Below the pieces are notes generated by a model. The model was not told the DNA's origin and searched no databases. It was given only the letters and a program-made list of their open reading frames with translations. Source: Thermoplasmatales archaeon (GTDB taxonomy: Archaea; Thermoplasmatota; E2; DHVEG-1). From it: DNA of 64,000 bases. Below are positions 1 through 64,000 of the stretch, piece by piece. A program made the translations under genes and the position numbers. The stretch lies in assembly GCA_030672305.1 (NCBI GenBank), contig DAOVGR010000050.1, positions 32,302 to 96,301 on the forward strand, in the 5' to 3' direction. The first letter of the stretch is position 1. Each line of letters starts with the position of its first letter.

Positions 1-30
1 CTGAAAGAAAATTACGAAGATTCATAATTA

Positions 31-975
31 CTACCGCTCTCTAGACGCACCAATTACAGTTTTTAAAGTTTGAAATCCTTCTTTTTCAATAGCATTTGCT
101 ACTTCTTCCTGTAGCTTTTTGTCAGGTGTAAGTGCAATTATACTACCACCTAGGCCACCACCCGTAAGTTTTGCACCTATTGCCCCTTGATCTCTTGCTA
201 GTTTAACAAGAAAATCAAGTTCTCTAGATGAAACCTCGATTTGTTGAAGAAGCTTATGATTTTCATTCATTAGTTTACCAAGTTCCCTGTAATCCTCAAT
301 TTTAAGAGCATTTCTAGCTAAATAAGCAATATTCTCTGCTCTATCAAATATTTCCTTGTATTTTTCAGGGTTTTTTTCTCTTCTCTTACGTACACCCGCA
401 ACAGCTGCAGCTGTATCGGCAACCTTACCAGTATTACCCATTACAATTTCAATAGGAGCAGGAATGGAGATTTTATCCATAACCTTATTTTCACCCTTCT
501 CAAACCAAATAAGACCACCAAATGTAGAAGCCGTATTATCTATTCCAGAAGGATTTCCATGATATCCTTTCTCACCTTCAAAAGCAATCTCATTAATCTC
601 TTCATCTGATATATTAAGACTAAAATGTTCAGAAATAGCTCTGGCAATTGCAACACAAGAAGCTGCGCTGGCACCGATTCCACTTGCGCAATATAATGTT
701 CCATCGAGTGTTATCTCTAATCCTTTTTTTGATAAATCTATACCCATTTTTTTCAAAATTCGATTTATTGAATCTTTTTGCTGATCAATTTTTTCTTCTT
801 TATAATTTGGAGTTGCTTTTCTATTGTCAATAAATGACCAACCAGACTTATCAATTGGATTTAGCTTTGCAACAGTATATTTTCCAATTGCAGAAACAAT
901 AGCTGGTACTCCATATACCACAAAATGTTCATTTAATAAAATAGCCTTACCAAAACCAATGCCCTCGCCCGACAT
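31..975 (-). CDS. mvk: Mevalonate kinase (GHMP kinase family)
   Basis: 314 aa. GHMP kinase ATP-binding Gly/Ser-rich loop GNPSGIDNTASTFGG and C-terminal GGGLGGS motif. Overall match to archaeal mevalonate kinase. Confidence 0.8.
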   Translation of the reverse strand: MSGEGIGFGKAILLNEHFVVYGVPAIVSAIGKYTVAKLNPIDKSGWSFIDNRKATPNYKEEKIDQQKDSINRILKKMGIDLSKKGLEITLDGTLYCASGIGASAASCVAIARAISEHFSLNISDEEINEIAFEGEKGYHGNPSGIDNTASTFGGLIWFEKGENKVMDKISIPAPIEIVMGNTGKVADTAAAVAGVRKRREKNPEKYKEIFDRAENIAYLARNALKIEDYRELGKLMNENHKLLQQIEVSSRELDFLVKLARDQGAIGAKLTGGGLGGSIIALTPDKKLQEEVANAIEKEGFQTLKTVIGASRER

Positions 976-1123
976 TTACATCACATAATATTTCACAGAT
1001 CATTTAGGTTGAAATACCATAATTATTAAATGTTTTTATTAATTGTGGTATAACAAATATATATTAGAAAATTATTTAATTCTTAACTAAATTAATAAAT
1101 TTCAATCAGGATGAAGAAATATA

Positions 1124-1759
1124 ATGAGGATAGATAATAATTCTGAAAAGATTTGTTCGATTTCTAAATATTCATTTAAGACCAAATTCAATATATCAAG
1201 GTTTAATTATTTCTGGAAAGCAATTGATTTTATAGCCTGTAAAATAAAGAGATTTGCTATATTATATGAAAATACCTTGTCCAAAGAATATGAAAAAGAA
1301 GGCGAACTGTTTAATATTTCTGAATCAAAAAATATTTTACACATTGGATGTGGTTCATATCCAGTTACAGCAATCAACCTTGCTAAATACAACGGTGGTA
1401 AGGTTGTCGCAATTGACATTGACCCAAGAGCAATAAAACTAGCCACCAAGGTAATTAATAATAAAAAATTGCAGGATAAAATATCTATTAATAAAGGAGA
1501 TGGAAGAAGTTATCCTATAAAAAAATTTGATGCAATTATCATATCAAGCTGTTCAATTCCAAAAATTGATATTTTAAATCATATTTTTAAAACAGCAAAC
1601 ATTAATAGTAAAATTATAGTTAGAGAAATATATGGAGCTAGGAAAGCAGTGGAGGACTGTATAAATCTCCATAAAAATATCGAGATTAAAAAAAGAATTG
1701 GAAATCATCCATTTCCAACATCTAGATGGGAATCGTTTTATTTAATAAAAAATAGTTAA
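1124..1759 (+). CDS. Small Rossmann-fold SAM-dependent methyltransferase-like protein; paralog of 4618-5250
   Basis: 211 aa. Gly-rich nucleotide-binding motif HIGCGSYPVTAINLA followed by an acidic strand VVAIDIDPRAIKLA, which is the methyltransferase motif I/II layout. Shares NISRF, IGCG and GDGxxYPI blocks with ORF 4618-5250. Confidence 0.55.
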   Translation: MRIDNNSEKICSISKYSFKTKFNISRFNYFWKAIDFIACKIKRFAILYENTLSKEYEKEGELFNISESKNILHIGCGSYPVTAINLAKYNGGKVVAIDIDPRAIKLATKVINNKKLQDKISINKGDGRSYPIKKFDAIIISSCSIPKIDILNHIFKTANINSKIIVREIYGARKAVEDCINLHKNIEIKKRIGNHPFPTSRWESFYLIKNS

Positions 1760-2763
1760 TTATTTTTTAACATCTTTTTAAAGTCCGTTAAATCTGTTTT
1801 TCTTGCTTCTGTTAAAGATACTAAAAAGCCTACAAAACCTGTAACTACATCTGTAATAATAAATCCTACAAGAGTAAACACCAGAACCACTTCTTCGCCT
1901 ACTCCAAAAAGTGTTGAAAAAATTATTATAGATGTTAATTCACGAAAACCTAAACCAGCAAAGGTTACAGGAATATAGCCTGCAATATTTGCAACTGGAT
2001 AAAGTAATAAAAAGCTTAGATATGGGATATTTGCTCCTAATGCATAAACAATGATGTATTCTTGAGAAAAAATAATTACCCAAGAAATTAAACCAAGGAA
2101 TAACGGAATAATTAAGCGATTTATTCTAGGAAAATCTTTATAGAATGTATCCGCAAATTTTGAGGATGGGTCTTTAAGTTTCTTTGGAATCAAGTATTTA
2201 ACAAAAAGGTGGAAGAATTTTTTCCCACGTTCTTTCTTAATAAAATAAATTATAATAAATGCTTGGAATGAAATTAAAATTGCAATTATGATAAGGAGTA
2301 TTCTTGTTATTTCAAGTTCTGAAAATTGATCAAGAATAATTAATAATCCCCCAACTATCATAGAATATATTGCAACTTGACGTACTGTTACTTCAATAAA
2401 TGTGTTAACAAACAGTTTACCATATGGTTCCCCGGTTTTTTCTTTCATATATGGAACTCTCATTAACTGTCCAATAAATCCAGGGGTCCAACTGGCATAG
2501 AAATATCCTATTAGAAAACACTTTAATGATTGGAAGTAGCTAATTTTGATTTTTTGCTCTTTTTGTATTAATCGCCATCCATAATTTCTAATCAGTACTC
2601 GTGGAATTGTTAGAGATAATGCTAGTACTATGAAAATTGGATTAATTATTAAGAATGCATTTATAATTTTTCCAACATCTAAATTAAGAATAATTATTAA
2701 TAGTACTATAATTCCTAATAATGGTAGAAATTTTTTTACCTGTTCGAAAATTTCTTTTTTCAA
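1756..2763 (-). CDS. Polytopic membrane protein, UPF0104 / lysyl-phosphatidylglycerol-synthase transmembrane (flippase-like) family
   Basis: 335 aa with 7-8 predicted TM helices. Conserved loop WRLIQKEQKIKISYFQSLKCFLIGYFYASWTPGFIG is typical of the MprF N-terminal flippase-like domain. Paralogous to 2924-3889 and to the N-terminal half of 6817-8397. Confidence 0.6.
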   Translation of the reverse strand: MKKEIFEQVKKFLPLLGIIVLLIIILNLDVGKIINAFLIINPIFIVLALSLTIPRVLIRNYGWRLIQKEQKIKISYFQSLKCFLIGYFYASWTPGFIGQLMRVPYMKEKTGEPYGKLFVNTFIEVTVRQVAIYSMIVGGLLIILDQFSELEITRILLIIIAILISFQAFIIIYFIKKERGKKFFHLFVKYLIPKKLKDPSSKFADTFYKDFPRINRLIIPLFLGLISWVIIFSQEYIIVYALGANIPYLSFLLLYPVANIAGYIPVTFAGLGFRELTSIIIFSTLFGVGEEVVLVFTLVGFIITDVVTGFVGFLVSLTEARKTDLTDFKKMLKNN

Positions 2764-2923
2764 TGAACATGGGGTATCTTATTATCTTTATTTATTGTTG
2801 TGGAAAAATGAAAATTCTTTATTTGCATCTTATAATTAAATCAAGCTTACCAGATACTTGGTTTTTTTTATTAACATCACAATGGAATATCTACTTTTTT
2901 AGGGGAAATTATTAATTGAATAA

Positions 2924-3889
2924 TTGTTACACCTTTCATATTTGATGGAAAAAAATAATCTTAAAAAAGTGGTAAAATTACTCCCTATTATTGGTGTTGC
3001 AATATTCATTTATATTATAAATGACATTGGAGTTGAAAAAATTGCAGACGCTTTTTTTTCAATCCCTATCCAATTTTTTATTCTTGCACTTCTAATTGTT
3101 TTTCTAAGAATATTTGTTTATACTTACAAGTGGAGTTATATCTGTAATAAAATGAAAATAAACATTAAATATTTTGATTTAGTAAAAATCTATTTGATTG
3201 GAGTATTTTATGGGAACCTTACACCTGGTGCACTTGGTTTACATTTAAGAATTTTTTACATGAGAAAAAAATCTAAAGCATCAATTGGAAAATGTCTCGC
3301 AAGCTCACTTATAGATATCGAATTAGCATTAATAACAGGTATTTTTATAGGATTAATTGGCACCATTTATCTCATTAATTTCTATCCTGGACTGTTACCG
3401 TTACTAATACTACTTCTTCTTATCCATGGTACTCTGCTAATTATTTTTATGAAAAAAAGTGGTGGAAGTAAATTTTTTAAGATTTTCATAAGACCTTTAA
3501 TACCTAATAAATATAGAGAAGGAATAGATCAATCAGTTGAATTATTTTATGAGGATATGCCCAGATTTAGAGAAATGCTAATTCCTATTTTATTTGATTT
3601 TATTACATGGGTAATAATTGGAACCCAAGTGTATATCATTGCACAAGCATTCTCTGTAGATATTCCTTATTTAATATTTTTGATGTTGCATACATTATCA
3701 GTTGTTGCATATGGTTTATTACCAATTTCAATAGGAGGATTAGGAGTTAGAGAAGGTATATTTGTGTTTTTATTATTACCATTTGGGGTGGCGGCAGAAG
3801 TTGCTTTTGTTATTTCATTATGTGGCTATATTGTAAAATTGATAATTCCTGCGTTATTTGGGATGTTTTTTTCATTTAAAGAGAAATAA
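2924..3889 (+). CDS. Polytopic membrane protein, UPF0104 / flippase-like family (paralog)
   Basis: 321 aa. Block YKWSYICNKMKINIKYFDLVKIYLIGVFYGNLTPGALG aligns with the same block in 1756-2763 and 6817-8397. Multiple TM helices. Confidence 0.6.
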   Translation: MLHLSYLMEKNNLKKVVKLLPIIGVAIFIYIINDIGVEKIADAFFSIPIQFFILALLIVFLRIFVYTYKWSYICNKMKINIKYFDLVKIYLIGVFYGNLTPGALGLHLRIFYMRKKSKASIGKCLASSLIDIELALITGIFIGLIGTIYLINFYPGLLPLLILLLLIHGTLLIIFMKKSGGSKFFKIFIRPLIPNKYREGIDQSVELFYEDMPRFREMLIPILFDFITWVIIGTQVYIIAQAFSVDIPYLIFLMLHTLSVVAYGLLPISIGGLGVREGIFVFLLLPFGVAAEVAFVISLCGYIVKLIIPALFGMFFSFKEK

Positions 3890-3923
3890 AGAGTTATTTT
3901 AAGAGAAAAATCTAGGTGATAAT

Positions 3924-4643
3924 GTGAAAGATGCTGATTTTATTAAATCTAAAAATGAAACAGATTCACATTATGAGTTAGTAAAAAAGTATTTTAGGAA
4001 AAGTGCTGAAGATAAGAAAAGATTTTACAGTTTTAAAAGTAAAGAGGAAATAGAAAAAGAGATAAAAAAACGAAGTATGTGGAAGATATACACATCAATA
4101 TTAGATGAAATTTTACAAAAAGATGCGGAAATCACAAGTGTTATTGATATTGCATGTGGAATGGGGAATTTTACCATGGAGCTTGCTAAACGTAATAATT
4201 ATAAAAGAATAGTAGGAGTTGATTTTCTAAAAGAAACCTTTAATATTGCTCGTAAAACAGAAAATATTTTTAGAAATATTTCCTTTCTGGAGGGAAATTT
4301 ATTAAATCTACCATTTACTGATAGGAGTTTTGATTTCACAATATGCTTAAACACTTTACATCACATATATAAGAATGATTTTTACAAAGCAGTCAATGAG
4401 CTAACAAGAATAACTAAACACTATCTTATGTTAGAAATAAGGAATAAAAATTACATTTTGATGCCTTGGATAAATAAAACTGTTTTACAAAAAGTATATA
4501 GAGATTTACCAATTTATTGTAGCTCAGTTTCAGATTTAAATGATTTAATAGAAAAAAATGGATTTAAACTTAAAATTATTAGACGAAATAGTTCATTAAC
4601 TTGGACAAGTTGGCGTCTTGTACTTGTTTATGAAAGAAATTAA
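3924..4643 (+). CDS. Class I SAM-dependent methyltransferase
   Basis: 239 aa. Motif I VIDIACGMGNFTMELA, motif II RIVGVDF, post-I acidic residue and motif IV FDFTICLNTLHH. Confidence 0.7.
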   Translation: MKDADFIKSKNETDSHYELVKKYFRKSAEDKKRFYSFKSKEEIEKEIKKRSMWKIYTSILDEILQKDAEITSVIDIACGMGNFTMELAKRNNYKRIVGVDFLKETFNIARKTENIFRNISFLEGNLLNLPFTDRSFDFTICLNTLHHIYKNDFYKAVNELTRITKHYLMLEIRNKNYILMPWINKTVLQKVYRDLPIYCSSVSDLNDLIEKNGFKLKIIRRNSSLTWTSWRLVLVYERN

Positions 4644-5250
4644 CAATGGAGGCTTCTTCTTGGAAGTAAATAAAAATAAAAATATTTCAAGATTCTTAAT
4701 TAACAGTCGAAGAATCCTATCATGCTATTATTATAATTTTTTAGAATTACTTGCTGTTAAAACTAAATTATTTCAAAAATTATTAATGGAATGGAGAAGA
4801 CCAGTTTTTCTTAATGAAATAAAAATGGCCAATATTAAAAAAAATGATAAGGTGCTACTTATTGGCTGTGGTATATTTCCATCTGAAACAATGCTAATTG
4901 CAGAGCAAACAGGAGTCGACGTAGTAGGTATTGATAACTCTCCTCAAGCTGTAAAAATAGCAAGAAAATATGTAAAGAAAAAAGGACTTTCAAAAAATAT
5001 AAAAATTGAATATGGGGATGGAAAAGATTACCCAATCAATGATTTTGATGTAATTTTTATAGCGATTAATGTTTGGCCAATTGATTTTGTGTTAAAACAT
5101 ATTTTAAAAAATATGAAATTAGATGGAAGAGTTATGTGTAAAAGTTTAAAAAACGATATTATAAATGTTATTGAAAAAGAAAAATTTGATATTGTTTCAA
5201 AATTAGAAAATCCACAAACACAATCGTTTTTATTAGTAAAGAAAAAGTAA
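4618..5250 (+). CDS. Small Rossmann-fold methyltransferase-like protein; paralog of 1124-1759
   Basis: 210 aa. Motifs VLLIGCGIFPSETMLIA, VVGIDNSPQAVKIA and YGDGKDYPI mirror those of ORF 1124-1759. The 5-prime end overlaps the preceding gene by 26 nt, so the true start may be an internal Met. Confidence 0.55.
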   Translation: MYLFMKEINNGGFFLEVNKNKNISRFLINSRRILSCYYYNFLELLAVKTKLFQKLLMEWRRPVFLNEIKMANIKKNDKVLLIGCGIFPSETMLIAEQTGVDVVGIDNSPQAVKIARKYVKKKGLSKNIKIEYGDGKDYPINDFDVIFIAINVWPIDFVLKHILKNMKLDGRVMCKSLKNDIINVIEKEKFDIVSKLENPQTQSFLLVKKK

Positions 5251-5258
5251 TTTATTTT

Positions 5259-6713
5259 CTAAAGCAAATGGATTAATTGGTTAATTCTTGCTTTCATTTT
5301 GTATAAATCTCTATTCTTGAATATTTTCAGCATCTGTGTAGTTATATATCTTGGTCTAAGATAAAATCTTTTCATAGCCTCTCTATAAAATTCATCGAGC
5401 TCGTCCCTTGTGAAATTTCCAAGACCCTTTCGTAAATCTGCGACAATTGTGTAACCATCTCTTACATTGATTTTTCCATTTTTAACTGCCTCATCCCATA
5501 TGTCTGAACCATATTTATATGTTAAAATTGTAAACAATGCAACATCAAGAGGGAGGGAACAAGCAAACTTAATTGTTTTTTCGATATGTTCTTTTGTCTC
5601 AATTGGAGCTCCTAATATAAAGGTCCCAACAGTGAAAAAATCCATTTCACTACTAAGATTGATTGCTTTTCTAATTTGATCGGTAGTCGCATTCTTATTG
5701 TAAAAATCTAAAACATCCTGATTTGCAGATTCCAATCCATAATATAGATGTTTTACACCTGCATTTTTCATCTTAGAGTAAAGCTTCCTATTTGCAGTAT
5801 CAACCCTTGCACCCTGTACATATATCTCAATATCAGTTCCAATTTTTATCAACTTATCAAGTATTTCATTAGCCCGTTGTTCATCTGCAAGAAAAGTATC
5901 ATCAACTATCATAACAGAATCATAAGATTCATTAATTTTTTTTATCTCATTTACAACATTTTCAACAGAGCGTTGTCTAAAGATCTTAAAACCTAATGTG
6001 TTTCGTGTACAGAATCGACAATTAAAGGGACATCCCCTACCTGTTATCATAGAAGTGAATCTTGGTTTAAAATTTGATTTACTTGTTTTTCCATACTCAT
6101 ATTTTTCAACAAGATGACGAGCAGGAAAAGGAATTGAATCAAGATTTTCAATTATTGTTGCTGGTTTTCCCTTTTTGATTACGTCATTTTTTCTATAATA
6201 GATACCATGTATTTCAGATAGTTTCTTTCTCCCTTCTATTGATTCTACAATTTCCTTAATTACTTGTTCGCCATCACCTTCTACACTTATGTCAGCAGAG
6301 GGTATTTCATTTAGAGATTTTTTTGGTTGTATACTACAATGGGGACCACCAATTATAATTGGAATATCAGATTCAATTTCCTTAATATATTTCGCTACCT
6401 TTGCTGATTCTTTATAAGCATATGTATATTTGCCTCCATGCATTGTTTCTTCATAAGATGATGAAAATACACTTATTCCAACAGCATCTGTTGTTGACAG
6501 CTCTTTATTAAGAGATTTTAACGGATAACTTTCAGCTAGAAAATCTATTAATTCAACAGTATGACCTGCATTTTCTAAAACACTTCCAAGATACAAAAGA
6601 CCTAGAGGGGGGTGATATGATGATATTTTTTGTGGTTTATCTATTTTTGATGTAAAAATATAGTCCGGCGGAATTTGTAATAACAAGAATTTCATTTGAT
6701 AAATCCAAATCAT
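5259..6713 (-). CDS. B12-binding-domain radical SAM enzyme (class B radical SAM family)
   Basis: 484 aa. N-terminal cobalamin-binding-like domain PLGLLYLGSVLENAGHTVELID then a radical SAM core with CxxxCxxC (GRGCPFNCRFC). Confidence 0.8.
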   Translation of the reverse strand: MIWIYQMKFLLLQIPPDYIFTSKIDKPQKISSYHPPLGLLYLGSVLENAGHTVELIDFLAESYPLKSLNKELSTTDAVGISVFSSSYEETMHGGKYTYAYKESAKVAKYIKEIESDIPIIIGGPHCSIQPKKSLNEIPSADISVEGDGEQVIKEIVESIEGRKKLSEIHGIYYRKNDVIKKGKPATIIENLDSIPFPARHLVEKYEYGKTSKSNFKPRFTSMITGRGCPFNCRFCTRNTLGFKIFRQRSVENVVNEIKKINESYDSVMIVDDTFLADEQRANEILDKLIKIGTDIEIYVQGARVDTANRKLYSKMKNAGVKHLYYGLESANQDVLDFYNKNATTDQIRKAINLSSEMDFFTVGTFILGAPIETKEHIEKTIKFACSLPLDVALFTILTYKYGSDIWDEAVKNGKINVRDGYTIVADLRKGLGNFTRDELDEFYREAMKRFYLRPRYITTQMLKIFKNRDLYKMKARINQLIHLL

Positions 6714-6816
6714 ATTAGTATTGATATATTATTTGAATAAATTTTTGTTAAAATTATTAATCTTATAACAATTAAACAATTTAGATAAATACCAAATGTA
6801 ATTTAACTTTGCACAT

Positions 6817-8397
6817 ATGGACTATAAAAAATTGTTACCAATCATTGGAATAATTATTCTATTATACATAATAGTAACTCTAGATTTACAGGAAATATAT
6901 ACAGTTTTTTCAAATATTCATCCAATATATTCTCTCATCTCATTTTTTGCTATTCTTCCCGTTGTCTTAATGACAAATATTCAATGGCAAATACTGCTAA
7001 GAAAACAACGGATTAAAGTTAGCTTTCTTTATTCATTAAAAAACATATTCATTGGTTATTTTTATGGATTTATTTCACCAGGTGGGATAGGTGCTTATAC
7101 CAGAGCTTTATATCTTGAACATGAAAGTAAAGCTCCTCTTGGAAAATGTCTATCCAATATAATTATTTTCAACACAATTGATTATCTATCACTACTTTTA
7201 CTTGGAGCAATTGGTGCAATTTTTCTTAGTAGTATATATCCCCATCTTTTTGCAGTCATCATTGCTGTTATTTTTGTTATTGTTACTCTGCTTCTATTTT
7301 TTCTTAAAAAAGAAAAATCTAAAAACATATTTTTAAAAATAATTCAAACAAGAATATTTAGTTCTGTTAAGGACAGACTAACAGAATCTCTGGATTCTTT
7401 TTATGAAGATTTACCTCGTTTTAAAGACGTACTAATACCATTTGGAATTTCAATTATAGGTTGGATTGTAAGATTTACAGAACTTTACTTTATTTCAAAA
7501 CTTTTCTTAATTGATGTATCTTTTATTTATTTTATACTAATAATTGCTGTAGCAAATGTAATTGCCTCAATTCCAATAACAATATATGGGCTTGGAACAA
7601 GAGAAGCCTCGTTAATTACTATGTTTTTATTTTTTAATGTAATTCCTGAGAAAGTATTAGGTCTTTCATTGTTTTGGTTTACAATAATTTGGTTTTCCCC
7701 TAGTATATTAGGAGCTATTATAACTTATATTGAAACAAAGAAGCTAAGTATGTCATTTTTGAATGAAAAAACTGTAGAAAAGTTTTCAAATTACATGAAA
7801 AGATATCCTGAGCTTTACAGAAATCTTACTGATGTTGTTAAGAAAAATATCCCAAATAAGATTACTAAGCCAATCATTGTGGATTTAGGTGTCGGACCCG
7901 GACTACTCTCACAAGAAATAATTAAGCAGACACCCAATGCAAAAATTATAGGTATTGATCCATCAGGTAAAATGCTTAATTTGGCAAATAAAAATGTAAA
8001 AAAAGATGTGTTTCAAGCAATGCTAGGAGCCTCTGAAAACATTCCACTTGAAAAAAACACTGTGGATATTATAGTAAGCAGATTCAGCCTTACATACTGG
8101 AAGAAACCAAGAGATAGTTTTAGAGAAATCAATAGAATTTTAAAACCGGGTGGTAAGCTGATATTAGAAGCATTGAATAATAAATTTTCAAAATGGAAAT
8201 TATTTGCTATAAAGACACATATGATTTTTAATTCAGCAGGATTAGATGTTATAAGATATCATTCTGAGGCATTTAAAACAGCATATAATATCCAGCAGGT
8301 TGAACATTTGTTAAAAAATTCTGGATTCAAAATAATTTATAAAGAAGCTAAGAAAAATGACTGGAAATATATTCTAGTTTCAGGAAAGGGGAAATAA
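6817..8397 (+). CDS. Fusion protein: N-terminal UPF0104/flippase-like membrane domain plus C-terminal class I SAM methyltransferase
   Basis: 526 aa. Residues 1-300 are polytopic with the conserved WQILLRKQRIKVSFLYSLKNIFIGYFYGFISPGGIG block. C-terminal residues carry methyltransferase motif I VDLGVGPGLLSQEI, IIGIDPS and ILKPGGKLILE. Confidence 0.65.
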   Translation: MDYKKLLPIIGIIILLYIIVTLDLQEIYTVFSNIHPIYSLISFFAILPVVLMTNIQWQILLRKQRIKVSFLYSLKNIFIGYFYGFISPGGIGAYTRALYLEHESKAPLGKCLSNIIIFNTIDYLSLLLLGAIGAIFLSSIYPHLFAVIIAVIFVIVTLLLFFLKKEKSKNIFLKIIQTRIFSSVKDRLTESLDSFYEDLPRFKDVLIPFGISIIGWIVRFTELYFISKLFLIDVSFIYFILIIAVANVIASIPITIYGLGTREASLITMFLFFNVIPEKVLGLSLFWFTIIWFSPSILGAIITYIETKKLSMSFLNEKTVEKFSNYMKRYPELYRNLTDVVKKNIPNKITKPIIVDLGVGPGLLSQEIIKQTPNAKIIGIDPSGKMLNLANKNVKKDVFQAMLGASENIPLEKNTVDIIVSRFSLTYWKKPRDSFREINRILKPGGKLILEALNNKFSKWKLFAIKTHMIFNSAGLDVIRYHSEAFKTAYNIQQVEHLLKNSGFKIIYKEAKKNDWKYILVSGKGK

Positions 8398-8452
8398 CAA
8401 CTTTTAAATACATATGAAAATAATATTTATTATATAATATGGGGAAGGTTAA

Positions 8453-9745
8453 ATGAATACCTATTATAAAAAAAATTTAGCGTTATTCTTAGTTTTATTA
8501 TTTCTCATATTATGCCTTTCACCAATTGTAAATAGCATTGAAATAACAGAATTAAAAAAGTTTGTATATGAATCTTCCGATGAAGTAATAGAACTTGATC
8601 TTCTTCGTGGAGAACATTATCTATACATTAATGCAACTAAAAATACAGACCAATTTAATGTAAAATACGCTTTTCCAGCTGAATTAAACTATCAATTTCC
8701 TATAATAATGGAAATATTGAATGATACTACAGCTGAAATTCTAGAATACAGAATAGAAAATGAAGCAAATGAGCCTAATAAAATTGTAAATTTCACGATT
8801 GGTACAATGGATAAAGATGATAGCGCTCTGATTCATTTTAATTTCTTTGTACTTGTTATTAATCAAGATTTTTCCAATCTACCAAAGAAGGTAAAGATTC
8901 CGAAAAAGGATGAACTTCCTCCTGAAACATTAAAGTGGCTTTCATCAACAAAAGCTGTACAAAAAAATAGAATACTTATAAGACTTAGGGCAAGACAAAT
9001 GAAAATTTTAACAAATAATGTTTTAAAAATAGCAAGAAGAATTGCCTTATTTTGTAGATTCCATAGATATCCTTTATTTTTTATCCAATATAAGTTTGGA
9101 TTATATAGATCTCAAGATGCTTTTACATCGCTTTTAATAAATGGAGAATGTCCAGGTAGATCACATCTAGGATGTGCATTATTTAGGGCCAATAATATTC
9201 CAGCTCGAGTATTATTGGCTAACCGGGATTATCCTTTCTGGTATGAAATGCATTATATGACAGAGTACTATCTTCCGGATTATGGATGGATATTAACTGA
9301 AGTACATAAAGGTAAAACACCGTATGAAACAAAATATCAGATTATTCTTAGGATATGTCATCCGGAGGATGAAAACAATACTCAAACAGATTTTATCAAT
9401 AAGAAAATGAAAGGTATCGAAAGATGGTTCTGGATTGATAATGAATTTATTATACCATATTATAAAGATCTAGTTGAGGGTAGTAGATGCTGTATGTTTA
9501 GAGAAAACGAGGTTTTTACAGATAATATTTCTGGAGAAGATGCAATTAATATTACAAGAAATGTTTTTCATAAATATGAATACTACCTTGGAATGAATTT
9601 AGCTGGCGATAACTTGGAATACTTTCAAAATGCAACCAATTACCAATTTCAAGCAATTAGCCAATTAAAGGGTTCAGATAATGTATCTGGTTACATAAAT
9701 TATCTAAACAAAGCAAATGAAGAATACGATGAAATAATAATTTAG
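8453..9745 (+). CDS. Secreted transglutaminase-like (papain-fold Cys-His-Asp) protein
   Basis: 430 aa with an N-terminal signal peptide. Catalytic-core-like block GECPGRSHLGCALFRANNIPARVL. His/acidic block HYMTEYYLPDYGWILTE matches the transglutaminase-like superfamily. Confidence 0.6.
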   Translation: MNTYYKKNLALFLVLLFLILCLSPIVNSIEITELKKFVYESSDEVIELDLLRGEHYLYINATKNTDQFNVKYAFPAELNYQFPIIMEILNDTTAEILEYRIENEANEPNKIVNFTIGTMDKDDSALIHFNFFVLVINQDFSNLPKKVKIPKKDELPPETLKWLSSTKAVQKNRILIRLRARQMKILTNNVLKIARRIALFCRFHRYPLFFIQYKFGLYRSQDAFTSLLINGECPGRSHLGCALFRANNIPARVLLANRDYPFWYEMHYMTEYYLPDYGWILTEVHKGKTPYETKYQIILRICHPEDENNTQTDFINKKMKGIERWFWIDNEFIIPYYKDLVEGSRCCMFRENEVFTDNISGEDAINITRNVFHKYEYYLGMNLAGDNLEYFQNATNYQFQAISQLKGSDNVSGYINYLNKANEEYDEIII

Positions 9746-9753
9746 AGGTTGGG

Positions 9754-10473
9754 ATGAGCAATAAAAAATCTTCTGGAAATATTAAGGGATTTTTTTTAAT
9801 TTCAATTATTCTATTATTTGTTTTTTCACTTGGTTTTTTTCCATTAATATTTGCTTGGAAAACCCTACTAATTTTTATATCATTTAACCAACTATGGCAT
9901 TTTTTAATATTACCATTTTTTATCTATATTGGGATAATTATCACGATTTTCTTTCAAGTCTTAATCTCAGGTATTGTAATTCATGTTTTTAACATCAAAT
10001 ATAAACCCGGTTTATTCAAGTATTCAATAAATGATAAAATGGCTTTTAGATGGATAGTTGTATGTGCATTATACACTCCAATAAGAAAAATACTTGAGAT
10101 TTTCCCAATGGGAATAAAAAATACATACTATAGATTTCTAGGGATGAAACTTGGAGAAAATAGTCTTGTCGGGGGAGTAATTAAAGACCCATGTTTAACT
10201 GATATTGGAGATAATGTGACAATGGGAGAATATGCAATTATCTATGGACATATTCATAACTATGAAAAAGGAACAATTACAATGGATAGTGTTAAAATCG
10301 GAAACAACTGTATTATTGGAGCCGGGTCTATTATCATGCCTGGAGCAATCCTTGAAGATGATGTGAAGCTTGCTGCTGGGGCAGTTGTTACGAAAGGTCA
10401 GATTTTGAAAAAAGGAAAAACCTATGGTGGTATTCCCGCAAAAGAGATAAAAAAGAGAAAAAAGAAACAGTAG
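9754..10473 (+). CDS. Membrane-anchored hexapeptide-repeat (LbH) acyl/acetyltransferase
   Basis: 239 aa. Two N-terminal TM helices then a left-handed beta-helix hexapeptide repeat region (IGDNVTMGEYAIIYGHIH...IGNNCIIGAGSIIMPGAILEDDVKLAAGAVV). Confidence 0.65.
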   Translation: MSNKKSSGNIKGFFLISIILLFVFSLGFFPLIFAWKTLLIFISFNQLWHFLILPFFIYIGIIITIFFQVLISGIVIHVFNIKYKPGLFKYSINDKMAFRWIVVCALYTPIRKILEIFPMGIKNTYYRFLGMKLGENSLVGGVIKDPCLTDIGDNVTMGEYAIIYGHIHNYEKGTITMDSVKIGNNCIIGAGSIIMPGAILEDDVKLAAGAVVTKGQILKKGKTYGGIPAKEIKKRKKKQ

Positions 10474-10509
10474 TTAATCTCTTTATAGAATATATTTATA
10501 CATATTTTA

Positions 10510-11073
10510 ATGAAAAACCAAATTAGAAAACAGCTTATTGATAAAAGAAAAAATCTATCCTCAACAGAAGTTTTAGAAAAGAGCAGAATAATTAAAAATA
10601 AACTTTTTAATATGAAAGATTTCAAACATGCATCAACAATTCTATTTTACATATCTTACGAAAATGAAGTATATACCCATGAAATGATAAAAGAACAATT
10701 ACAAAACAAAAAAACTATTGTTGTTCCAATAGCTGATATTAAAAAGAGATGTTTAATTTTATCAAAATTAGAAAATTGGAATGACCTTGCTGTTGGTGCT
10801 TATAATATTCTTGAACCTAAAAAGGAAAGAATAATAGAAGTTAATATTGAAAGTATAGGTTTGATAATTATACCAGGTGTAGGATTTGACATAAAAGGTC
10901 GTCGTATAGGTCATGGAAAAGGTTACTATGATAATCTCTTAAATAATTCTAAAAGAGCATTGCATATTGGTTTATCATTTGAATTTCAAATTGTAAATCT
11001 TATTCCTACTGAAAATCATGACATACCAGTAGATAAAATTGTGACTGAAAAAAGAATAATAGACTGTAAATAA
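10510..11073 (+). CDS. 5-formyltetrahydrofolate cyclo-ligase (MTHFS family)
   Basis: 187 aa. Signature IIIPGVGFDIKGRRIGHGKGYYDNLL at the C-terminal third. Confidence 0.75.
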   Translation: MKNQIRKQLIDKRKNLSSTEVLEKSRIIKNKLFNMKDFKHASTILFYISYENEVYTHEMIKEQLQNKKTIVVPIADIKKRCLILSKLENWNDLAVGAYNILEPKKERIIEVNIESIGLIIIPGVGFDIKGRRIGHGKGYYDNLLNNSKRALHIGLSFEFQIVNLIPTENHDIPVDKIVTEKRIIDCK

Positions 11074-11075
11074 GT

Positions 11076-12221
11076 CTATGTAACAATATCTTTCAATTTA
11101 TCTAACTCTATAGCTTTTTTAATCTCTATTGCTATTCTTTCACCATAGCTAATTGAATCACCATATAGATAACCTGAATGTGGTGTAAATCGTGTTAGAG
11201 GACTACCTGGTATTCTCATGGAAACATCAAAAACAACCATTTCCTCCTTTCCTCTATCAGCAGCAATTGCACCCTGAAGTGCAAATGGGCCAATAATTCC
11301 AGGAGGGTTTTCTCTTTTTGTTACCTTAACAAATTTTTCACCAAGTGTAAAGATCTTTTCAATAATTGATTCCTTAGTTGTTGCTGCTATATGTCCGGTT
11401 TCAATGATTTTTGGTTTCAAATATTTAAGAACTTCAAGTTGTTCATTTGCGGGAAGTCTGATAAGCCCATCAAGATTTGTCTGTCTTCTTGTATCAGTTC
11501 CCATAATCTCAAGTTCGTCATTAATTATTGAGTAGAAATAATTGAAATTGATTTGAGCGCCAATTATATATTCTTCAATAACTGCTTTGTCTAGTGCATC
11601 TTTTGTTATCATCTTCTTTGTAATCAGTTCTTCTGATTTTTTCGTATAATCTTTATAATCAATAGCGTAAAAGAAAGCTCGTTCATATCCTCGAATCGCT
11701 TCACTTACTTTTACAATAACAAGTCTGTCAATTTCTTTTGGAGATTTTACTATTTTTGGATATCGAATGCCTGCTTTTTCTAGTAAATAATATTGGTTTT
11801 TTGGAACGTCTCGTTCCTCAAGTTTTAACATTCCTCTAGACCCAAAAATCGGAACCATGAAATTGTTCTCAATGTCTGTAAAATCAAAATACACCCAGAA
11901 ATATCTGTTATGGATAAAGATTGTATTTTTTGCTCTTAATTCTTTTTGAATTTCAGGTTTAGTAATATCTGCAAATTTATCAAGAAGAATTGTTTCATCA
12001 ATGCATCCACGACCGTCTTTTCTGGTTTTATAATACTTTGTATAAGTATTTTCACGACCTTTTTGGCAAACAGCTAGTGTGTTAAAACCATGCTTTTTAG
12101 CACCACGACAAACATCAAGACCGGAATGACCACCTAAAACACCAATTGTGATATTTGATTTATCAAATGAATCTGCTAGCTTTTGAATATCTTTTCTTTC
12201 AATCATAATTAAGGCCTCCAC
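11076..12221 (-). CDS. purP: 5-formaminoimidazole-4-carboxamide ribonucleotide synthetase (archaeal PurP, ATP-grasp)
   Basis: 381 aa. Archaeal-specific PurP architecture and conserved blocks (ITIGVLGGHSGLDVCRGAK, GPFALQGAI). Confidence 0.8.
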   Translation of the reverse strand: MEALIMIERKDIQKLADSFDKSNITIGVLGGHSGLDVCRGAKKHGFNTLAVCQKGRENTYTKYYKTRKDGRGCIDETILLDKFADITKPEIQKELRAKNTIFIHNRYFWVYFDFTDIENNFMVPIFGSRGMLKLEERDVPKNQYYLLEKAGIRYPKIVKSPKEIDRLVIVKVSEAIRGYERAFFYAIDYKDYTKKSEELITKKMITKDALDKAVIEEYIIGAQINFNYFYSIINDELEIMGTDTRRQTNLDGLIRLPANEQLEVLKYLKPKIIETGHIAATTKESIIEKIFTLGEKFVKVTKRENPPGIIGPFALQGAIAADRGKEEMVVFDVSMRIPGSPLTRFTPHSGYLYGDSISYGERIAIEIKKAIELDKLKDIVT

Positions 12222-12231
12222 AAATATGTAA

Positions 12232-14109
12232 CTAATATTTGAACTTTGGTCTTATAGATAATTGAACTGGAAGCGGAATTCTTTGCTGGGGAAAACCGGA
12301 TGTGATTTCTTTGATTATATTATAGAGTTCATCTAACGTGTAAGCACGGTTTTCCTCACCAATTTCTTTAGTTCTAAAACGTGGTGTAAATGTTTTACTT
12401 TTACTTTCTTTTTCGCCAACAACAACTATTACAGGGATCCATTCTTTTTCTGCATCACGAATCTTACGACTAACACTTTGTTCACGATCGTCAATATCAG
12501 CTCTAACGTGAACATATTGTGATTCTTTATTAAAATCTTCAATGAAATTTTCACAAATTTTAATATAATCACTTTTAACAGGTATAAAACGGATTTGAGT
12601 AGGTGAAAGCCATACCGGTAGCATAGGTTTTTGACCTTTGCTAATTTTAATTGCCTCTTTTTCTAGCAAAGCATAAATTACTCTTTCAATAGCACCAGAA
12701 GGGCTACAATGAAGAATTAAGGGATGTTTTGGTTTTCCATCTTTATCTGTAAAATTAATATCATATCTTTCACCATTTTCTATATCAATTTGATCAGTGC
12801 TTAATGCTGATGCTTTTTCTGACATATCTACAAAATTGAATTCAAATTTTAAAATAAAGTAAAATATCCTTTCATCCCACAATTCTATTAAAATTGGTTT
12901 TCCATATTTCTTTACAAGATCTATTATGAAATCCTTATTTTTTTCATAAAAATCTTTTGTTGTTCTTAAGGCCATTTCTATATCAGCAGTATCTATTCCA
13001 ATATTGTTTAAAACACTAAGACTTAAATCAAATCTTATTTTGAACTCATTCATGGCCATATCTAAATCAGATGTAAAAGCATGAACATCAGGCATTGTAA
13101 AAGCTCTAAGTCTTCTTAAGCCTGTAAGCTCTCCAGATTGTTCTCTTCTAAAAGAGTACTTTGTTAATTCATAGATTTTCAGTGGTAAATCCTTGTAGCT
13201 AATAGTTGCATCATGTGCCATCAGAAATTGCCCAAAACAGGCAGCAAATCTCAAGAAAAAATTTCTCTTATCACTTTCAACCTGATATTGTCTAGCAGGA
13301 AATCTCTGTAAATATTTTGAAAGTGTAGGATGATCCATATCATACATAATTGGTGTTTCTACTTCTAAACCACCATATTCAACTACTCTTTGGGTTACGT
13401 ACTCCTCTATTAATTTTTTTATAAATCTGCCCTTTGGATAAAATCTCATGTTTCCTCCATCAGAGGCAGGTTCATAATCTGCAATTTCTAATTTTTGCAT
13501 TAATTTGACATGAGGTGGTTCTTGTTTTACGGCTCTTGATTTTTCCTTTTCATAAAATGAAAATTTCTTTAAATTTTCATGTTCTGTGAAATTAAATTCT
13601 CCAACATCATTTAGTTTACCATCCTCTGTCAATATATACCAATAAGAACTAAGTTTTCTTTCCTTTTTTAATGACTCTACTTCCGTTCCACCTGGAATAA
13701 TTTCTCTAGATAGTTCAGATAAAGGATGACCTTTACAAGAAATTTTAAAAGCTTTATACCAACCAAATGGGGAACGTTTTACATTGAAGTTTTTGTTTTT
13801 TAACTCATATTCAATTTCAATTAAAATTTCCTGGGCCTTTTTAGGGCTTGCAAGATCTGGAGAAAGATGAGCATAGGGGTATAGCATAATGTTTTTTACT
13901 TTAAGTTGCTCAGCTGTCTTTTCTATTTCAGCAGTTGCATCCAGTACTGCTTGTCTAGGTGACTTTTCATCTACTTTTTCAACAGCAGTAAAAGCAGTTA
14001 AAGCCTCTTCAAGTCTATCCTTTTTTTTATCTGTCTCTTCAGGTTTTTTTATTGCTTTATCCTTCACTTCGTATTCGATATAATCGCTATGAATAAGTAA
14101 CAGCTTCAT
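12232..14109 (-). CDS. thrS: Threonyl-tRNA synthetase, archaeal type with N-terminal editing domain
   Basis: 625 aa. Archaeal ThrRS N-terminal editing domain (MKLLLIHSDYIEYEV), class II aaRS core and C-terminal anticodon-binding domain. Confidence 0.9.
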   Translation of the reverse strand: MKLLLIHSDYIEYEVKDKAIKKPEETDKKKDRLEEALTAFTAVEKVDEKSPRQAVLDATAEIEKTAEQLKVKNIMLYPYAHLSPDLASPKKAQEILIEIEYELKNKNFNVKRSPFGWYKAFKISCKGHPLSELSREIIPGGTEVESLKKERKLSSYWYILTEDGKLNDVGEFNFTEHENLKKFSFYEKEKSRAVKQEPPHVKLMQKLEIADYEPASDGGNMRFYPKGRFIKKLIEEYVTQRVVEYGGLEVETPIMYDMDHPTLSKYLQRFPARQYQVESDKRNFFLRFAACFGQFLMAHDATISYKDLPLKIYELTKYSFRREQSGELTGLRRLRAFTMPDVHAFTSDLDMAMNEFKIRFDLSLSVLNNIGIDTADIEMALRTTKDFYEKNKDFIIDLVKKYGKPILIELWDERIFYFILKFEFNFVDMSEKASALSTDQIDIENGERYDINFTDKDGKPKHPLILHCSPSGAIERVIYALLEKEAIKISKGQKPMLPVWLSPTQIRFIPVKSDYIKICENFIEDFNKESQYVHVRADIDDREQSVSRKIRDAEKEWIPVIVVVGEKESKSKTFTPRFRTKEIGEENRAYTLDELYNIIKEITSGFPQQRIPLPVQLSIRPKFKY

Positions 14110-14383
14110 TGAATCAGACTCTGTAAAACAAGTAAATGTTCTTAAAGATAGTGATTAGAATAAAAATTAAATGGGGGAGGCGGCGGAGGTGTTAAACACC
14201 GCTTTTTAAAAAACTATATTGTTATTACTTGCAATCCCATCTCTCCGCCTGAATGTTTGAATGTATTAAACAATATAATAACATTTCGGAATAAACTCTA
14301 AAAAAATCTCTCCATATAAATAAGGAGTAAAAAAGGAAAATGTTTGAAAAATAAAAGTCTATCTCTTTAAAAAAATATGGATA

Positions 14384-14764
14384 TTATATCATTCTTTTGT
14401 ATGCTTCTGCATCAAGGAGTGTATTAAATTCCGATTCATCTATAATTTCTATTTCTACAAGCCAACCCTCATCATAAGGGCTTTCATTAATAGTTTCTGG
14501 AGCATCTTCAAGGCTCTGGTTAATATTTGCAACTTTTCCAGAAACAGGTGAATAAATCTCGGTAACAGACTTTACCGATTCAACAACACAAAGTTCTTCA
14601 CCTTTTTTAACTTCTTTACCGACTTGTGGTAGTTCAACAAAAACAATATCTGTTAGCTCAGACTGTGCGTGGTCAGTTATTCCAACCTTTGCGATTTTAT
14701 CATCGATCTTTAACCATTCATGACTGTCTGTATATTTTAAATTGCTTCTTACTTCATCTCCCAT
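14384..14764 (-). CDS. gcvH: Glycine cleavage system H protein
   Basis: 126 aa. Lipoyl-lysine motif ESVKSV in the conserved context. Confidence 0.85.
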   Translation of the reverse strand: MGDEVRSNLKYTDSHEWLKIDDKIAKVGITDHAQSELTDIVFVELPQVGKEVKKGEELCVVESVKSVTEIYSPVSGKVANINQSLEDAPETINESPYDEGWLVEIEIIDESEFNTLLDAEAYKRMI

Positions 14765-14806
14765 GTTATCAATTTATGGTATCTTAAAAGGTAATAAAAA
14801 TATTTT

Positions 14807-15913
14807 CTAATTTTGCTGAGCCCAATCCTTTGGTACAATAGGCGGTTTAACAACTTTTGCTTTTACGGGTTTATCTCTAATAATGATTTCAAGAATGCTA
14901 TCTTTTACTCTAAAATCAGGATGAACATACCCCATTGCAATACCAACATTAAGACATGGCGATAATGTTCCACTTGTAACTATCCCTACTTTTTTACCTT
15001 CTTTTTTAATTTCACAGTTAGGTCTTGGTATTCCTTTTTCAATGCATATTAGATTTGTAAGTCTTTCATAATCTCCCTTTTCTTTTTGTTTTAAAATGGC
15101 CTCTTTTCCAATGAAGTTATGATCCCAGTTAATTGTCCAGGACATGATAGCTTCAAGAGGTGTCCTACCTCCTTTGAATTCATTTCCTGCTAAAATAAAA
15201 CTTTTTTCAAGTCTTAATGTGTCTCTTGCTCCAAGGCCAATTGGTTTAATCCCATATTCCTTTCCAGCATCCAGGATTTTCCGAAAAACTTCTTCAGCTA
15301 AATTTGTTGGTGTAATTTGCAATTCAAAGCCAAGTTCACCAGTGTATCCAGTATGTGAAACAATACAGTTTATACCTCCAATATCCATGTATTGACAACC
15401 AAAAAAACCAACTGTTTTCAGATCTATGTCTGTTAGTTTTTGAAGTGCATCTCTAGATTTTGGACCTTGAATTGCTAAAATAACATAATCTTTTGAGACA
15501 TTTTCTGCTGTTGCACAAATTTTGTATTCCTCTGCCTTTTTATTAAGCCATTTAGTAACAGTTTCAGCCATACCTGCGTTTGGGATAATCATGTGTTTGT
15601 TCCCAAGATGCATAAAAATAGTGTCATCAATTACAGTCCCGTCTTCCCTAAGAACAGCAGTGTATTGACTCATGCAATCCCCAATTTTTGAAGCGTCTTC
15701 TACTGTTGTTAGACTGATAAGGTCTTCAGCATCATCGCCAGTAATCCATACATTACTCATATGGGAAACATCAAAAAGACCAACTGATTTTCTAACTGTA
15801 AGATGTTCATCTTTTATTGAATTATATTGAATAGGCATCTCAAAGCCTGCAAATTCTGTAAAACGTGCTCCCAATTTTTTATGGAGTGAATGAATAGGAG
15901 ATTTTATCAACAT
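14807..15913 (-). CDS. gcvT: Glycine cleavage system aminomethyltransferase T protein
   Basis: 368 aa. GcvT fold blocks (GLFDVSHM, GYTGELGFE). Adjacent to gcvH. Confidence 0.85.
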   Translation of the reverse strand: MLIKSPIHSLHKKLGARFTEFAGFEMPIQYNSIKDEHLTVRKSVGLFDVSHMSNVWITGDDAEDLISLTTVEDASKIGDCMSQYTAVLREDGTVIDDTIFMHLGNKHMIIPNAGMAETVTKWLNKKAEEYKICATAENVSKDYVILAIQGPKSRDALQKLTDIDLKTVGFFGCQYMDIGGINCIVSHTGYTGELGFELQITPTNLAEEVFRKILDAGKEYGIKPIGLGARDTLRLEKSFILAGNEFKGGRTPLEAIMSWTINWDHNFIGKEAILKQKEKGDYERLTNLICIEKGIPRPNCEIKKEGKKVGIVTSGTLSPCLNVGIAMGYVHPDFRVKDSILEIIIRDKPVKAKVVKPPIVPKDWAQQN

Positions 15914-15996
15914 GGGTATCTTCCAGGTGAATGTAATAACTATAGTTTAAGGATTTCGACAAAACATTTATCATACTTACCATATAACGTACAAAA

Positions 15997-16656
15997 ATGA
16001 AATTAACGGAAATTCCTGGTGTTTTCAAAGATAAAAATAAAATATTTACTGAAAATCCTAAATCATGTAAAGGAATAAAGGTTTATAATGAGAGATTGGT
16101 TAAATATAAAGGAAAAGTATTTCGATCATGGAATCCCTATAGAAGTAAACTTGCAACAGCAATACTGAATGGTCTTTCAATAAAAATAAATCCTAATTCA
16201 AATGTTTTATATCTAGGGGCAGCAACAGGTACTACCGTTAGCCATATATCAGATATTTTGAAGGAGGGTCTAGTTTATTCAGTGGAAAGTTCACCACTTG
16301 CAGTTAAAAAATTAATTCAAGTATGTGAAAAAAGAAAAAATATAATTCCAATTTTAGAGGATGCAAATCATCCAGATCGCTATAGTTTAATTGTCCCCAT
16401 TGTTGATATTGTATATCAGGACATTTCCCAAAGAAATCAAGCAGAAATTTTTATTGAAAATATCAAAAGATATCTTAAGAAAAACGGATTTGGGATTATA
16501 ATGGTAAAAGCTAGAAGTATAGACGTTTCTTTAGAACCAAAAAAAGCATTTGATCTTGTTTGTTCAAAACTTGAAGGTAGTGGTTTTAAAATCCTAAATA
16601 AAATAAATTTAAATCCTTATGAAAAGGATCATGCTGCAATTATGATTTCCTTGTAA
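15997..16656 (+). CDS. flpA: Fibrillarin-like rRNA/tRNA 2-prime-O-methyltransferase
   Basis: 219 aa. Near-collinear match to archaeal fibrillarin (RSWNPYRSKLA...VLYLGAATGTTVSHISDI...IIPILEDANHP...VDIVYQDISQRNQAEI...KDHAAIMI). Confidence 0.9.
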   Translation: MKLTEIPGVFKDKNKIFTENPKSCKGIKVYNERLVKYKGKVFRSWNPYRSKLATAILNGLSIKINPNSNVLYLGAATGTTVSHISDILKEGLVYSVESSPLAVKKLIQVCEKRKNIIPILEDANHPDRYSLIVPIVDIVYQDISQRNQAEIFIENIKRYLKKNGFGIIMVKARSIDVSLEPKKAFDLVCSKLEGSGFKILNKINLNPYEKDHAAIMISL

Positions 16657-16703
16657 TTTAATCGAAATAATCTTTAGATTCTATTATATTAAGAGAACAA
16701 AAT

Positions 16704-17408
16704 ATGAAAAAACCAACAGTTAAAATAATTATTGGGCTTACAAAATTTTTTCTACCCTTTATTATTGGAATTTTAGGCATACTTTCGTTGTATTTAATTG
16801 TTGATGAGGAAAGTGTAGGTAAGCTATTATTTCTAATGTTTGCATATTTTTTTCCTCCATTAGGTAAAGAGTCTGTCATTCCTATCGGAATTAGTGGTGG
16901 AGAAATAACTATTCCATTTATTAATCAATATATTGTTGTTCCAGCAATAAATCCATTAATCATGGCCCTAACGATAGCATTCGTTGATATTGTTGTTGCC
17001 TTGTTTTTACTGTGGAATTATGATCTTGCTAAAAAGATTCCATTAATCGGGAAATTTATGATAAAAGTTGAAAATATTGGAAGAAGTTCTTCAGACAAAT
17101 ATGCCTGGGTAAAACCTCTGAGATTCATAGGTATAATTCTTTTTGTTATGGTTCCTTTTCAGGGTTCTGGAGGTCTTGTTGCATCTATTCTTGGTAGGTT
17201 ATTTGGTATGAAACCTTTGAATACCTTTTTTGCCATAACAACAGGAGCAATTATCGGAACAATACTCATTGCGTATTTCGCTGATGCAATACTATCAGTT
17301 CTTGTTAAAAACTTCTTAATTGGACTTTTAATCATCATAATTATTGTTGTGATTAGCATCATGGTTCTGATGTACAAAAAGAATAATAATTTTCTAAAAA
17401 ACCATTAA
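16704..17408 (+). CDS. Polytopic membrane protein of unknown function (possibly COG2426-like small exporter)
   Basis: 234 aa with about 6 predicted TM helices and conserved FPPLGKESVIPIG loop. Product assignment is weak. Confidence 0.45.
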   Translation: MKKPTVKIIIGLTKFFLPFIIGILGILSLYLIVDEESVGKLLFLMFAYFFPPLGKESVIPIGISGGEITIPFINQYIVVPAINPLIMALTIAFVDIVVALFLLWNYDLAKKIPLIGKFMIKVENIGRSSSDKYAWVKPLRFIGIILFVMVPFQGSGGLVASILGRLFGMKPLNTFFAITTGAIIGTILIAYFADAILSVLVKNFLIGLLIIIIIVVISIMVLMYKKNNNFLKNH

Positions 17409-17534
17409 ATACTATTTCTGATAAGAGTTGTACAATAATATCTATATAAGGATAATCAGAAGGATATTAATATAATAATATACTATAAATAAGGAAATCT
17501 TTAATGTAATTTATGTGGGAGGCTATTCAGCCAT

Positions 17535-20500
17535 ATGTCGAAAAGACTAATTGTGTACATTATTCTATCTATTATTCTATTATCTATATTTATTCCATAT
17601 AATTCCACAGCAGAAGAAGCACCGTGGTGGAATAAAAATTGGTCTTTCAGACAAGAAATTATAATTCCGATAGATACAAGTGATGAATATGCTAAATATC
17701 AACCAATCGATATCCATATAAGTTTCAATAATACATGTTGGGCAAAAAAAGAAGATGAACATTCAATAAGAGTAATCTATCAGTACGGAGAAAGATTAAT
17801 TGAACTTGAATCTCAGATATATGATTTAGAATTTGATAACACTGAGCATCTTAATTCATGCAATCTTGTTTTTCTTATACCTGCGCAGGCAAATGGCGAA
17901 GAGAAATACTTTGTCTATTATGATGATGAGGCGAAATCTGGACCAGATTACCAAAAACATGTTGAAATTGGCGAATCTTATTATCAATACGAACCTATCC
18001 AAGGTCTAGGATTTGAATCATCATATTATAAAATCACAGAGGGAGAGGAAATTATTTATGCAGTCAATAAAGAAGGAACAGTCTTAGGTGACAAAATATC
18101 ACAGCAGGTCACAAGATTAAAGAAAGGTGCAAAAGACATTTTACCACATAATAGCGATCAAATTGCATCATTTGATTTTAATTATTGGTGGTTTAAGGAT
18201 GGAGATTGGTGTAGTATAAGTACATCAGACCGGTTTATTTCAAAACAATTATTTGTAAATGGAAATCTAATGGTTAAATTTGGAATAGTCAGTGAATCTG
18301 AAAATGCGCTTCTCAGATCAACAGTAATTTATAAATATTATTACTGTCCAACTGAGGATAAACGATTATACACTCATGTAAAGCATGAGGTCATAGGTTA
18401 TCCTCTTCCACGAGGCGAAGAAATTGATGTAGCCTATATCATACTTTCTTGTGGCGGGATAAAGAGTAGTATCATTGATGAGTTGGACTTTGGTGAGATA
18501 CCTCCATATTTGCATTTTTATAGTGATGAAGAAAGAGTAAAGTCACATAATTTTGATCAATATCCTGATTATAGTAATTGGCAAGCAATAATACATAAAT
18601 CTGATGATTATGATCTTGGAAGTTCTCCTTGGATATCTGTTGACTATGGTGAAACAGGTAAAGCGCATGGAATAATCTTAGATTCTACCAACATCTTAAA
18701 ATCTGGTACAGATGAGCGTGATGGAATTGAGCTGCAATTATATGAAGCAAAACAAATTCAGTATCCAGGATTAGAAGGAAGTTTTGCCCAGTTATACATT
18801 ATGAGAAATGCTTTTGAACAAGGTGAACCACAAGATGAAATTATTCCTGAGAATTATGTTGTTGAGTTTAATGCAGAATATTTCACAACTGAGAATGGCG
18901 GTTATCCAGTTGTAGAAAAAGAATCAAGTATTTATCAAAAGTTAATTAGCTATCAACCTGAAAATGATGATGTAGTAGATGAAGAGGAGGACGCAGAAAA
19001 ATATAATTTAATTGTGTATCCACATCTACCGCGATCATTACTATTTAAATTTAGGCTCTCCGCTTTACTTCTTAAAGCACCACAGATCACTGCTGAACTA
19101 GTACATAATGAGGAATCAATTGGATATGGAAAACCACATAGAGTGCCTATCACAGAACAGGCTAAAATTGATTGGAAGAATATCTCATTTTTCCGGAAAA
19201 TGACTTTTACAAATATTCCTTCAGGAAAATATGTTGTTAAGATATGGCTGGAGAATGCAATATTTAGCGATGAACGGGAGTTCATAGGTTATAAAATTGT
19301 TGAATTAAACAAAGATGCTGAAGCCCGAATATTTTGTAAACATCAAGGAAAAATCAGTATATCTGTAATAAATCAAGATAAAAATGGAATTGAAAATGTA
19401 GAAATATTTCTGCTAGACGATGATACAATAATTTCAGAAGTTGAAAGTGACAATAATGGAAAAGCGGTATTAAAAGCTCCTTGCGGTCTTGGTAGCAAGT
19501 ATACTTTAAATACAACCTATAAAGGATTTTTTATAGATAAGCAAAATATTAGATTGGGAAGATTAAGACAATTTATACCAAAGAGAGTTTCATTAAGCTT
19601 TGACACTCATGATTTAATGATAAATGTTTTTGATTCAGAAGGGAAAGCCCCTGAATTTAGTGTAGATCTTAGTCTAACCAGTGATGAAATGCAGGTTCCT
19701 GTTGTAATAAAACCAAATTCTACAACTGATGGAACATATAATTTCAAAGCACTTTTTCCAGCCTATTATTTTTTAAAAATAAACTATGAATTATTTGAAA
19801 TTATGGAAAAAATAAATATACCTGATTTATCTCTATTTGAAATTAAATTATATGATTTGAAAGCTTTTATCAAAGATGATTGGAATTTGCCACCAGAGGC
19901 ACCATTAGATGTTTCTCTTACAAGTGAAGATTTTGAAAAAACTGTTGTGTTAAATGCAAAGAAATTATCTTCTGAAGAGTATCTGTTTTCAAATATTTAT
20001 CCAGGAAACTACACAATAAAAGTAAGTTACAAGTCTTATAAAAGAGAGGAATCTATTAAGATTCCCTATAGAGGGGATGGAGAAACACAAATTGTTTTTT
20101 CTGCATTATTTAATATTACAACTAAGGTTCTTAATGCTCGTGGAGATCCTTTGAAAGATTCAAAGGTTCTATTTACTAGAGGAGAAAAAGAAATTGAAGG
20201 AATTTCTAATGATGATGGAAATGTTTTATTTTCTATTCCTCCAGGAAGTTATAATAGTCAGATATACTCAAATGGAGAATTGATTGCTCAAAGAAGGGTT
20301 GATGTGTTTTATGATAAGGATTACTCAATTGTAACTACAAATGAGCCTATTATTCCTTTTATAGTAATTGCTTTAGCAATACTTTTTCTTGCTTTTGCTG
20401 TAGTTTTTGCATATAAAAAGAAAAATATTCTTCTTTTCTTGAAAATATTAGCTATTGTTCTTGCAGTAATTGCTATTGTTTCTCCTTGGTGGACAATGCA

Positions 20501-20996
20501 AGGAAATACTTCTGATCCTCATTTAGAAACTTCAACAAAATTATTCATGATGCCTACAGAAATGACTACCTTAACTTCAAATAACAATTTAACTGCTGGA
20601 GAGGCATCAATACTTGATGAAAAATATACATTTGTTGTTGATCTTTTACCTTTGAGTATTATTGCTGGTATTTTGTGTTTATTGGTACCAATTATTTTAA
20701 AACGCTACATAAAAGGAAAACTTTCATTTTTGATTTTACTTCTTGTGTTAATTATTTTTATTGGCACAATTGTTATCTTTTCTTATGCAACGTCTGAGAT
20801 GGCAAATGCAACAGTTGGGAGTCTTTACGGAAGTGGTAATTTAGATATTAGCATTCCTGGAGAAAATAACTATGAAGTCATGTCATGCAGTTGGGGCCCT
20901 GATCTTAGTTTTTATCTATTTTTAAGCTCAATAATCATTTTAATAATAGTCCTTTGGTTGAACATTAAAAATAGAGATTATTTAATGTCTAAATAA
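17535..20996 (+). CDS. Large cell-surface protein: signal peptide, DUF2341-like N-terminal module, several carboxypeptidase-regulatory-like beta-sandwich repeats, C-terminal multi-TM anchor
   Basis: 1153 aa. N-terminal hydrophobic signal, WWNKNWSFRQEIIIPI motif and repeated Ig/transthyretin-like segments (e.g. NVEIFLLDDDTIISEVESDNNGKAVLKAPCG; VLFTRGEKEIEGISNDDGNVLFSIPPGSYNSQIY). The last 250 aa contain 5-6 hydrophobic helices. Confidence 0.6.
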   Translation: MSKRLIVYIILSIILLSIFIPYNSTAEEAPWWNKNWSFRQEIIIPIDTSDEYAKYQPIDIHISFNNTCWAKKEDEHSIRVIYQYGERLIELESQIYDLEFDNTEHLNSCNLVFLIPAQANGEEKYFVYYDDEAKSGPDYQKHVEIGESYYQYEPIQGLGFESSYYKITEGEEIIYAVNKEGTVLGDKISQQVTRLKKGAKDILPHNSDQIASFDFNYWWFKDGDWCSISTSDRFISKQLFVNGNLMVKFGIVSESENALLRSTVIYKYYYCPTEDKRLYTHVKHEVIGYPLPRGEEIDVAYIILSCGGIKSSIIDELDFGEIPPYLHFYSDEERVKSHNFDQYPDYSNWQAIIHKSDDYDLGSSPWISVDYGETGKAHGIILDSTNILKSGTDERDGIELQLYEAKQIQYPGLEGSFAQLYIMRNAFEQGEPQDEIIPENYVVEFNAEYFTTENGGYPVVEKESSIYQKLISYQPENDDVVDEEEDAEKYNLIVYPHLPRSLLFKFRLSALLLKAPQITAELVHNEESIGYGKPHRVPITEQAKIDWKNISFFRKMTFTNIPSGKYVVKIWLENAIFSDEREFIGYKIVELNKDAEARIFCKHQGKISISVINQDKNGIENVEIFLLDDDTIISEVESDNNGKAVLKAPCGLGSKYTLNTTYKGFFIDKQNIRLGRLRQFIPKRVSLSFDTHDLMINVFDSEGKAPEFSVDLSLTSDEMQVPVVIKPNSTTDGTYNFKALFPAYYFLKINYELFEIMEKINIPDLSLFEIKLYDLKAFIKDDWNLPPEAPLDVSLTSEDFEKTVVLNAKKLSSEEYLFSNIYPGNYTIKVSYKSYKREESIKIPYRGDGETQIVFSALFNITTKVLNARGDPLKDSKVLFTRGEKEIEGISNDDGNVLFSIPPGSYNSQIYSNGELIAQRRVDVFYDKDYSIVTTNEPIIPFIVIALAILFLAFAVVFAYKKKNILLFLKILAIVLAVIAIVSPWWTMQGNTSDPHLETSTKLFMMPTEMTTLTSNNNLTAGEASILDEKYTFVVDLLPLSIIAGILCLLVPIILKRYIKGKLSFLILLLVLIIFIGTIVIFSYATSEMANATVGSLYGSGNLDISIPGENNYEVMSCSWGPDLSFYLFLSSIIILIIVLWLNIKNRDYLMSK

Positions 20997-21054
20997 GAAG
21001 AAAAATATAAGTAGTTCTTCTAAATCTATAATTAAGCTATTTCAGGTATGAAGT

Positions 21055-21534
21055 ATGAGTAAGAGACCAAAAACAATATACATATTAGTTTTACTATGGA
21101 TTGCATTGAGTGGAATATTTGTCCTCTGGGGAATATATTCACTTATTATAGTTATACAAATACCTCAGTGGACTGAATTTGGAGCTTTACTTCCGCCTCT
21201 TCATTTCGGTTATTTAATTTCTACTATTGTATGGTTTGTATTTTCATCTCTTTTTGTAATATTTTCATATGCTACATTTAGAGCAGATGGTTGGGCTTGG
21301 TCAACAGGAATTATAATTTCTACAATATTTCTTATAATATTTGGTCTTATGCTTGGAGCATTTATGGTAAATGCATACCTATTTCTGGATTGGTTTTCTG
21401 TTGCAGGACTTATAACCGTTATACTTTCTTTTTTAACTGATATTGGTATTGTAATTTATCTTACAAGACCTATTACAAAACTATACTTTGCAAAAATAAA
21501 TTCAAAAAAATTAACAGAATTAACACAAGATTAA
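21055..21534 (+). CDS. Small integral membrane protein (4 TM), unknown function
   Basis: 159 aa and highly hydrophobic. Immediately downstream of the large surface protein. Confidence 0.45.
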   Translation: MSKRPKTIYILVLLWIALSGIFVLWGIYSLIIVIQIPQWTEFGALLPPLHFGYLISTIVWFVFSSLFVIFSYATFRADGWAWSTGIIISTIFLIIFGLMLGAFMVNAYLFLDWFSVAGLITVILSFLTDIGIVIYLTRPITKLYFAKINSKKLTELTQD

Positions 21535-21536
21535 AA

Positions 21537-22517
21537 TTATATTGAAACGTTTATTTCATGGAGCATTTTGTTAATAATATAATTAGGTGCATCTGTAAGC
21601 ATTTTCTTATAGTCTGATTGAGGAATAAGACTGGATCTACTTAACTCCACAGCATTTTTCATATGCCTTTGAATTTCCTTGATGTAAAGCTCTCTAATTT
21701 TATCCTTGTGTTTTGAAAACTTTCTTTTAATTTCCCAATTTCTTAAGGCCTTTAGTTTAGCTGCCTTATTATCAAGTTTGTTTAGTAATGGAATAATTAC
21801 ACTGTCTATCATTTCTCCCTTTGCAAGATCAACAAGATCATCAGCTAGTTGATATGCAAGACCAATCTCTCTTCCATAATCTGCAAATACCTTTAGGATG
21901 TCTCCTGTCATGTCTGCCTCAATTGCTCCTGCTTTACATGCTGAAGAAAATAATACAGCTGTTTTTAAATCAATTATTTTGTTGTATGCTGCAAAGATTT
22001 GAGATTTTGTTGACATCTCTTTTAAACCCAAAGCATTTTTATTGAAATCTACTTCGTCCATTTCACCGCTGACAACCTTGGTCCAGGATTCAACATAAAG
22101 GCTAGCAACTTCTTTTCCATGACTTAGTGCAATATCAAATCCTTTGACAAGCATTTTGTGACCGGTTAAAATTGCTTTTCCAATACCTTGCTTTACATGG
22201 ACAGCATCTTTTCCTCTTCGCGTTGTGTCCTTATCAATTATATCATCATGAACTAGTGATGCTCCATGAGCAAGCTCAATACTAACAGAACCTTCCAATG
22301 ATCTTTGATAAAGATTATTTGTTTCTCTACCGCGAGTACATGCTTTAAATGCAAGAGCTGCTAAAAGTGATCTTAATCTTTTTCCACCATTTAAAATTGA
22401 AACAATCTCGCCGTCTAAAATAGTTGTAGTAATCTTATTTTCGATGTCAAATTTTGTAGCATCGAAGAATTCATCTAGATGGGTATATTGCTTAACCATT
22501 AATAGCCTCCCACGCAT
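21537..22517 (-). CDS. trans-Polyprenyl diphosphate synthase (GGPP synthase family; product possibly longer than C20)
   Basis: 326 aa. First Asp-rich motif LVHDDIIDKDTTRRG and second Asp-rich motif YQLADDLVD. Confidence 0.85.
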   Translation of the reverse strand: MRGRLLMVKQYTHLDEFFDATKFDIENKITTTILDGEIVSILNGGKRLRSLLAALAFKACTRGRETNNLYQRSLEGSVSIELAHGASLVHDDIIDKDTTRRGKDAVHVKQGIGKAILTGHKMLVKGFDIALSHGKEVASLYVESWTKVVSGEMDEVDFNKNALGLKEMSTKSQIFAAYNKIIDLKTAVLFSSACKAGAIEADMTGDILKVFADYGREIGLAYQLADDLVDLAKGEMIDSVIIPLLNKLDNKAAKLKALRNWEIKRKFSKHKDKIRELYIKEIQRHMKNAVELSRSSLIPQSDYKKMLTDAPNYIINKMLHEINVSI

Positions 22518-22756
22518 TATTCGGATAACCCGAACGAGTCCGTGGTATTATATTTCTTCTATTATAATTGTTGCAATTTGTATATATATAATATTTTCGT
22601 TTGTTTATCCTATTGCTTAATATATTTATCGTTAACATATGTTAATCACTTTTAAGGTTTTAAATCTTTTGTTACTAACTTATAAATATTGACTAATGTT
22701 AACATCATACATATAGTTTATCTATTTTTCTATCATATTACATTGACATTTTAGAA

Positions 22757-23365
22757 CTATATACTATGTTTGAAAGATTTTGCAATTATATAAATCTCAG
22801 AACTGCTTTTTCTTGAGGCAGGTGGAGTAAATTTCTTAACACTTCCAAATTTATTTTTAATCTCATTCATAAATCTTGGTAATTCTTCACCTTCAAACAC
22901 CTTGCATAAGAATTTACCTCCAGACTTAAGAAAAGTAGAAGCAGTAATAAGTGCTTGCTCGCATAGGAATATACTTCTAGCATGATCTACCGAATAATTT
23001 CCAGAAATGTTTGGGGACATATCTGATAAAACAGCATCAGCCTTTTTTTCCTCCATTGATTGTATTAATTCTTGTAATGATGACTCTTTAGCAATATCTC
23101 CCTGTAAAAAAGTAATTCCTCTAATTGGCTGAATTGGTGATAGATCAATTCCTAGAACTGTTCCCTTTTCTCCTACAATTTCTTTTGCAACCTGGCTCCA
23201 ACCACCAGGAGCTGCACCAAGATCTATAACAATATTTCCTTGTTTTAAAATTCTAAACCTTTTCTGAATCTGTATTAACTTAAATGCAGATCGAGATCGA
23301 TAGCCATCACGCTTTGCCTCTTTGTAAAAATATTCATTCTTTCTTTCAGAATACCATCGAGTCAT
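22757..23365 (-). CDS. rlmE: Ribosomal RNA large subunit 2-prime-O-methyltransferase (FtsJ/RlmE family)
   Basis: 202 aa. FtsJ motifs RSRSAFKLIQI, VIDLGAAPGGWSQV and GDI. Confidence 0.85.
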   Translation of the reverse strand: MTRWYSERKNEYFYKEAKRDGYRSRSAFKLIQIQKRFRILKQGNIVIDLGAAPGGWSQVAKEIVGEKGTVLGIDLSPIQPIRGITFLQGDIAKESSLQELIQSMEEKKADAVLSDMSPNISGNYSVDHARSIFLCEQALITASTFLKSGGKFLCKVFEGEELPRFMNEIKNKFGSVKKFTPPASRKSSSEIYIIAKSFKHSI

Positions 23366-23370
23366 AAAAA

Positions 23371-24333
23371 TTATAGAATTATATCTATATCAAGTCTTTC
23401 AGCAAGTTCTTTGTATCTATTTCGAATTGTAACTTCAGTTACTCCAGCAACATCAGCAACTTCCCTTTGAGTTCTACGTTCACCACAAAGGATAGAGGCA
23501 ATATAAATTGAAGCAGCAGAAACACCAGTTGGTCCACGACCACTAGTAAGTTCTTTATCAGCTGCATCCTTTAAAATTTCAATAGCCTTTGATTGAACAT
23601 CACCGCTAAGTTTCAATTCACTACAGAATCTTGATATGTAATCCTGAGGTGAGGTTGGCATAAGTTTAAGTCCTAGTTCACGGGCAATAAAACGATATGT
23701 CCTACCAATTTCTTTTCTTGATACTCTTGAAGAACCAGCGATTTCATCCAGGGTTCTAGGCACATTACATTGCCTACAAGCAGCGTAAAGTGCGGCAGCG
23801 GAAACACCTTCAATGCTTCTTCCACGAATAAGGTTCTTTAATACTGCTTTTCTATAGATCATAGCAGCAGTTTCTCTTACATTTCTAGGTAGACCCATAC
23901 CAGATGCCATTCTGTCAAGTTCTGAAAGAGCAAAAGCTAAGTTTCTTTCAGTTGCATCACTAATTCTAATTCTTCGCTGCCATTTTCTTAAACGATATAG
24001 CTGAGCTCTATTTCTTGTTGGAATGGATTTTCCATAGGAATCTCGGTTTTTCCAACCTATCATTGTACTAAGACCTTTATCGTGAATTGTATATGTCATA
24101 GGAGCCCCAACACGAGCTCTTTTTTCACGTTGGTCAGAATCAAATGCTCGCCATTCAGGCCCATGATCAATAAAATCTTCATCTATAACAAGTCCACAAT
24201 CCTCGCAAACAAGTTCTGCTCTTGAATAATCCTTTGTTAAATGAGTACTACTACATTGTGGACATCTAGTAATTTCTTCTATACTTGGCTTTTCTCTTTT
24301 CTTTTTTGATGGATTTGGCATCATTTGGCGCAA
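23371..24333 (-). CDS. tfb: Transcription initiation factor IIB (TFB)
   Basis: 320 aa. N-terminal zinc ribbon CPQC...CEDC, B-finger/linker and two cyclin-fold repeats with the conserved HTH ([25 protein letters not shown]). Confidence 0.95.
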
Positions 24334-24390
24334 TCCCCCTTATTTCTTTTTTATACTTTGCGATATAGTTTTAAGTGACAATAAAGAACT

Positions 24391-24398
24391 TATATAAA
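24391..24398 (-). promoter_or_regulatory. Candidate TATA box of the tfb promoter
   Basis: Minus-strand TTTATATA about 58 nt upstream of the tfb start codon. Position and sequence only; not validated. Confidence 0.25.
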
Positions 24399-24892
24399 TA
24401 GTTTATGGTTAAAAAGGTATTGTCGAAAGGGGGTCTGTCTAAATAGACGATATACCCTGTCTAACGAGCAAAAACTAATTAGACAATAACAATAAGCCTT
24501 ATTAAACATATCATACGTAAAATTATATAAAATTTATGTCGCCAAAATTTTTCATAAAAATTGATAGAATGAGTTTTTTATCTATATTTCCATTATTGAA
24601 TATTGATTGGCATCCAGCAAAAGAACAATATGACATAAGAATATAAAAAAAATGATAATTTTATGAAAGTAATCTAACTAACTATAACCAAAGTCTTTGA
24701 TACTTATTGTCCCATAGTACAATCCCGCTTTGTATAAGCCCTCAATTTATGCTGGTTTTTTTTCCTTTTTTTTTCATTTTTTCTTTCTCCCATAAATGTA
24801 TTATTGTATCACGGTATCATGCAACATATATTCATGATTAATTGAAATTCTTATCTGTTCAAATTAAGAAAAAAGGATATTAGATCTTGTAA

Positions 24893-26266
24893 CTATTTTT
24901 TTAAAAAGGCTTTATACGCAAGATAAGAAGAATATATATCAACCTTACATGTAACTTCATATGGAGAATGCATACTCATTACGGGAGGTCCTAGATCAAT
25001 TACTTCCATACCAAGTCTTGAGAAGTATTTTGCAACAGTTCCACCACCACCAGTATCTACCCTTCCAAGTTCAGCGGCTTGCCAGGGAATTTTTTCTTTA
25101 TTAAGCAAGGTTCTAATTTCAAAAACATACTCTGCTGATGCATCATTTGCAGCATATTTACCACCATGACCAGTAAACTTAGACATAACAACTCCACATC
25201 CGAGAGTTGATGCATTTTTTAGTTCAAAAACTTCTGTATAGTTAGGCGTAACAGCAGCGTTGACATCTGCAGAAATAACCTTTGACTTAAGCATCACATC
25301 ATCAGGATCTATCTTTGGATCTAATTTCTTAATAATTGAACGTAAAAAGGTCGTTACCTGCGCAGTTGTGTTACCCTCACTTCCGATTTCTTCCTTATCA
25401 ACAAATAGCACAATAGCTGTGTATTCTGGGTTCTTCAAATCCATTATTGCTTTAAGAGAGGTGTAAGCACAAGCTCTGTCATCCTGACCATAAGCACCAA
25501 TTAGTGATCTATCAAAACCCATGTCCCTTGCCTTAAATGCAGGAACTGCTTCAAGTTCAGCAGAAATAAAATCTTCCTCAGTTATTCCATAGTCCTTATG
25601 TATTTTTTCTATAATTCCTGTCTTTATCTTTTCACTAATTTCACCTTTTACAGGTTGACTACCAACTGTAATATCCAAGCTTTCTCCAGTTATTGCATCA
25701 TCCAGTTTTTTTAAGGCCTGAACTTTATAAGCAAGATGAGGTAACAAATCAGGAACGGAAAATATTGGATCAGAATCGTCTTCACCAAGGGTGAATTCAA
25801 CTTTTTTACCATCTTTTTTTACAACAATACCATGTAATGATAAAGGAATAATAACCCAATGATATTTCTTTATTCCACCATAATAGTGAGTCTCAAAAAG
25901 AGCAACATTTGAAGAGGTATCTTCATAAAGTGGAATTTGTTTTAAATCAAGTCTAGGACAATCTATATGAGAAATAACAATACGAAGACCGCTACTGATA
26001 GGTTTTTTACCAGGAACAATTATCGCTGCTTCCTTTTCCCTGTTGATTTTAATTTTTTTCTTACCCAATTTAGCAATATCATTTATCTTCTGTATTGCTT
26101 CTCTTTCAGTTTTAGCTGAATCTAAAAATTTCTTATAATCTTCACAAAAATCAAATGCATTTTTTATTTTTGCTTTTGAAAATATCTCCCAAGCAGTTTT
26201 CTTTTTGTAAGCATATTTACTCTCTTTTTCTTTCTTTGAATCTTTCTTTGTACCTTTCTTTGCCAT
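24893..26266 (-). CDS. M18-family aminopeptidase (aspartyl aminopeptidase / aminopeptidase I family)
   Basis: 457 aa. M18 blocks SHIDCPRLDLK, GAYGQDDRACAY and SMHSPYE. Confidence 0.75.
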   Translation of the reverse strand: MAKKGTKKDSKKEKESKYAYKKKTAWEIFSKAKIKNAFDFCEDYKKFLDSAKTEREAIQKINDIAKLGKKKIKINREKEAAIIVPGKKPISSGLRIVISHIDCPRLDLKQIPLYEDTSSNVALFETHYYGGIKKYHWVIIPLSLHGIVVKKDGKKVEFTLGEDDSDPIFSVPDLLPHLAYKVQALKKLDDAITGESLDITVGSQPVKGEISEKIKTGIIEKIHKDYGITEEDFISAELEAVPAFKARDMGFDRSLIGAYGQDDRACAYTSLKAIMDLKNPEYTAIVLFVDKEEIGSEGNTTAQVTTFLRSIIKKLDPKIDPDDVMLKSKVISADVNAAVTPNYTEVFELKNASTLGCGVVMSKFTGHGGKYAANDASAEYVFEIRTLLNKEKIPWQAAELGRVDTGGGGTVAKYFSRLGMEVIDLGPPVMSMHSPYEVTCKVDIYSSYLAYKAFLKK

Positions 26267-26352
26267 TTGATATCCTCGAAAATAGGCATATGATATTCAA
26301 ATAAAAAGATAACTAAGTAAAATATTGGAAGAAAAAAGTGAATATTTTTTGT

Positions 26353-27243
26353 TTATCTTCTTATTACATAGACGAGAATTGCAACACCTGCAATAACAAT
26401 TATTACAATTAGTGCAACAAATAGAAGTATTGGTGAACCATCAGAATCATTATTTCCATTGGTAGAGTCAGAAGTAATAGTAATAGTTGTGATATTAAAA
26501 CCAATATTTTCATCATTATCAGTAACATAAAGTTCAACTTCATATTCACCAGGTTCTTCAAATGTAAATTTAGGATTTTGCTCAGTAGAATCTATTTCTA
26601 AATCATCATCAAAATGCCATTCCCAATCGTAAGGTTCTGTACCTCCAACAGCTTCACCATAAAATTGTATGGCTTCATCTACTTTTCCTTCAGTTGGACC
26701 ATCAATTGTAACATCGACTATAAGAATATTTGGATAAATATCTGTGTATTCATTCTCATCTCCAATCTTTCCCGTGTATACCATTATTGAATCATAATCT
26801 TCATCATCGCTAATTAGATCGAATTTAATAGTTAATTTTTTTGATCCAAATCCTGTAAGTGTGAAATCTATTTCCTCCTCACCTTCGTCTGTGATTACAG
26901 ATCCATATTCTTCTTCCAGTCCACCAAAATTAATATATAAAATTTGATATTCATTTTCTGAGGTAACTAATCCTATCGTAATAAAAACGCCTACTGTTTT
27001 CTGAATATTTCCTACAAATTCAATATCAATTGTAACTTGATTATCTTCCTTCTGATATGTAATCTCATCAAAATCTATATCAATAACACTTGGATCAGGT
27101 TTACCAGAACTATCAATAACATCACCAGAACCATCTGAAATTACTTTTGTTTCATCAGCTGCCATAACAGGACATGTTGCAGCAATTAAGAAACTGAAGA
27201 TTATTAAACCAACTATCAATATTTTTTTTATCATAACAATCAC
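26353..27243 (-). CDS. Acidic secreted PKD-domain protein with C-terminal single TM anchor
   Basis: 296 aa with a signal peptide. PKD domain (PYDWEWHFDDD...NPKFTFEEPGEYEVELYVTDNDENIGFN). C-terminal hydrophobic helix followed by RR. Confidence 0.6.
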   Translation of the reverse strand: MIVMIKKILIVGLIIFSFLIAATCPVMAADETKVISDGSGDVIDSSGKPDPSVIDIDFDEITYQKEDNQVTIDIEFVGNIQKTVGVFITIGLVTSENEYQILYINFGGLEEEYGSVITDEGEEEIDFTLTGFGSKKLTIKFDLISDDEDYDSIMVYTGKIGDENEYTDIYPNILIVDVTIDGPTEGKVDEAIQFYGEAVGGTEPYDWEWHFDDDLEIDSTEQNPKFTFEEPGEYEVELYVTDNDENIGFNITTITITSDSTNGNNDSDGSPILLFVALIVIIVIAGVAILVYVIRR

Positions 27244-27386
27244 TTTTTCAATTTGTATAGCAACCTGCTAAACAAGACCTTCTTTATAAAATTTGTTTTC
27301 CAAATATTGTAAATAAATCATTTAATTTAGACTCCGATCTAATATAAATGGTTAATACTGATTAAATTTCATTTTCTAAATAACAA

Positions 27387-27707
27387 CTATTTCAATTTCT
27401 TTTTAAGGCCTTGTACTGTTGTTGAAAAATCATCCAATGTAGATTCTAGAGTACCTAACACATCATGTATTCTATCCGTAATGACGGCTCCATGACGTGA
27501 AGGAGAAATTAAACCGTCTTTCTCAAGAGTTCTCAAAGAATATCTAATCATATGTTGTGGTTGTCCAGTCATTTGAGATAATTTTATAATTCCTATAGGG
27601 CCATGTTCTTGAACATTTTTTAAAACATCCAAATGTCTACTAAGTAGATCTAGCTCCTTTTCAGCTACACTAGTTATACTTCTCTTATTATTGACTGCCT
27701 CACCCAA
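27387..27707 (-). CDS. Winged helix-turn-helix DNA-binding protein (Lrp/AsnC-type HTH-like, no RAM domain)
   Basis: 106 aa. HTH block LDLLSRHLDVLKNVQEHGPIGIIKLSQMTGQPQHMIRYSLRTLEKDGLI. Confidence 0.55.
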   Translation of the reverse strand: MGEAVNNKRSITSVAEKELDLLSRHLDVLKNVQEHGPIGIIKLSQMTGQPQHMIRYSLRTLEKDGLISPSRHGAVITDRIHDVLGTLESTLDDFSTTVQGLKKKLK

Positions 27708-27845
27708 TAAAACACCTCCTGTTAAATGTTAACATAATACAGTACTAATATATATTTTTTACTAATACTTGGTTTAAAACAATAAAAAATAATAAAATTC
27801 AGGAAAAGAAAAAATATAAGACACATAATTGGCATTCAGTATTTC

Positions 27846-28094
27846 ATGGCTACAGGATTCGCACTTTTATCAATAAGCCCATTACACGAGAAAGAAGTGT
27901 TTAATGCTCTAAATAGTATCACTGAGATAGCTGAGGTTCATCCTCTATTTGGAGAATATGATATTCTTGTAAAAATAAGCTGCTCAGAAATAGACGAGAT
28001 TGGAGATATAGTAATTAAAAAAATTAGAGCTCTTAGAGGAATCGTTGATACTAAAACACTTATTGGAACAAGAAGTTTAGAAGGATTTCAATAA
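27846..28094 (+). CDS. Stand-alone Lrp/AsnC-type RAM (ligand-binding) domain protein
   Basis: 82 aa. beta-alpha-beta-beta-alpha-beta RAM pattern (FALLSISPLHEKEVFNALNSITEIAEVHPLFGEYDILVKI...VDTKTLIG). Confidence 0.65.
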   Translation: MATGFALLSISPLHEKEVFNALNSITEIAEVHPLFGEYDILVKISCSEIDEIGDIVIKKIRALRGIVDTKTLIGTRSLEGFQ

Positions 28095-28380
28095 ATTTAC
28101 TATTGTTTTCTCTGTTGCCGGGCGAGGTATCTAAATCTATTTTCGACCATAAAAACATGGGCAATAAATCTAATCTCGTATCTTTCTTCTTCGCTCGATA
28201 CTTGCCCTACAATCAACATTCATTTACCTTCCATTTAGCTCATGTTAATTGATAACATGAAACTCTATATTATTATATCTAATTCGTTAATATATATAGA
28301 TTTCTATTTTTTCAAAAATATTATATAATTAAAATTTAGTAATTGAATTTATATATTATGTAAATCAATATAAGATAACA

Positions 28381-30465
28381 ATGAAGAGAGTAATTATTTC
28401 ATTATTCACCATAATCTTATTGATAAATACAATAAGCCAAGTAACAAGTCAGAAAATAGAAAATAACCCCCTGCCATCATATAAAAATATAATATATGTG
28501 GACGACGACAATATTTATGGCCCATGGAACGGGACACAAGAACATCCCTATAGGTACATAAAAGATGGAATATTGAATTCAACAAATGGAGATTTAGTTT
28601 TCGTTTATAACGGAATTTACAATGAAATAATAAAAATAAATAGGTCTATAAGTTTGCAAGGAGAAAATAAAAGCTTAACTATAATCGATGGATTTTACAA
28701 TCAAGAAATAATTAATTTAGCCGAAGACAACATAAAGCTGATAAATTTTACAATCAGAAATTCAGGTGGTTATCCATATAATTCTGCAATAAAGATAAAT
28801 TCTAATAATTCCTTAATACAAAAATGTGAAATTTATAGAGCCAAAGTAGGGATTTTATTAAATAATGTAATTAACAATATAATAGATAATTGTACATTTC
28901 ATACAAACGGGCAAGGAATCCTATTTAATTCATCTGAGAGTAATATTATCACAGGTTGTGTTCTTTCGCATAATTCAATAGGTTTACATTTTGAAAAATC
29001 AAATTTCAACAATATTAGTTACTGCTATACCTATGAAAATGGTATATCATGCTATATTAATGATTCAAAAGAAATCGATATTTTTCATTGCAATATAAGT
29101 GATAATTCTGTTAATCTGGGAGGTATTTTCATTGAGAATTCTTTTAACATTACCATTGATAATTCAATATTTGGACATAACGGTGCAGGTATTAGTTTAT
29201 CATCTTCAAATGAAATTTCAATTATCAATTGCGATATTATTCAAAATACTCATTTTGCAATATCTATGCGTAAACCATCAATAAACATAGTTGTGGATAG
29301 TTGTGAGATAGTAAATAATTTTAGATACGGAATTTACATTGAAAAATTAAATTCATGTACAATTACAAATAATAACATCTATAACAATAAACTATTTGGA
29401 ATTTACTCAAGATTTACGAGATGTAGAGCACGATTAAACTGGTGGGGTTCATTACTTGGTCCAACATATATTGAAAGTATTTTTAGGGGGAGAATAACTG
29501 TTTTTTTAGGGAGAATAAGATGTTTTCCTTGGAATATTAAACCAATAAAAAATATTGGTGCGAATTGGAAAGAAAATGATCCTTACCTAACAAGAATAGA
29601 GCTATATAATCAGAATAATATTTTTAATTTTACGGGGAAAGATGTTGATGATGACGGATTGCCCGATTGGTGGGAGGAAAAATGGGGATATAGTCCATTT
29701 ATTTGGAATGAGCATGCACATCTTGATCCGGATAATGATGCATTAAATAATTTCGAAGAATGCTATACTGATAAGTATGGTTCAGATCCTTTCTATCAAG
29801 ATATATTTCTTGAGATAGACTGGATGGAATCAAACCATCTGGATATATCAAACAAACCATCTGAAAATCTTATAGAAGAAATAGTTACAATTTTTGAGCA
29901 ACATAGTATTGCTTTACATGTTGATATTGGTAATTTGGAGGGAGGTGAAGAAATTCCAATTTGTAACTCAGCATTTTCATATTCAAAATTACAGGATCTC
30001 TATTGGAAATACTTTCTGCAAAACGATTTAAACAATCCTCGCAAAGGAATATTTCACTATGGAATAATTTGTAATTATTGTCCTGATCTAAATTTTCCAT
30101 TTTTTGGATGGGATCATTTTGATTCATTCGCAATATCGGCAAAATGGTTAAAGGATTTAAATCCACTCACTAGTATAGACAATCTAATCGGTGGAGCACT
30201 TGTTCATCATCTTGGCCATACATTAGGATTAATTGCAGATAAATATGGAGGAATTGATAATACTGGATCTTCCCGTATATTTACAATACAATGGCTTAAA
30301 TATAGAAACTATGAAAGCTGTATGAACTATCGTTATAAATACAAAAAATTTTCATTTTCAGATGGTACTAATGGTCGCGGTGACTTTAACGACTGGGACA
30401 ATCTTGATTTTTCATTTTTTAAAGATACGAACTTTCAATATAGAAAGTTTTTAGATTTTCCATAA
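28381..30465 (+). CDS. Secreted beta-helix / metzincin-like protein, paralog 1 (HExxH degenerated to HHxxH)
   Basis: 694 aa with a signal peptide. N-terminal right-handed parallel beta-helix (NosD/pectate-lyase-like) opening block YVDDDNIYGPWNGTQEHPYRYIKDGILNSTNGDLVFVYNGIYNE. Ca-binding-like DVDDDGLPDWWEE and DPDNDALNNFEE. C-terminal zincin-like block ALVHHLGHTLGLIADKY and Met-turn-like SCMNYRY. Confidence 0.7.
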   Translation: MKRVIISLFTIILLINTISQVTSQKIENNPLPSYKNIIYVDDDNIYGPWNGTQEHPYRYIKDGILNSTNGDLVFVYNGIYNEIIKINRSISLQGENKSLTIIDGFYNQEIINLAEDNIKLINFTIRNSGGYPYNSAIKINSNNSLIQKCEIYRAKVGILLNNVINNIIDNCTFHTNGQGILFNSSESNIITGCVLSHNSIGLHFEKSNFNNISYCYTYENGISCYINDSKEIDIFHCNISDNSVNLGGIFIENSFNITIDNSIFGHNGAGISLSSSNEISIINCDIIQNTHFAISMRKPSINIVVDSCEIVNNFRYGIYIEKLNSCTITNNNIYNNKLFGIYSRFTRCRARLNWWGSLLGPTYIESIFRGRITVFLGRIRCFPWNIKPIKNIGANWKENDPYLTRIELYNQNNIFNFTGKDVDDDGLPDWWEEKWGYSPFIWNEHAHLDPDNDALNNFEECYTDKYGSDPFYQDIFLEIDWMESNHLDISNKPSENLIEEIVTIFEQHSIALHVDIGNLEGGEEIPICNSAFSYSKLQDLYWKYFLQNDLNNPRKGIFHYGIICNYCPDLNFPFFGWDHFDSFAISAKWLKDLNPLTSIDNLIGGALVHHLGHTLGLIADKYGGIDNTGSSRIFTIQWLKYRNYESCMNYRYKYKKFSFSDGTNGRGDFNDWDNLDFSFFKDTNFQYRKFLDFP

Positions 30466-30551
30466 TTATATATAGATAAAATTATATATTGATAGGATTA
30501 ACATAAATTGGAGGAAATAATCTGAATAAAAAATATCTTTGTGTATTTATT

Positions 30552-32597
30552 TTGATTATGCTCTTACCAACAACTTTAAGTCAATCAATAACGCCAAGTG
30601 AAATAATTATTTCTGCTAAAAATTCAAAAATTATATATGTTGATGATGACAACATAAATGGACCATGGAACGGGACGAGTGAGCATCCTTATAAAACAAT
30701 AAATGATGGAATTTTTAATGCATCAGAAGGAGATACAATATATGTTTTTAATGGGACGTATTTTGAGAATGTAACAATTGAAAAAAGATTAAATTTAATT
30801 GGTGAAAATAAAAACCTAACAATAGTTGATGGACAATATCAAAATTATGTGATTAATGTTATTGAAGATAGTGTTATTATTGAAAATTTTACCATCAGAA
30901 ATTCTGGAGGTTACAAAGAAAATGCTGGAATAAAACTTGATTCAAATAATAACACAATTAAAGAATGTAAATTTTATAGAACAAAGTCTGGAGTCTATAT
31001 ACATAATAGTAATAACAATCAAATCAAAGACTGCACATTTCACACAAATGGTGAAGGTATTTACATCAAATCATCAAATAATTGTAAAGTAGATGAGAGC
31101 AGCTTATACCACAATGGAATAAGTGTAAATATTCAAGATTCTTATGAAATTGAAATCAAAAATTCCTATGAACACACAAGTGGTTATGGTTTTTTAATTA
31201 ATAATTCATCAAATATTAATATGTCAAATTGTGCAGTTTATGATAACAACGATAATGGAGGTGGACTACTAATTACAAATAATAAGGATATCTGCATCTT
31301 CAACTGTAATATTGTTCATAATGGTCATGGTCTAAATCTTTATGACTGTACAAATATCGAGGTTTTAAATTCAGATTTTATTTGGAATACACATTTAGCA
31401 ATTAGGATCGGGAAAAATACATGTAATTTAAAAATAGAAAATTGTGAAATTACCAACGGTTTTAGATATGGAATTACTGCTGAAAAAAGTAGGTTTAAAC
31501 TTAGAAATAATAACATGCATGCAAATCTTTTTGGAATAAATATTAAGAAATCATTATGTGATGCTAGAAAAAACTGGTGGGGTTCAAGCTTAGGACCGGC
31601 ATTATTACATAGGAAAGAAAAAGATAGAATGTATTTTAAACTAGGATTTATCAGATTTTTCCCATGGCTAATACGTAAAAATGAAAATGCAGGATCAAAC
31701 TGGGAAATAGACTTTGATAAGTATAAAAATGAAATCAATTTGTATCGATTTAAACAAATTGAGCTATCTGGAAATGATAGTGATAATGATCTTGTACCAG
31801 ATTGGTGGGAGGAAAAATGGGGATATAACCCATTGATTTGGGATGACCATATTAACCTAGATCCTGATTTTGATGGATTAAATAATATCGAAGAATGTTA
31901 TACTGATAAGTGGAACTCTAGCCCAATTAAAAGAGATATCTTTATTGAATATGATTGGATTGAGTCCGTCACTTCAAATAAATCAGCAAATAAACCCACA
32001 AAGGAAAATTCTAATCAATTGATTGAGGTTTTTTCTGACCATGATATAACCCTTCATCTTGACAATGGAAGTCTAGGCGGTGGGGAGATGATTCCATTTA
32101 TTTCTGATTTTTCAATGTCTGATTTACGCGATATGTATTGGGATTATTTCCTTCATAATGATTTGAATAATCCAAGAAAGGGAATTTTTCATTGGTGTCT
32201 GGTAAGCGATTATGGCCCATATCCTGGTCTTCCGGGGTTTGCAGTTGTAGGTTGGGATCATCTTGACAGTTTTGAGATATCAGCACAGAGAATGAAAGAA
32301 GGACATCCTTTTAAAAGTAAAGGTTACATAATAGCAAGCATAACTATGCATGAACTAGGTCACAATCTTGGTTTATTTGTTGATGATCATATAGGAATTG
32401 ATAATGATATATCAACTATACCTTTTTTATTGGAGCTCTTAAAAATTAAACGTTACAAAAGCTGTATGAATTATTTGTATACTTATTGGATACTTGATTA
32501 CTCTGATGGTTCACATGCTATAAATGATTTTGATGATTGGGGAAACATCGATCTTTCATTTTTTAAAAACACTCATTTTGAATGGCCAAAAAATTAG
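30552..32597 (+). CDS. Secreted beta-helix / metzincin-like protein, paralog 2 (intact HExxH)
   Basis: 681 aa. Same architecture as 28381-30465 (YVDDDNINGPWNGTSEHPYKTINDGIFNASEGDTIYVFNGTY; DSDNDLVPDWWEE; DPDFDGLNNIEE). C-terminal HELGHNLGLFVDDH and SCMNYLY. Confidence 0.7.
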   Translation: MIMLLPTTLSQSITPSEIIISAKNSKIIYVDDDNINGPWNGTSEHPYKTINDGIFNASEGDTIYVFNGTYFENVTIEKRLNLIGENKNLTIVDGQYQNYVINVIEDSVIIENFTIRNSGGYKENAGIKLDSNNNTIKECKFYRTKSGVYIHNSNNNQIKDCTFHTNGEGIYIKSSNNCKVDESSLYHNGISVNIQDSYEIEIKNSYEHTSGYGFLINNSSNINMSNCAVYDNNDNGGGLLITNNKDICIFNCNIVHNGHGLNLYDCTNIEVLNSDFIWNTHLAIRIGKNTCNLKIENCEITNGFRYGITAEKSRFKLRNNNMHANLFGINIKKSLCDARKNWWGSSLGPALLHRKEKDRMYFKLGFIRFFPWLIRKNENAGSNWEIDFDKYKNEINLYRFKQIELSGNDSDNDLVPDWWEEKWGYNPLIWDDHINLDPDFDGLNNIEECYTDKWNSSPIKRDIFIEYDWIESVTSNKSANKPTKENSNQLIEVFSDHDITLHLDNGSLGGGEMIPFISDFSMSDLRDMYWDYFLHNDLNNPRKGIFHWCLVSDYGPYPGLPGFAVVGWDHLDSFEISAQRMKEGHPFKSKGYIIASITMHELGHNLGLFVDDHIGIDNDISTIPFLLELLKIKRYKSCMNYLYTYWILDYSDGSHAINDFDDWGNIDLSFFKNTHFEWPKN

Positions 32598-33718
32598 TCT
32601 TCCTTCCATTTTGTAAGAGCAAGCCCTATTATGAAAAATATCGCTGCAAAAATTAAAACAAAAATGGTATTAATAGTTGCATCTGCCGTTTCAAGTTTTA
32701 TCATACTATCACGCAAACCTTCATTTACGTAATACAATGGAAGAACTCTTGCAACTAATTGCAGGAACTCTGGCATCATATCCAATTCAAAAAATGTTCC
32801 AGCAAGAAACATCATTGGAAAAGTAACAGCTCCACCTGCCATGCCAGCAGATTCTTCATCTTTTACAAAACGACCAATCATCATCCCAAGGCCTGTGAAA
32901 AGAAAGCTTGTTGCAATTATGATTACTATCATCAATGCAGTAACATGTACATGAAGTCCATAAATTAAGACACCAACAGCAATAATAATCACAGTTGAAA
33001 GAAAAGATAAAAAGAGCTGAAAGAGCATTTTTGAAATAATCCATTCGGATCTTGTAATTGGTGTAGTCAATAATTTTCTAAGGATTCCATCTTTTCGATA
33101 TTTTGTATTTCTCTCAAGGCTTCCATAAATACACGTCTGCATTATTGTAAAACCAATCATACCTGGAATAAAAAAATCAATATATGAAAATTCTCCACTA
33201 ATTGTCGTAACATCCTGAAGACCAATAATTTCTCTACCACCAGAAACATTCATATTTGTGTTTATAACAAAATATGATATTATATCCCTGATCTGTTGAT
33301 TAGTGGTTTGTTCGCTTTGATCAAAATAGAACATTAAATTTGAAGTTTCAGTCGAATTAGGGTTTTGTTGGGACATAATTATTGCTTCACTAAAATCTTC
33401 AGGAATTACAAGTACCCTTTTAATGTCATTTTCATCCATATACGATTTAATATCTTCGTCTTTTGGTACATTTTTAATATTTATATAACCAGTAGATTCC
33501 AGTCCTTGGAGAAAACCTTCAGTTATACCAAATTCATCATCTTCATCTAAATTTTGGACATAAAGATCAAACTCTACCTCACCTATGCCAGAAAAGATTG
33601 CGCCAAAAATTAAAATAAGCATTACAGGAAAAGCAAGAGTCCAAAACAGTGTAGCTCTGCTACGAAAGAATGATTTCAAATCGGTTTTAAAGCCTGCGAT
33701 TAAAATTTCTGGTCTCAT
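32594..33718 (-). CDS. ABC-2 family transporter permease
   Basis: 374 aa. N-terminal TM then a large extracytoplasmic domain and a C-terminal 5-TM bundle typical of ABC-2 permeases. The 5-prime end overlaps or abuts the ATPase gene. Confidence 0.7.
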   Translation of the reverse strand: MRPEILIAGFKTDLKSFFRSRATLFWTLAFPVMLILIFGAIFSGIGEVEFDLYVQNLDEDDEFGITEGFLQGLESTGYINIKNVPKDEDIKSYMDENDIKRVLVIPEDFSEAIIMSQQNPNSTETSNLMFYFDQSEQTTNQQIRDIISYFVINTNMNVSGGREIIGLQDVTTISGEFSYIDFFIPGMIGFTIMQTCIYGSLERNTKYRKDGILRKLLTTPITRSEWIISKMLFQLFLSFLSTVIIIAVGVLIYGLHVHVTALMIVIIIATSFLFTGLGMMIGRFVKDEESAGMAGGAVTFPMMFLAGTFFELDMMPEFLQLVARVLPLYYVNEGLRDSMIKLETADATINTIFVLIFAAIFFIIGLALTKWKED

Positions 33719-34803
33719 TAGGATTCCTCCATCAGTTTAGAGCCAGTCAGATGTAAGAAAACCTCCTCAAGATTTGACCTGCGTATATCAATACTATCAT
33801 ACTCAGCGCATTCATGTCTAAGAATTGATAAAACCTCAAGAACTCGGTCCTTATTATCGATTTTTATTTGGATATCTCCATTTTGTCCCACACTTGCATT
33901 ATATTCTCTTTCATTTAATATGTCAACTACATCTTTTGTTGTGCAGTTCTTTATATGAAGAATGTTTTCTTTACCATACTTATTAATTAATTCAGCAAGT
34001 GACCCCTCAGCAATAATATTTCCCTTATGAATAATTGCAATATGATCTGCTAAATACTCTGCTTCTTCCATATAGTGAGTCGTTAAAAAAACTGTTTTTC
34101 CTTTATTGCGTAGACTTGCAATTACATCCCATACCTCTCTTCTTGCTTTTGGATCAAGACCTGTTGTTGGTTCATCAAGAAAAACAATTTCAGGATCATT
34201 AACCAGTGCAATTGCAACTCCTACACGTTGTTTCAAACCACCTGATAAATTCATATAGAGTTTATTTTCTTGATCCTTAAGGTCCATAGAACCAATAATT
34301 CCATCAATATTTGCTCTTTTTTTGTAAAGTTTGGAAAAAAATTCTAAAGTTTCTCTTACAGTAATTCTCTCAAAAGAATGGTACTCTTGCGGAAGTATTC
34401 CGATTTTTTCCTTTAATTTATCAAATGAGGAGCTAATATCTTCTCCAAGTAATTTTATAGATCCCGCTGTTGGTTGACGTATTGATTCAATCATTTCAAC
34501 AGTTGTCGTCTTTCCTGCGCCATTTGGACCCAAAAATGCAAATACTTCCCCTTTTTTAACAGAAAATGAAATAGAATTTACTGCAACAAGATCATCATAA
34601 ACTTTTTTAAGATTTATTGCTTCTATTGCTACATCATCCGATACAACAACTTTTTTAAAAGTGACCTTTCCTTTTTTTCCGCATTCAGGACAAGAAACAA
34701 GAGTAACTTCTCCAGGACTACCAACACTAGTAATAATATTACCACATTGCGGACATTTAACTTTTTTTTCAACCATAAATGTACCTTTTAATGAGCACCT
34801 CAA
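33718..34803 (-). CDS. ABC transporter ATP-binding protein with N-terminal double CxxC zinc-ribbon
   Basis: 361 aa. Walker A GPNGAGKTTT, signature LSGGLKQR and Walker B VFLDEPT. Residues 15-45 contain CPQCGN...CPECGKKG. Confidence 0.85.
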   Translation of the reverse strand: MRCSLKGTFMVEKKVKCPQCGNIITSVGSPGEVTLVSCPECGKKGKVTFKKVVVSDDVAIEAINLKKVYDDLVAVNSISFSVKKGEVFAFLGPNGAGKTTTVEMIESIRQPTAGSIKLLGEDISSSFDKLKEKIGILPQEYHSFERITVRETLEFFSKLYKKRANIDGIIGSMDLKDQENKLYMNLSGGLKQRVGVAIALVNDPEIVFLDEPTTGLDPKARREVWDVIASLRNKGKTVFLTTHYMEEAEYLADHIAIIHKGNIIAEGSLAELINKYGKENILHIKNCTTKDVVDILNEREYNASVGQNGDIQIKIDNKDRVLEVLSILRHECAEYDSIDIRRSNLEEVFLHLTGSKLMEES

Positions 34804-34824
34804 TATAAAAAGTGGTATTTATCT

Positions 34825-35532
34825 TTAAGGATTAAGTAATTGTTTATCTATTAAATTCAAATTTTGATTAAAATTATATATAATTGGAATTCCAGTGGGA
34901 ATTTCAACATTTGGTATTTCTTTTTCTGATATATTTTCTACATGCATAGTTATAGCTCGAAGACTATTACCATGAGCTGAAACAAGAACTGTTTTATCTT
35001 CTTTTAAATCCTTAAGGATATGTTTTTTGAAATAAGGAATTGCACGTTCACAAGTATTTTTTAAACTTTCACCGCCAGGTGGATTTACATCATAGCTACG
35101 CCGCCAAAGATGGACCTGCTCATTTCCATATTTTTCTCTTGTTTTTTGTTTATTTAATCCCTGAAGATCCCCATAATATCTCTCTGCTAAATCTACAGAC
35201 ATATAAATTGGAATTTCATTAGTAGGATCACCCGAATGATGCTCCCAATCGTGTATTTTTTTATCTTCGTGAAAAATAATAGGAGTGCGTTCATCATTAG
35301 AATTAATTAAAATATAATGAAGGGTTTGAATTGCCCGTAACATATGTGAAATATATACAGAATCAAACTTAACATCTTTTAGTTTCTCACCTGCAGAAAT
35401 TGCTTCTTCAATACCTTTTTTGGATAAAGGAACATCTATCCATCCTGTAAAACGATTTTCCAAATTCCATTGAGATTGTCCATGTCTTACCAATATTAAT
35501 TTAGACATAACACCAACTCCGCTATATGTCAT
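34825..35532 (-). CDS. gpmA: Histidine-phosphatase superfamily phosphoglycerate mutase (2,3-BPG-dependent type, GpmA-like)
   Basis: 235 aa. N-terminal LILVRHGQSQWNLENRFTGWIDVPLSKKGIEEA with the catalytic RHG. Confidence 0.8.
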   Translation of the reverse strand: MTYSGVGVMSKLILVRHGQSQWNLENRFTGWIDVPLSKKGIEEAISAGEKLKDVKFDSVYISHMLRAIQTLHYILINSNDERTPIIFHEDKKIHDWEHHSGDPTNEIPIYMSVDLAERYYGDLQGLNKQKTREKYGNEQVHLWRRSYDVNPPGGESLKNTCERAIPYFKKHILKDLKEDKTVLVSAHGNSLRAITMHVENISEKEIPNVEIPTGIPIIYNFNQNLNLIDKQLLNP

Positions 35533-37030
35533 ATAGATTGTAATATTTATTTTTTAAATAATTAACAAAAACTTTTGCATTTAATCCTTCACCACATGCG
35601 TTTTTTATTATTTCATCAGCAGTCATCATCCGTCCATATTTATGAACATTTTCTCTAAGCCAAATAATGATATTTCTAAAATCTCCCTTTTCAATATTAG
35701 ATAAAATACTTGGATTTTCATCTGTCAATTTTTTAAAAAGTTGAGATGAATAAATAGATCCAATAGCATAAGTTGGAAAATAACCAAAATTCCCACCGCT
35801 CCAATGCATATCTTGTAACACACCATCTTTGTCGTTCTTGGGAATAATTCCTAGTATCTCATCCATCTTATTATTCCATATCTCTGGTAATTCAGATACT
35901 TTTATCTTATCATCTATAAGAGAATTTTCAAGTTCAAAACGAAGAATTACATGTAAACAATATGTTAATTCATCTGCCTCTACTCTAATAAAAGAGGGTT
36001 TAACAGAATTAACATATCTATACCAAATATCAATATCCAAATCCTTAAGTTGATCTGGTGATTTTCTCTTAAAAATAGGATAAAAATAATTCCAAAAATG
36101 TTTGCTACGACAAATCATGTTTTCCCAAAAACGAGATTGCGATTCATGTAAGCCTAAAGAGGGGGAATCTGAAATTACAGTATATTTGAACTCATCTCTT
36201 GGCACTCCTAATTCATACAGGGCATGTCCTGCCTCATGAGCTGTTGAAAAAAACGAAAACAATGGATTTTTTCTTTCATAATTTGTTGTAATTCTAACAT
36301 CATTATAGCCCATAGAGGTAGTAAAAGGATGTGTAGACATATCTATTCGAGATTTATCTTTTGGTAGGAGCATAGTTTCAATAACAATATTACAGATTTC
36401 TCTTTGTTTTTCAATGGGAAATTTCAAATCTATTTCATGTTGTTTTTTAAAAAGCCTGCTTGTTTTAATTTTCTCAAGAATATCGATAATTTGGGTTTTA
36501 AGATATTTAAATTCCTTTTTTAATTTATCAACAGTCATACCCTCCTCATAATCATCAACAAGAGTGTTATATCTTGGACCTGGAAGATTAATATAACCGC
36601 AATATTCTTTCTCAAGTTCAACTATTTTTTCAAGGTAAGGAATAAATATTTTAAAATTACTCTTCTCCCTTGCTTCTTGCCATGCCGGATATGCAAGAGT
36701 TGTCGTCTTTACCATCCTTTCAACAAAACTGGACGGTATCATCCTTGCCTTTTCAACATCCTTTTTTAGTCTAGTTACAACTGCTTTATCTTTGGGGGGT
36801 AAATTTTCGAAATTTTTTGATTTCGATAAATTTTCAATGTGTTTCCAAAGCTTATCCGAAATAACCTTTTCGTGAGAAAGTCTTGAAATAAGAGCAGTTT
36901 GCTCGGATCTATCCGATGCACCCATTGGCGGCATATAAGTCATTTGATCCCATCCCAAAAGTGCAGCAATACCGCCAAAAGTGGATAGCTCTTTTTGTTC
37001 TTTATAGATAAAATCTAAGGGTTCTTTCAT
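35522..37030 (-). CDS. M32 carboxypeptidase (carboxypeptidase Taq family)
   Basis: 502 aa. HEAGHALYE zinc motif and the M32-specific HESQSRFWEN block. Confidence 0.85.
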   Translation of the reverse strand: MKEPLDFIYKEQKELSTFGGIAALLGWDQMTYMPPMGASDRSEQTALISRLSHEKVISDKLWKHIENLSKSKNFENLPPKDKAVVTRLKKDVEKARMIPSSFVERMVKTTTLAYPAWQEAREKSNFKIFIPYLEKIVELEKEYCGYINLPGPRYNTLVDDYEEGMTVDKLKKEFKYLKTQIIDILEKIKTSRLFKKQHEIDLKFPIEKQREICNIVIETMLLPKDKSRIDMSTHPFTTSMGYNDVRITTNYERKNPLFSFFSTAHEAGHALYELGVPRDEFKYTVISDSPSLGLHESQSRFWENMICRSKHFWNYFYPIFKRKSPDQLKDLDIDIWYRYVNSVKPSFIRVEADELTYCLHVILRFELENSLIDDKIKVSELPEIWNNKMDEILGIIPKNDKDGVLQDMHWSGGNFGYFPTYAIGSIYSSQLFKKLTDENPSILSNIEKGDFRNIIIWLRENVHKYGRMMTADEIIKNACGEGLNAKVFVNYLKNKYYNLYDI

Positions 37031-37044
37031 TTGCTCTCCTCAAT

Positions 37045-37830
37045 TTAGATGTCAATTTCAATTGGACAATGATCAGATCCCATAACATCTTGCATAATAA
37101 ATGCCTTTTTAAGATGCGGTAATAACTCCTTATTTACAAAGAAATAATCTATTCGCCAACCTACATTTCTTTCTCTAGCACGTGTTTTCATATCCCACCA
37201 GGTGTACTGATCTGGTTCTTTGTTAAAGTATCTAAACGTATCAATATATCCATGATCAATGAAGGTATCTATCCAAGCTCGTTCTATTGGCAAAAAACCC
37301 GAGATTTTTTCATTTTCTTTTGCTCTTGCAAGATCAATTTCTTTATGAGCTGTGTTAAAATCACCACATACCATTATGTTTTTGCCTTTCGTTTTTAGAT
37401 TATCAGCATATGCTAGAAACGTATCATAAAAATCTAATTTATAATTAAGCCTTTCCTGGTTTTTTTTACCATTTGGAAAATAGATATTAAACAAAATAAA
37501 AGAAGGAAATTCACAAATAAGGGTTCTACCCTCATTATCAAATTTATCTATTCCAAATCCCTTTTTAGAATCAATGGGTCGTTCTTTTGAAAATATTACC
37601 ACACCACTGTAGCCCTTTCTTTCAGCCGGATTCCAATAGACATTATATCCAGGCATGTTTCTCAGATAGGGAGGTACTTGTTCTGGTTGAGCCTTGATTT
37701 CTTGTAAACAAAGAATATCCGGAGATTCTTTTTTAAACCAATCATATAATCCTTTTTTTTCGGCTGCTCTAATACCATTAACATTCCATGATATTATTCT
37801 CATCGTAAATGGTATATTGAACAAGAACAT
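37045..37830 (-). CDS. xth: Exodeoxyribonuclease III / AP endonuclease (Xth family)
   Basis: 261 aa. [20 protein letters not shown] and C-terminal SDHCPI catalytic blocks. Confidence 0.85.
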
Positions 37831-37887
37831 AAGATTAATCTTTTATGGAAGTTACAGATATACAGCAGTAAAAAGATTGGTGATTTC

Positions 37888-38226
37888 ATGAAACATGTAC
37901 ATTATTCAGAAGTTGAATTAGAAGAACCAACTGAAGATGGAATAAAGGATATAAAAGTAAGATGGCTTATTTCAAAAAAAGATGGGGCAAAAAACTTTGC
38001 CATGCGTCTATTTGAGATAAAACCCAGCGGTTATACACCGCTGCATCAGCATGACTGGGAACATGAGGTATTTGTGCTAGAGGGAAAAGGTGTAACAAGA
38101 GAAAAAAACAATGAAAACTCCTTTAAACAAGGAGATGTATTTTTTGTTCCACCAATGGAATGGCATCAGTTTGTAAATACTAGCAATGATATGCTTAAGT
38201 TCTTATGCTTGATTCCCTATAAATAA
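37888..38226 (+). CDS. Cupin-domain protein
   Basis: 112 aa. Cupin motifs PLHQHDWEHEVFVLEGKG and GDVFFVPPMEWHQF. Confidence 0.65.
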   Translation: MKHVHYSEVELEEPTEDGIKDIKVRWLISKKDGAKNFAMRLFEIKPSGYTPLHQHDWEHEVFVLEGKGVTREKNNENSFKQGDVFFVPPMEWHQFVNTSNDMLKFLCLIPYK

Positions 38227-38271
38227 AGAAAAAATTTATTTTACAATAAGAGATTTGGTGAGGGAGATTTC

Positions 38272-39015
38272 ATGACTACACTTGGATATATTATCCTAAC
38301 TACATTTGGTATAGCACTTATTGCCTTCATCGGCATCTTTACTTTATCTTTAAAAGACAAAGTCTTGAACAAAATTTTATTGATTCTGGTAAGTCTCTCA
38401 GCTGGTGCATTAATGGGTGGTGCTTTTATTCATTTATTACCGGAATCAATTGAAAAAGGTGGAGATACAAATCCATTCATTTATGTTCTAATAGGTTTTA
38501 TTTTATTTTTTATAATAGAAAAAGTGTTGCATTGGCGACATTGCCATAAAGGAAAATGCGATGTTCATACATTTCATTACATGAACCTAATTGGTGACTC
38601 AATTCATAACTTCATTGATGGGCTAATAATTGCTGCCAGCTACATTGTATCAGTACCACTTGGACTAACTACAACAATTGCTATTGCTGCTCATGAAATC
38701 CCCCAGGAAATTGGTGATTTTGGAGTTCTAATATATGGAGGTTTTAATAAAAAGAAAGCTCTTGTTTTAAATTTCATTGTCGCTCTAACTATTGTTTTAG
38801 GTGGAGTTGTTGGATATTTTATATCTCAAAGTATAGAACAAGCAGTTGTCTTTTTAATACCATTTGCTGCAGGTGGTTTTATATATATTGCTGCTACAGA
38901 TTTAGTACCGGAAATAAAAAAGGAAACAAACGTTAAAAAATCTATGGCAACAATGTTAGTTTTTATTTGTGGGATATTACTTATGTGGTTGGTTAAGATA
39001 ATAGTCCACCATTAA
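38272..39015 (+). CDS. ZIP-family divalent metal transporter (ZupT-like)
   Basis: 247 aa with 8 TM helices. Conserved HNFIDGLIIAAS and HEIPQEIGDFGVL metal-binding helices. Confidence 0.8.
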   Translation: MTTLGYIILTTFGIALIAFIGIFTLSLKDKVLNKILLILVSLSAGALMGGAFIHLLPESIEKGGDTNPFIYVLIGFILFFIIEKVLHWRHCHKGKCDVHTFHYMNLIGDSIHNFIDGLIIAASYIVSVPLGLTTTIAIAAHEIPQEIGDFGVLIYGGFNKKKALVLNFIVALTIVLGGVVGYFISQSIEQAVVFLIPFAAGGFIYIAATDLVPEIKKETNVKKSMATMLVFICGILLMWLVKIIVHH

Positions 39016-39018
39016 AAA

Positions 39019-40557
39019 TTATGTCAAGGGTACATCCTTTCTTAAATCATCTCTCATTTTTTTTCCAGTTTGTTTCTCCCATTCTTTAATTGTAATTGAA
39101 TGTTTATTTCGGATTTTATCACCTATTCCAAGACCATTGTAAGAACAAAATGGAACAATACCTTCAAGAGTTGTATAATGAATTACACATCGCTCTAAAC
39201 GATCAACATTAAGGTTAAAAGCATCCTGGAACCACATTGATCCAACAAAGAGACTCTTGTAATGAAATCCTCGAAGTGAATCATAGCTTCCACCTATTGC
39301 TGCATCTTTCAAGAGTTTTTTTAGGTTAAAACCACTAGGTGCCTTATTATAATCCACAAATTTGTCAACTTTTGTTAAAAAAGCAGAAGCAACTCTAAGC
39401 TTTTTTAATGGCCCTCTAATTTTACTTTCTTTATCTACAAACTCAAGTAAACCTTCAACATCAATGAATCGTGTAATAGGCATAGGTTTTCCATTATCCA
39501 AAAATATATATGTTGCACCACCACAACCAGGATGAGCAGTAAACTCCACTTGGGTTTCTCCTTTCAATAGTTCGATTAGTTTTGAAATTGGATACACAAA
39601 TGGAACAGGATAAAAATCATCTTTAGATATTTGCCCATTAAATTCCTTTTCTATTGCATCCATCATTTTAACATAGTCAACTCGCTGCATTTCTCGCTTT
39701 TCATCTTTTATTTTTGTTATTCTACCGCAAAATGATACAGGTTGAAAATTTACACCTCTGATTATATCTATGTTATCGAGTGCAAATTTTACTATTTTTC
39801 CTGTCTCATGAAGATTTTTTCCTCCGATCAAAACAGGAACGAGTACTATTTTTAAGTTTACCTTTCTTAAATTATCAATTGCTTTTTTATTAAGATCTAT
39901 CCATGGATTGGTTTTTTTAGTCACACCATCAAAGCTCATATAGACGGTGTTTACCTTTGCTTCTTTTAGCTGCCGGCAATAATCAACACTATCAGCAAGT
40001 TTCAAACTATTAGTATTTACTTGAACATGAGAAAAACCGACTTCCTTAGCCATTTTTACAATATCTAAAAGATCCTTACGAATGGTTGGCTCCCCACCGG
40101 TTATCTGAATTGCTTTAGATCCCATTGGTCGTTCATTTCTTGCTTGAATCAGTAATTCTCTGATTTGTTCTAATGTTGGTTCATATACTCTACCAGATGC
40201 CCCAGCATTCATAAAACAATAGCTACATCTTAGATCACAGCGGTTTGTTACCAAAAGATTTGTAAGAACGCTTTGAGATTTATGCTCATCATATAATGCA
40301 GGTTCATCAAATATTTTAGTTTTAACATCTGGAGCTAAACTTCCTGTAACGATATATTTCATCCACTTTTTATAGAGATTTACATCACTAAAATAGATAT
40401 CTTTGAAAGATCCATGCTTCTTGCATTCTTTCGTTATATATACCTTTCCATCATCCTCAACAATAGCTGCATCTATTTTTTCGATTTTTCCCTCTTGATA
40501 ACAGGCTGGACAAACAGATGTAATTTTTTCTAATTCTCTCATATCCCTTCCATCCAT
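39019..40557 (-). CDS. Radical SAM enzyme with N-terminal zinc-ribbon; possibly tetraether lipid synthase (Tes / GDGT-MAS)-like
   Basis: 512 aa. CPACYQEG...CKKHG ribbon, radical SAM CxxxCxxC (NRCDLRCSYCF) and extra C-terminal Cys pair (CVIHYTTLEGIVPFCSYNG). Size and layout resemble the roughly 500-aa archaeal Tes/GDGT-MAS family. I cannot confirm the specific assignment without alignment. Confidence 0.7.
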   Translation of the reverse strand: MDGRDMRELEKITSVCPACYQEGKIEKIDAAIVEDDGKVYITKECKKHGSFKDIYFSDVNLYKKWMKYIVTGSLAPDVKTKIFDEPALYDEHKSQSVLTNLLVTNRCDLRCSYCFMNAGASGRVYEPTLEQIRELLIQARNERPMGSKAIQITGGEPTIRKDLLDIVKMAKEVGFSHVQVNTNSLKLADSVDYCRQLKEAKVNTVYMSFDGVTKKTNPWIDLNKKAIDNLRKVNLKIVLVPVLIGGKNLHETGKIVKFALDNIDIIRGVNFQPVSFCGRITKIKDEKREMQRVDYVKMMDAIEKEFNGQISKDDFYPVPFVYPISKLIELLKGETQVEFTAHPGCGGATYIFLDNGKPMPITRFIDVEGLLEFVDKESKIRGPLKKLRVASAFLTKVDKFVDYNKAPSGFNLKKLLKDAAIGGSYDSLRGFHYKSLFVGSMWFQDAFNLNVDRLERCVIHYTTLEGIVPFCSYNGLGIGDKIRNKHSITIKEWEKQTGKKMRDDLRKDVPLT

Positions 40558-40651
40558 TAAGTGGAATGATGAGCCTAAATGTGAAGTTCTATAAAGATTT
40601 AACTATTTAGAGGAGAAAATTTATAACATATTAGAGAATAACCGCAAACTT

Positions 40652-40885
40652 GTGTGTTTAGCTATACCTGGTAAAATTGTTGAAATAAATAAAGACAAAG
40701 AACATGCAGTAGTAGATTATGGGGATGGAACTAAACGTAAAGCTAATGTTACTCTTGTTAATGTAAAAATTGGTGATTATGTATTGGTTCATGCAGGTTT
40801 TGCAATAGAAGTTTTAAATGAAAAAGAAGCAAAAGAAACACTTGATCTTTTTAGAGAAATGCTTTCTGCAGAGGAGGACGTCTAG
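40652..40885 (+). CDS. hypC: [NiFe]-hydrogenase maturation chaperone HypC
   Basis: 77 aa. Begins with the invariant MCLAIP. Confidence 0.9.
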   Translation: MCLAIPGKIVEINKDKEHAVVDYGDGTKRKANVTLVNVKIGDYVLVHAGFAIEVLNEKEAKETLDLFREMLSAEEDV

Positions 40886-41967
40886 TGTTTTCTTTACGTG
40901 ATAAGAAACTTGCAGATGAAATTGTTTCGAAAATTAAGAAATTGGAGGTTAACTTAAAATTTATGCATGTATGTGGTACACATCAAGATACTCTTGTAAA
41001 AAATGGTTTAGATGTTCTACTAAAAGATTGTGGAATTGAGATTGGACAAGGTCCAGGTTGTCCGGTCTGTGTTACAACTCCTAAAGAAATCGAAGAAATG
41101 CTACTTCTTGCTAGAAAAGGTAAGACTGTTACAACTTTTGGAGATATGATAAATGTACCTGGTGAAACCCAATCTTTACGTAGCATTCGATCTGAAGGTT
41201 GTGATGTTAGAACTGTGTATGGTATTGAGGATGCCTTAGAAATTGCTAAAAATAACAAGGAAAAAGAAGTTGTTTTTATGGCTGTTGGTTTTGAAACAAC
41301 AGCACCTACTACTGCAACAGTAATACTTAATGAAAATCCACCAGATAATTTTTCAATTCTTTCTTGCCATCGTACAATACCTGAGGCATTAAAAGCAATC
41401 ATTGAAATGGGTGAAATAAAGATAGATGGACTTATTGAACCAGGTCATGTTTCCACAATTATTGGATCAAAACCTTATGAGTTCCTCTCAAAAGATTATA
41501 ATGTTCCTCAAGTAATAGCTGGATTTGAGCCAATTGATGTTTTAATGGGTGCATGGATGCTTGTTCAGCAAATAGAAAAGGATAAGGCTTTTGTTCAGAA
41601 TGAATACAAAAGAGTTGTCCATGAAGAAGGAAATGTTAAAGCTCAGCAGGCAATAAAAAAAGTCTTTGATTCAATAGATTTACAATGGCGAGGCTTTCCA
41701 ATTATTCCAAAATCAGGTCTTGTTTTAAATGACAAATTTGAGAGATATGATGCCCGTAAGAAATTTGAAGATGATCTAGAAGAATTAAAAGATAAGGAGT
41801 TTTTTGAGCATAAAGGTTGTCGATGTGGAGAATTGCTACGAGGATTAGCATCACCAAAAGACTGTCCTTTATTTGGTCAGGCATGTACACCGGAAACCCC
41901 AGTTGGCCCTTGTATGGTAAGTATTGAAGGCAGTTGTAATATTGAATACCGATATTCAGAAAAATAA
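40885..41967 (+). CDS. hypD: [NiFe]-hydrogenase maturation factor HypD
   Basis: 360 aa. CGTHQD, GPGCPVCV and C-terminal CxxC...CPVC-type Fe-S motifs. Confidence 0.9.
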   Translation: MFSLRDKKLADEIVSKIKKLEVNLKFMHVCGTHQDTLVKNGLDVLLKDCGIEIGQGPGCPVCVTTPKEIEEMLLLARKGKTVTTFGDMINVPGETQSLRSIRSEGCDVRTVYGIEDALEIAKNNKEKEVVFMAVGFETTAPTTATVILNENPPDNFSILSCHRTIPEALKAIIEMGEIKIDGLIEPGHVSTIIGSKPYEFLSKDYNVPQVIAGFEPIDVLMGAWMLVQQIEKDKAFVQNEYKRVVHEEGNVKAQQAIKKVFDSIDLQWRGFPIIPKSGLVLNDKFERYDARKKFEDDLEELKDKEFFEHKGCRCGELLRGLASPKDCPLFGQACTPETPVGPCMVSIEGSCNIEYRYSEK

Positions 41968-42666
41968 TTGGTAATCAGTATGAATTATAACGATGTTATA
42001 AATCAGTTAAAATCAATGAGTGAGCCTAAAAATGTTGAGGGAATGGCTCGTTATGGAATTAACCCAAAAAATAACCTTGGCATTTCTATTTACAAATTAA
42101 GACCTCTTGCAAAAAAGATAGGTAAGAATCACAATCTTTCTTTAAAACTATGGAATTCTGGTATTCATGACGCAAGATTACTAGCAGTGTTTGTTGAGAA
42201 CCCTTCACAAGTTACAGAGAAACAAATGGATTCATGGGCAAAAGATTTTGATTCTTGGGATGTATGTGACCAAGCATGTACTAGTCTTTTTGATTTAACA
42301 CCACATGCATGGAAAAAGGTATATGAATGGGCAAATCGAGATGAGGAATTTGTAAAGCGCGCAGCTTTTTCAATTATTGCAGGTCTTGCAGTTCATGATA
42401 AAAAAGCAGCTGATATAAAATTTGAAGAGTTATTTATAATTATTAAAAGAGAAGCAACAGACGGTCGTAACTATGTTAAAAAAGCTGTAAATTGGGCTTT
42501 GAGAAATATTGGCAAAAGAAATCTTGGATTAAATAAAAAAGCAATAAACACAGCAAAAGAAATCAAAAAAATAGATTCAAAATCAGCAAAATGGATTGCA
42601 AATGATGTTATTCGGGAGCTTACCAGTAGTAAAATTCAAGAAAGAATAAAAAATAAAATTAACTAA
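41968..42666 (+). CDS. DNA alkylation repair protein (AlkC/AlkD-like HEAT-repeat glycosylase family)
   Basis: 232 aa all-helical. Blocks EGMARYGINPKNNLGISIYKLRPLAKKIGKNHNLSLKLWNSGIHDARLLA and FDSWDVCDQ typical of the DNA_alkylation family. Its TAA stop codon lies inside the target duplication of the downstream IS. Confidence 0.7.
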   Translation: MVISMNYNDVINQLKSMSEPKNVEGMARYGINPKNNLGISIYKLRPLAKKIGKNHNLSLKLWNSGIHDARLLAVFVENPSQVTEKQMDSWAKDFDSWDVCDQACTSLFDLTPHAWKKVYEWANRDEEFVKRAAFSIIAGLAVHDKKAADIKFEELFIIIKREATDGRNYVKKAVNWALRNIGKRNLGLNKKAINTAKEIKKIDSKSAKWIANDVIRELTSSKIQERIKNKIN

Positions 42667-42685
42667 CTTGACTTTGTCAGATTAG
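42667..42685. repeat. IS left terminal inverted repeat
   Basis: cttgactttgtcagattag. Pairs with 44330-44348. Confidence 0.7.
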
Positions 42686-42874
42686 CAAAAATCAGTATGC
42701 ATATGCTAAATATTGCAGCCTCTGTTGCAATAATAAAATCAACATAAATCAGCTATTTTCTATGATTCTCTTCAAAATGCATCTGCTGGTGTATTCAGCA
42801 GATAAGAAACAATCTTTCTATTACTAACCTAAGAAGGTAAGAACTACCTCCGACAATATCTTGTTACTCACTTG

Positions 42875-44248
42875 TTATTTATTCCGCCGGTGATGCGAAT
42901 GGCGAGCAGACAACCGACGTTTATGTTTCTCAAGGATGAGTTGTATCAACTCTTCACTGGTTACATGCCTTTTTGGCATGATGACTTCAAAAATCTCTTT
43001 GACGTCCTGCACAGTTAAAAACTCAACTTTCTTCCCCAAATCTATGGATAGCACCATAAGATATAGCATTGCAAGAATAGTCATGGTCATATGATGATGC
43101 CAACCAGTCCAATTACGTACCTGATAATCTGCCAGTCCTGCGATGCCTTTTCCATCTTCAAATGTTCTTTCAATCCAATACCTGCTCCCAGACATTTGAC
43201 CTAAACGATTAATACATGTATCAACAGGAGCATTTGATAACTGATATTTAATTTCTTTACTCTTTGGATCCTTTCGGATGATCAACCAGCATTCATCTCC
43301 GGGGAGGCTATCATTTTCACTTGGAAATACACGCGGGCAGGCCATATCTGCCCATAACTCCCTTCGCTCGGTATCTCGGATAAACACATGATGCCACTCC
43401 TCGCCATCCAGTTGATCTTTAAGATCTCTCACCTTAATTGAATCTGCTCCTTCAATCACTTTCTCACGAGTAGGATTACGACCACGAACACCTTTTTTAC
43501 GTGACGGCACTCCTGTTATCGGACGCTCCAACCATACACCAAGGTTACAAGGAATATCAGCAATATACACCAAACCCTGTGCATCTATCTTGTTTCTCAA
43601 CCATGAGTCACGACCATAGAAACAATCTATCCCCACCCAGCCGAAAGGCACCTTGTTCTTCTTTTGTGCATGAAGAATCATCTCCCATGCAAGCTCTGTT
43701 TTTTTCTTAAAACGAACATACCATGGCACCCCGCATTTCCTCCGACGTACCTTATCCGGTATCCATTCCTTTGGAAGAAATAATCGTTCATCAATCAACG
43801 TCCTATAAGAGTCCTTGGTATATCCAAGGAAGATACCTACCTGACAATTCGCTATCTTTCCTAGTCGACCGCAATACTGTGGAGCCGCACCCACTGAATC
43901 AGTTCCTTGTTTAGGAAAACAACATTCATCAATATGTATTGAACCTTTATTTTTATCTCCAATAGCATCAATGACGTCACGTTGAATATGATTAATTACA
44001 GGTCGATGATTCCATGGTGAATTAGATACAAAATGTTGCAGGGATTGATTGTTACAATCAGGAACATCTTTTGCATATGAACACATGTTACCTCTACCTT
44101 TTCCAAGCAGCTTTCCCTGAATGTACTGGAATGATTGCTTTGCCATATTTCGGGTTTTTGTTAAAAAATACAAGGCATATCCATCATGGAAACATTTAAG
44201 CTTATCATGTGATCCATCTAAATCCTTTACGGATAATGAAAACTTCAT
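42875..44248 (-). CDS. IS701-family (IS4 superfamily) DDE transposase
   Basis: 457 aa. C-terminal signature SGSRYWIERTFEDGKGIAGLADYQVRNWTGWHHHMTMTILAMLYL. G+C visibly higher than flanking DNA. Confidence 0.85.
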   Translation of the reverse strand: MKFSLSVKDLDGSHDKLKCFHDGYALYFLTKTRNMAKQSFQYIQGKLLGKGRGNMCSYAKDVPDCNNQSLQHFVSNSPWNHRPVINHIQRDVIDAIGDKNKGSIHIDECCFPKQGTDSVGAAPQYCGRLGKIANCQVGIFLGYTKDSYRTLIDERLFLPKEWIPDKVRRRKCGVPWYVRFKKKTELAWEMILHAQKKNKVPFGWVGIDCFYGRDSWLRNKIDAQGLVYIADIPCNLGVWLERPITGVPSRKKGVRGRNPTREKVIEGADSIKVRDLKDQLDGEEWHHVFIRDTERRELWADMACPRVFPSENDSLPGDECWLIIRKDPKSKEIKYQLSNAPVDTCINRLGQMSGSRYWIERTFEDGKGIAGLADYQVRNWTGWHHHMTMTILAMLYLMVLSIDLGKKVEFLTVQDVKEIFEVIMPKRHVTSEELIQLILEKHKRRLSARHSHHRRNK

Positions 44249-44329
44249 TTATGCATCCCATCCACTGATGGGAAGGTAGATGGATGTTTAAAAAGGATAT
44301 TGTGTATTTTACCTTAATTGAAAAAAAAT

Positions 44330-44348
44330 CTAAAGTGACAAAGTCAAG
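44330..44348. repeat. IS right terminal inverted repeat
   Basis: ctaaagtgacaaagtcaag. Its reverse complement matches the left inverted repeat at 17 of 19 positions. Confidence 0.7.
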
Positions 44349-44358
44349 CTAATGTAAT

Positions 44359-44607
44359 TTATTTTGGCTTGTATTTATCCATTTTTTTATTTGCAATTTT
44401 GCTTGTTATTATATAATAAGTATATACTAAAACAAGCTCAATTGCAAAAATAATTAAAAACCAAACAAAAGTAGAACCAATCCTTAATAGATTATTTGTA
44501 TTTGTTATATCTAAACCAAAAGTTATAACAATAGAACCTAAGAATGGTATAAACATACCAACAATTACTATTATTAGTATCTGTATCAAATCCCTGTTTT
44601 TACCCAT
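44359..44607 (-). CDS. Small membrane protein (2 TM), unknown function
   Basis: 82 aa and hydrophobic. Lies between the IS and hypF. Coding status uncertain. Confidence 0.35.
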   Translation of the reverse strand: MGKNRDLIQILIIVIVGMFIPFLGSIVITFGLDITNTNNLLRIGSTFVWFLIIFAIELVLVYTYYIITSKIANKKMDKYKPK

Positions 44608-44653
44608 AACACATCAGCGATAAATAATTGATTTTTAAAAGTTACTTAATGAT

Positions 44654-46846
44654 TTAAGAATTCAGTTTATTCCCAATAATAGCATTTTGACCAATAGAAA
44701 TACCACCATCACCATTAGGAATCTGATTATGAACGGTTAACTTCAATCCTGCTTTTTCAACTTGTTTTTCTATCATCTCTACAATAGGAATATTGTAAGA
44801 TACCCCGCCTGTTAATCCAACGTTCTTAATACCTAAATTATCTGTATAATCAATAGCTATATTTGTAAGATCATCAAGAATAGTTTTAACAAACGAAAAA
44901 ACAAAATCTGCTTTTTCTTTTTCAGTTAGAGGTTTATTTATCATCTCATCAAGTTGTCTAAATAGATCAATAGTACCAACAACACCATTTTTTACTTCAC
45001 TGTTAAATGAATATTTAGATTCCCCAACAGAAAGATACTTCTCAAGCTTCATAGCAGGTTCACCATCATAAGTTCTCTTTGTACATATATTTAGATAACA
45101 GGAAAGAGTATCAAGTACACGTCCTAGACTGCATGATTGTGGTGATTTATCCATTAATTTACTAAGGATAGATGCTTCATCTCCTGTAAAGAATTTTTCA
45201 ATATCGAATTTTTTAAAAACGGCAAAAACAAGTCTTCGTGGATCACGGGTTGCCTGGTCACCACCAAGAAGAGGAATATATCCAAGATGACCAACACGAT
45301 CAAATTCTTCAAAATTTGAAATAAGAATTTCCCCACCCCAATAAGTTCCGTCGCTGCCATATCCAAGACCATCTAATGTTAAAACAACGCTTTCCTTAAT
45401 ATTTCTATCAACTAAAAGTGAAACAGCATGAGCCCAATGATGTTGAACTTCAAATAAAGGAACTGAAAATTCCTCAGAAAACTTCTTAGCTATCTTTCTT
45501 GAATCGTAACCTGGATGAAGATCCTGAACAATAGCATCAATCTTAGGCTTCTTCATTATAAGTTTTATAAGATAATTCAGGCTATCTTCTAAAAATTCAA
45601 GGGTTGAATAGTATTTTGAATTGCCAATATACTGAGTTGCATAAACACTTTTATTATGAGAAATTGCACCTGTAATGTTTTCACCAGCACCAACACTTAA
45701 AATTCGATTATTATATGAAACAGCAATAGGTTCTGGAACATAACCTCGTGATCTCCTAATAAAAAAGGTATTATCTTTCCACAACCTAACAACAGAATCA
45801 TCGACTCTATTTGGTATACTTCTATTATGTAAAAGGTAAATATCTGCATCTATAGAAAATGCTTCCTCATCTGTAGTAATCATTGCCTCTCCAGGAATAT
45901 TTGAAGAGGTCATTACAAGAGCATCTGATTTTAAATATGAAAAGAGAAGATGGTGCAAACCAGTATAGGGTAAAAATAATCCAATTGTGTTTAATCCAGG
46001 AGATACTTCTTCACAATTGATCTTATTTAAAAGAACAATAGGTCTGCTCTTAGAAAGTAATTTTTTTTTCTCATCTTCATTTATATTAGCGTATTTTTTT
46101 GCAGTTTCAAGGTCTCTAACCATCAAAGCAAAAGCTTTTTGTGGACGGCCATACCACCCTCTAAACCGACTAATTTGACTAAGATTACAGCACAGATGCA
46201 TTCCACCCCATGATTTTATAACGCCAATTTTACCAGCATCTATCTGATTTGCAAAACGCTTTATTGCATGTTTTTCTCCTAGATCTTTTTTCTTTTTGTC
46301 ATATAAATTATATTTCGGACCACATTTTGGGCAAGAAATCGTCTGAGCATGATAACGGCGATTTAAGGGATTTTTATATTCTTGTTGACAGTCCCTGCAT
46401 AACTTAAATACGTCCATGCTAGTTCTTTCTCTATCATATGGAACATCTTTTACTAGACTATAGCGGGCACCACAAACAGTACAATTAGTAAAAGGAAAAT
46501 GATAACGCCTATCTTTTTCATCCAAAAGCTCTTTCAAACAATCATTACAGATTCCAACATCAATAGGAATTAATGATTGTCTTTCGCCTTTTTCACTATG
46601 AAGAATTTTAAAATCGTCAAATGTTCTATTATCATTTTTTTCAATAATTTCTGTTATCTTTGCAATTGATGGTAGATGATCTTTTACTTGTTTGATAAAT
46701 TCATCTTTTTTTTTATCTATAACTACTTCTACCTCTGAGCCCTTGTTTAAAACATAACCATTTAGATTTAATTTTTTTGCAATGCGATAAATAGTTGGTC
46801 TAAAACCTACTCCTTGTACTACACCTTTAAAGATAAGTTTCATCAA
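44654..46846 (-). CDS. hypF: [NiFe]-hydrogenase maturation carbamoyltransferase HypF
   Basis: 730 aa. N-terminal acylphosphatase domain (VQGVGFRPTIYRIAKKL), two CxxC-x18-CxxC zinc fingers, then YrdC-like and Kae1-like domains. Confidence 0.9.
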   Translation of the reverse strand: MMKLIFKGVVQGVGFRPTIYRIAKKLNLNGYVLNKGSEVEVVIDKKKDEFIKQVKDHLPSIAKITEIIEKNDNRTFDDFKILHSEKGERQSLIPIDVGICNDCLKELLDEKDRRYHFPFTNCTVCGARYSLVKDVPYDRERTSMDVFKLCRDCQQEYKNPLNRRYHAQTISCPKCGPKYNLYDKKKKDLGEKHAIKRFANQIDAGKIGVIKSWGGMHLCCNLSQISRFRGWYGRPQKAFALMVRDLETAKKYANINEDEKKKLLSKSRPIVLLNKINCEEVSPGLNTIGLFLPYTGLHHLLFSYLKSDALVMTSSNIPGEAMITTDEEAFSIDADIYLLHNRSIPNRVDDSVVRLWKDNTFFIRRSRGYVPEPIAVSYNNRILSVGAGENITGAISHNKSVYATQYIGNSKYYSTLEFLEDSLNYLIKLIMKKPKIDAIVQDLHPGYDSRKIAKKFSEEFSVPLFEVQHHWAHAVSLLVDRNIKESVVLTLDGLGYGSDGTYWGGEILISNFEEFDRVGHLGYIPLLGGDQATRDPRRLVFAVFKKFDIEKFFTGDEASILSKLMDKSPQSCSLGRVLDTLSCYLNICTKRTYDGEPAMKLEKYLSVGESKYSFNSEVKNGVVGTIDLFRQLDEMINKPLTEKEKADFVFSFVKTILDDLTNIAIDYTDNLGIKNVGLTGGVSYNIPIVEMIEKQVEKAGLKLTVHNQIPNGDGGISIGQNAIIGNKLNS

Positions 46847-46853
46847 ATCTTAC

Positions 46854-47255
46854 CTATTCAACAATTAAATCCTTGGAATAAGGATCTGCATCAGCAAGTA
46901 AAAACTCATCACCCATGGTCAAACAATTTGTTGGACAAACATCATTACATTGACTGCAAAAACAACATCTAGCAAGAAATATCTTAATTTTTTTCTCCTT
47001 GGGTTTAAATTCAATAGCTTCACAAGGGCAGTACTTTATGCACAGTTGACATCCAGTACATTTTTCTTTGTCATATTTTATTTTTCCACGGAAGCCTTTA
47101 GGTGTTTGAATTGGTGGAACAATCTCTGCCTTACCTTCACCAACATCTGCTAAAAATTGAGTTGTATTTGAAGGTGCATATTTAGCAGGAAACTTATTTG
47201 TCCATGGTTTTTTAAACATTTGAACAAAAACTGATGGTAACATAGAAAATCTCAT
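46854..47255 (-). CDS. Group-4 [NiFe]-hydrogenase 2x[4Fe-4S] ferredoxin subunit (NuoI/EchF/MbhN-like)
   Basis: 133 aa. Two CxxCxxCxxxCP motifs (CTGCQLCIKYCP, CCFCSQCNDVCP). Confidence 0.8.
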   Translation of the reverse strand: MRFSMLPSVFVQMFKKPWTNKFPAKYAPSNTTQFLADVGEGKAEIVPPIQTPKGFRGKIKYDKEKCTGCQLCIKYCPCEAIEFKPKEKKIKIFLARCCFCSQCNDVCPTNCLTMGDEFLLADADPYSKDLIVE

Positions 47256-48487
47256 TTCATAAACCTCCTTGTCTTTTCAACACTCATTTTATGCAACTGT
47301 TCTTTAGTGAGTTCATATTTACTATTATTATTTACTATAGCAACTCTATTTGTACATGACATACAGGGATCTGTTGATGCTGCAACAATAGGAATATCAG
47401 CAATTTGTTCACCTTTTAACATTGGAATCCAGGGGAGTATATTGTTATATGTTGGTGCACGGACCTTCCAGGTGTAAGGATTTTCAGTTTGTCCATTAAA
47501 TTTAACATAATGGATAACCTCGCCACGTGGTGCCTCATGTCTACCAACTCCTTCTCCATTTACTTTTTTCAGCTGATTCATAAGTTTTGGAATTTTTGGT
47601 TCAGAAACAATTTCACCGGCAGGCATTTCATCGATACACTGTTCAACAAGATCAATTGATTGTTTAACTTCCAAAAGTCTTTGAATAATTCTATCATATA
47701 CATCTCCATTTATATTACCTGTTAAGACATCTGGAGTGATATAATCAATATCTAGATCACCATATGCAAAATAAGAGGTATCAACTCTAACATCCTTTTT
47801 TACACCAGATGCTCTGGTAGTTGGTCCTACTGCACAGAGTTTTAACGCATCTTTCTTTGTTAAAATCCCAGCACCCTGACTTCGCATTTTAATTGTCTTA
47901 TCATCAAGAAATATATGACGTAATTTCTCAAAATTATCTTTAAAGAATTGCAGATCTCTTTTAATTCTAGGAAGCATGTCTTTTGTGATATCCCTTCTAA
48001 TACCTCCTATCGTCATTATACCCTTTGTTATACGATTACCTGTTAAATATTCTGTAAGATCAAGTGCTTTTTCTCGAATCTGCCAGGTAAAATACAAAAC
48101 TGTATCAAAACCAATTTCATGTGCGGCAACACCAGCCCATAGAATATGAGAACAAATTCTCTCAAGCTCTCCTTGAATAACTCTAAGGTACTCTGCACGT
48201 TCTGGTACTTGAATATCAGCTGCAGCTTCGACAGCAAGGGAAAATGCGGCAGGATGACAATAAGAACAAATTCCACAAATTCTTTCAGCCAAATATAATA
48301 CCTGAATCGGATTTCTTTTTCTGGAAGCCCATTCAACACCTCTGTGAATATGACCGAGTTTTACATTAACATCTATAATCCTCTCTCCATCGATCTCAAA
48401 TTCAAAATATACAGGTTCTTTTAATGCAGGGTGAATAGGTCCAACTGGAATATGATATGATGTTTTTGTGGTAGCTGTTTGTTTCAT
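47252..48487 (-). CDS. Group-4 [NiFe]-hydrogenase large (catalytic) subunit (NuoD-like)
   Basis: 411 aa. N-terminal Ni-binding motif RICGICSYCH and C-terminal DPCMSCTNR, then about 27 aa of putative cleavable extension. IPVGPIHP block typical of group-4/NuoD-like enzymes. Confidence 0.9.
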   Translation of the reverse strand: MKQTATTKTSYHIPVGPIHPALKEPVYFEFEIDGERIIDVNVKLGHIHRGVEWASRKRNPIQVLYLAERICGICSYCHPAAFSLAVEAAADIQVPERAEYLRVIQGELERICSHILWAGVAAHEIGFDTVLYFTWQIREKALDLTEYLTGNRITKGIMTIGGIRRDITKDMLPRIKRDLQFFKDNFEKLRHIFLDDKTIKMRSQGAGILTKKDALKLCAVGPTTRASGVKKDVRVDTSYFAYGDLDIDYITPDVLTGNINGDVYDRIIQRLLEVKQSIDLVEQCIDEMPAGEIVSEPKIPKLMNQLKKVNGEGVGRHEAPRGEVIHYVKFNGQTENPYTWKVRAPTYNNILPWIPMLKGEQIADIPIVAASTDPCMSCTNRVAIVNNNSKYELTKEQLHKMSVEKTRRFMK

Positions 48488-49020
48488 TTTTTCACCTCAT
48501 GTAAATTCTTATATAATTTTTCAACGCCAGTTTCATCTCTACGCCATGGATAAACACCTTGAGGAAAATCATCAGGTAAAAAGCATCTTTTATCATCAGG
48601 AATTCCTTTAATCTTAACTCCAAGCATTTCCATTTTTTCACGTTCTGTAATAAGAGCTCCTGGGATTAAGTCACATATTGTTTCAATTTCGGGATTTGAT
48701 TTTGGTAACTCAACTGAAATATTAAAATTAATTTCTTCCATGCGAGTACCATAATTAACTGTAAAATGATAAATCAATTCTATGTTTTTACCAAGATCAT
48801 TACCTGATGTTACAGCAAGATGTGGAAATTGAAGATCACAAAGATGTTTAATTGCATCCTTAAAAACACTCTTATCAATCTTCATCCAAATATTAGCTGT
48901 CTGATTTTTCTTTATACCCGCAGGACGTTTCTTGATCTTGGCATCCTTGATTTTTGTTTTAAATTTATCTTTAAATGACTTAACAATTGCTTCAGGTGTT
49001 AACTTTTTATCTTTGGTCAT
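48484..49020 (-). CDS. Group-4 hydrogenase NuoC-like subunit (EchD/MbhK-like)
   Basis: 178 aa. Complex-I 30 kDa fold block ITEREKMEMLGVKIKG. Confidence 0.75.
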   Translation of the reverse strand: MTKDKKLTPEAIVKSFKDKFKTKIKDAKIKKRPAGIKKNQTANIWMKIDKSVFKDAIKHLCDLQFPHLAVTSGNDLGKNIELIYHFTVNYGTRMEEINFNISVELPKSNPEIETICDLIPGALITEREKMEMLGVKIKGIPDDKRCFLPDDFPQGVYPWRRDETGVEKLYKNLHEVKK

Positions 49021-49454
49021 TTCTTAGCCTCCAATGTTTCTAATTTGACCCATGCCTTTGCAACTGCATTAATTATTGCCTCAGGTCGCGGCGGACAACC
49101 AATTACATGAACATCAACAGGTAAAATTTTATTAACTGGACCAACAAGATTATAAGACTCATAAAAGACATCACCAGTATTACCACAATTACCTACGCAT
49201 ATAACTGCCTTCGGATCGGGCATCTGTGCATATACACGTTTAACCTTGTCCTCCATCTGTCTGGTCACTGGTCCAGTAACCAATAACACATCTGCATGAC
49301 GTGGTGTGCCAACAAGTCTTATACCAAAACGCTCAACATCATAGCGAGGACATAAAGCTGCTATAATTTCGATGTCACAACCATTACATGAACCAGAGTT
49401 GCAATGGTATACCCATAAAGCCCTTTTAAAAGACTTAGTAAGACCTTTTGCCAT
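49017..49454 (-). CDS. Group-4 [NiFe]-hydrogenase small subunit (NuoB-like, proximal [4Fe-4S])
   Basis: 145 aa. CNSGSCNGCDIE, VGNCGNTG and GCPP cysteine ligands. Confidence 0.85.
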   Translation of the reverse strand: MAKGLTKSFKRALWVYHCNSGSCNGCDIEIIAALCPRYDVERFGIRLVGTPRHADVLLVTGPVTRQMEDKVKRVYAQMPDPKAVICVGNCGNTGDVFYESYNLVGPVNKILPVDVHVIGCPPRPEAIINAVAKAWVKLETLEAKK

Positions 49455-49536
49455 AAAATAATGCCTCCATGAACCTAATAAGTTCTGTTTTTGGTAATCT
49501 TATATACTATTTAAAAATTTGTGGAAATAATAAATA

Positions 49537-50592
49537 TCAACATATTCTTGGAACAGGGTCTCCAATTGGCTTGTGTAGATTTCGTTTTCCTCCAACTGTT
49601 GTTTTAAGAACTACTCCTTTAATTTTATCTGTTGTTTCGCCAATAATTGCTGCATTCTTACCTAAGGGATGTTTCTTAATTGATGCAAGAACATCCTCTG
49701 CTCTTTCTTTAACAACAGCAAGAACGACCTTACCTTCATTACCAATTTCTAACGGATCGATACCAAGCATATCGCAGGCAGATCTAACACCTCGAGGTAT
49801 CGGAATGTTATCTTCCGCCAAGATTATTCCAATATTAGATTTATCGCAAAACTCGTTTACTGTATTTGAAAGACCGCCACGTGTCGGATCCTTTGCAGAA
49901 ACGATACCTCCAACCGATAATGCTTTTTCCATTAATCCATTAATCGCTGCAATATCAGATTTTATCTTAGTTTCAAAACCATAACCCTCTCTAAAAGACA
50001 TTAAGGCAATACCATGTTCACCAATATTTCCAGAAAGAATTATTATGTCGCCATTTTTTAGATTTGAATCAAGAAGCCATCTTTTATCAAAACTACGATA
50101 TCTCTTAACTTCCTTTATGTTATTATCAAGAATATTTGTTCTTTTTCCAATTCCACTTGTATTAATCATGAATTCTTGTATAGCACCTTTTTCAACAACC
50201 TTAGTGTCACCAGTAACAATTGGAACATTTGCATCACTTGAAACCTTGCTCATGCTATTGACAATCTTTTCAAATATTTCAATAGAGAGTCCTTCCTCAA
50301 CTATAAATCCAGCAGAAAGAGCAATAGGTTTAGCACCCATAACTGCTATATCATTAACAGTTCCTGCGACAGCAAGAGAGCCAAGATCTCCACCTGGGAA
50401 AATAATTGGTTGTACTGTATGAGAATCAGTAGTAAAAACAATATCATCAATTACTGCTGAATCATCAAGCATAGACAATGGTATCTCTGCAGATATTGAT
50501 GTTTTTCCAAAATATTTTAAAATCTTCTGTTTGATGAGTTTATCCATCAATTGTCCGCCAGCACCATCTGCAAGTTTTATTTTATCTACCAT
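49537..50592 (-). CDS. hypE: [NiFe]-hydrogenase maturation protein HypE
   Basis: 351 aa. PurM-like fold with the invariant C-terminal PRIC. Confidence 0.9.
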   Translation of the reverse strand: MVDKIKLADGAGGQLMDKLIKQKILKYFGKTSISAEIPLSMLDDSAVIDDIVFTTDSHTVQPIIFPGGDLGSLAVAGTVNDIAVMGAKPIALSAGFIVEEGLSIEIFEKIVNSMSKVSSDANVPIVTGDTKVVEKGAIQEFMINTSGIGKRTNILDNNIKEVKRYRSFDKRWLLDSNLKNGDIIILSGNIGEHGIALMSFREGYGFETKIKSDIAAINGLMEKALSVGGIVSAKDPTRGGLSNTVNEFCDKSNIGIILAEDNIPIPRGVRSACDMLGIDPLEIGNEGKVVLAVVKERAEDVLASIKKHPLGKNAAIIGETTDKIKGVVLKTTVGGKRNLHKPIGDPVPRIC

Positions 50593-50647
50593 TTTCTATT
50601 CATGCGATACATAAGCTTTATTTATAGTATATGGTTCCTGGTGGAGC

Positions 50648-50947
50648 ATGATCGCAGATATACTTACTTCTATTTTTGGTGAAAGTTATGCTTGGCAGGA
50701 CCTTGTAATTGCTGTGGTAAGCATCCTTTTTGGCTTTATTCTTATACCACAGCTAAAAGATGTCTGGTATGGTAAATCTATTCTTAATTTGTATACAGCC
50801 AGTTTAACAACAATAGGACTGTATGTGTTAGCAGTAACATTTTTTACTATGGGGTTTTGGATATCTTTCATAGCTGAATTATTTTCAGGGACAATATGGC
50901 TATTATTGTTTGTTCTTTCATTTAAAAATTATAGAAAAAGTATATGA
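50648..50947 (+). CDS. Small membrane protein (3 TM), unknown function
   Basis: 99 aa and hydrophobic. Coding status uncertain. Confidence 0.35.
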   Translation: MIADILTSIFGESYAWQDLVIAVVSILFGFILIPQLKDVWYGKSILNLYTASLTTIGLYVLAVTFFTMGFWISFIAELFSGTIWLLLFVLSFKNYRKSI

Positions 50948-50950
50948 TTT

Positions 50951-51820
50951 TTATTTGATAAATCGTTTTAATAAAACCCTATTGACTTGTTGATTACCTC
51001 TTCTAGTTATTTGATCTGGAGGAGTTATAACAGCATATTCTAATGCGTTTTTACATTCACATGTTCGTTTGTATTTAATCTTGGGTACCAATTTTTTAAT
51101 GATATTTGCCATGCTTTTATCATTTTTTTTCAGGTTTTCAACAACAGATGCAACTGTTACATCTTCTTCTCCTTCATACCAACAATCATAATCAGTAACA
51201 GTAAGTATTCCACATAAGCACATTTCAGCTTCCCTTGCAAGTTTTGCCTCAGTTGCAAGCGTCATTCCAATAACATCAACATTCCAGCTACGATACAAAT
51301 TTGATTCAGCTCTTGTTGAAAACTGAGGTCCTTCCATACAGATATAGGTTCCCATATGTACATCAACTCCTTGTTCTTTTACTGCTTTATACACTAAATC
51401 TGTAAAAGTTTTACAGAAAGGATCTGCAAATCCAGCATGAACAACAATACCTTCATCAAAAAACGTAGTTTCTCTTTTTGCTGTTCGATCAATTAATTGA
51501 TCGGCAATTACAAAATCACAAGGTTTGATTTCTTTTTTTAAGCTACCAACCGCTGCTGTTGAAATTAGGTATTCCACTCCGCATTCTTTCATAGCAAAAA
51601 TATTTGCTCTATAATTAACCTTATGAGGTGGAAACTGATGATTTTTACCATGCCGAGGAAGAAATACGACCTCAATACCTTCAATCTTACCTAATATAAT
51701 TTTATCAGAGGGTTTCCCAAAAGGAGTTTCCACATCTATTTCTTCAATGTCTTTAATTATACCTACATTGTATAGGCCACTTCCACCAATAATACCAATT
51801 TTAATAGACATAATAATCAA
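50951..51820 (-). CDS. mtnP: S-methyl-5-prime-thioadenosine phosphorylase
   Basis: 289 aa. PNP/MTAP family motifs IGIIGGSGL, FLPRHG and ATEAKLAREAEMC. Confidence 0.85.
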   Translation of the reverse strand: MIIMSIKIGIIGGSGLYNVGIIKDIEEIDVETPFGKPSDKIILGKIEGIEVVFLPRHGKNHQFPPHKVNYRANIFAMKECGVEYLISTAAVGSLKKEIKPCDFVIADQLIDRTAKRETTFFDEGIVVHAGFADPFCKTFTDLVYKAVKEQGVDVHMGTYICMEGPQFSTRAESNLYRSWNVDVIGMTLATEAKLAREAEMCLCGILTVTDYDCWYEGEEDVTVASVVENLKKNDKSMANIIKKLVPKIKYKRTCECKNALEYAVITPPDQITRRGNQQVNRVLLKRFIK

Positions 51821-51910
51821 CTACTTATCAAATTACTAAAAATGCTGAAGTATAAAAATAATAAAAAGTTTTTTGATTAAATCAAGATAACATTTGTTTG
51901 AGGATATTAA

Positions 51911-53536
51911 ATGGGTGTTGAAGTAAAGGGAAATATTGTTGATGTACAAAGACAAAGGATTTCTCCTGGTATCATTAAAATTGAAAAAGGAAAAATTACT
52001 GATATAATTAAGGTTGAATATGAATATAAAAATTATATAACTCCTGGTTTTGTAGATGCTCATGTTCACATCGAAAGCTCAATGCTTACTCCCTCAGAGT
52101 TTGCAAGAGTAGCAGCTATCCATGGAACAGTTGCAGTAGTTACAGATCCACATGAAATAGCAAATGTTCTTGGAATTGACGGAGTTTATTATATGCTCAA
52201 TGCTGCATCAAAAGTTCCATTTAAGTTCTATTTTGGTGCTCCCTCTTGTGTTCCTGCTTCCCCTTTTGAAACTAGTGGAGCAGTACTAAATCCTAAAGAT
52301 GTTAATAAACTTCTCAAAAATGATAATATAAAATTTCTAGCAGAAATGATGAACTATCCAGGTGTTATCAATAAAGATACTGAAGTAATGGAAAAAATCA
52401 ACTTGGCAAAAAAATATTCAAAGCCAATTGATGGTCATGCCCCTGGACTGAGCGGAGAAGATCTTCGTAAGTATGTAAAATGTGGGATTACAACTGATCA
52501 TGAATGTTTTACTTTAGAAGAAGGTCGCGAAAAGATAAAATTGGGCATGAAAGTATTACTTAGAGAAGGAACTGGTGCTCGTAACTTTGATGATCTTCAG
52601 CCTTTAATTGAAGAAAATACCGATAGCTGTATGTTATGTAGCGATGATAAACATCCTAATGATTTAATTAAAGGTCATATCAATCTTATTGTAAAGAGAG
52701 CAATTAAAAATGGAATAGATCCAATGAAGGTGTTAAGAGCAGCATCTTTTAATCCAATTGTACATTATAATTTGGAGGTTGGATTACTTCGTGTTGGTGA
52801 TCCAGCAGATTTTATTGTTGTTGATGATTTATATAAATTAGATATTTTAAAAACTTACATTAATGGTATTGAAGTAGCAAGAAATGGTACCACTCTTATT
52901 TCTAGTATTAAACCAGAGATTAAAAATAACTTTAATATCGATTTGAAAAAACCTAGTGATTTTATAGTAAAATCTATGGGGAACAGAATCAATGTTATCG
53001 TTGCTATCGATGGTCAGCTTATCACAGAAAGAGCAATAGAAAGTCCTTTGATTTCAAATGGTAATATTATATCTGATGTTGATAGAGATATTTTAAAAAT
53101 ATCTGTTATAAATCGATATAAAAACTCAAATCCTTCTGTAGGTTTTATAAAAAATTTTGGACTTAAAAAAGGTGCTATTGCATCCAGTGTTGCCCATGAC
53201 TCACATAACATAATTGCTGTAGGTGTTTCTGATGATGATATTTGTAAAGCTGTAAATCTTGTGATTGAAAATAAAGGAGGACTATGTGCGATTAGAGCTG
53301 GCAAAAAAGCTGTTCTACCTTTACCAATCGCAGGTATTATCAGTGATAGAAAATATGATTGGGTAGCAGATAAATATGTAGAAATTGAAGAAGCTGCAAA
53401 ATTGCTGGGTTCAAATCTTCAGGCTCCATTTATGACTTTATCTTTTATGGCCTTACTAGTCATTCCAAAACTAAAAATAACTGATAAGGGACTTTTTGAT
53501 TCAGAGAATTTTAGATTTATTGATCTTTATACGTAA
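51911..53536 (+). CDS. ade: Adenine deaminase
   Basis: 541 aa. Amidohydrolase with FVDAHVHIESSMLTPSEFARVAAIHGTVAVVTDPHEIANV, characteristic of adenine deaminase. Confidence 0.85.
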   Translation: MGVEVKGNIVDVQRQRISPGIIKIEKGKITDIIKVEYEYKNYITPGFVDAHVHIESSMLTPSEFARVAAIHGTVAVVTDPHEIANVLGIDGVYYMLNAASKVPFKFYFGAPSCVPASPFETSGAVLNPKDVNKLLKNDNIKFLAEMMNYPGVINKDTEVMEKINLAKKYSKPIDGHAPGLSGEDLRKYVKCGITTDHECFTLEEGREKIKLGMKVLLREGTGARNFDDLQPLIEENTDSCMLCSDDKHPNDLIKGHINLIVKRAIKNGIDPMKVLRAASFNPIVHYNLEVGLLRVGDPADFIVVDDLYKLDILKTYINGIEVARNGTTLISSIKPEIKNNFNIDLKKPSDFIVKSMGNRINVIVAIDGQLITERAIESPLISNGNIISDVDRDILKISVINRYKNSNPSVGFIKNFGLKKGAIASSVAHDSHNIIAVGVSDDDICKAVNLVIENKGGLCAIRAGKKAVLPLPIAGIISDRKYDWVADKYVEIEEAAKLLGSNLQAPFMTLSFMALLVIPKLKITDKGLFDSENFRFIDLYT

Positions 53537-53557
53537 ATTTTATCTATTTTTTATTGT

Positions 53558-54016
53558 TTGAACTTTTCTATGGAATACATTGTAATGTGCATAGGTAATA
53601 GAGAAGGTGGGGATGATGCAGTTGGACCATATATTGCAGATAGGTTGAAATTTGAAAAACTTGATAATATTGGAGTAATAGATTGCGGGACAGTCCCTGA
53701 AAATTATACATCTATTGTAAAGCGTAAAAAACCTAAGATTCTTGTTATTATTGACGCAGTTGAAATGGAGCTAAAACCAGGAGAAATAAGAATTGTTCCT
53801 AAAGAAAAAATTGGAGTTATGACAATTTCTACCCATGGGATTCCTATTTCAGTTCTAATAGGATACTTAGAACAATATGTTGAAAATATTATTTTTATTG
53901 GTATTCAACCAAAAGAAATGTCAGGTGAAATAATTACCATTGTTAAAGAAAGTGGAGATAAGTTAGTTGAGATACTAAAGAACAATAATTTAGAGAAAAT
54001 CAAAACTCTCCAATGA
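53558..54016 (+). CDS. hycI: Hydrogenase maturation endopeptidase (HycI/HybD family)
   Basis: 152 aa. GNREGGDDAVGPYIADRL, IIDAVE and HGIP metal-binding blocks. Confidence 0.8.
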   Translation: MNFSMEYIVMCIGNREGGDDAVGPYIADRLKFEKLDNIGVIDCGTVPENYTSIVKRKKPKILVIIDAVEMELKPGEIRIVPKEKIGVMTISTHGIPISVLIGYLEQYVENIIFIGIQPKEMSGEIITIVKESGDKLVEILKNNNLEKIKTLQ

Positions 54017-54096
54017 GAAAATAAGATTCTTATTTTACTAGTTCAGGTTTATGATAATATTATAAATTGATTTTTCATTTATTGAGATGATAATTT

Positions 54097-54618
54097 ATGG
54101 ACGTATTAATAAGAAATGAAAGAAAAAATGATTATGATCAAATTAGAAAAATCAATAATTTGGCCTTTGGACAAGAAAACGAAGGGATAATGATTGATGC
54201 TTTAAGAGAAACATCGGATTTTAATTATCTATTATCCCTTGTAGCAGAAATAAAAGGTAAGATTGTTGGTCATATCCTATTTTTTCCAATTAAGATAAAA
54301 AATAAAAATGAAGAATACACGGTTTTATCTCTTGCACCAATGGCCGTTCATCCAGAATACCAAAATAATGGCATTGGTATAAAATTGGTAAAAAAAGGTT
54401 TAGAAATCGCAAAAGAAACAGGTTTTGATGCTGTAATTGTTGTTGGACATCCAAAATATTATCCCCGTTTTGGATTTACACCTGCAAAAAATTGGAAAAT
54501 AAAACTTCCATTTGATGTTCCCGATGATGTATTTTTAGCATTGGAATTAATAGAAAATGCTTTGAAGAATATCAGTGGGACTGTTGATTTTCCAAAAGAA
54601 TTTTTTGATGCTATGTAA
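54097..54618 (+). CDS. GNAT-family N-acetyltransferase
   Basis: 173 aa. Acetyl-CoA binding block QNNGIGIKLVKKGLEIAKETGFDAVIVVG. Confidence 0.75.
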   Translation: MDVLIRNERKNDYDQIRKINNLAFGQENEGIMIDALRETSDFNYLLSLVAEIKGKIVGHILFFPIKIKNKNEEYTVLSLAPMAVHPEYQNNGIGIKLVKKGLEIAKETGFDAVIVVGHPKYYPRFGFTPAKNWKIKLPFDVPDDVFLALELIENALKNISGTVDFPKEFFDAM

Positions 54619-54672
54619 AGACGGGGTTTTTACAATAAGTATAGATGTCTAGTTAACGTAAAAATCCTATCA

Positions 54673-54870
54673 CTATGATAATATTTCTAGATTTTTTGCT
54701 ATTAATCCTTTCTTAGTATCTTCTTTTGTGTATTCGATTTTTTCTCCCTTACTTAAAAAAATTGACCAAAAAGGAATTTCACTTTTATGAATAAAGACGT
54801 CTTCACCGTCTTCACCTTTAATAAAGCCATATCCTTGTTTAATATTATACCATTTAACTTCTCCTTTCAT
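54673..54870 (-). CDS. Cold-shock domain protein (CspA-like)
   Basis: 65 aa. RNP1-like KGYGFI and RNP2-like VFIH motifs. Confidence 0.8.
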   Translation of the reverse strand: MKGEVKWYNIKQGYGFIKGEDGEDVFIHKSEIPFWSIFLSKGEKIEYTKEDTKKGLIAKNLEILS

Positions 54871-54920
54871 ATAGTTCTTATTCTCCTTAAAAAAAATAAA
54901 ATATTCTTTGGATATACAAT

Positions 54921-55097
54921 TTAAAATGATTTTATACAGTTTTTACAGATACTATTTGCTTCTGAATTTTCTTTTTTTATAAAATTTTCACAAGTATCGC
55001 TTTCAAAAACTGGAATCATTTTACTTTTACATCTTATAATTTTTTTATTTCTAATTTTAGTTTTATTATCTGATGACTTTTTTCTTCTTCTATTCAT
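54921..55097 (-). CDS. Unannotated small basic Cys-rich protein (58 aa)
   Basis: Minus-strand ORF below the 60-aa cutoff of the supplied track. Translation MNRRRKKSSDNKTKIRNKKIIRCKSKMIPVFESDTCENFIKKENSEANSICKNCIKSF. Four Cys including a terminal CxxC. Confidence 0.3.
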   Translation of the reverse strand: MNRRRKKSSDNKTKIRNKKIIRCKSKMIPVFESDTCENFIKKENSEANSICKNCIKSF

Positions 55098-55303
55098 GAT
55101 TAAATGCCTTCATTTGTTTATAATGATAAAAAAACAAATTCAAATAAAATCCATAACTCTATTTTAAAAGAGAAAGAATTCCAAATCTGTATTTTATTAT
55201 CTTTTAGAAAAGTAGATATTGTGTTTAAATAGTTTTGCATAAAAAATAAAAAGAAAGATTTTTTGTAAAAAATGATAATACCAATATTAATCTCATTTAT
55301 TTA

Positions 55304-55471
55304 CTAAAATCTTTTTGGCTTATGTTTCTGATAACAGTCCCTACAATAGACAGGTCTTGTTCCATCTGGTTTGAAAGGGACTTCAGTTGTTTTTCCACAA
55401 TCTGCACAAGTTACTTCATGCATTTCTCGAGGGCCTCTATTAAACCCTCGTCCTCTATTTTCTCTATACAT
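55304..55471 (-). CDS. Unannotated small zinc-ribbon protein (55 aa) with RG-rich N-terminus
   Basis: Minus-strand ORF. Translation MYRENRGRGFNRGPREMHEVTCADCGKTTEVPFKPDGTRPVYCRDCYQKHKPKRF. CxxC-x17-CxxC. The plus-strand ORFs 55322-55525 and 55371-55613 in the track overlap it and look spurious. Confidence 0.4.
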   Translation of the reverse strand: MYRENRGRGFNRGPREMHEVTCADCGKTTEVPFKPDGTRPVYCRDCYQKHKPKRF

Positions 55472-55634
55472 ATATCTTATTTTCCTTTATTATTTTTCAC
55501 AAAACAATGTGTATATAATATTTAAGAGTATCTCAAAACACAAGTTTTTTCAAAACTCAAGAATTCGTTACTTTAAGTTTAGCTCTTATATCAATGTGTT
55601 TATATCTTATTGATCTGTTTTATTTTTTAAAAAA

Positions 55635-55976
55635 TCAATTTTTTAGATTAATTTCTTCATCAAAATTTTTTACAGGTTCAACAATGACACCTTTAATTTT
55701 ACTTTTATCTAAATTTACACTCAGGTTATTGTCTATGTCTAAAAATGACCTATTTTGCTCTATTATAGTTCTTTTATCAGGTTTATATTGAGATTTTTTT
55801 AATGCCTTTTCCTCTCTTAACATCAAAATTAGAATAATCAGTCCAACTAATGAGATAATCCAAATAATAATAAGGGCAAATAAATCAAAGTATTGTTCAC
55901 CAAATTTATTAATATTTATTAGAACTGATTTACTATCGCTAAAAAATGCTATAAATGTTCTATAGGTCATAAGCAT
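55635..55976 (-). CDS. Single-pass membrane protein, unknown function
   Basis: 113 aa with one central hydrophobic helix. Confidence 0.35.
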   Translation of the reverse strand: MLMTYRTFIAFFSDSKSVLININKFGEQYFDLFALIIIWIISLVGLIILILMLREEKALKKSQYKPDKRTIIEQNRSFLDIDNNLSVNLDKSKIKGVIVEPVKNFDEEINLKN

Positions 55977-56143
55977 TAAACAATTTAATCCAATGATGTA
56001 ACCAGGGACTATTAATAATTTATACTTAATTCTATCTTCCTCCTCAGAATATTGAAGGTTGAATAATAAAATAAAATATAAATGTTACTAATTAAATATT
56101 AAAATTAATAAAAATTAAAATAAAAAATAAAAGAGAGAAAAAA

Positions 56144-57967
56144 TTATTTACTTTTTTTGTTTTCTTCTTCTTTTTTCTCTTTTTGTGGTTTTGAAAGTAT
56201 CATGAAAAGTAACAGCAGCAATAATCCAATTATCAGGATAATAATTATGATGATATTGCTTTCTTCGGGAGTATCTTGTTCGTCTAATGTAATTGTTATA
56301 TCAATTTTTGCTATTGTATCATTATCATATGCTGACACATTTATAATGTAATCTCCAGGTTCAATCCACTTATGACTAATATTAAATAAGTCCCCAGACT
56401 TAAGAAAGATACTATCATCTATATTTCCATCGCCCCAATCAACTGTATATTTGATTTCGTCGTTATCTTCATCAGTTGAAACAATAGAAAAGAGATATTC
56501 AATGTTTACAAATCCCTCAATTGGACCGCTGACATTTGGTTCTGACGGTGGATGATTTGCTTGAATAATAACAGCAGTTGTTACATCAGTATTGGTTGCA
56601 CCCTTGTTATCTGTTACTTTTAATATTATTGTGTAATCACCTGGACTTGAAAAATTGTGTATAATATTTTCACCTAAGGCAGTTGTTCCATCACCGAAAT
56701 TCCAGCCCCATTCAGCAATATAACCATCATAATCATAACTTAATGTTGCATCAAAGTCTATTTCCTCATTTACAAAGCCTATGTATAATTCACCAGCGGA
56801 TAAATCTGCAACTGGGGGTTTATTTGATTTTATAACAGGTAAGCTTGTTACACCACCGCCTCCACTACTACCTCCATTTTTTTTCTTTTCTTCAAAAATT
56901 TCAAAATGTGCTGTTACATTTTTGTTTTCAGTCATATTTATTGTTGCTGGATTGCTGTTTCCACTTAGATTTCCGCTCCAATGGTCAAATGTACTACCTT
57001 CCGAAGCAATTGCTGTCAGATTTACAATATCACCAAAATGATATGGACCATAGGTATTGATTTCAACAACTCCGTCTCCATCAATATTTACAATAAGTGT
57101 GTATAATGGTTCTGGTTCTGAAAAAACTGCAATTACATTCTTGTCATTATCCATTATTATAGATATAGGATTTTCTTTACCTGATATATCTCCCGCCCAA
57201 TGATCAAAATTCCAACTTTCGTTTAGTAGTGCAGTAAGATTTATGATCGATCCATAAGTATAATATGAAAAATCAGGGTCAATAGCAACACTGCCATTTC
57301 CTAGTATATCGATAGCCAAAACGTATTGATCTTGAATAAAATTAGCAGTAACTGATTTATTACTATCCATTAAAACACTTTCAGGATTTATACCAGAATT
57401 TAGATCACCAGTCCAATTGTTAAAGCTCCAACCCAAATCAGCTACAGCAGAAATATTAACAATTTTACCATATGAATAATATGCTTTATCGGGATCTTTT
57501 ATTACTGATCCGTTACCATTGATATTTATTGCAAGTGTAAAATTTGCATCACTTACTGAAAAATAAGCAATCCTACCTGAATTAGTTGACCATTCCCAAC
57601 CGCATTTTAAAATTCCGAGCTGAATATTCCAAATCCCCATCTTTGCCGATTCATTCAAGAAAAAAGATCCGTAAACAACATATTGTGATTCATTTGAACA
57701 GTATACAACATTACCATCGGGATCTCTGATTCTTAATTTTAAAAGATAATTATATCCATAAGCTTCTCCCATACCATAGACGATTTCACCTTTGAAAAAG
57801 GAATCCTTTAACGTTTCATAATCATCTTCAAATGTTCCAATAGTATAGTGACATGCACTAACTGGAATTGCTGTTATTGTCAATATCGATATCAAACTAA
57901 ATATTGCTAGTATTGATACAAATTTTCTAGAGATTTTTTTTCTATTTTTTATATCCATTTTTCCCAC
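56144..57967 (-). CDS. Cell-surface protein with three divergent InlB B-repeat-like modules, two PKD domains and a C-terminal TM anchor
   Basis: 607 aa with a signal peptide. Three roughly 70-aa repeats (GNGSVIKDPDKAYYSYGKIVNISAVADLGWSFNNWTGDL...VTANF). PKD motifs WNFGDGT and VDWGDGN. C-terminal hydrophobic stretch plus Lys/Glu-rich tail. Confidence 0.65.
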   Translation of the reverse strand: MGKMDIKNRKKISRKFVSILAIFSLISILTITAIPVSACHYTIGTFEDDYETLKDSFFKGEIVYGMGEAYGYNYLLKLRIRDPDGNVVYCSNESQYVVYGSFFLNESAKMGIWNIQLGILKCGWEWSTNSGRIAYFSVSDANFTLAININGNGSVIKDPDKAYYSYGKIVNISAVADLGWSFNNWTGDLNSGINPESVLMDSNKSVTANFIQDQYVLAIDILGNGSVAIDPDFSYYTYGSIINLTALLNESWNFDHWAGDISGKENPISIIMDNDKNVIAVFSEPEPLYTLIVNIDGDGVVEINTYGPYHFGDIVNLTAIASEGSTFDHWSGNLSGNSNPATINMTENKNVTAHFEIFEEKKKNGGSSGGGGVTSLPVIKSNKPPVADLSAGELYIGFVNEEIDFDATLSYDYDGYIAEWGWNFGDGTTALGENIIHNFSSPGDYTIILKVTDNKGATNTDVTTAVIIQANHPPSEPNVSGPIEGFVNIEYLFSIVSTDEDNDEIKYTVDWGDGNIDDSIFLKSGDLFNISHKWIEPGDYIINVSAYDNDTIAKIDITITLDEQDTPEESNIIIIIILIIGLLLLLLFMILSKPQKEKKEEENKKSK

Positions 57968-58206
57968 CTATTGATACCAAGTTTTGTAAGTTCGCTTATT
58001 AACGTGTTTTTGTACAACTGTTACCAGGTTCCTTTACAGTAGTTGTCTAAAAAATCTCTAAACTTAATTATAGCAAAAAAAATAGAATTATAGGTTTATT
58101 ATATATAAATAAAATAATTTTATATTGAATAAAAAGGAGGTGTGAAATACAATCTGAGTAAAAAAATTTAAAAGCTAACTATTACAAATTTATAGAAAAT
58201 ATCATC

Positions 58207-59136
58207 TTAGTATGGATATTGTTTACCTAAAGACTCAGTTGAACTTAATGCAGCAATCGCCCCTTCAGCACAAGCAGTTACAACCTGTCTTAAACCACCA
58301 GTTATATCACCTGCTGCATAAACTCCTTTTACATTTGTTCTTTGCTGTTTATCAACTATTACAAAACCTCTTTTATCTAGTTTAACACCTAGTTCTTTTG
58401 CTAAGATATTTATTGGATCTTCTCCAATTGAAACAAAAACTCCATCAATAACAAGTTTTGATTTTTCACCAGAATTTACATTATGAATCTCAAGAAATTC
58501 AACCTTTTGATTACCCTGAACTGATTCTACATGAGTATTGAAGATGATTTTCACACCTTTTTCTATTGCTTCATTCTTATAGGCATTCTCAGCACGTAAC
58601 TGGTCACGTCTATGAATTACAGATACTTCCTCACAACCAATTTGTTTTAGAAATATTGATTCAATAAGAGCAGTGTTGCCACCACCAATAACAGCTACCT
58701 TTTTTCCCTTAAAAAAGAATCCATCACAGGTTGCACAATATGAAACTCCTTTTCCTGTTAGCTCTTTTTCACCAGGGGCATTAAGTTTTTTATAATCTGT
58801 GCCTGTACAAAGAATAATTGCTTTTACATCATATGTTTTTTTATCTGTTATAATATTGAATTTGTCTTTTAATTTTTCAATTTTTTTTACTTCCTCATTA
58901 AAATGAATATCTGCATACTTACTAGCATGCTGCTTCAGCTTTTCCATTAAATCGATACCAGAAATGGATTCATAACCAGGATAGTTTTCAATCTTTGGCG
59001 AAACGTTAGCTAAACCGCCTCCCATCCCTTTTTCAAATACTACGGTTTTAATGCCAGAACGGACTGCATAAATACCAGCTGTATATCCTGCAGATCCTCC
59101 TCCAATTATTGCTAATTCATATTCCATGTTAATCAA
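58207..59136 (-). CDS. trxB: Thioredoxin reductase (low-Mr TrxB-like FAD/NAD(P) oxidoreductase)
   Basis: 309 aa. FAD motif AIIGGGSAGYTAG, redox-active CATC and NAD(P) motif VAVIGGGNTA. Confidence 0.85.
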   Translation of the reverse strand: MINMEYELAIIGGGSAGYTAGIYAVRSGIKTVVFEKGMGGGLANVSPKIENYPGYESISGIDLMEKLKQHASKYADIHFNEEVKKIEKLKDKFNIITDKKTYDVKAIILCTGTDYKKLNAPGEKELTGKGVSYCATCDGFFFKGKKVAVIGGGNTALIESIFLKQIGCEEVSVIHRRDQLRAENAYKNEAIEKGVKIIFNTHVESVQGNQKVEFLEIHNVNSGEKSKLVIDGVFVSIGEDPINILAKELGVKLDKRGFVIVDKQQRTNVKGVYAAGDITGGLRQVVTACAEGAIAALSSTESLGKQYPY

Positions 59137-59590
59137 TAATTACATTATCCTTTAAAACTTTGTATGCTTCTTCTGGTGATTCTATATTTTGTAACATTTT
59201 TTCAAATGGGCATAAACCATCGCCACTTCTATTTTTTATAAAAGGCAACATTTCATCAGCTTGACAAAGTATTCCGCCAATAATTAGAATAGCAATTGCT
59301 GTTTTTGTTGCCTGAGGAGAATAAACACCTTTAACATTAGAATATCTACAAAGAAAGGCTGAAGCTTTCCCAAGAATTCTATCTCCAACAACCGTTCCTT
59401 CCATTTCATCTCCTAGTTCATTAATTATCTTCATTATCGGTTTTATCCCATCTCCTTTTTTATGATTTAAAATTTTATCATCTCGAATTACTACAATGGA
59501 ATAATCTTCAGATGACAATGTTTCACGAGCAAGATTCATATCATTAATAATTTCATCAGTTACATTCATCAAATGCCTCTCACGGCACAT
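59129..59590 (-). CDS. Conserved hypothetical protein between nrdG and trxB
   Basis: 153 aa with no clear motif. Translationally overlaps both neighbours (ATGA-type overlaps), so it is likely co-transcribed. Confidence 0.5.
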   Translation of the reverse strand: MCRERHLMNVTDEIINDMNLARETLSSEDYSIVVIRDDKILNHKKGDGIKPIMKIINELGDEMEGTVVGDRILGKASAFLCRYSNVKGVYSPQATKTAIAILIIGGILCQADEMLPFIKNRSGDGLCPFEKMLQNIESPEEAYKVLKDNVIID

Positions 59591-60261
59591 ATATCAAAAT
59601 GTGATTTAATCTCTTCTAAAGTATCCGCTAATTCTTTTTTAGTGTATGGTGTAAAATCTTCAAGTTTAGCTGAAATCAGTGGTGAATTTGGTTTAAATTG
59701 TTGTAGATAGAACTTTTTTGATCCATTAAGCCATTTAGCAATATCTATGATATCATCTTTTGTTAGTAATTTAGGGACAAAAGTTGTTCTAAACTCATAA
59801 TCTATTTTAGAATTTTGTAATAAATTAATTGATTCTTCGATTTTTTTTATGTTTACTTTTACGTTAGTTAGTTTTTCATATTTCTTTTTAGAGGCTTTAA
59901 TATCCATTGCAACATAATCAATGAGATTTTTATCAATAAGCTCCTTTAATTTTTCAGGGTACATGCCGTTTGTATCAATTTTTATTAGATAAGACATTTT
60001 TTTTACTTTTTCACAAAAATCAGAAATATCTTTCTGCATAAGAGGTTCTCCACCTGAAATTACTAAACCTTCTAGCATTCCCTTTCTTTTTTCAAGAAAA
60101 GACATAACCTCTTTTTCAGACACAGGTTGTACATTTCCAATAACTATTTCTTTATTATAACAAAATGGACATCTAAAGTTACATCCGACTGTCCAAATTA
60201 TTGCACTAATAACATCTGGGTAGTCCAACAGCGATGTTTTTTGAATTCCTCCAATCTTCAT
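59569..60261 (-). CDS. nrdG: Anaerobic ribonucleoside-triphosphate reductase activating protein (radical SAM)
   Basis: 230 aa. N-terminal CNFRCPFCYN cluster motif typical of NrdG/PflA-type activases. Directly downstream of nrdD. Confidence 0.85.
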   Translation of the reverse strand: MKIGGIQKTSLLDYPDVISAIIWTVGCNFRCPFCYNKEIVIGNVQPVSEKEVMSFLEKRKGMLEGLVISGGEPLMQKDISDFCEKVKKMSYLIKIDTNGMYPEKLKELIDKNLIDYVAMDIKASKKKYEKLTNVKVNIKKIEESINLLQNSKIDYEFRTTFVPKLLTKDDIIDIAKWLNGSKKFYLQQFKPNSPLISAKLEDFTPYTKKELADTLEEIKSHFDICAVRGI

Positions 60262-62408
60262 TTAGTAACCATAACTTTCTTTTCCATCATGTTGAACATT
60301 TTTCTGTCATTATATTCTTGTTGTTTCCCAAGGTTCCATTGACTAACTGGACGTAGGTATCCAACAACTCTTGAATATACCTCACATGGTATGGTTTTAT
60401 TTTGCCCTCGACAAGTCGGACATGTCTGATGCTCACCAGAAATATATCCATGCTCAGGGCAGACACTAAATGTAGGTGTCAAGGTATAATATGGAAGTGT
60501 ATAATTTTGCGCTACTTTTCTAATAAGTTTTTTTGCAGCCTTTGATGATGGACTTTCTTCACCAAGAAAGATATGTAATACTGTCCCTCCAGTATATTTG
60601 GATTGTAAGGTATCTTGAAGATCTAATGCTTCAAATACATCACTCGTGTAACCAACTGGTAGCTGAGTTGAGTTTGTATAATATGGTTCAACGCCTTTGC
60701 CTCCATTTCCACCATTATATTTTTCTTGATTATAGATTCTAATATCTGGATATTGCTTCTTATCAACACGACTTAGTCGATACGATGCACCCTCTGCAGG
60801 TGTTGCCTCAAGATTGAAGATATCTCCAGTTTCCTCCTGGTAATTAGCGATTTTATCACGCATATAATCAAGGACTTTTTCTGCAAAGGCTTTACCATCC
60901 TTGTCACCTACACTTTTATTCATAAAATTAAGAAGTGCATCATTCATTCCTATAAGACCAATAGTTGAAAAATGATTTTTCCAGTATTCACCAAAGGTTT
61001 TCTTAACATCTTGAAGATAAAACCGTGAATAGGGATGCAGACCACTATGTGTTAGATTTTCAATGATTTCTCTTTTAATCTCAAGACTTTGCTTAGCAAG
61101 TTCCATAACTTGATCTAGTCTTTGGAAAAAATCATTGTCATCCTTTGCAAGATATCCTATTTGAGGGAGATTTATTGTTACTACACCAATAGATCCGGTT
61201 TTAGGATTGGCACCAAATAAACCACCTCCCCTCTTACGAAGTTCCCTATTTGAGAGTCTAAGTCTACAACACATACTCCTTGCATCTTCTGGTTTCATAT
61301 CACTGTTAATAAAATTAGAAAAGTATGGAATCCCATACTTTGCAGTCATTTCCCAAATAGGATCAAGTCCATCGTTATTCCAGTTGAAATCCTTTGTAAT
61401 ATTATATGTTGGAATTGGAAATGTGAATGGTCTTCCTTTAGCATCACCTTCACACATGATATCTGCAAATGCATGATTTACCATGTCCATCTCATCTGTA
61501 AAATCACTGTAGTTATCATCTTTCAGATTTCCACCAATAATAGCGGGTTCATCGACCATATAACTAGGTACAGTGAGATCAAGTGTGATATTTGTAAATG
61601 GACTTTGGAATCCTACTCTTGTTGGAACGTTCATGTTGAATAAAAATTTCTGCATTTCCTGTTTTACTTGTTCATATTTTAGATTATCATATCTAATAAA
61701 TGGAGCAAGTAGGGTATCAAAATTTGATAGTGCTTGGGCCCCCGCCGCTTCCCCCTGAAGCGTATATAGATAGTTTACAATTTGCATCATGGCTGTTCCA
61801 AAGTGTTTTGCTGGTTTACTTTCAATTTTTCCTGATACTCCTCTAAAACCAAGAAGAAGTATATCTTTCAGATCCCAACCTACACAATAGGCTCCAAGAG
61901 TACCAAGATCATGGATATGTAAATTTCCTTGAGAATGAGCTTCTCCAATATCTGGTGGATAAATCTTATTCAACCAATAATGAGATACAATATTTTCTGT
62001 TGCATATACATTCAGACCTTGAAGAGAGTAACTCATGTTACTATTTTCATTGACCTTCCAGTCCATCATACTGAGATATCCATCGACCACGTCAATATCC
62101 TTTAGAAGCCCACCAATTTCGCGAATATCCTGATGTTGTTTTCTATAAAGAATATAAGCTTTTGCTGTCTTTGCATGACCTTCTTCAATAAGAGTTTTTT
62201 CTACGGTATCTTGTACCTGTTCAACTGTTGGTATTTCACCTTTCTTTAGTTCCTTATTAATTCTTTCAAGTACTTTATCTGTGAGTTCACCTGCTTTCCT
62301 GTAATCTTTTCCACCTACAGCCTGAGCTGCCTTCCAAATAGCATTTGTTATTTTTATTGGATTAAAATCAGAAGTTTTCCCGTCTCTTTTACTTATTTTT
62401 CTTATCAT
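60258..62408 (-). CDS. nrdD: Anaerobic (class III) ribonucleoside-triphosphate reductase
   Basis: 716 aa. N-terminal ATP-cone, C-terminal Zn ribbon CPEHG...CPTC and glycyl-radical motif RVVGYLRP. Confidence 0.85.
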   Translation of the reverse strand: MIRKISKRDGKTSDFNPIKITNAIWKAAQAVGGKDYRKAGELTDKVLERINKELKKGEIPTVEQVQDTVEKTLIEEGHAKTAKAYILYRKQHQDIREIGGLLKDIDVVDGYLSMMDWKVNENSNMSYSLQGLNVYATENIVSHYWLNKIYPPDIGEAHSQGNLHIHDLGTLGAYCVGWDLKDILLLGFRGVSGKIESKPAKHFGTAMMQIVNYLYTLQGEAAGAQALSNFDTLLAPFIRYDNLKYEQVKQEMQKFLFNMNVPTRVGFQSPFTNITLDLTVPSYMVDEPAIIGGNLKDDNYSDFTDEMDMVNHAFADIMCEGDAKGRPFTFPIPTYNITKDFNWNNDGLDPIWEMTAKYGIPYFSNFINSDMKPEDARSMCCRLRLSNRELRKRGGGLFGANPKTGSIGVVTINLPQIGYLAKDDNDFFQRLDQVMELAKQSLEIKREIIENLTHSGLHPYSRFYLQDVKKTFGEYWKNHFSTIGLIGMNDALLNFMNKSVGDKDGKAFAEKVLDYMRDKIANYQEETGDIFNLEATPAEGASYRLSRVDKKQYPDIRIYNQEKYNGGNGGKGVEPYYTNSTQLPVGYTSDVFEALDLQDTLQSKYTGGTVLHIFLGEESPSSKAAKKLIRKVAQNYTLPYYTLTPTFSVCPEHGYISGEHQTCPTCRGQNKTIPCEVYSRVVGYLRPVSQWNLGKQQEYNDRKMFNMMEKKVMVTK

Positions 62409-62875
62409 TTTTTTACATCTCCTGTGGTTTGATTAATTAAATTTTTAACTTCCTTTTCAAAACTGGATAAATCGGTAAATGACCTATAAACAGAAGCAAA
62501 CCTGATATAGGCCACATGGTCAACTTCTTTTAATTTATTCATTACATATTCTCCAATTAATTTGCTTTCAATTTCTTCTTTTCCAATTCGTCTTATTTTT
62601 TCTTCGATTGAGACAATTATCTCTTCTATTTTTTCAGAACCAATTGGGCGTTTTTCTAAGGCTTTCATTATTCCATTTTTAATTTTATTCCTATCAAATT
62701 TCTCTAAACGTCCATCTTTCTTTTTAACATATATAGGGGTTAATTCAATGTATTCATAAGTAGTGAAACGCTTATTGCATTTGAGACACTCCCGTCTTCT
62801 TCTAATCGATAACGTCCCTGTATCGCGGGAGTCCGTTACTTTTGTCTCAATATGGTGACAGTAAGGGCATTCCAT
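62405..62875 (-). CDS. nrdR: Transcriptional repressor NrdR (zinc ribbon plus ATP-cone)
   Basis: 156 aa. MECPYCHH...CLKCNKRFTTYE zinc ribbon followed by an ATP-cone. Confidence 0.85.
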   Translation of the reverse strand: MECPYCHHIETKVTDSRDTGTLSIRRRRECLKCNKRFTTYEYIELTPIYVKKKDGRLEKFDRNKIKNGIMKALEKRPIGSEKIEEIIVSIEEKIRRIGKEEIESKLIGEYVMNKLKEVDHVAYIRFASVYRSFTDLSSFEKEVKNLINQTTGDVKK

Positions 62876-62900
62876 CCAACTCTCTCCAGTGGGCCATCAA

Positions 62901-62916
62901 ATACAATATATTGTAT
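62901..62916. promoter_or_regulatory. Candidate NrdR box 1 (perfect 16-bp palindrome)
   Basis: ATACAATATATTGTAT, 26 bp upstream of the nrdR start. Resembles the NrdR-box consensus acaCwAtATaTwGtgt. Confidence 0.5.
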
Positions 62917-62931
62917 CTAAAAAATAATATA

Positions 62932-62947
62932 CTACATTATATTGTAT
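62932..62947. promoter_or_regulatory. Candidate NrdR box 2 (imperfect palindrome)
   Basis: CTACATTATATTGTAT with core tacaTtatatTgta. Centre-to-centre spacing to box 1 is 31 bp, the spacing characteristic of tandem NrdR boxes. Confidence 0.45.
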
Positions 62948-63095
62948 GTTTATGAGATATTTAAACTTTTTGATTTTTCCCTATTTTTAACATAAAATAA
63001 CCACTAATTTTTACATAACTTACTTACAGGATTAATAATTAATGTTATAAATCTTATAAAAATAAAAGCTAGATTTTATTAAATAGAAAAAAACG

Positions 63096-63725
63096 TTAAA
63101 TTATGAGTATTTTTGAGGTGCCTACTGCTTTTTTAACCAAGTTATCAACATCAATTTTGTTTTCTTCCTCTAAGATTTTTTCTAATTTTGCCATTGTTGA
63201 TGGTTTATTTGGAACAGCATTACAACCATCTGATGGTAAAATAGAAAGCTCATAGGTGCCAATTTCTTTTGCAATTTTTACTACATCATCCTTGTCAAAT
63301 CCGATTAGAGGTCTTAAAATTGGGATTTTTACAACATCATCAACTACTCTAATATTTTGAAGAGTTTGAGAAGCAACCTGACCAAGAGAGTCCCCCATAA
63401 TAATCGCATCAGCAGATTCCTTTTCGGCAATTTTTTCAGCATATCTTAGTAAAGTTCGTTTACAAAAAACACATGTATATTTATTGTTACAATTTTGTTT
63501 AAATGTAGTAAGACTATCACCATGGAAAATCACATAAGTCTTCACAGAACAAGAAATAATTTTTTTGAGATGGCGAGCAAGATGTGTAAAATTTTCAATT
63601 TCTCTTTGATCTGTAAAAGGCCTTATATCTCCATGAACTAGTATAATTTCATCTGCTTTTTTTGAAAGTAAATAAGTAGCAACCGGAGAATCAATACCAC
63701 TAGAAATAAGAGATACAAATTTCAT
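63096..63725 (-). CDS. ThiI-like PP-loop ATPase (tRNA sulfurtransferase family, no THUMP domain)
   Basis: 209 aa. PP-loop SSGIDSPVA at the N-terminus and Cys pair CVFCKRT. Start codon overlaps the stop of the upstream cutA (ATGA). Confidence 0.65.
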   Translation of the reverse strand: MKFVSLISSGIDSPVATYLLSKKADEIILVHGDIRPFTDQREIENFTHLARHLKKIISCSVKTYVIFHGDSLTTFKQNCNNKYTCVFCKRTLLRYAEKIAEKESADAIIMGDSLGQVASQTLQNIRVVDDVVKIPILRPLIGFDKDDVVKIAKEIGTYELSILPSDGCNAVPNKPSTMAKLEKILEEENKIDVDNLVKKAVGTSKILII

Positions 63726-64000
63726 GATGTTTCATTAGAGATATAATCTAGGTATTCTATAAGACCACCTATTATTGGTATTACTATAATGTCAGGTAAT
63801 TCATAAGAATGAAGAGATTTTATTCTTGTAATTGTCTTATCGATATTCTCATCACTAGTTTTAGCGATAAAAATACATTCCTCATCTTCTTCTATTTTTC
63901 CTTCCCATCTATAAACAGACTCAATGCTTGGAATGATATTTACACATGCAACTAATTTTTCTTCAACTAAGGTATGTGCAATTCTTCTTGCATCTTCAAT
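63722..64000 (-). CDS. cutA: Divalent-cation tolerance protein CutA (partial; N-terminus beyond window end)
   Basis: Minus-strand frame open to the window edge. It translates to IEDARRIAHTLVEEKLVACVNIIPSIESVYRWEGKIEEDEECIFIAKTSDENIDKTITRIKSLHSYELPDIIVIPIIGGLIEYLDYISNETS, which matches the CutA1 family. Not in the supplied ORF track because it has no in-window start. Confidence 0.7.
   Translation of the reverse strand: MEDARRIAHTLVEEKLVACVNIIPSIESVYRWEGKIEEDEECIFIAKTSDENIDKTITRIKSLHSYELPDIIVIPIIGGLIEYLDYISNETS

Follow-up and report, generated by a model that had tools for sequence, protein, structure and literature searches.

The locus described here bears on whether the two arms of a group 4 [NiFe] hydrogenase still assemble when they are encoded apart. 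The window analyzed, a 64-kb stretch of DNA from a Thermoplasmatales archaeon, carries four consecutive hydrogenase genes between the maturation genes hypE and hypF. A first-pass annotation, made from the sequence alone, had read them as a minimal, soluble group 4 hydrogenase that lacks any membrane subunit, or alternatively as one whose membrane partners are encoded elsewhere. We identify the four genes, with high confidence, as mbhJ, mbhK, mbhL, and mbhN, which encode the cytoplasmic (peripheral) arm of a group 4d, ferredoxin-dependent, H2-evolving Mbh whose operon is split in this lineage.

Gene content and identity of the module

The module reads, on the minus strand, as hypE, a NuoB-like small subunit, a NuoC-like subunit, the [NiFe] large subunit, a 2x[4Fe-4S] subunit, and hypF (Table 1). 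Minus-strand open reading frames, together with Pfam and TIGR matches, bear out the gene calls and gene order of the first-pass annotation; the span that it gave (46854-50592) takes in hypE, and the four-gene module proper occupies 46854-49454. Overlaps of 4 bases are found at the J/K, K/L, and L/N junctions, with 7 bases between mbhN and hypF and 82 bases between hypE and mbhJ. The four genes are probably cotranscribed with hypE and hypF. Two further maturation genes, hypC and hypD, are syntenic in relative loci L003 and L089, and the nearby HycI-type endopeptidase, which had also been predicted and scores above its model cutoff, has counterparts near the module in L001 and L089.

Table 1. 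Features of the mbhJKLN locus and its surroundings (positions are those of the window)
Feature	Position	Strand	Length	Supporting match or remark
hypC	40652-40885	+		PF01455, E=8.5e-27
hypD	40885-41967	+		PF01924, E=6e-140
IS701-family transposase	42875-44248			
Conserved ORF, directly downstream of hypF	44359-44607	-	82 aa	~2 TM helices by hydropathy
hypF	44654-46846	-		TIGR00143, 762 bits
mbhN, 2x[4Fe-4S] subunit	46854-47255	-	133 aa	NF006221, 141.7 bits (above cutoff); 6cfw_N, E=3.2e-26
mbhL, [NiFe] large subunit	47252-48487	-	411 aa	PF00346 and PF00374; 6cfw_L, E=2.2e-112
mbhK, NuoC-like subunit	48484-49020	-	178 aa	PF00329, E=2.8e-21; 6cfw_K, E=1.1e-23
mbhJ, NuoB-like small subunit	49017-49454	-	145 aa	PF01058, E=2e-31; 6cfw_J, E=4.6e-55
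hypE, directly upstream of mbhJ	49537-50592	-		TIGR02124, 368.6 bits (cutoff, 251.6)
HycI-type maturation endopeptidase	53558-54016	+		TIGR00142, 125.6 bits (cutoff, 119.1)

Chance matches are ruled out by E values of 1e-21 to 1e-63 against the Pfam models and of 2e-112 against MbhL. The references for the subunit comparison were solved structures only, none of them from Ech or Coo, and among these the best PDB match of all four proteins was Pyrococcus furiosus Mbh (6cfw; MbhJ, MbhK, MbhL, and MbhN), whose chains came ahead of FHL and MBS chains by 14 to 42 orders of magnitude for every subunit. The second-best structural homologue was the Hyd-3 hydrogenase of Escherichia coli FHL (group 4a; PDB 7Z0S), with E values of 1.6e-70 for HycE, the next match of MbhL, and 4e-41 for HycG; MBS subunit L (6u8y_L) matched MbhL at 1.3e-42. 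The closest homologues of MbhL are Thermoprofundales (MBG-D) MAG proteins with 82 to 93% identity, a level of conservation that extends across >120 sequence clusters. The nearest MAGs are SG8-52-3 (93%), M9B1D, M8B2D, and SG8-52-4, whose Thermoprofundales taxonomy is taken from Table 1 of PMC6461988. Thermoprofundales MbhL has been placed in group 4d by Zhang et al. 2022 (PMC9585477).

The residues of the large subunit agree with this placement. As the first-pass annotation had noted, the NiFe ligands are present as C71xxC74 in RICGICSYCH and C375xxC378 in DPCMSCTNR; together with E24, they align to C68/C71, C374/C377, and E21 of P. furiosus MbhL, the roles of which are taken from PMC9585477 and PMC8679088. 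MbhL has the group 4d large-subunit features RxCGxCxxxH, DPCxxCxxR, and the catalytic Glu of the beta1-beta2 loop. Beyond R381 it continues for 30 residues, a C-terminal extension that had been recognized earlier but put at about 27, and this tail is presumably removed by the HycI-type protease. MbhJ has one [4Fe-4S] cluster (C23, C26, C90, and C120), with cysteines that align with those of 6cfw_J. MbhN, the presumed entry point for ferredoxin, has a conserved N-terminal helix, MRFSMLPSVFVQMFKKPWTNKFP, and its match to 6cfw_N covers the N-terminal segment too.

The NCBIfam and Pfam names attached to the four proteins are those of "NADH dehydrogenase" subunits B, C, D, and I, and some homologues are so annotated by NCBI. 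This nomenclature would fit a non-hydrogenase relative, such as an Ehr-, Mbx/MBS-, or Fpo/complex I-like Q-module, or else a decaying remnant of Mbh, but we regard either as very improbable. Both CxxC ligand pairs and the catalytic Glu are retained in MbhL, and the match to 6u8y_L is far weaker than that to P. furiosus MbhL (2.2e-112). Decay is contradicted by intact genes with 4-base overlaps, by the flanking hypE and hypF, by the nearby hypCD and hycI, and by the conservation across the homologous clusters noted above. The motif and homology data effectively refute a non-hydrogenase or remnant.

The remaining neighborhood of the module was also surveyed. The 82-residue ORF past hypF has no match in Pfam or NCBIfam, and a counterpart with 57 to 66% identity occupies the same position in L001, L003, and L089; it is uncertain whether it is part of the hydrogenase system. 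In L001, a small ferredoxin gene adjoins hypF, and none was found in the window. Scans of the window for tRNAs and Rfam families returned none.

Location of the membrane arm in relatives

Pfam scans of the window, covering all ORFs of at least 110 residues and smaller TM ORFs, detected no domain of the NuoH, NuoL, or Mrp type, and the first-pass annotation was right that membrane subunits are missing locally. The four-gene module itself, which the first-pass annotation had proposed to seek in related genomes, was found with the same hypE-JKLN-hypF synteny in CP070724.1, CP070836.1, and JGI contig Ga0310067_1000038; at relative loci L001, L003, and L089, hypE and hypF hold the same positions. 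On Ga0310067_1000038 (167,839 bp), which comes from a relative with 82% MbhL identity, JKLN lies at ~44.6 to 47.2 kb and a second block, mbhABCDEFGHI-M, lies at ~105.7 to 111.3 kb on the opposite strand. A contig with identical synteny carries mbhA-I and mbhM ~58 kb away, and the reading as a minimal, soluble hydrogenase devoid of a membrane subunit is not supported; the membrane genes were found on the contig of the relative and not in the window. Such a discovery of membrane subunits at another site is what the first-pass annotation had itself named as counting against its reading.

The reciprocal arrangement recurs in metagenomes. In 78 of 78 informative metagenome loci of this MbhM lineage, mbhM comes immediately after mbhI, and the locus contains none of J, K, L, and N. 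These loci and the shared contig establish as the norm for the lineage the alternative that had been offered, in which the membrane partners are encoded at another site. An exact 8-mer contig scan with a Thermoplasmata MbhM query did not reach the complete genomes of two relatives, CP070724.1 and CP070836.1, and it yielded no mbhA-I or mbhM genes there. From the relatives, we infer that the window's own genome also encodes a membrane arm.

An IS701-family transposase lies 400 bases beyond hypF, and the absence of membrane genes could in principle be an assembly artefact or a private rearrangement caused by this element. We consider that explanation extremely improbable. Three independent assemblies that lack the insertion sequence show an identical hypE-JKLN-hypF order, again with L and N overlapping by 4 bases and without M, and the reciprocal I-M junction is present in the 78 metagenome loci; an artefact or IS701 origin is refuted by these synteny data.

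An ancestral 14-gene mbhA-N operon has, in all likelihood, split in the lineage, with JKLN, without M, placed between hypE and hypF. The closest 50%-cluster representative of MbhL (P0121; 58% identity) belongs to a contiguous mbhA-N operon (locus L004; GC, 0.59). A search with the MbhM of this locus gave, among the matches listed, mostly proteins annotated as DPANN (Aenigmarchaeota and Diapherotrites) or Bipolaricaulota, with one labelled Thermoplasmata. In a neighbor-joining tree of MbhM, split loci are not monophyletic relative to two contiguous Thermoplasmata operons; because the two operon types are intermixed, the split may not be a single event and may have arisen, or been undone, repeatedly. 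Two candidate marks of the split arrangement were discarded. MbhN has ~20 extra residues (positions 25 to 46) compared with the P. furiosus protein, but the insert is family-wide, found in split and contiguous members alike. The proton-channel residues K256, H350, and K354 of MbhH proved uninformative, as a D/I variant is present in both operon types.

Assembly or independence of the two arms

The genetic separation of the arms leaves two principal readings of how they work. In one, JKLN is a free-standing, soluble, four-subunit ferredoxin:H+ hydrogenase that vents reductant, and mbhA-I,M encode a separate Na+/H+ antiporter. Zhang et al. 2022 (PMC9585477) argue for such independent function, and the soluble enzyme of the first-pass annotation amounts to much the same view. 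They report that transcription of the peripheral arm is distinct from and much higher than that of the membrane arm, that mbhA-M alone complemented an Na+/H+ antiporter-deficient E. coli, and that recombinant MbhL produced H2. The two halves are, moreover, genetically unlinked, and JKLN sits inside its own maturation operon.

Several observations weigh against independence, and we judge it unlikely. The gene mbhM is kept beside mbhI in every informative locus, and its product is conserved: MbhM copies are intact in 80 of 80 cases, with no variation at Glu150 (the counterpart of Glu141 in P. furiosus MbhM), in the EAETE loop, or in the EYSG motif. E. coli HycD, as aligned in the PDB with 6cfw_M, was used as a residue reference only. 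The N termini of MbhJ, MbhK, and MbhN, including the N-terminal helix of MbhN, do not distinguish split from contiguous relatives. Unequal transcript levels are compatible with assembly. BL21(DE3) is itself poor at [NiFe] maturation. The reported activity was obtained in E. coli BL21 with an MBP-MbhL fusion bearing a PelB signal peptide, without MbhJ, MbhK, or MbhN, and with dithionite and methyl viologen (PMC9585477); such an assay is no test of the native JKLN complex.

The invariance of the coupling residues of MbhM leads us to favor assembly over independence. Pure Mrp antiporters contain, to our knowledge, no NuoH homologue, and we know of no role for MbhM or MbhI in stand-alone Mrp antiporters; given that MbhM is conserved, it may well still serve a peripheral arm. 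On these grounds, JKLN fairly likely docks on MbhM/MbhI in vivo as one complex. An intermediate arrangement, in which JKLN is at least part of the time a free cytoplasmic ferredoxin:H+ hydrogenase, uncoupled from ion translocation, and docking on MbhM/MbhI is regulated or dispensable, seems doubtful.

The enzyme would be matured and would work along the following lines. HypCDEF would make the Fe(CN)2CO centre, and the MbhL tail would be cleaved after R381 by the HycI-type protease. Electrons from reduced ferredoxin would enter at MbhN, cross three [4Fe-4S] clusters, and reach the NiFe site of MbhL, which would reduce protons arriving by way of E24 to H2. The ten genes of the distant locus, mbhABCDEFGHI-M, would contribute an Mrp-type antiporter module and MbhM as a NuoH-like anchor, and the docked complex of JKLN with MbhM/MbhI would link H2 evolution with H+/Na+ translocation in the manner of the P. 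furiosus enzyme. Taken as a whole, this reading, with JKLN as the split-off arm of Mbh, the membrane arm elsewhere in the genome, and a docked, ion-coupled complex, is in our view probable.

Relation to known systems and significance

A split MBH has been described for Thermoprofundales subgroup E (Zhang et al. 2022, Mol Biol Evol 39:msac213, PMC9585477), in the same lineage as the window, with an mbhJKLN block without mbhM, a separate mbhABCDEFGHIM block, and an assignment to group 4d by the authors. By the defining feature of that system, mbhJKLN apart from mbhABCDEFGHIM in Thermoprofundales, the JKLN half lies in the window and the reciprocal half in its relatives. Nothing substantive differs between the two, with the window's genome placed at the Thermoprofundales level only. 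To the published description we add the nesting between hypE and hypF, the occurrence of both halves ~58 kb apart on one contig, and the nonmonophyly of split loci. The arrangement, flagged as unusual by the first-pass annotation, is so in comparison with other Mbh operons but is ordinary for this lineage.

P. furiosus Mbh (PDB 6CFW; mbhA-N, 14 subunits) is the best structural homologue of J, K, L, and N and, in the relative, of M and H as well. Shared features are the NiFe ligands, the E21 equivalent, three FeS clusters, Glu141 of MbhM, and Lys409 of MbhH; the MbhH of the relative is ~40% identical to its P. furiosus counterpart and lacks K256. In P. furiosus the genes form one contiguous operon in the order J-K-L-M-N, whereas in this lineage M stayed with the membrane genes, and in the window JKLN stands alone between hypE and hypF. 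Contiguity is a feature of the canonical Mbh operon and not of the enzyme.

Two other group 4 systems were considered and rejected. Ech (group 4e; echABCDEF) is likewise ferredoxin dependent, and echCDEF has the same order of small, NuoC-like, large, and ferredoxin-like subunits. Ech has just two membrane subunits, both from its own operon, and a large subunit that ends without a cleavable C-terminal extension; the window has a 30-residue extension with a HycI-type protease, no adjacent membrane genes, and best matches to Mbh. E. coli FHL has HycI-type C-terminal processing in common with the module, but HycE is a fused NuoC-NuoD protein of 569 residues, and its operon also encodes the membrane subunits HycC and HycD. 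In the window, K (178 aa) and L (411 aa) each have a gene of their own, and Pfam scans found no HycB, HycC, HycD, or FdhF domain; neither a formate dehydrogenase nor a HycB-like partner occurs there.

The split Mbh of Thermoprofundales is already known, and the window is another instance of it rather than a discovery. Mbh is a model for how complex I-type machines arose from a soluble hydrogenase module and an Mrp antiporter, and an enzyme whose halves are encoded, and possibly regulated, separately offers a natural test of Mbh modularity. If JKLN did work free of the membrane, it would offer a natural example of a soluble group 4 [NiFe] hydrogenase, a present-day counterpart of the ancestral module that has been proposed. 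The arrangement is also relevant, as was pointed out in 2022, to how an archaeal group that ranks among the most abundant in sediments produces H2.

Gene content and affiliation of the hydrogenase module

Six closely packed genes occupy positions 44654-50592, with four structural genes nested between hypE and hypF. As the first-pass annotation had it, the module lacks local membrane subunits, and both this and the gene order were borne out by ORF calls, family matches and Pfam scans; the span assigned to it, 46854-50592, does hold the module but is not a four-gene span, since hypE falls inside. Because adjacent structural genes share 4 bases at every junction and only 7 bases separate the ferredoxin-like gene from the hypF start, the hypE-JKLN-hypF genes probably form a single transcription unit.

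Hydrogenase module, maturation genes and selected neighbors in the window
Feature	Position	Strand	Length and match	Best PDB chain (E value)
LPG_synthase_TM region	1756-8397
Radical SAM protein	39019-40557	-	HMPTM-type N-terminal zinc ribbon
hypC + hypD	40652-41967
IS701-family transposase	42875-44248	-	NF033540, 308.8 bits
ORF directly after hypF	44359-44607	-	82 aa, two predicted TM helices
hypF	44654-46846	-	TIGR00143, 762 bits
2x[4Fe-4S] subunit (MbhN)	46854-47255	-	133 aa, NF006221 above cutoff	6cfw_N (3.2e-26)
NuoD-like [NiFe] large subunit (MbhL)	47252-48487	-	411 aa, PF00346 + PF00374	6cfw_L (2.2e-112)
NuoC-like subunit (MbhK)	48484-49020	-	178 aa, PF00329	6cfw_K (1.1e-23)
NuoB-like small subunit (MbhJ)	49017-49454	-	145 aa, PF01058	6cfw_J (4.6e-55)
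hypE	49537-50592	-	TIGR02124, 368.6 bits
Divergent ORF upstream of hypE	50648-50947	+	99 aa, ~four predicted TM helices
HycI-type endopeptidase	53558-54016		Above TIGR00142 cutoff

Both cysteine pairs of the Ni-Fe ligand motifs proposed for the large subunit are present (C71xxC74 in RICGICSYCH and C375xxC378 in DPCMSCTNR), together with Glu24. A C-terminal tail does follow Arg381, at 30 residues rather than the roughly 27 estimated earlier. All four cluster cysteines are conserved in the small subunit, as are both CxxCxxCxxxCP motifs in the ferredoxin-like subunit. For each of the four proteins, the top PDB match is its counterpart in the membrane-bound hydrogenase (Mbh) of Pyrococcus furiosus; formate hydrogenlyase chains are the runners-up (HycE, 1.6e-70), and complex I and MBS chains are far weaker. 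The nearest database proteins (82-93% identity) carry the JGI label "membrane-bound hydrogenase subunit alpha," and their named sources are the Thermoplasmata MAGs SG8-52-3, SG8-52-4, M9B1D and M8B2D. The archaeal housekeeping genes of the window (TFIIB, fibrillarin and an archaeal ThrRS editing domain) and its G+C content of ~31% fit an origin in the lineage of these homologs.

The window encodes HypC, HypD, HypE and HypF plus the HycI-type endopeptidase, whose suggested proximity to the module was confirmed; the nickel insertion genes hypA and hypB were not found by Pfam scanning of ORFs in the 64 kb. In L004, a locus with a contiguous operon, hypA lies a few kilobases from the mbh genes. 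The radical SAM gene adjoining hypC/hypD has a counterpart (83% identity) at the same position in the related locus L003, as does the 99-aa ORF (67%), which has no family match. The 82-aa ORF, without a match in Pfam or NCBIfam, recurs directly after hypF in all three related loci (L001, 13901-14149; L003, 13857-14102; L089, 14210-14461; 57-66% identity). It and a DNA-alkylation repair gene flank the transposase, whose slot in relatives holds small ORFs, including a 55-aa 2x[4Fe-4S] ferredoxin in L001 (14218-14385); the window itself yielded no gene for a small ferredoxin. Farther away, genes for three paralogous LPG_synthase_TM membrane proteins, one fused to a methyltransferase, are intermixed with those for additional SAM methyltransferases and a B12-binding radical SAM enzyme in what looks like a membrane-lipid modification cluster, with partial synteny to L001.

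The membrane arm in related genomes

A Pfam scan of the 64 kb, covering all ORFs of at least 110 aa and smaller transmembrane ORFs, detected no NuoH, NuoL/Mrp, MbhD/E or MnhB domain; the multi-TM products are of other kinds, such as LPG-synthase-like proteins, a ZIP transporter and an ABC-2 permease. The hypE-J-K-L-N-hypF order recurs in two complete-looking MAG chromosomes, CP070724.1 (2.32 Mb) and CP070836.1 (1.79 Mb), and on a 167,839-bp JGI contig, where the neighboring genes are also shared: hycI, the hypC/hypD pair, the DNA-alkylation repair gene, a TM1506/thioredoxin-reductase-like pair and NrdD/NrdR.

The nearest 50%-cluster representative of MbhL (58% identity) sits within the contiguous mbhA-N operon of L004. 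The MbhM of this operon, used as a query, retrieved one Thermoplasmata-labeled protein, encoded in a ten-gene cluster (mbhA-B-C-D-E-F-G-H-I-M) in which M directly follows I and J, K, L and N are absent. A profile built from such "I-M" MbhMs recovered the MbhM protein P0438, and look-ups placed it and the MbhL homolog P0108 on the same JGI contig (3300028823 Ga0310067_1000038). There, hypE-JKLN-hypF (~43.5-49.4 kb) and mbhABCDEFGHI-M (~105.7-111.3 kb) lie on opposite strands, ~58 kb apart. A metagenome scan with P0438 yielded 80 loci (73-100% identity; G+C, 0.28-0.53). Upstream sequence was long enough to judge in 78 of them; each of these loci has mbhM immediately behind mbhI and contains no J, K, L or N gene. 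Membrane partners are therefore encoded at another locus in this lineage, as seen in relatives. This is the evidence that the first-pass annotation had named as refuting a membrane-less hydrogenase. Rather than a new kind of enzyme that does without membrane subunits, the module represents one half, the peripheral arm, of an Mbh hydrogenase whose genes are split.

Another Thermoplasmata MAG (L034, 6932-10500) has an mbhA-I,M cluster followed by divergent N-, L- and J-like genes on the opposite strand (35-43% identity to the window proteins), a third arrangement that is possibly a different complex. Across the whole Mbh family (loci L004-L088), MbhH is ~40% identical to that of P. furiosus and lacks Lys256; some copies, from split and contiguous operons alike, replace His350/Lys354 with Asp and Ile, Leu or Met.

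Evolution of the split arrangement

The split is derived, not ancestral, because the closest nonsplit relatives of the window MbhL belong to contiguous Thermoplasmata operons (L009, 71% identity; L010, 68%) and most other sampled operons are contiguous (DHVE2/Aciduliprofundum, Thermococci, Atribacterota, Dehalococcoidia, Synergistota and others). In a bootstrapped neighbor-joining tree of MbhM, the Thermoprofundales clade (L005, L008, L009, L010, L011, L012, L016 and L088) was supported in 99/100 replicates. Its six split loci were monophyletic in 0/100; the contiguous L009 and L010 nest among them, with L009 joining split loci in 65-70% of replicates. This distance tree of a single protein hints at more than one origin or reversal of the split, or at exchange of operons between lineages.

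Docking or independence of the two halves

By analogy with the P. furiosus enzyme (PDB 6CFW; PMC8679088), reduced ferredoxin would deliver electrons to MbhN, from whose two clusters they would pass through the single MbhJ cluster to the NiFe site of MbhL; protons brought there via the beta1-beta2-loop Glu (E24 in the window) would be reduced to H2. HypCDEF would serve maturation, with the 30-aa tail removed by HycI-type cleavage. Conservation patterns make it fairly probable that JKLN docks on MbhM/MbhI, since mbhM and mbhI are kept, MbhM residues are invariant, and MbhJ, MbhK and MbhN show no systematic change in split genomes. In all loci examined, the membrane cluster still ends with the mbhI-mbhM pair, although neither protein has a known role in a plain Mrp antiporter. 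MbhM is intact in 80/80 copies, with Glu150 (equivalent to P. furiosus MbhM Glu141), the EAETE loop and the EYSG motif invariant in all. Nor do MbhJ, MbhK and MbhN, including the MbhN N-terminal helix, differ systematically between split genomes and their closest contiguous relatives.

The split arrangement is already known: Zhang et al. (2022, Mol Biol Evol 39:msac213, PMC9585477) found a group 4d MbhL in 71% of their Thermoprofundales genomes (n = 146) and described the separation of mbhJKLN from mbhABCDEFGHIM, among GenBank genomes, in subgroup E only. They argue that the two halves work independently, citing an H2 assay on recombinant MbhL, Na+/H+-antiporter complementation and unequal transcript levels (PMC9585477). 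This case is weaker than it sounds. [quoted passage not shown] The present analysis independently reproduces the split, adding as small details that hypE and hypF enclose the module and that one contig carries both halves; what novelty remains lies in a possible independence of the two halves in vivo.

Follow-up and report, generated by a model that had tools for sequence, protein, structure and literature searches.

A conserved tandem pair of predicted NrdR boxes upstream of the nrdR-nrdD-nrdG operon in Thermoplasmatales archaea and their relatives

The closest described systems are those in which NrdR, a nucleotide-sensing repressor with a Zn-ribbon and an ATP-cone, acts in bacteria, at nrdDG, nrdAB and nrdHIEF in E. 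coli and at nrdRJ and nrdAB in S. coelicolor. Its site consists of two partially palindromic 16-bp boxes, both needed for binding, in which C4, A6, A8, T9, T11 and G13 are highly conserved and 8 bp lie between C4 and G13 (PMC13584703). The linker that separates the boxes is 15-16 bp or, less often, 25-27 bp long and is constrained in length but not in sequence (PMC13584703); the pair, with about three helical turns from centre to centre, overlaps the polymerase site or the start in RNR promoters. In the cryo-EM structure, S. coelicolor NrdR is a tetramer with its two Zn-ribbon pairs 80 Å apart and the DNA kinked at each box; D15 and R17 read the bases, RRRR holds the backbone, and binding requires dATP and ATP (PMC9110341). 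In the nrdRJ operon of S. coelicolor, nrdR is itself the first gene of an operon under its control (PMC9110341, PMC13584703).

For archaea, published statements differ in emphasis. NrdR has been described as 'rare in archaea' (PMC9110341), or as present in 'some archaea' and controlling 'a few archaeal RNRs' (PMC9110341, PMC12176259, PMC13584703, PMC12051234), and one 2025 preprint has it without archaeal orthologues. The original prediction for the DNA analysed here considered NrdR unusual in an archaeon, which it is not, given its presence in 22% of archaeal genomes (PMC13584703) and its clade-wide occurrence in the lineage studied below. In haloarchaeal nrdR-nrdA/nrdB operons, nrdR is the first gene, and Lundin et al. 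(2010, PMC3019208) interpret these operons as transferred from bacteria. In the literature that we searched, there was no mention of NrdR together with Thermoplasmata, no account of NrdR operators in archaea or of how they are placed relative to BRE and TATA elements, and no experiment on binding, expression or start sites for an archaeal NrdR.

The window, by which we mean the whole 64-kb stretch of DNA analysed, is archaeal: among its genes are those for Tes, the tetraether lipid synthase (561 bits, cut-off 450), and for a threonyl-tRNA synthetase (ThrRS) of archaeal type, and its nearest relatives are Thermoplasmatales MAGs. Five of its ORFs overlap successively by 4, 4, 22 and 8 bp and hence form one operon, with nrdR first and a gene for a thioredoxin-reductase-like flavoprotein (trxB-like) last (Table 1); a T7 run follows the stop codon of the latter. 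Profile matches bore out the gene calls made in the original prediction, namely nrdR, nrdD, nrdG, a small protein (now placed in the DUF1893 family) and a TrxR-like protein, the last with a TIGR01292 score just below the cut-off of 343.45. NrdD carries an N-terminal ATP-cone of its own (PF03477). The operon is thus headed by nrdR, as in S. coelicolor nrdRJ and as in the haloarchaeal operons, although the latter encode class I RNR and are partly plasmid-borne (PMC3019208), in contrast to the class III enzyme encoded here in anaerobic Thermoplasmatota.

The TIGR00244 match of the NrdR protein spans residues 1-146, with the Zn-ribbon (PF22811, 66.8 bits) followed by the ATP-cone (PF03477, 81.2 bits), and the protein matches the solved structures of E. 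coli (9fzf, E = 1.5e-42) and S. coelicolor NrdR (7p37, E = 7e-33), aligning without gaps to the latter over residues 1-20. Judged by its residues, the predicted repressor is intact, with both Zn-binding CxxC motifs (C3/C6 and C31/C34), D15, R17 and the RRRR stretch (R25-R28) all kept. The NrdR sequences nearest to it are those of Thermoplasmatales MAGs of the SG8-52 type, and an exact-match look-up of the window NrdR in public assemblies found no gene with that product on record. Several database entries for NrdR from Thermoplasmatales MAGs bear the name 'ATPase' only.

Table 1. Position, strand and supporting evidence of the operon genes and of the elements upstream of nrdR (coordinates within the window)
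Feature	Positions	Strand	Evidence or remark
nrdR, 156 aa, Zn-ribbon and ATP-cone repressor	62405-62875	-	TIGR00244, 189.3 bits (cut-off 124.65)
nrdD, class III ribonucleotide reductase	60258-62408	-	NF006126, 1063.6 bits (cut-off 548); PF13597; 4-bp overlap with nrdR
nrdG, radical-SAM activase	59569-60261	-	TIGR02495, 230.3 bits (cut-off 131.15); 4-bp overlap with nrdD
DUF1893/TM1506-family gene	59129-59590	-	PF08973, 105.1 bits (cut-off 27); 22-bp overlap with nrdG
trxB-like gene, thioredoxin-reductase-like flavoprotein, last of the operon	58207-59136	-	TIGR01292, 341 bits; PF07992; 8-bp overlap with the DUF1893 gene
Shine-Dalgarno-like GGAGAGAG	62880-62887	-	Before the nrdR start codon; GGAGAG, GGTGAG or GGTGAT there in relatives
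Proximal box, perfect 16-bp palindrome ATACAATATATTGTAT	62901-62916	-	6 of 6 published core positions (C4, A6, A8, T9, T11, G13)
15-bp linker, minus strand TATATTATTTTTTAG	62917-62931	-	T6 run at 62919-62924
Distal (promoter-distal) box, plus strand CTACATTATATTGTAT, minus strand ATACAATATAATGTAG	62932-62947	-	5 of 6 core positions
Predicted transcription start region	62933-62937	-	About 30 nt past the first TATA base, in the 3' end of the distal box
Putative TATA box, minus strand TTTAAATA	62958-62965	-	10-bp gap to the distal box; archaeal promoter consensus
Putative BRE, minus strand AAAAAG	62966-62971	-	Purine-rich, adjoins TATA; columns at least 90% conserved A, one invariant

Re-reading of the sequence gave the same tandem palindromes, at the same positions and with the same 31 bp between their centres, as first proposed; the 14-mer TACATTATATTGTA given for the second of them corresponds to 62933-62946, within the distal box. 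In the direction of transcription, the distal box is followed by the linker, the proximal box, 25 nt containing GGAGAGAG, and the nrdR ATG (at 62875, minus strand), so that the pair occupies the stretch 25-72 bp before the operon's first gene. The two boxes differ from each other at two positions. Both carry C4 and G13, and the distal box also has A6, A8 and T9 of the published core but A in place of T at position 11. The proximal box is identical at 13 of 16 positions to box 2 of E. coli nrdDG, ACCCAATATGTTGTAT (Table 1 of PMC13584703). In their core as well as in their linker, which is of the 15-16 bp class, the boxes are therefore like those of the bacterial NrdR system.

How much of this could arise in DNA of such composition was examined within the window, whose GC content is 31%, falling to 21% in the intergenic region. 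Perfect 16-bp palindromes were observed twice, against a mean of 2.65 expected from dinucleotide shuffles, and if only the six core positions are demanded of two boxes spaced at 31-32 bp, roughly one pair per window is expected by chance; the core-position pair at 19224-19270, inside the ORF 17535-20996, was judged to be of this kind. The palindrome by itself is thus no better than chance in so AT-rich a window. No further site with two or fewer mismatches to the box was found in the 64 kb, and a composition model gives a probability of ~2e-5 for a second copy with two or fewer mismatches at an offset of 31-32 bp. With an independent weight matrix built only from 10 boxes of E. coli and S. coelicolor with experimentally shown binding (listed in Table 1 of PMC13584703), the pair ranked first in the window, at 16.5 bits compared to 10.0 for the runner-up, a score that was reached by 13 of 300 shuffles (p ~0.04). 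The signal from the window alone is modest, and since the palindrome and core-pair counts lie at chance level, the case was rested on comparison instead. A matrix of the archaeal boxes gave one lone match elsewhere (44026-44041, 14.2 bits), lacking a partner and inside a 457-aa ORF (42875-44248), which was judged to be chance; that ORF and a second one of 457 aa (24893-26266) were considered as copies of a repeat and found to be unrelated. Searches for RNA families and tRNAs found none in the window.

For the comparison, species-representative genomes were scanned with the NrdR protein, which gave 26 archaeal loci, all of Thermoplasmatota, and 54 bacterial loci, with NrdR 60-88% and 53-60% identical to that of the window, respectively. 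The archaeal set was picked by protein similarity and is hence unbiased with regard to the DNA motif. Both boxes are present upstream of nrdR in all 26 archaeal loci, with nrdR directly downstream in each of them as in the window, and with a linker of 15 bp (centres 31 bp apart) in 25 of the 26; in the remaining one, L025, the linker is 16 bp (32 bp). The distal box has the consensus ATACNAYATANTGTAG in the relatives, with A1, T2, A3, C4, A8 and G13 invariant, and the proximal box the consensus ATACAATATRTTGTAT, with T2, A3, C4, A6, T9, T11, G13 and T14 invariant. C4 and G13 do not vary in either box across the 27 archaeal operators (the window and its 26 relatives), position 11 of the distal box is degenerate across the clade, and conservation is strongest in the outer ATAC and GTAT arms, which have dyad symmetry. 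When the 120 bp upstream of nrdR were aligned for the 27 sequences, every invariant column fell in the boxes, except for one BRE-like A and the ATG. The stretch before the ATG is variable, the distance from proximal box to ATG being 5-42 bp, and so is the linker, apart from its positions 8-12, which are T in 17-22 of the 26 operators that have a 15-bp linker (window included). This partly conserved T-run contrasts with bacterial linkers, which are reported as non-conserved; it is not predicted by the bacterial model, and its coding-strand sequence is similar to a termination signal of archaea.

The downstream genes are conserved along with the boxes. The order nrdR-nrdD-nrdG is kept in 26 of 26 archaeal loci, usually with the DUF1893 and trxB-like genes as well, and the DUF1893 gene has the same position in the operon in most of these relatives. 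The original prediction had made conservation of the palindromes before archaeal nrdR orthologues a point on which it could fail, and the pair proved to be kept throughout. Its reading of the palindromes as a tandem predicted NrdR operator before an archaeal nrdR-nrdD-nrdG operon is hence supported both by this conservation and by the published definition of the site, and such an operator in front of an operon headed by nrdR implies autoregulation.

Archaeal core promoters have an A/T-rich 8-bp TATA box that follows a purine-rich BRE and lies ~25-30 bp upstream of the start, with the TATA box centred near -26/-27. All close relatives have a block of the form AAAnnTTTAAAAA ahead of the distal box, and in nearly all relatives an 8-mer of the TTTAWAWA type stops 9-11 bp short of that box. 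This distance is constant whether a ThiI-like gene, another gene or no recognisable gene lies upstream, and the block can therefore be assigned to the nrdR promoter. In the two most distant archaeal loci, L025 and L064, the TATA-like block runs directly up to the distal box, which there would sit between TATA and the start; in either arrangement, the box pair is downstream of the putative TATA. From standard archaeal geometry and the putative TATA of the window, we infer a start at about 62935, within the distal box (3' arm), a placement that depends on a block resembling the TATA consensus, in DNA very rich in AT. Calibration of the TATA-to-ATG distance on other genes of the window was too noisy and gave no clean geometry. 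With the start so placed, the distal box would extend from about -12 to +4 and the proximal one from about +20 to +35. The boxes thus probably lie over the predicted start and the 5' leader and, contrary to the original supposition, probably do not overlap the TATA region, since a separate, conserved block of the BRE/TATA kind stops 10 bp short of the distal box. Unlike the bacterial NrdR systems, this one is in an archaeal host, so that its promoter would be of the BRE/TATA type, with polymerase recruited by TBP and TFB instead of a sigma factor; the boxes of this clade keep a fixed 9-11 bp from the putative TATA block.

The best explanation of the palindromes, and one that we regard as very probable, is that they constitute the predicted operator of the NrdR encoded by the first gene of the operon that they precede. 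We infer that NrdR binds there and, by homology with bacteria, that a rise in dATP relative to ATP would cause its tetramer to form; the two Zn-ribbon pairs of the tetramer would each hold one box, about three helical turns apart, and the DNA would be kinked. Thus bound, the tetramer would cover the promoter at roughly -12 to +35, and the step blocked would presumably be the joining of RNA polymerase to TBP and TFB, or else promoter escape. The nrdR, nrdD, nrdG, DUF1893 and trxB-like genes would then be shut off as a single autoregulated unit.

A precedent exists among archaeal repressors in LrpA of Pyrococcus, which, in work from 2002 by Dahlke and Thomm (a reference listed in PMC2995911), is said to repress by blocking RNA polymerase recruitment. 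As with repressors of the LrpA type, the operator predicted here would lie on the start region past BRE/TATA, with the gene of the repressor itself autoregulated. The NrdR family and its ligand logic are, however, unrelated to those of LrpA, there are two sites 31 bp apart with the DNA kinked, and the NrdR footprint would reach ~35 bp into the transcribed region.

A variant of this scheme, which we consider unlikely, is that the operator has been rebuilt as an archaeal promoter module, with its boxes phase-locked 10 bp past TATA and the T-run of the linker adding early termination. The kinking tetramer would, if so, act straight on the complex of TBP, TFB and RNA polymerase, and the oligo-T run, similar to archaeal termination or pause signals and placed at about +8 to +14, might add a layer of control for which bacteria have no counterpart.

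The boxes could instead be genuine protein sites that serve another regulator, or sites at which NrdR activates or has a dual role, as archaeal regulators activate or repress according to where they bind. We hold this to be improbable. The sequence, symmetry and spacing of the sites fit NrdR specifically, and the sites co-occur with nrdR; over the 80 loci (~700 kb), a matrix of the archaeal boxes matched almost exclusively the expected sites. Among the 54 bacterial loci, only three, L032, L070 and L080 of Omnitrophota, have the pair upstream of nrdR, with centres 31 bp apart, and these are the three in which nrdD and nrdG come after nrdR. Bacterial relatives hence have the pair only where nrdR heads an nrdDG operon; the stand-alone bacterial nrdR genes among the 54 loci are without boxes, which fits a site belonging to RNR promoters. 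The sites also lie downstream of the conserved putative TATA block, the typical position for an archaeal repressor.

A wider scan of metagenomes with the box-pair pattern returned at least 120 stretches, and in most of the matches listed nrdR is directly downstream. Also among the matches listed are two with a distant nrdR on the other strand (L089 and L185) and two with NrdJ-like ORFs (L117 and L169), the latter of which adjoins an ORF read, by sequence, as RecJ-like; no second archaeal target was found among the matches listed. Since these stretches were selected by the pattern, they were left out of the evidence on conservation. The same pattern applied to viral contigs matched 13 stretches; homologues of the operon proteins were absent from all of them.

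That the boxes are core promoter elements, with their central ATATA serving as the TATA boxes of one or two promoters, is suggested by the TATA-like centre of each and would agree with the overlap originally supposed, but we give this very little credence. The best-kept positions are the dyad-symmetric outer arms, superfluous for a TATA box, and the canonical BRE/TATA block is a separate one, conserved upstream at a fixed distance. Moreover, the variable distance from the proximal box to the ATG, already given, misfits a TATA box that sets the start ~25 bp downstream, and bacterial nrdR-nrdDG operons, whose promoters are of the sigma type, have the same pair.

It is equally hard to regard the boxes as relics of a bacterial nrdR cassette acquired horizontally, with regulation of the archaeal promoter lost. 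A neighbour-joining tree (limited to nearest neighbours, no bootstrap) was built from the NrdR proteins of the 80 loci together with those of the window, E. coli and S. coelicolor; in it, the 27 archaeal proteins form one clade, whose sister is an Omnitrophota/Planctomycetota group; this weakly suggests a single acquisition followed by vertical inheritance in the lineage. Some Omnitrophota, moreover, share the nrdR-nrdD-nrdG layout with boxes: in the three loci mentioned above, gene order is the same, the pair lies ~35 bp upstream of nrdR, and NrdR is 54-57% identical to that of the window. In contrast, their NrdD catalytic core is only ~28-29% identical to that of the window, their box arms are ACAC...GTGT-like rather than ATAC...GTAT, and DUF1893 and trxB were not detected downstream. 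Against a relic, the operon GC (0.33) is close to that of the window (0.31), and the boxes are near-invariant amid intergenic DNA that has diverged freely, with their phase to the archaeal BRE/TATA fixed, which argues for ongoing selection in the archaeal context.

We attach scarcely any weight to the proximal palindrome acting as an RNA hairpin in the 5' leader, on translation or stability. It would be transcribed if the start lies in the distal box, and the predicted fold has a 10-bp stem; however, the leader folds at -10.4 kcal/mol with z = -0.61, and 49 of 200 shuffles did as well or better. In addition, symmetric positions show no covariation: positions 5 and 12 fail to pair in 32 of 88 proximal boxes and in 54 of 88 distal ones, most often as T/T or C/T, with just two double changes. 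Uncompensated changes of this sort at symmetric positions are the pattern that half-sites read by a protein dimer would leave.

Finally, that the palindromes are functionless chance products of AT-rich intergenic DNA, as their shuffle-level frequency in this GC-poor window would allow, is effectively refuted by box conservation, with the pair in all 26 genomes at 60-88% NrdR identity, C4 and G13 invariant and spacing fixed as linker and flanks vary, and by the near-copy at the right offset, improbable in itself.

Altogether, the prediction is correct yet largely expected: this is a predicted operator of canonical form in a new host lineage, to which the conserved promoter layout is a modest addition, and knowledge of NrdR or its operators is unchanged. 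The locus offers a concrete, sequence-defined case of a nucleotide-sensing repressor probably wired into an archaeal promoter, and it improves the annotation of those NrdR entries of Thermoplasmatales MAGs that are labelled 'ATPase'. Its layout, from BRE/TATA through a 10-bp gap, a box and a 15-bp linker to the second box, predicts that NrdR would block the recruitment of RNA polymerase and not the binding of TBP and TFB.

A nrdR-nrdD-nrdG operon preceded by the same pair of predicted NrdR boxes as in the window was also found in three Omnitrophota genomes (L032, L070 and L080, among the loci retrieved by NrdR protein similarity), where the pair reads, for example, ACACTATATATAGTAT, 15 bp, CTACAATATAGTGTGT. 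The 51 other bacterial loci retrieved lack the box pair upstream of nrdR, and in these nrdD-nrdG does not come after nrdR. Among the matches listed from the pattern scan for box pairs, six metagenome contigs (L091, L102, L126, L150, L164 and L194) form a separate group, in which an almost identical operator (ATACAACAGGTTGTAT, TCTTTGAGTTCCTATT, ATACAATATATTGTAT; linker of 16 bp) has nrdR directly downstream, the encoded NrdR being only 51-55% identical to that of the window. The window protein itself (62405-62875) clearly passes the NrdR equivalog model; four proteins with 88-97% identity to it (P0003, P0033, P0050 and P0060), from MAGs of Thermoplasmatales archaeon SG8-52, have only 'ATPase' as their database name.

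Elsewhere in the window, a lone NrdR-box-like 16-mer, ATACAAAATGTTGCAG, scored 14.2 bits with the archaeal matrix (derived from the boxes of archaeal operators), and we judged it to be a chance match because it lies inside an ORF and no second box accompanies it. Apart from the proximal box, the window contains a single perfect 16-bp palindrome, GATCAATTAATTGATC at 51487-51502, which bears no relation to the NrdR motif.

Coordinates of the features analysed (positions with an L prefix refer to related loci, all others to the window)
Feature	Position	Strand	Remarks
Inter-box linker	62917-62931		T6 run at 62919-62924 (minus strand)
Lone NrdR-box-like 16-mer	44026-44041		Inside ORF 42875-44248 (-), 457 aa
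DUF1893/TM1506-family gene	59129-59590	-	Between nrdG and the thioredoxin-reductase-like gene, overlapping both
Box pair, Omnitrophota	L032:4919-4965; L070:4917-4963; L080:4920-4966		~35 bp upstream of nrdR
NrdD inserts, representatives	L001:3670-5082; L001:5905-7545; L016:6602-7594; L014:5999-7261

Within the operon, the position of the DUF1893/TM1506-family gene is kept in most archaeal relatives; no thioredoxin or NrdH gene occurs in the nrdR operon of the window. In many related archaea, NrdD carries in-frame interruptions, which fall at four different positions (around residues 175, 269, 380 and 541 in the numbering of the window protein, nrdD 60258-62408). Four representative inserts, of 331-547 aa, were scanned; since a LAGLIDADG homing-endonuclease domain was matched in all of them and an intein splicing domain scored above the E-value threshold in three, we read the inserts as putative inteins. 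The NrdD of the window has none.

Most relatives share, between the proximal box and the nrdR start codon (62876-62900 in the window), the element TATCTGG(A/T)GAG, which contains a Shine-Dalgarno-like GGAGAG or GGTGAG. This stretch is 10-12 nt shorter in a subgroup of six loci (L007, L016-L019 and L021), and only 5 nt long in L025 and L064. As for the linker between the two boxes, its sequence is reported to be non-conserved in bacterial NrdR operators (PMC13584703). In the window and 25 relatives, 26 operators in all, the linker is 15 bp long, and each of its positions 8-12 is T in 17-22 of them, the longest T-runs reaching 9 nt, and this oligo-T run on the coding strand resembles an archaeal termination signal.
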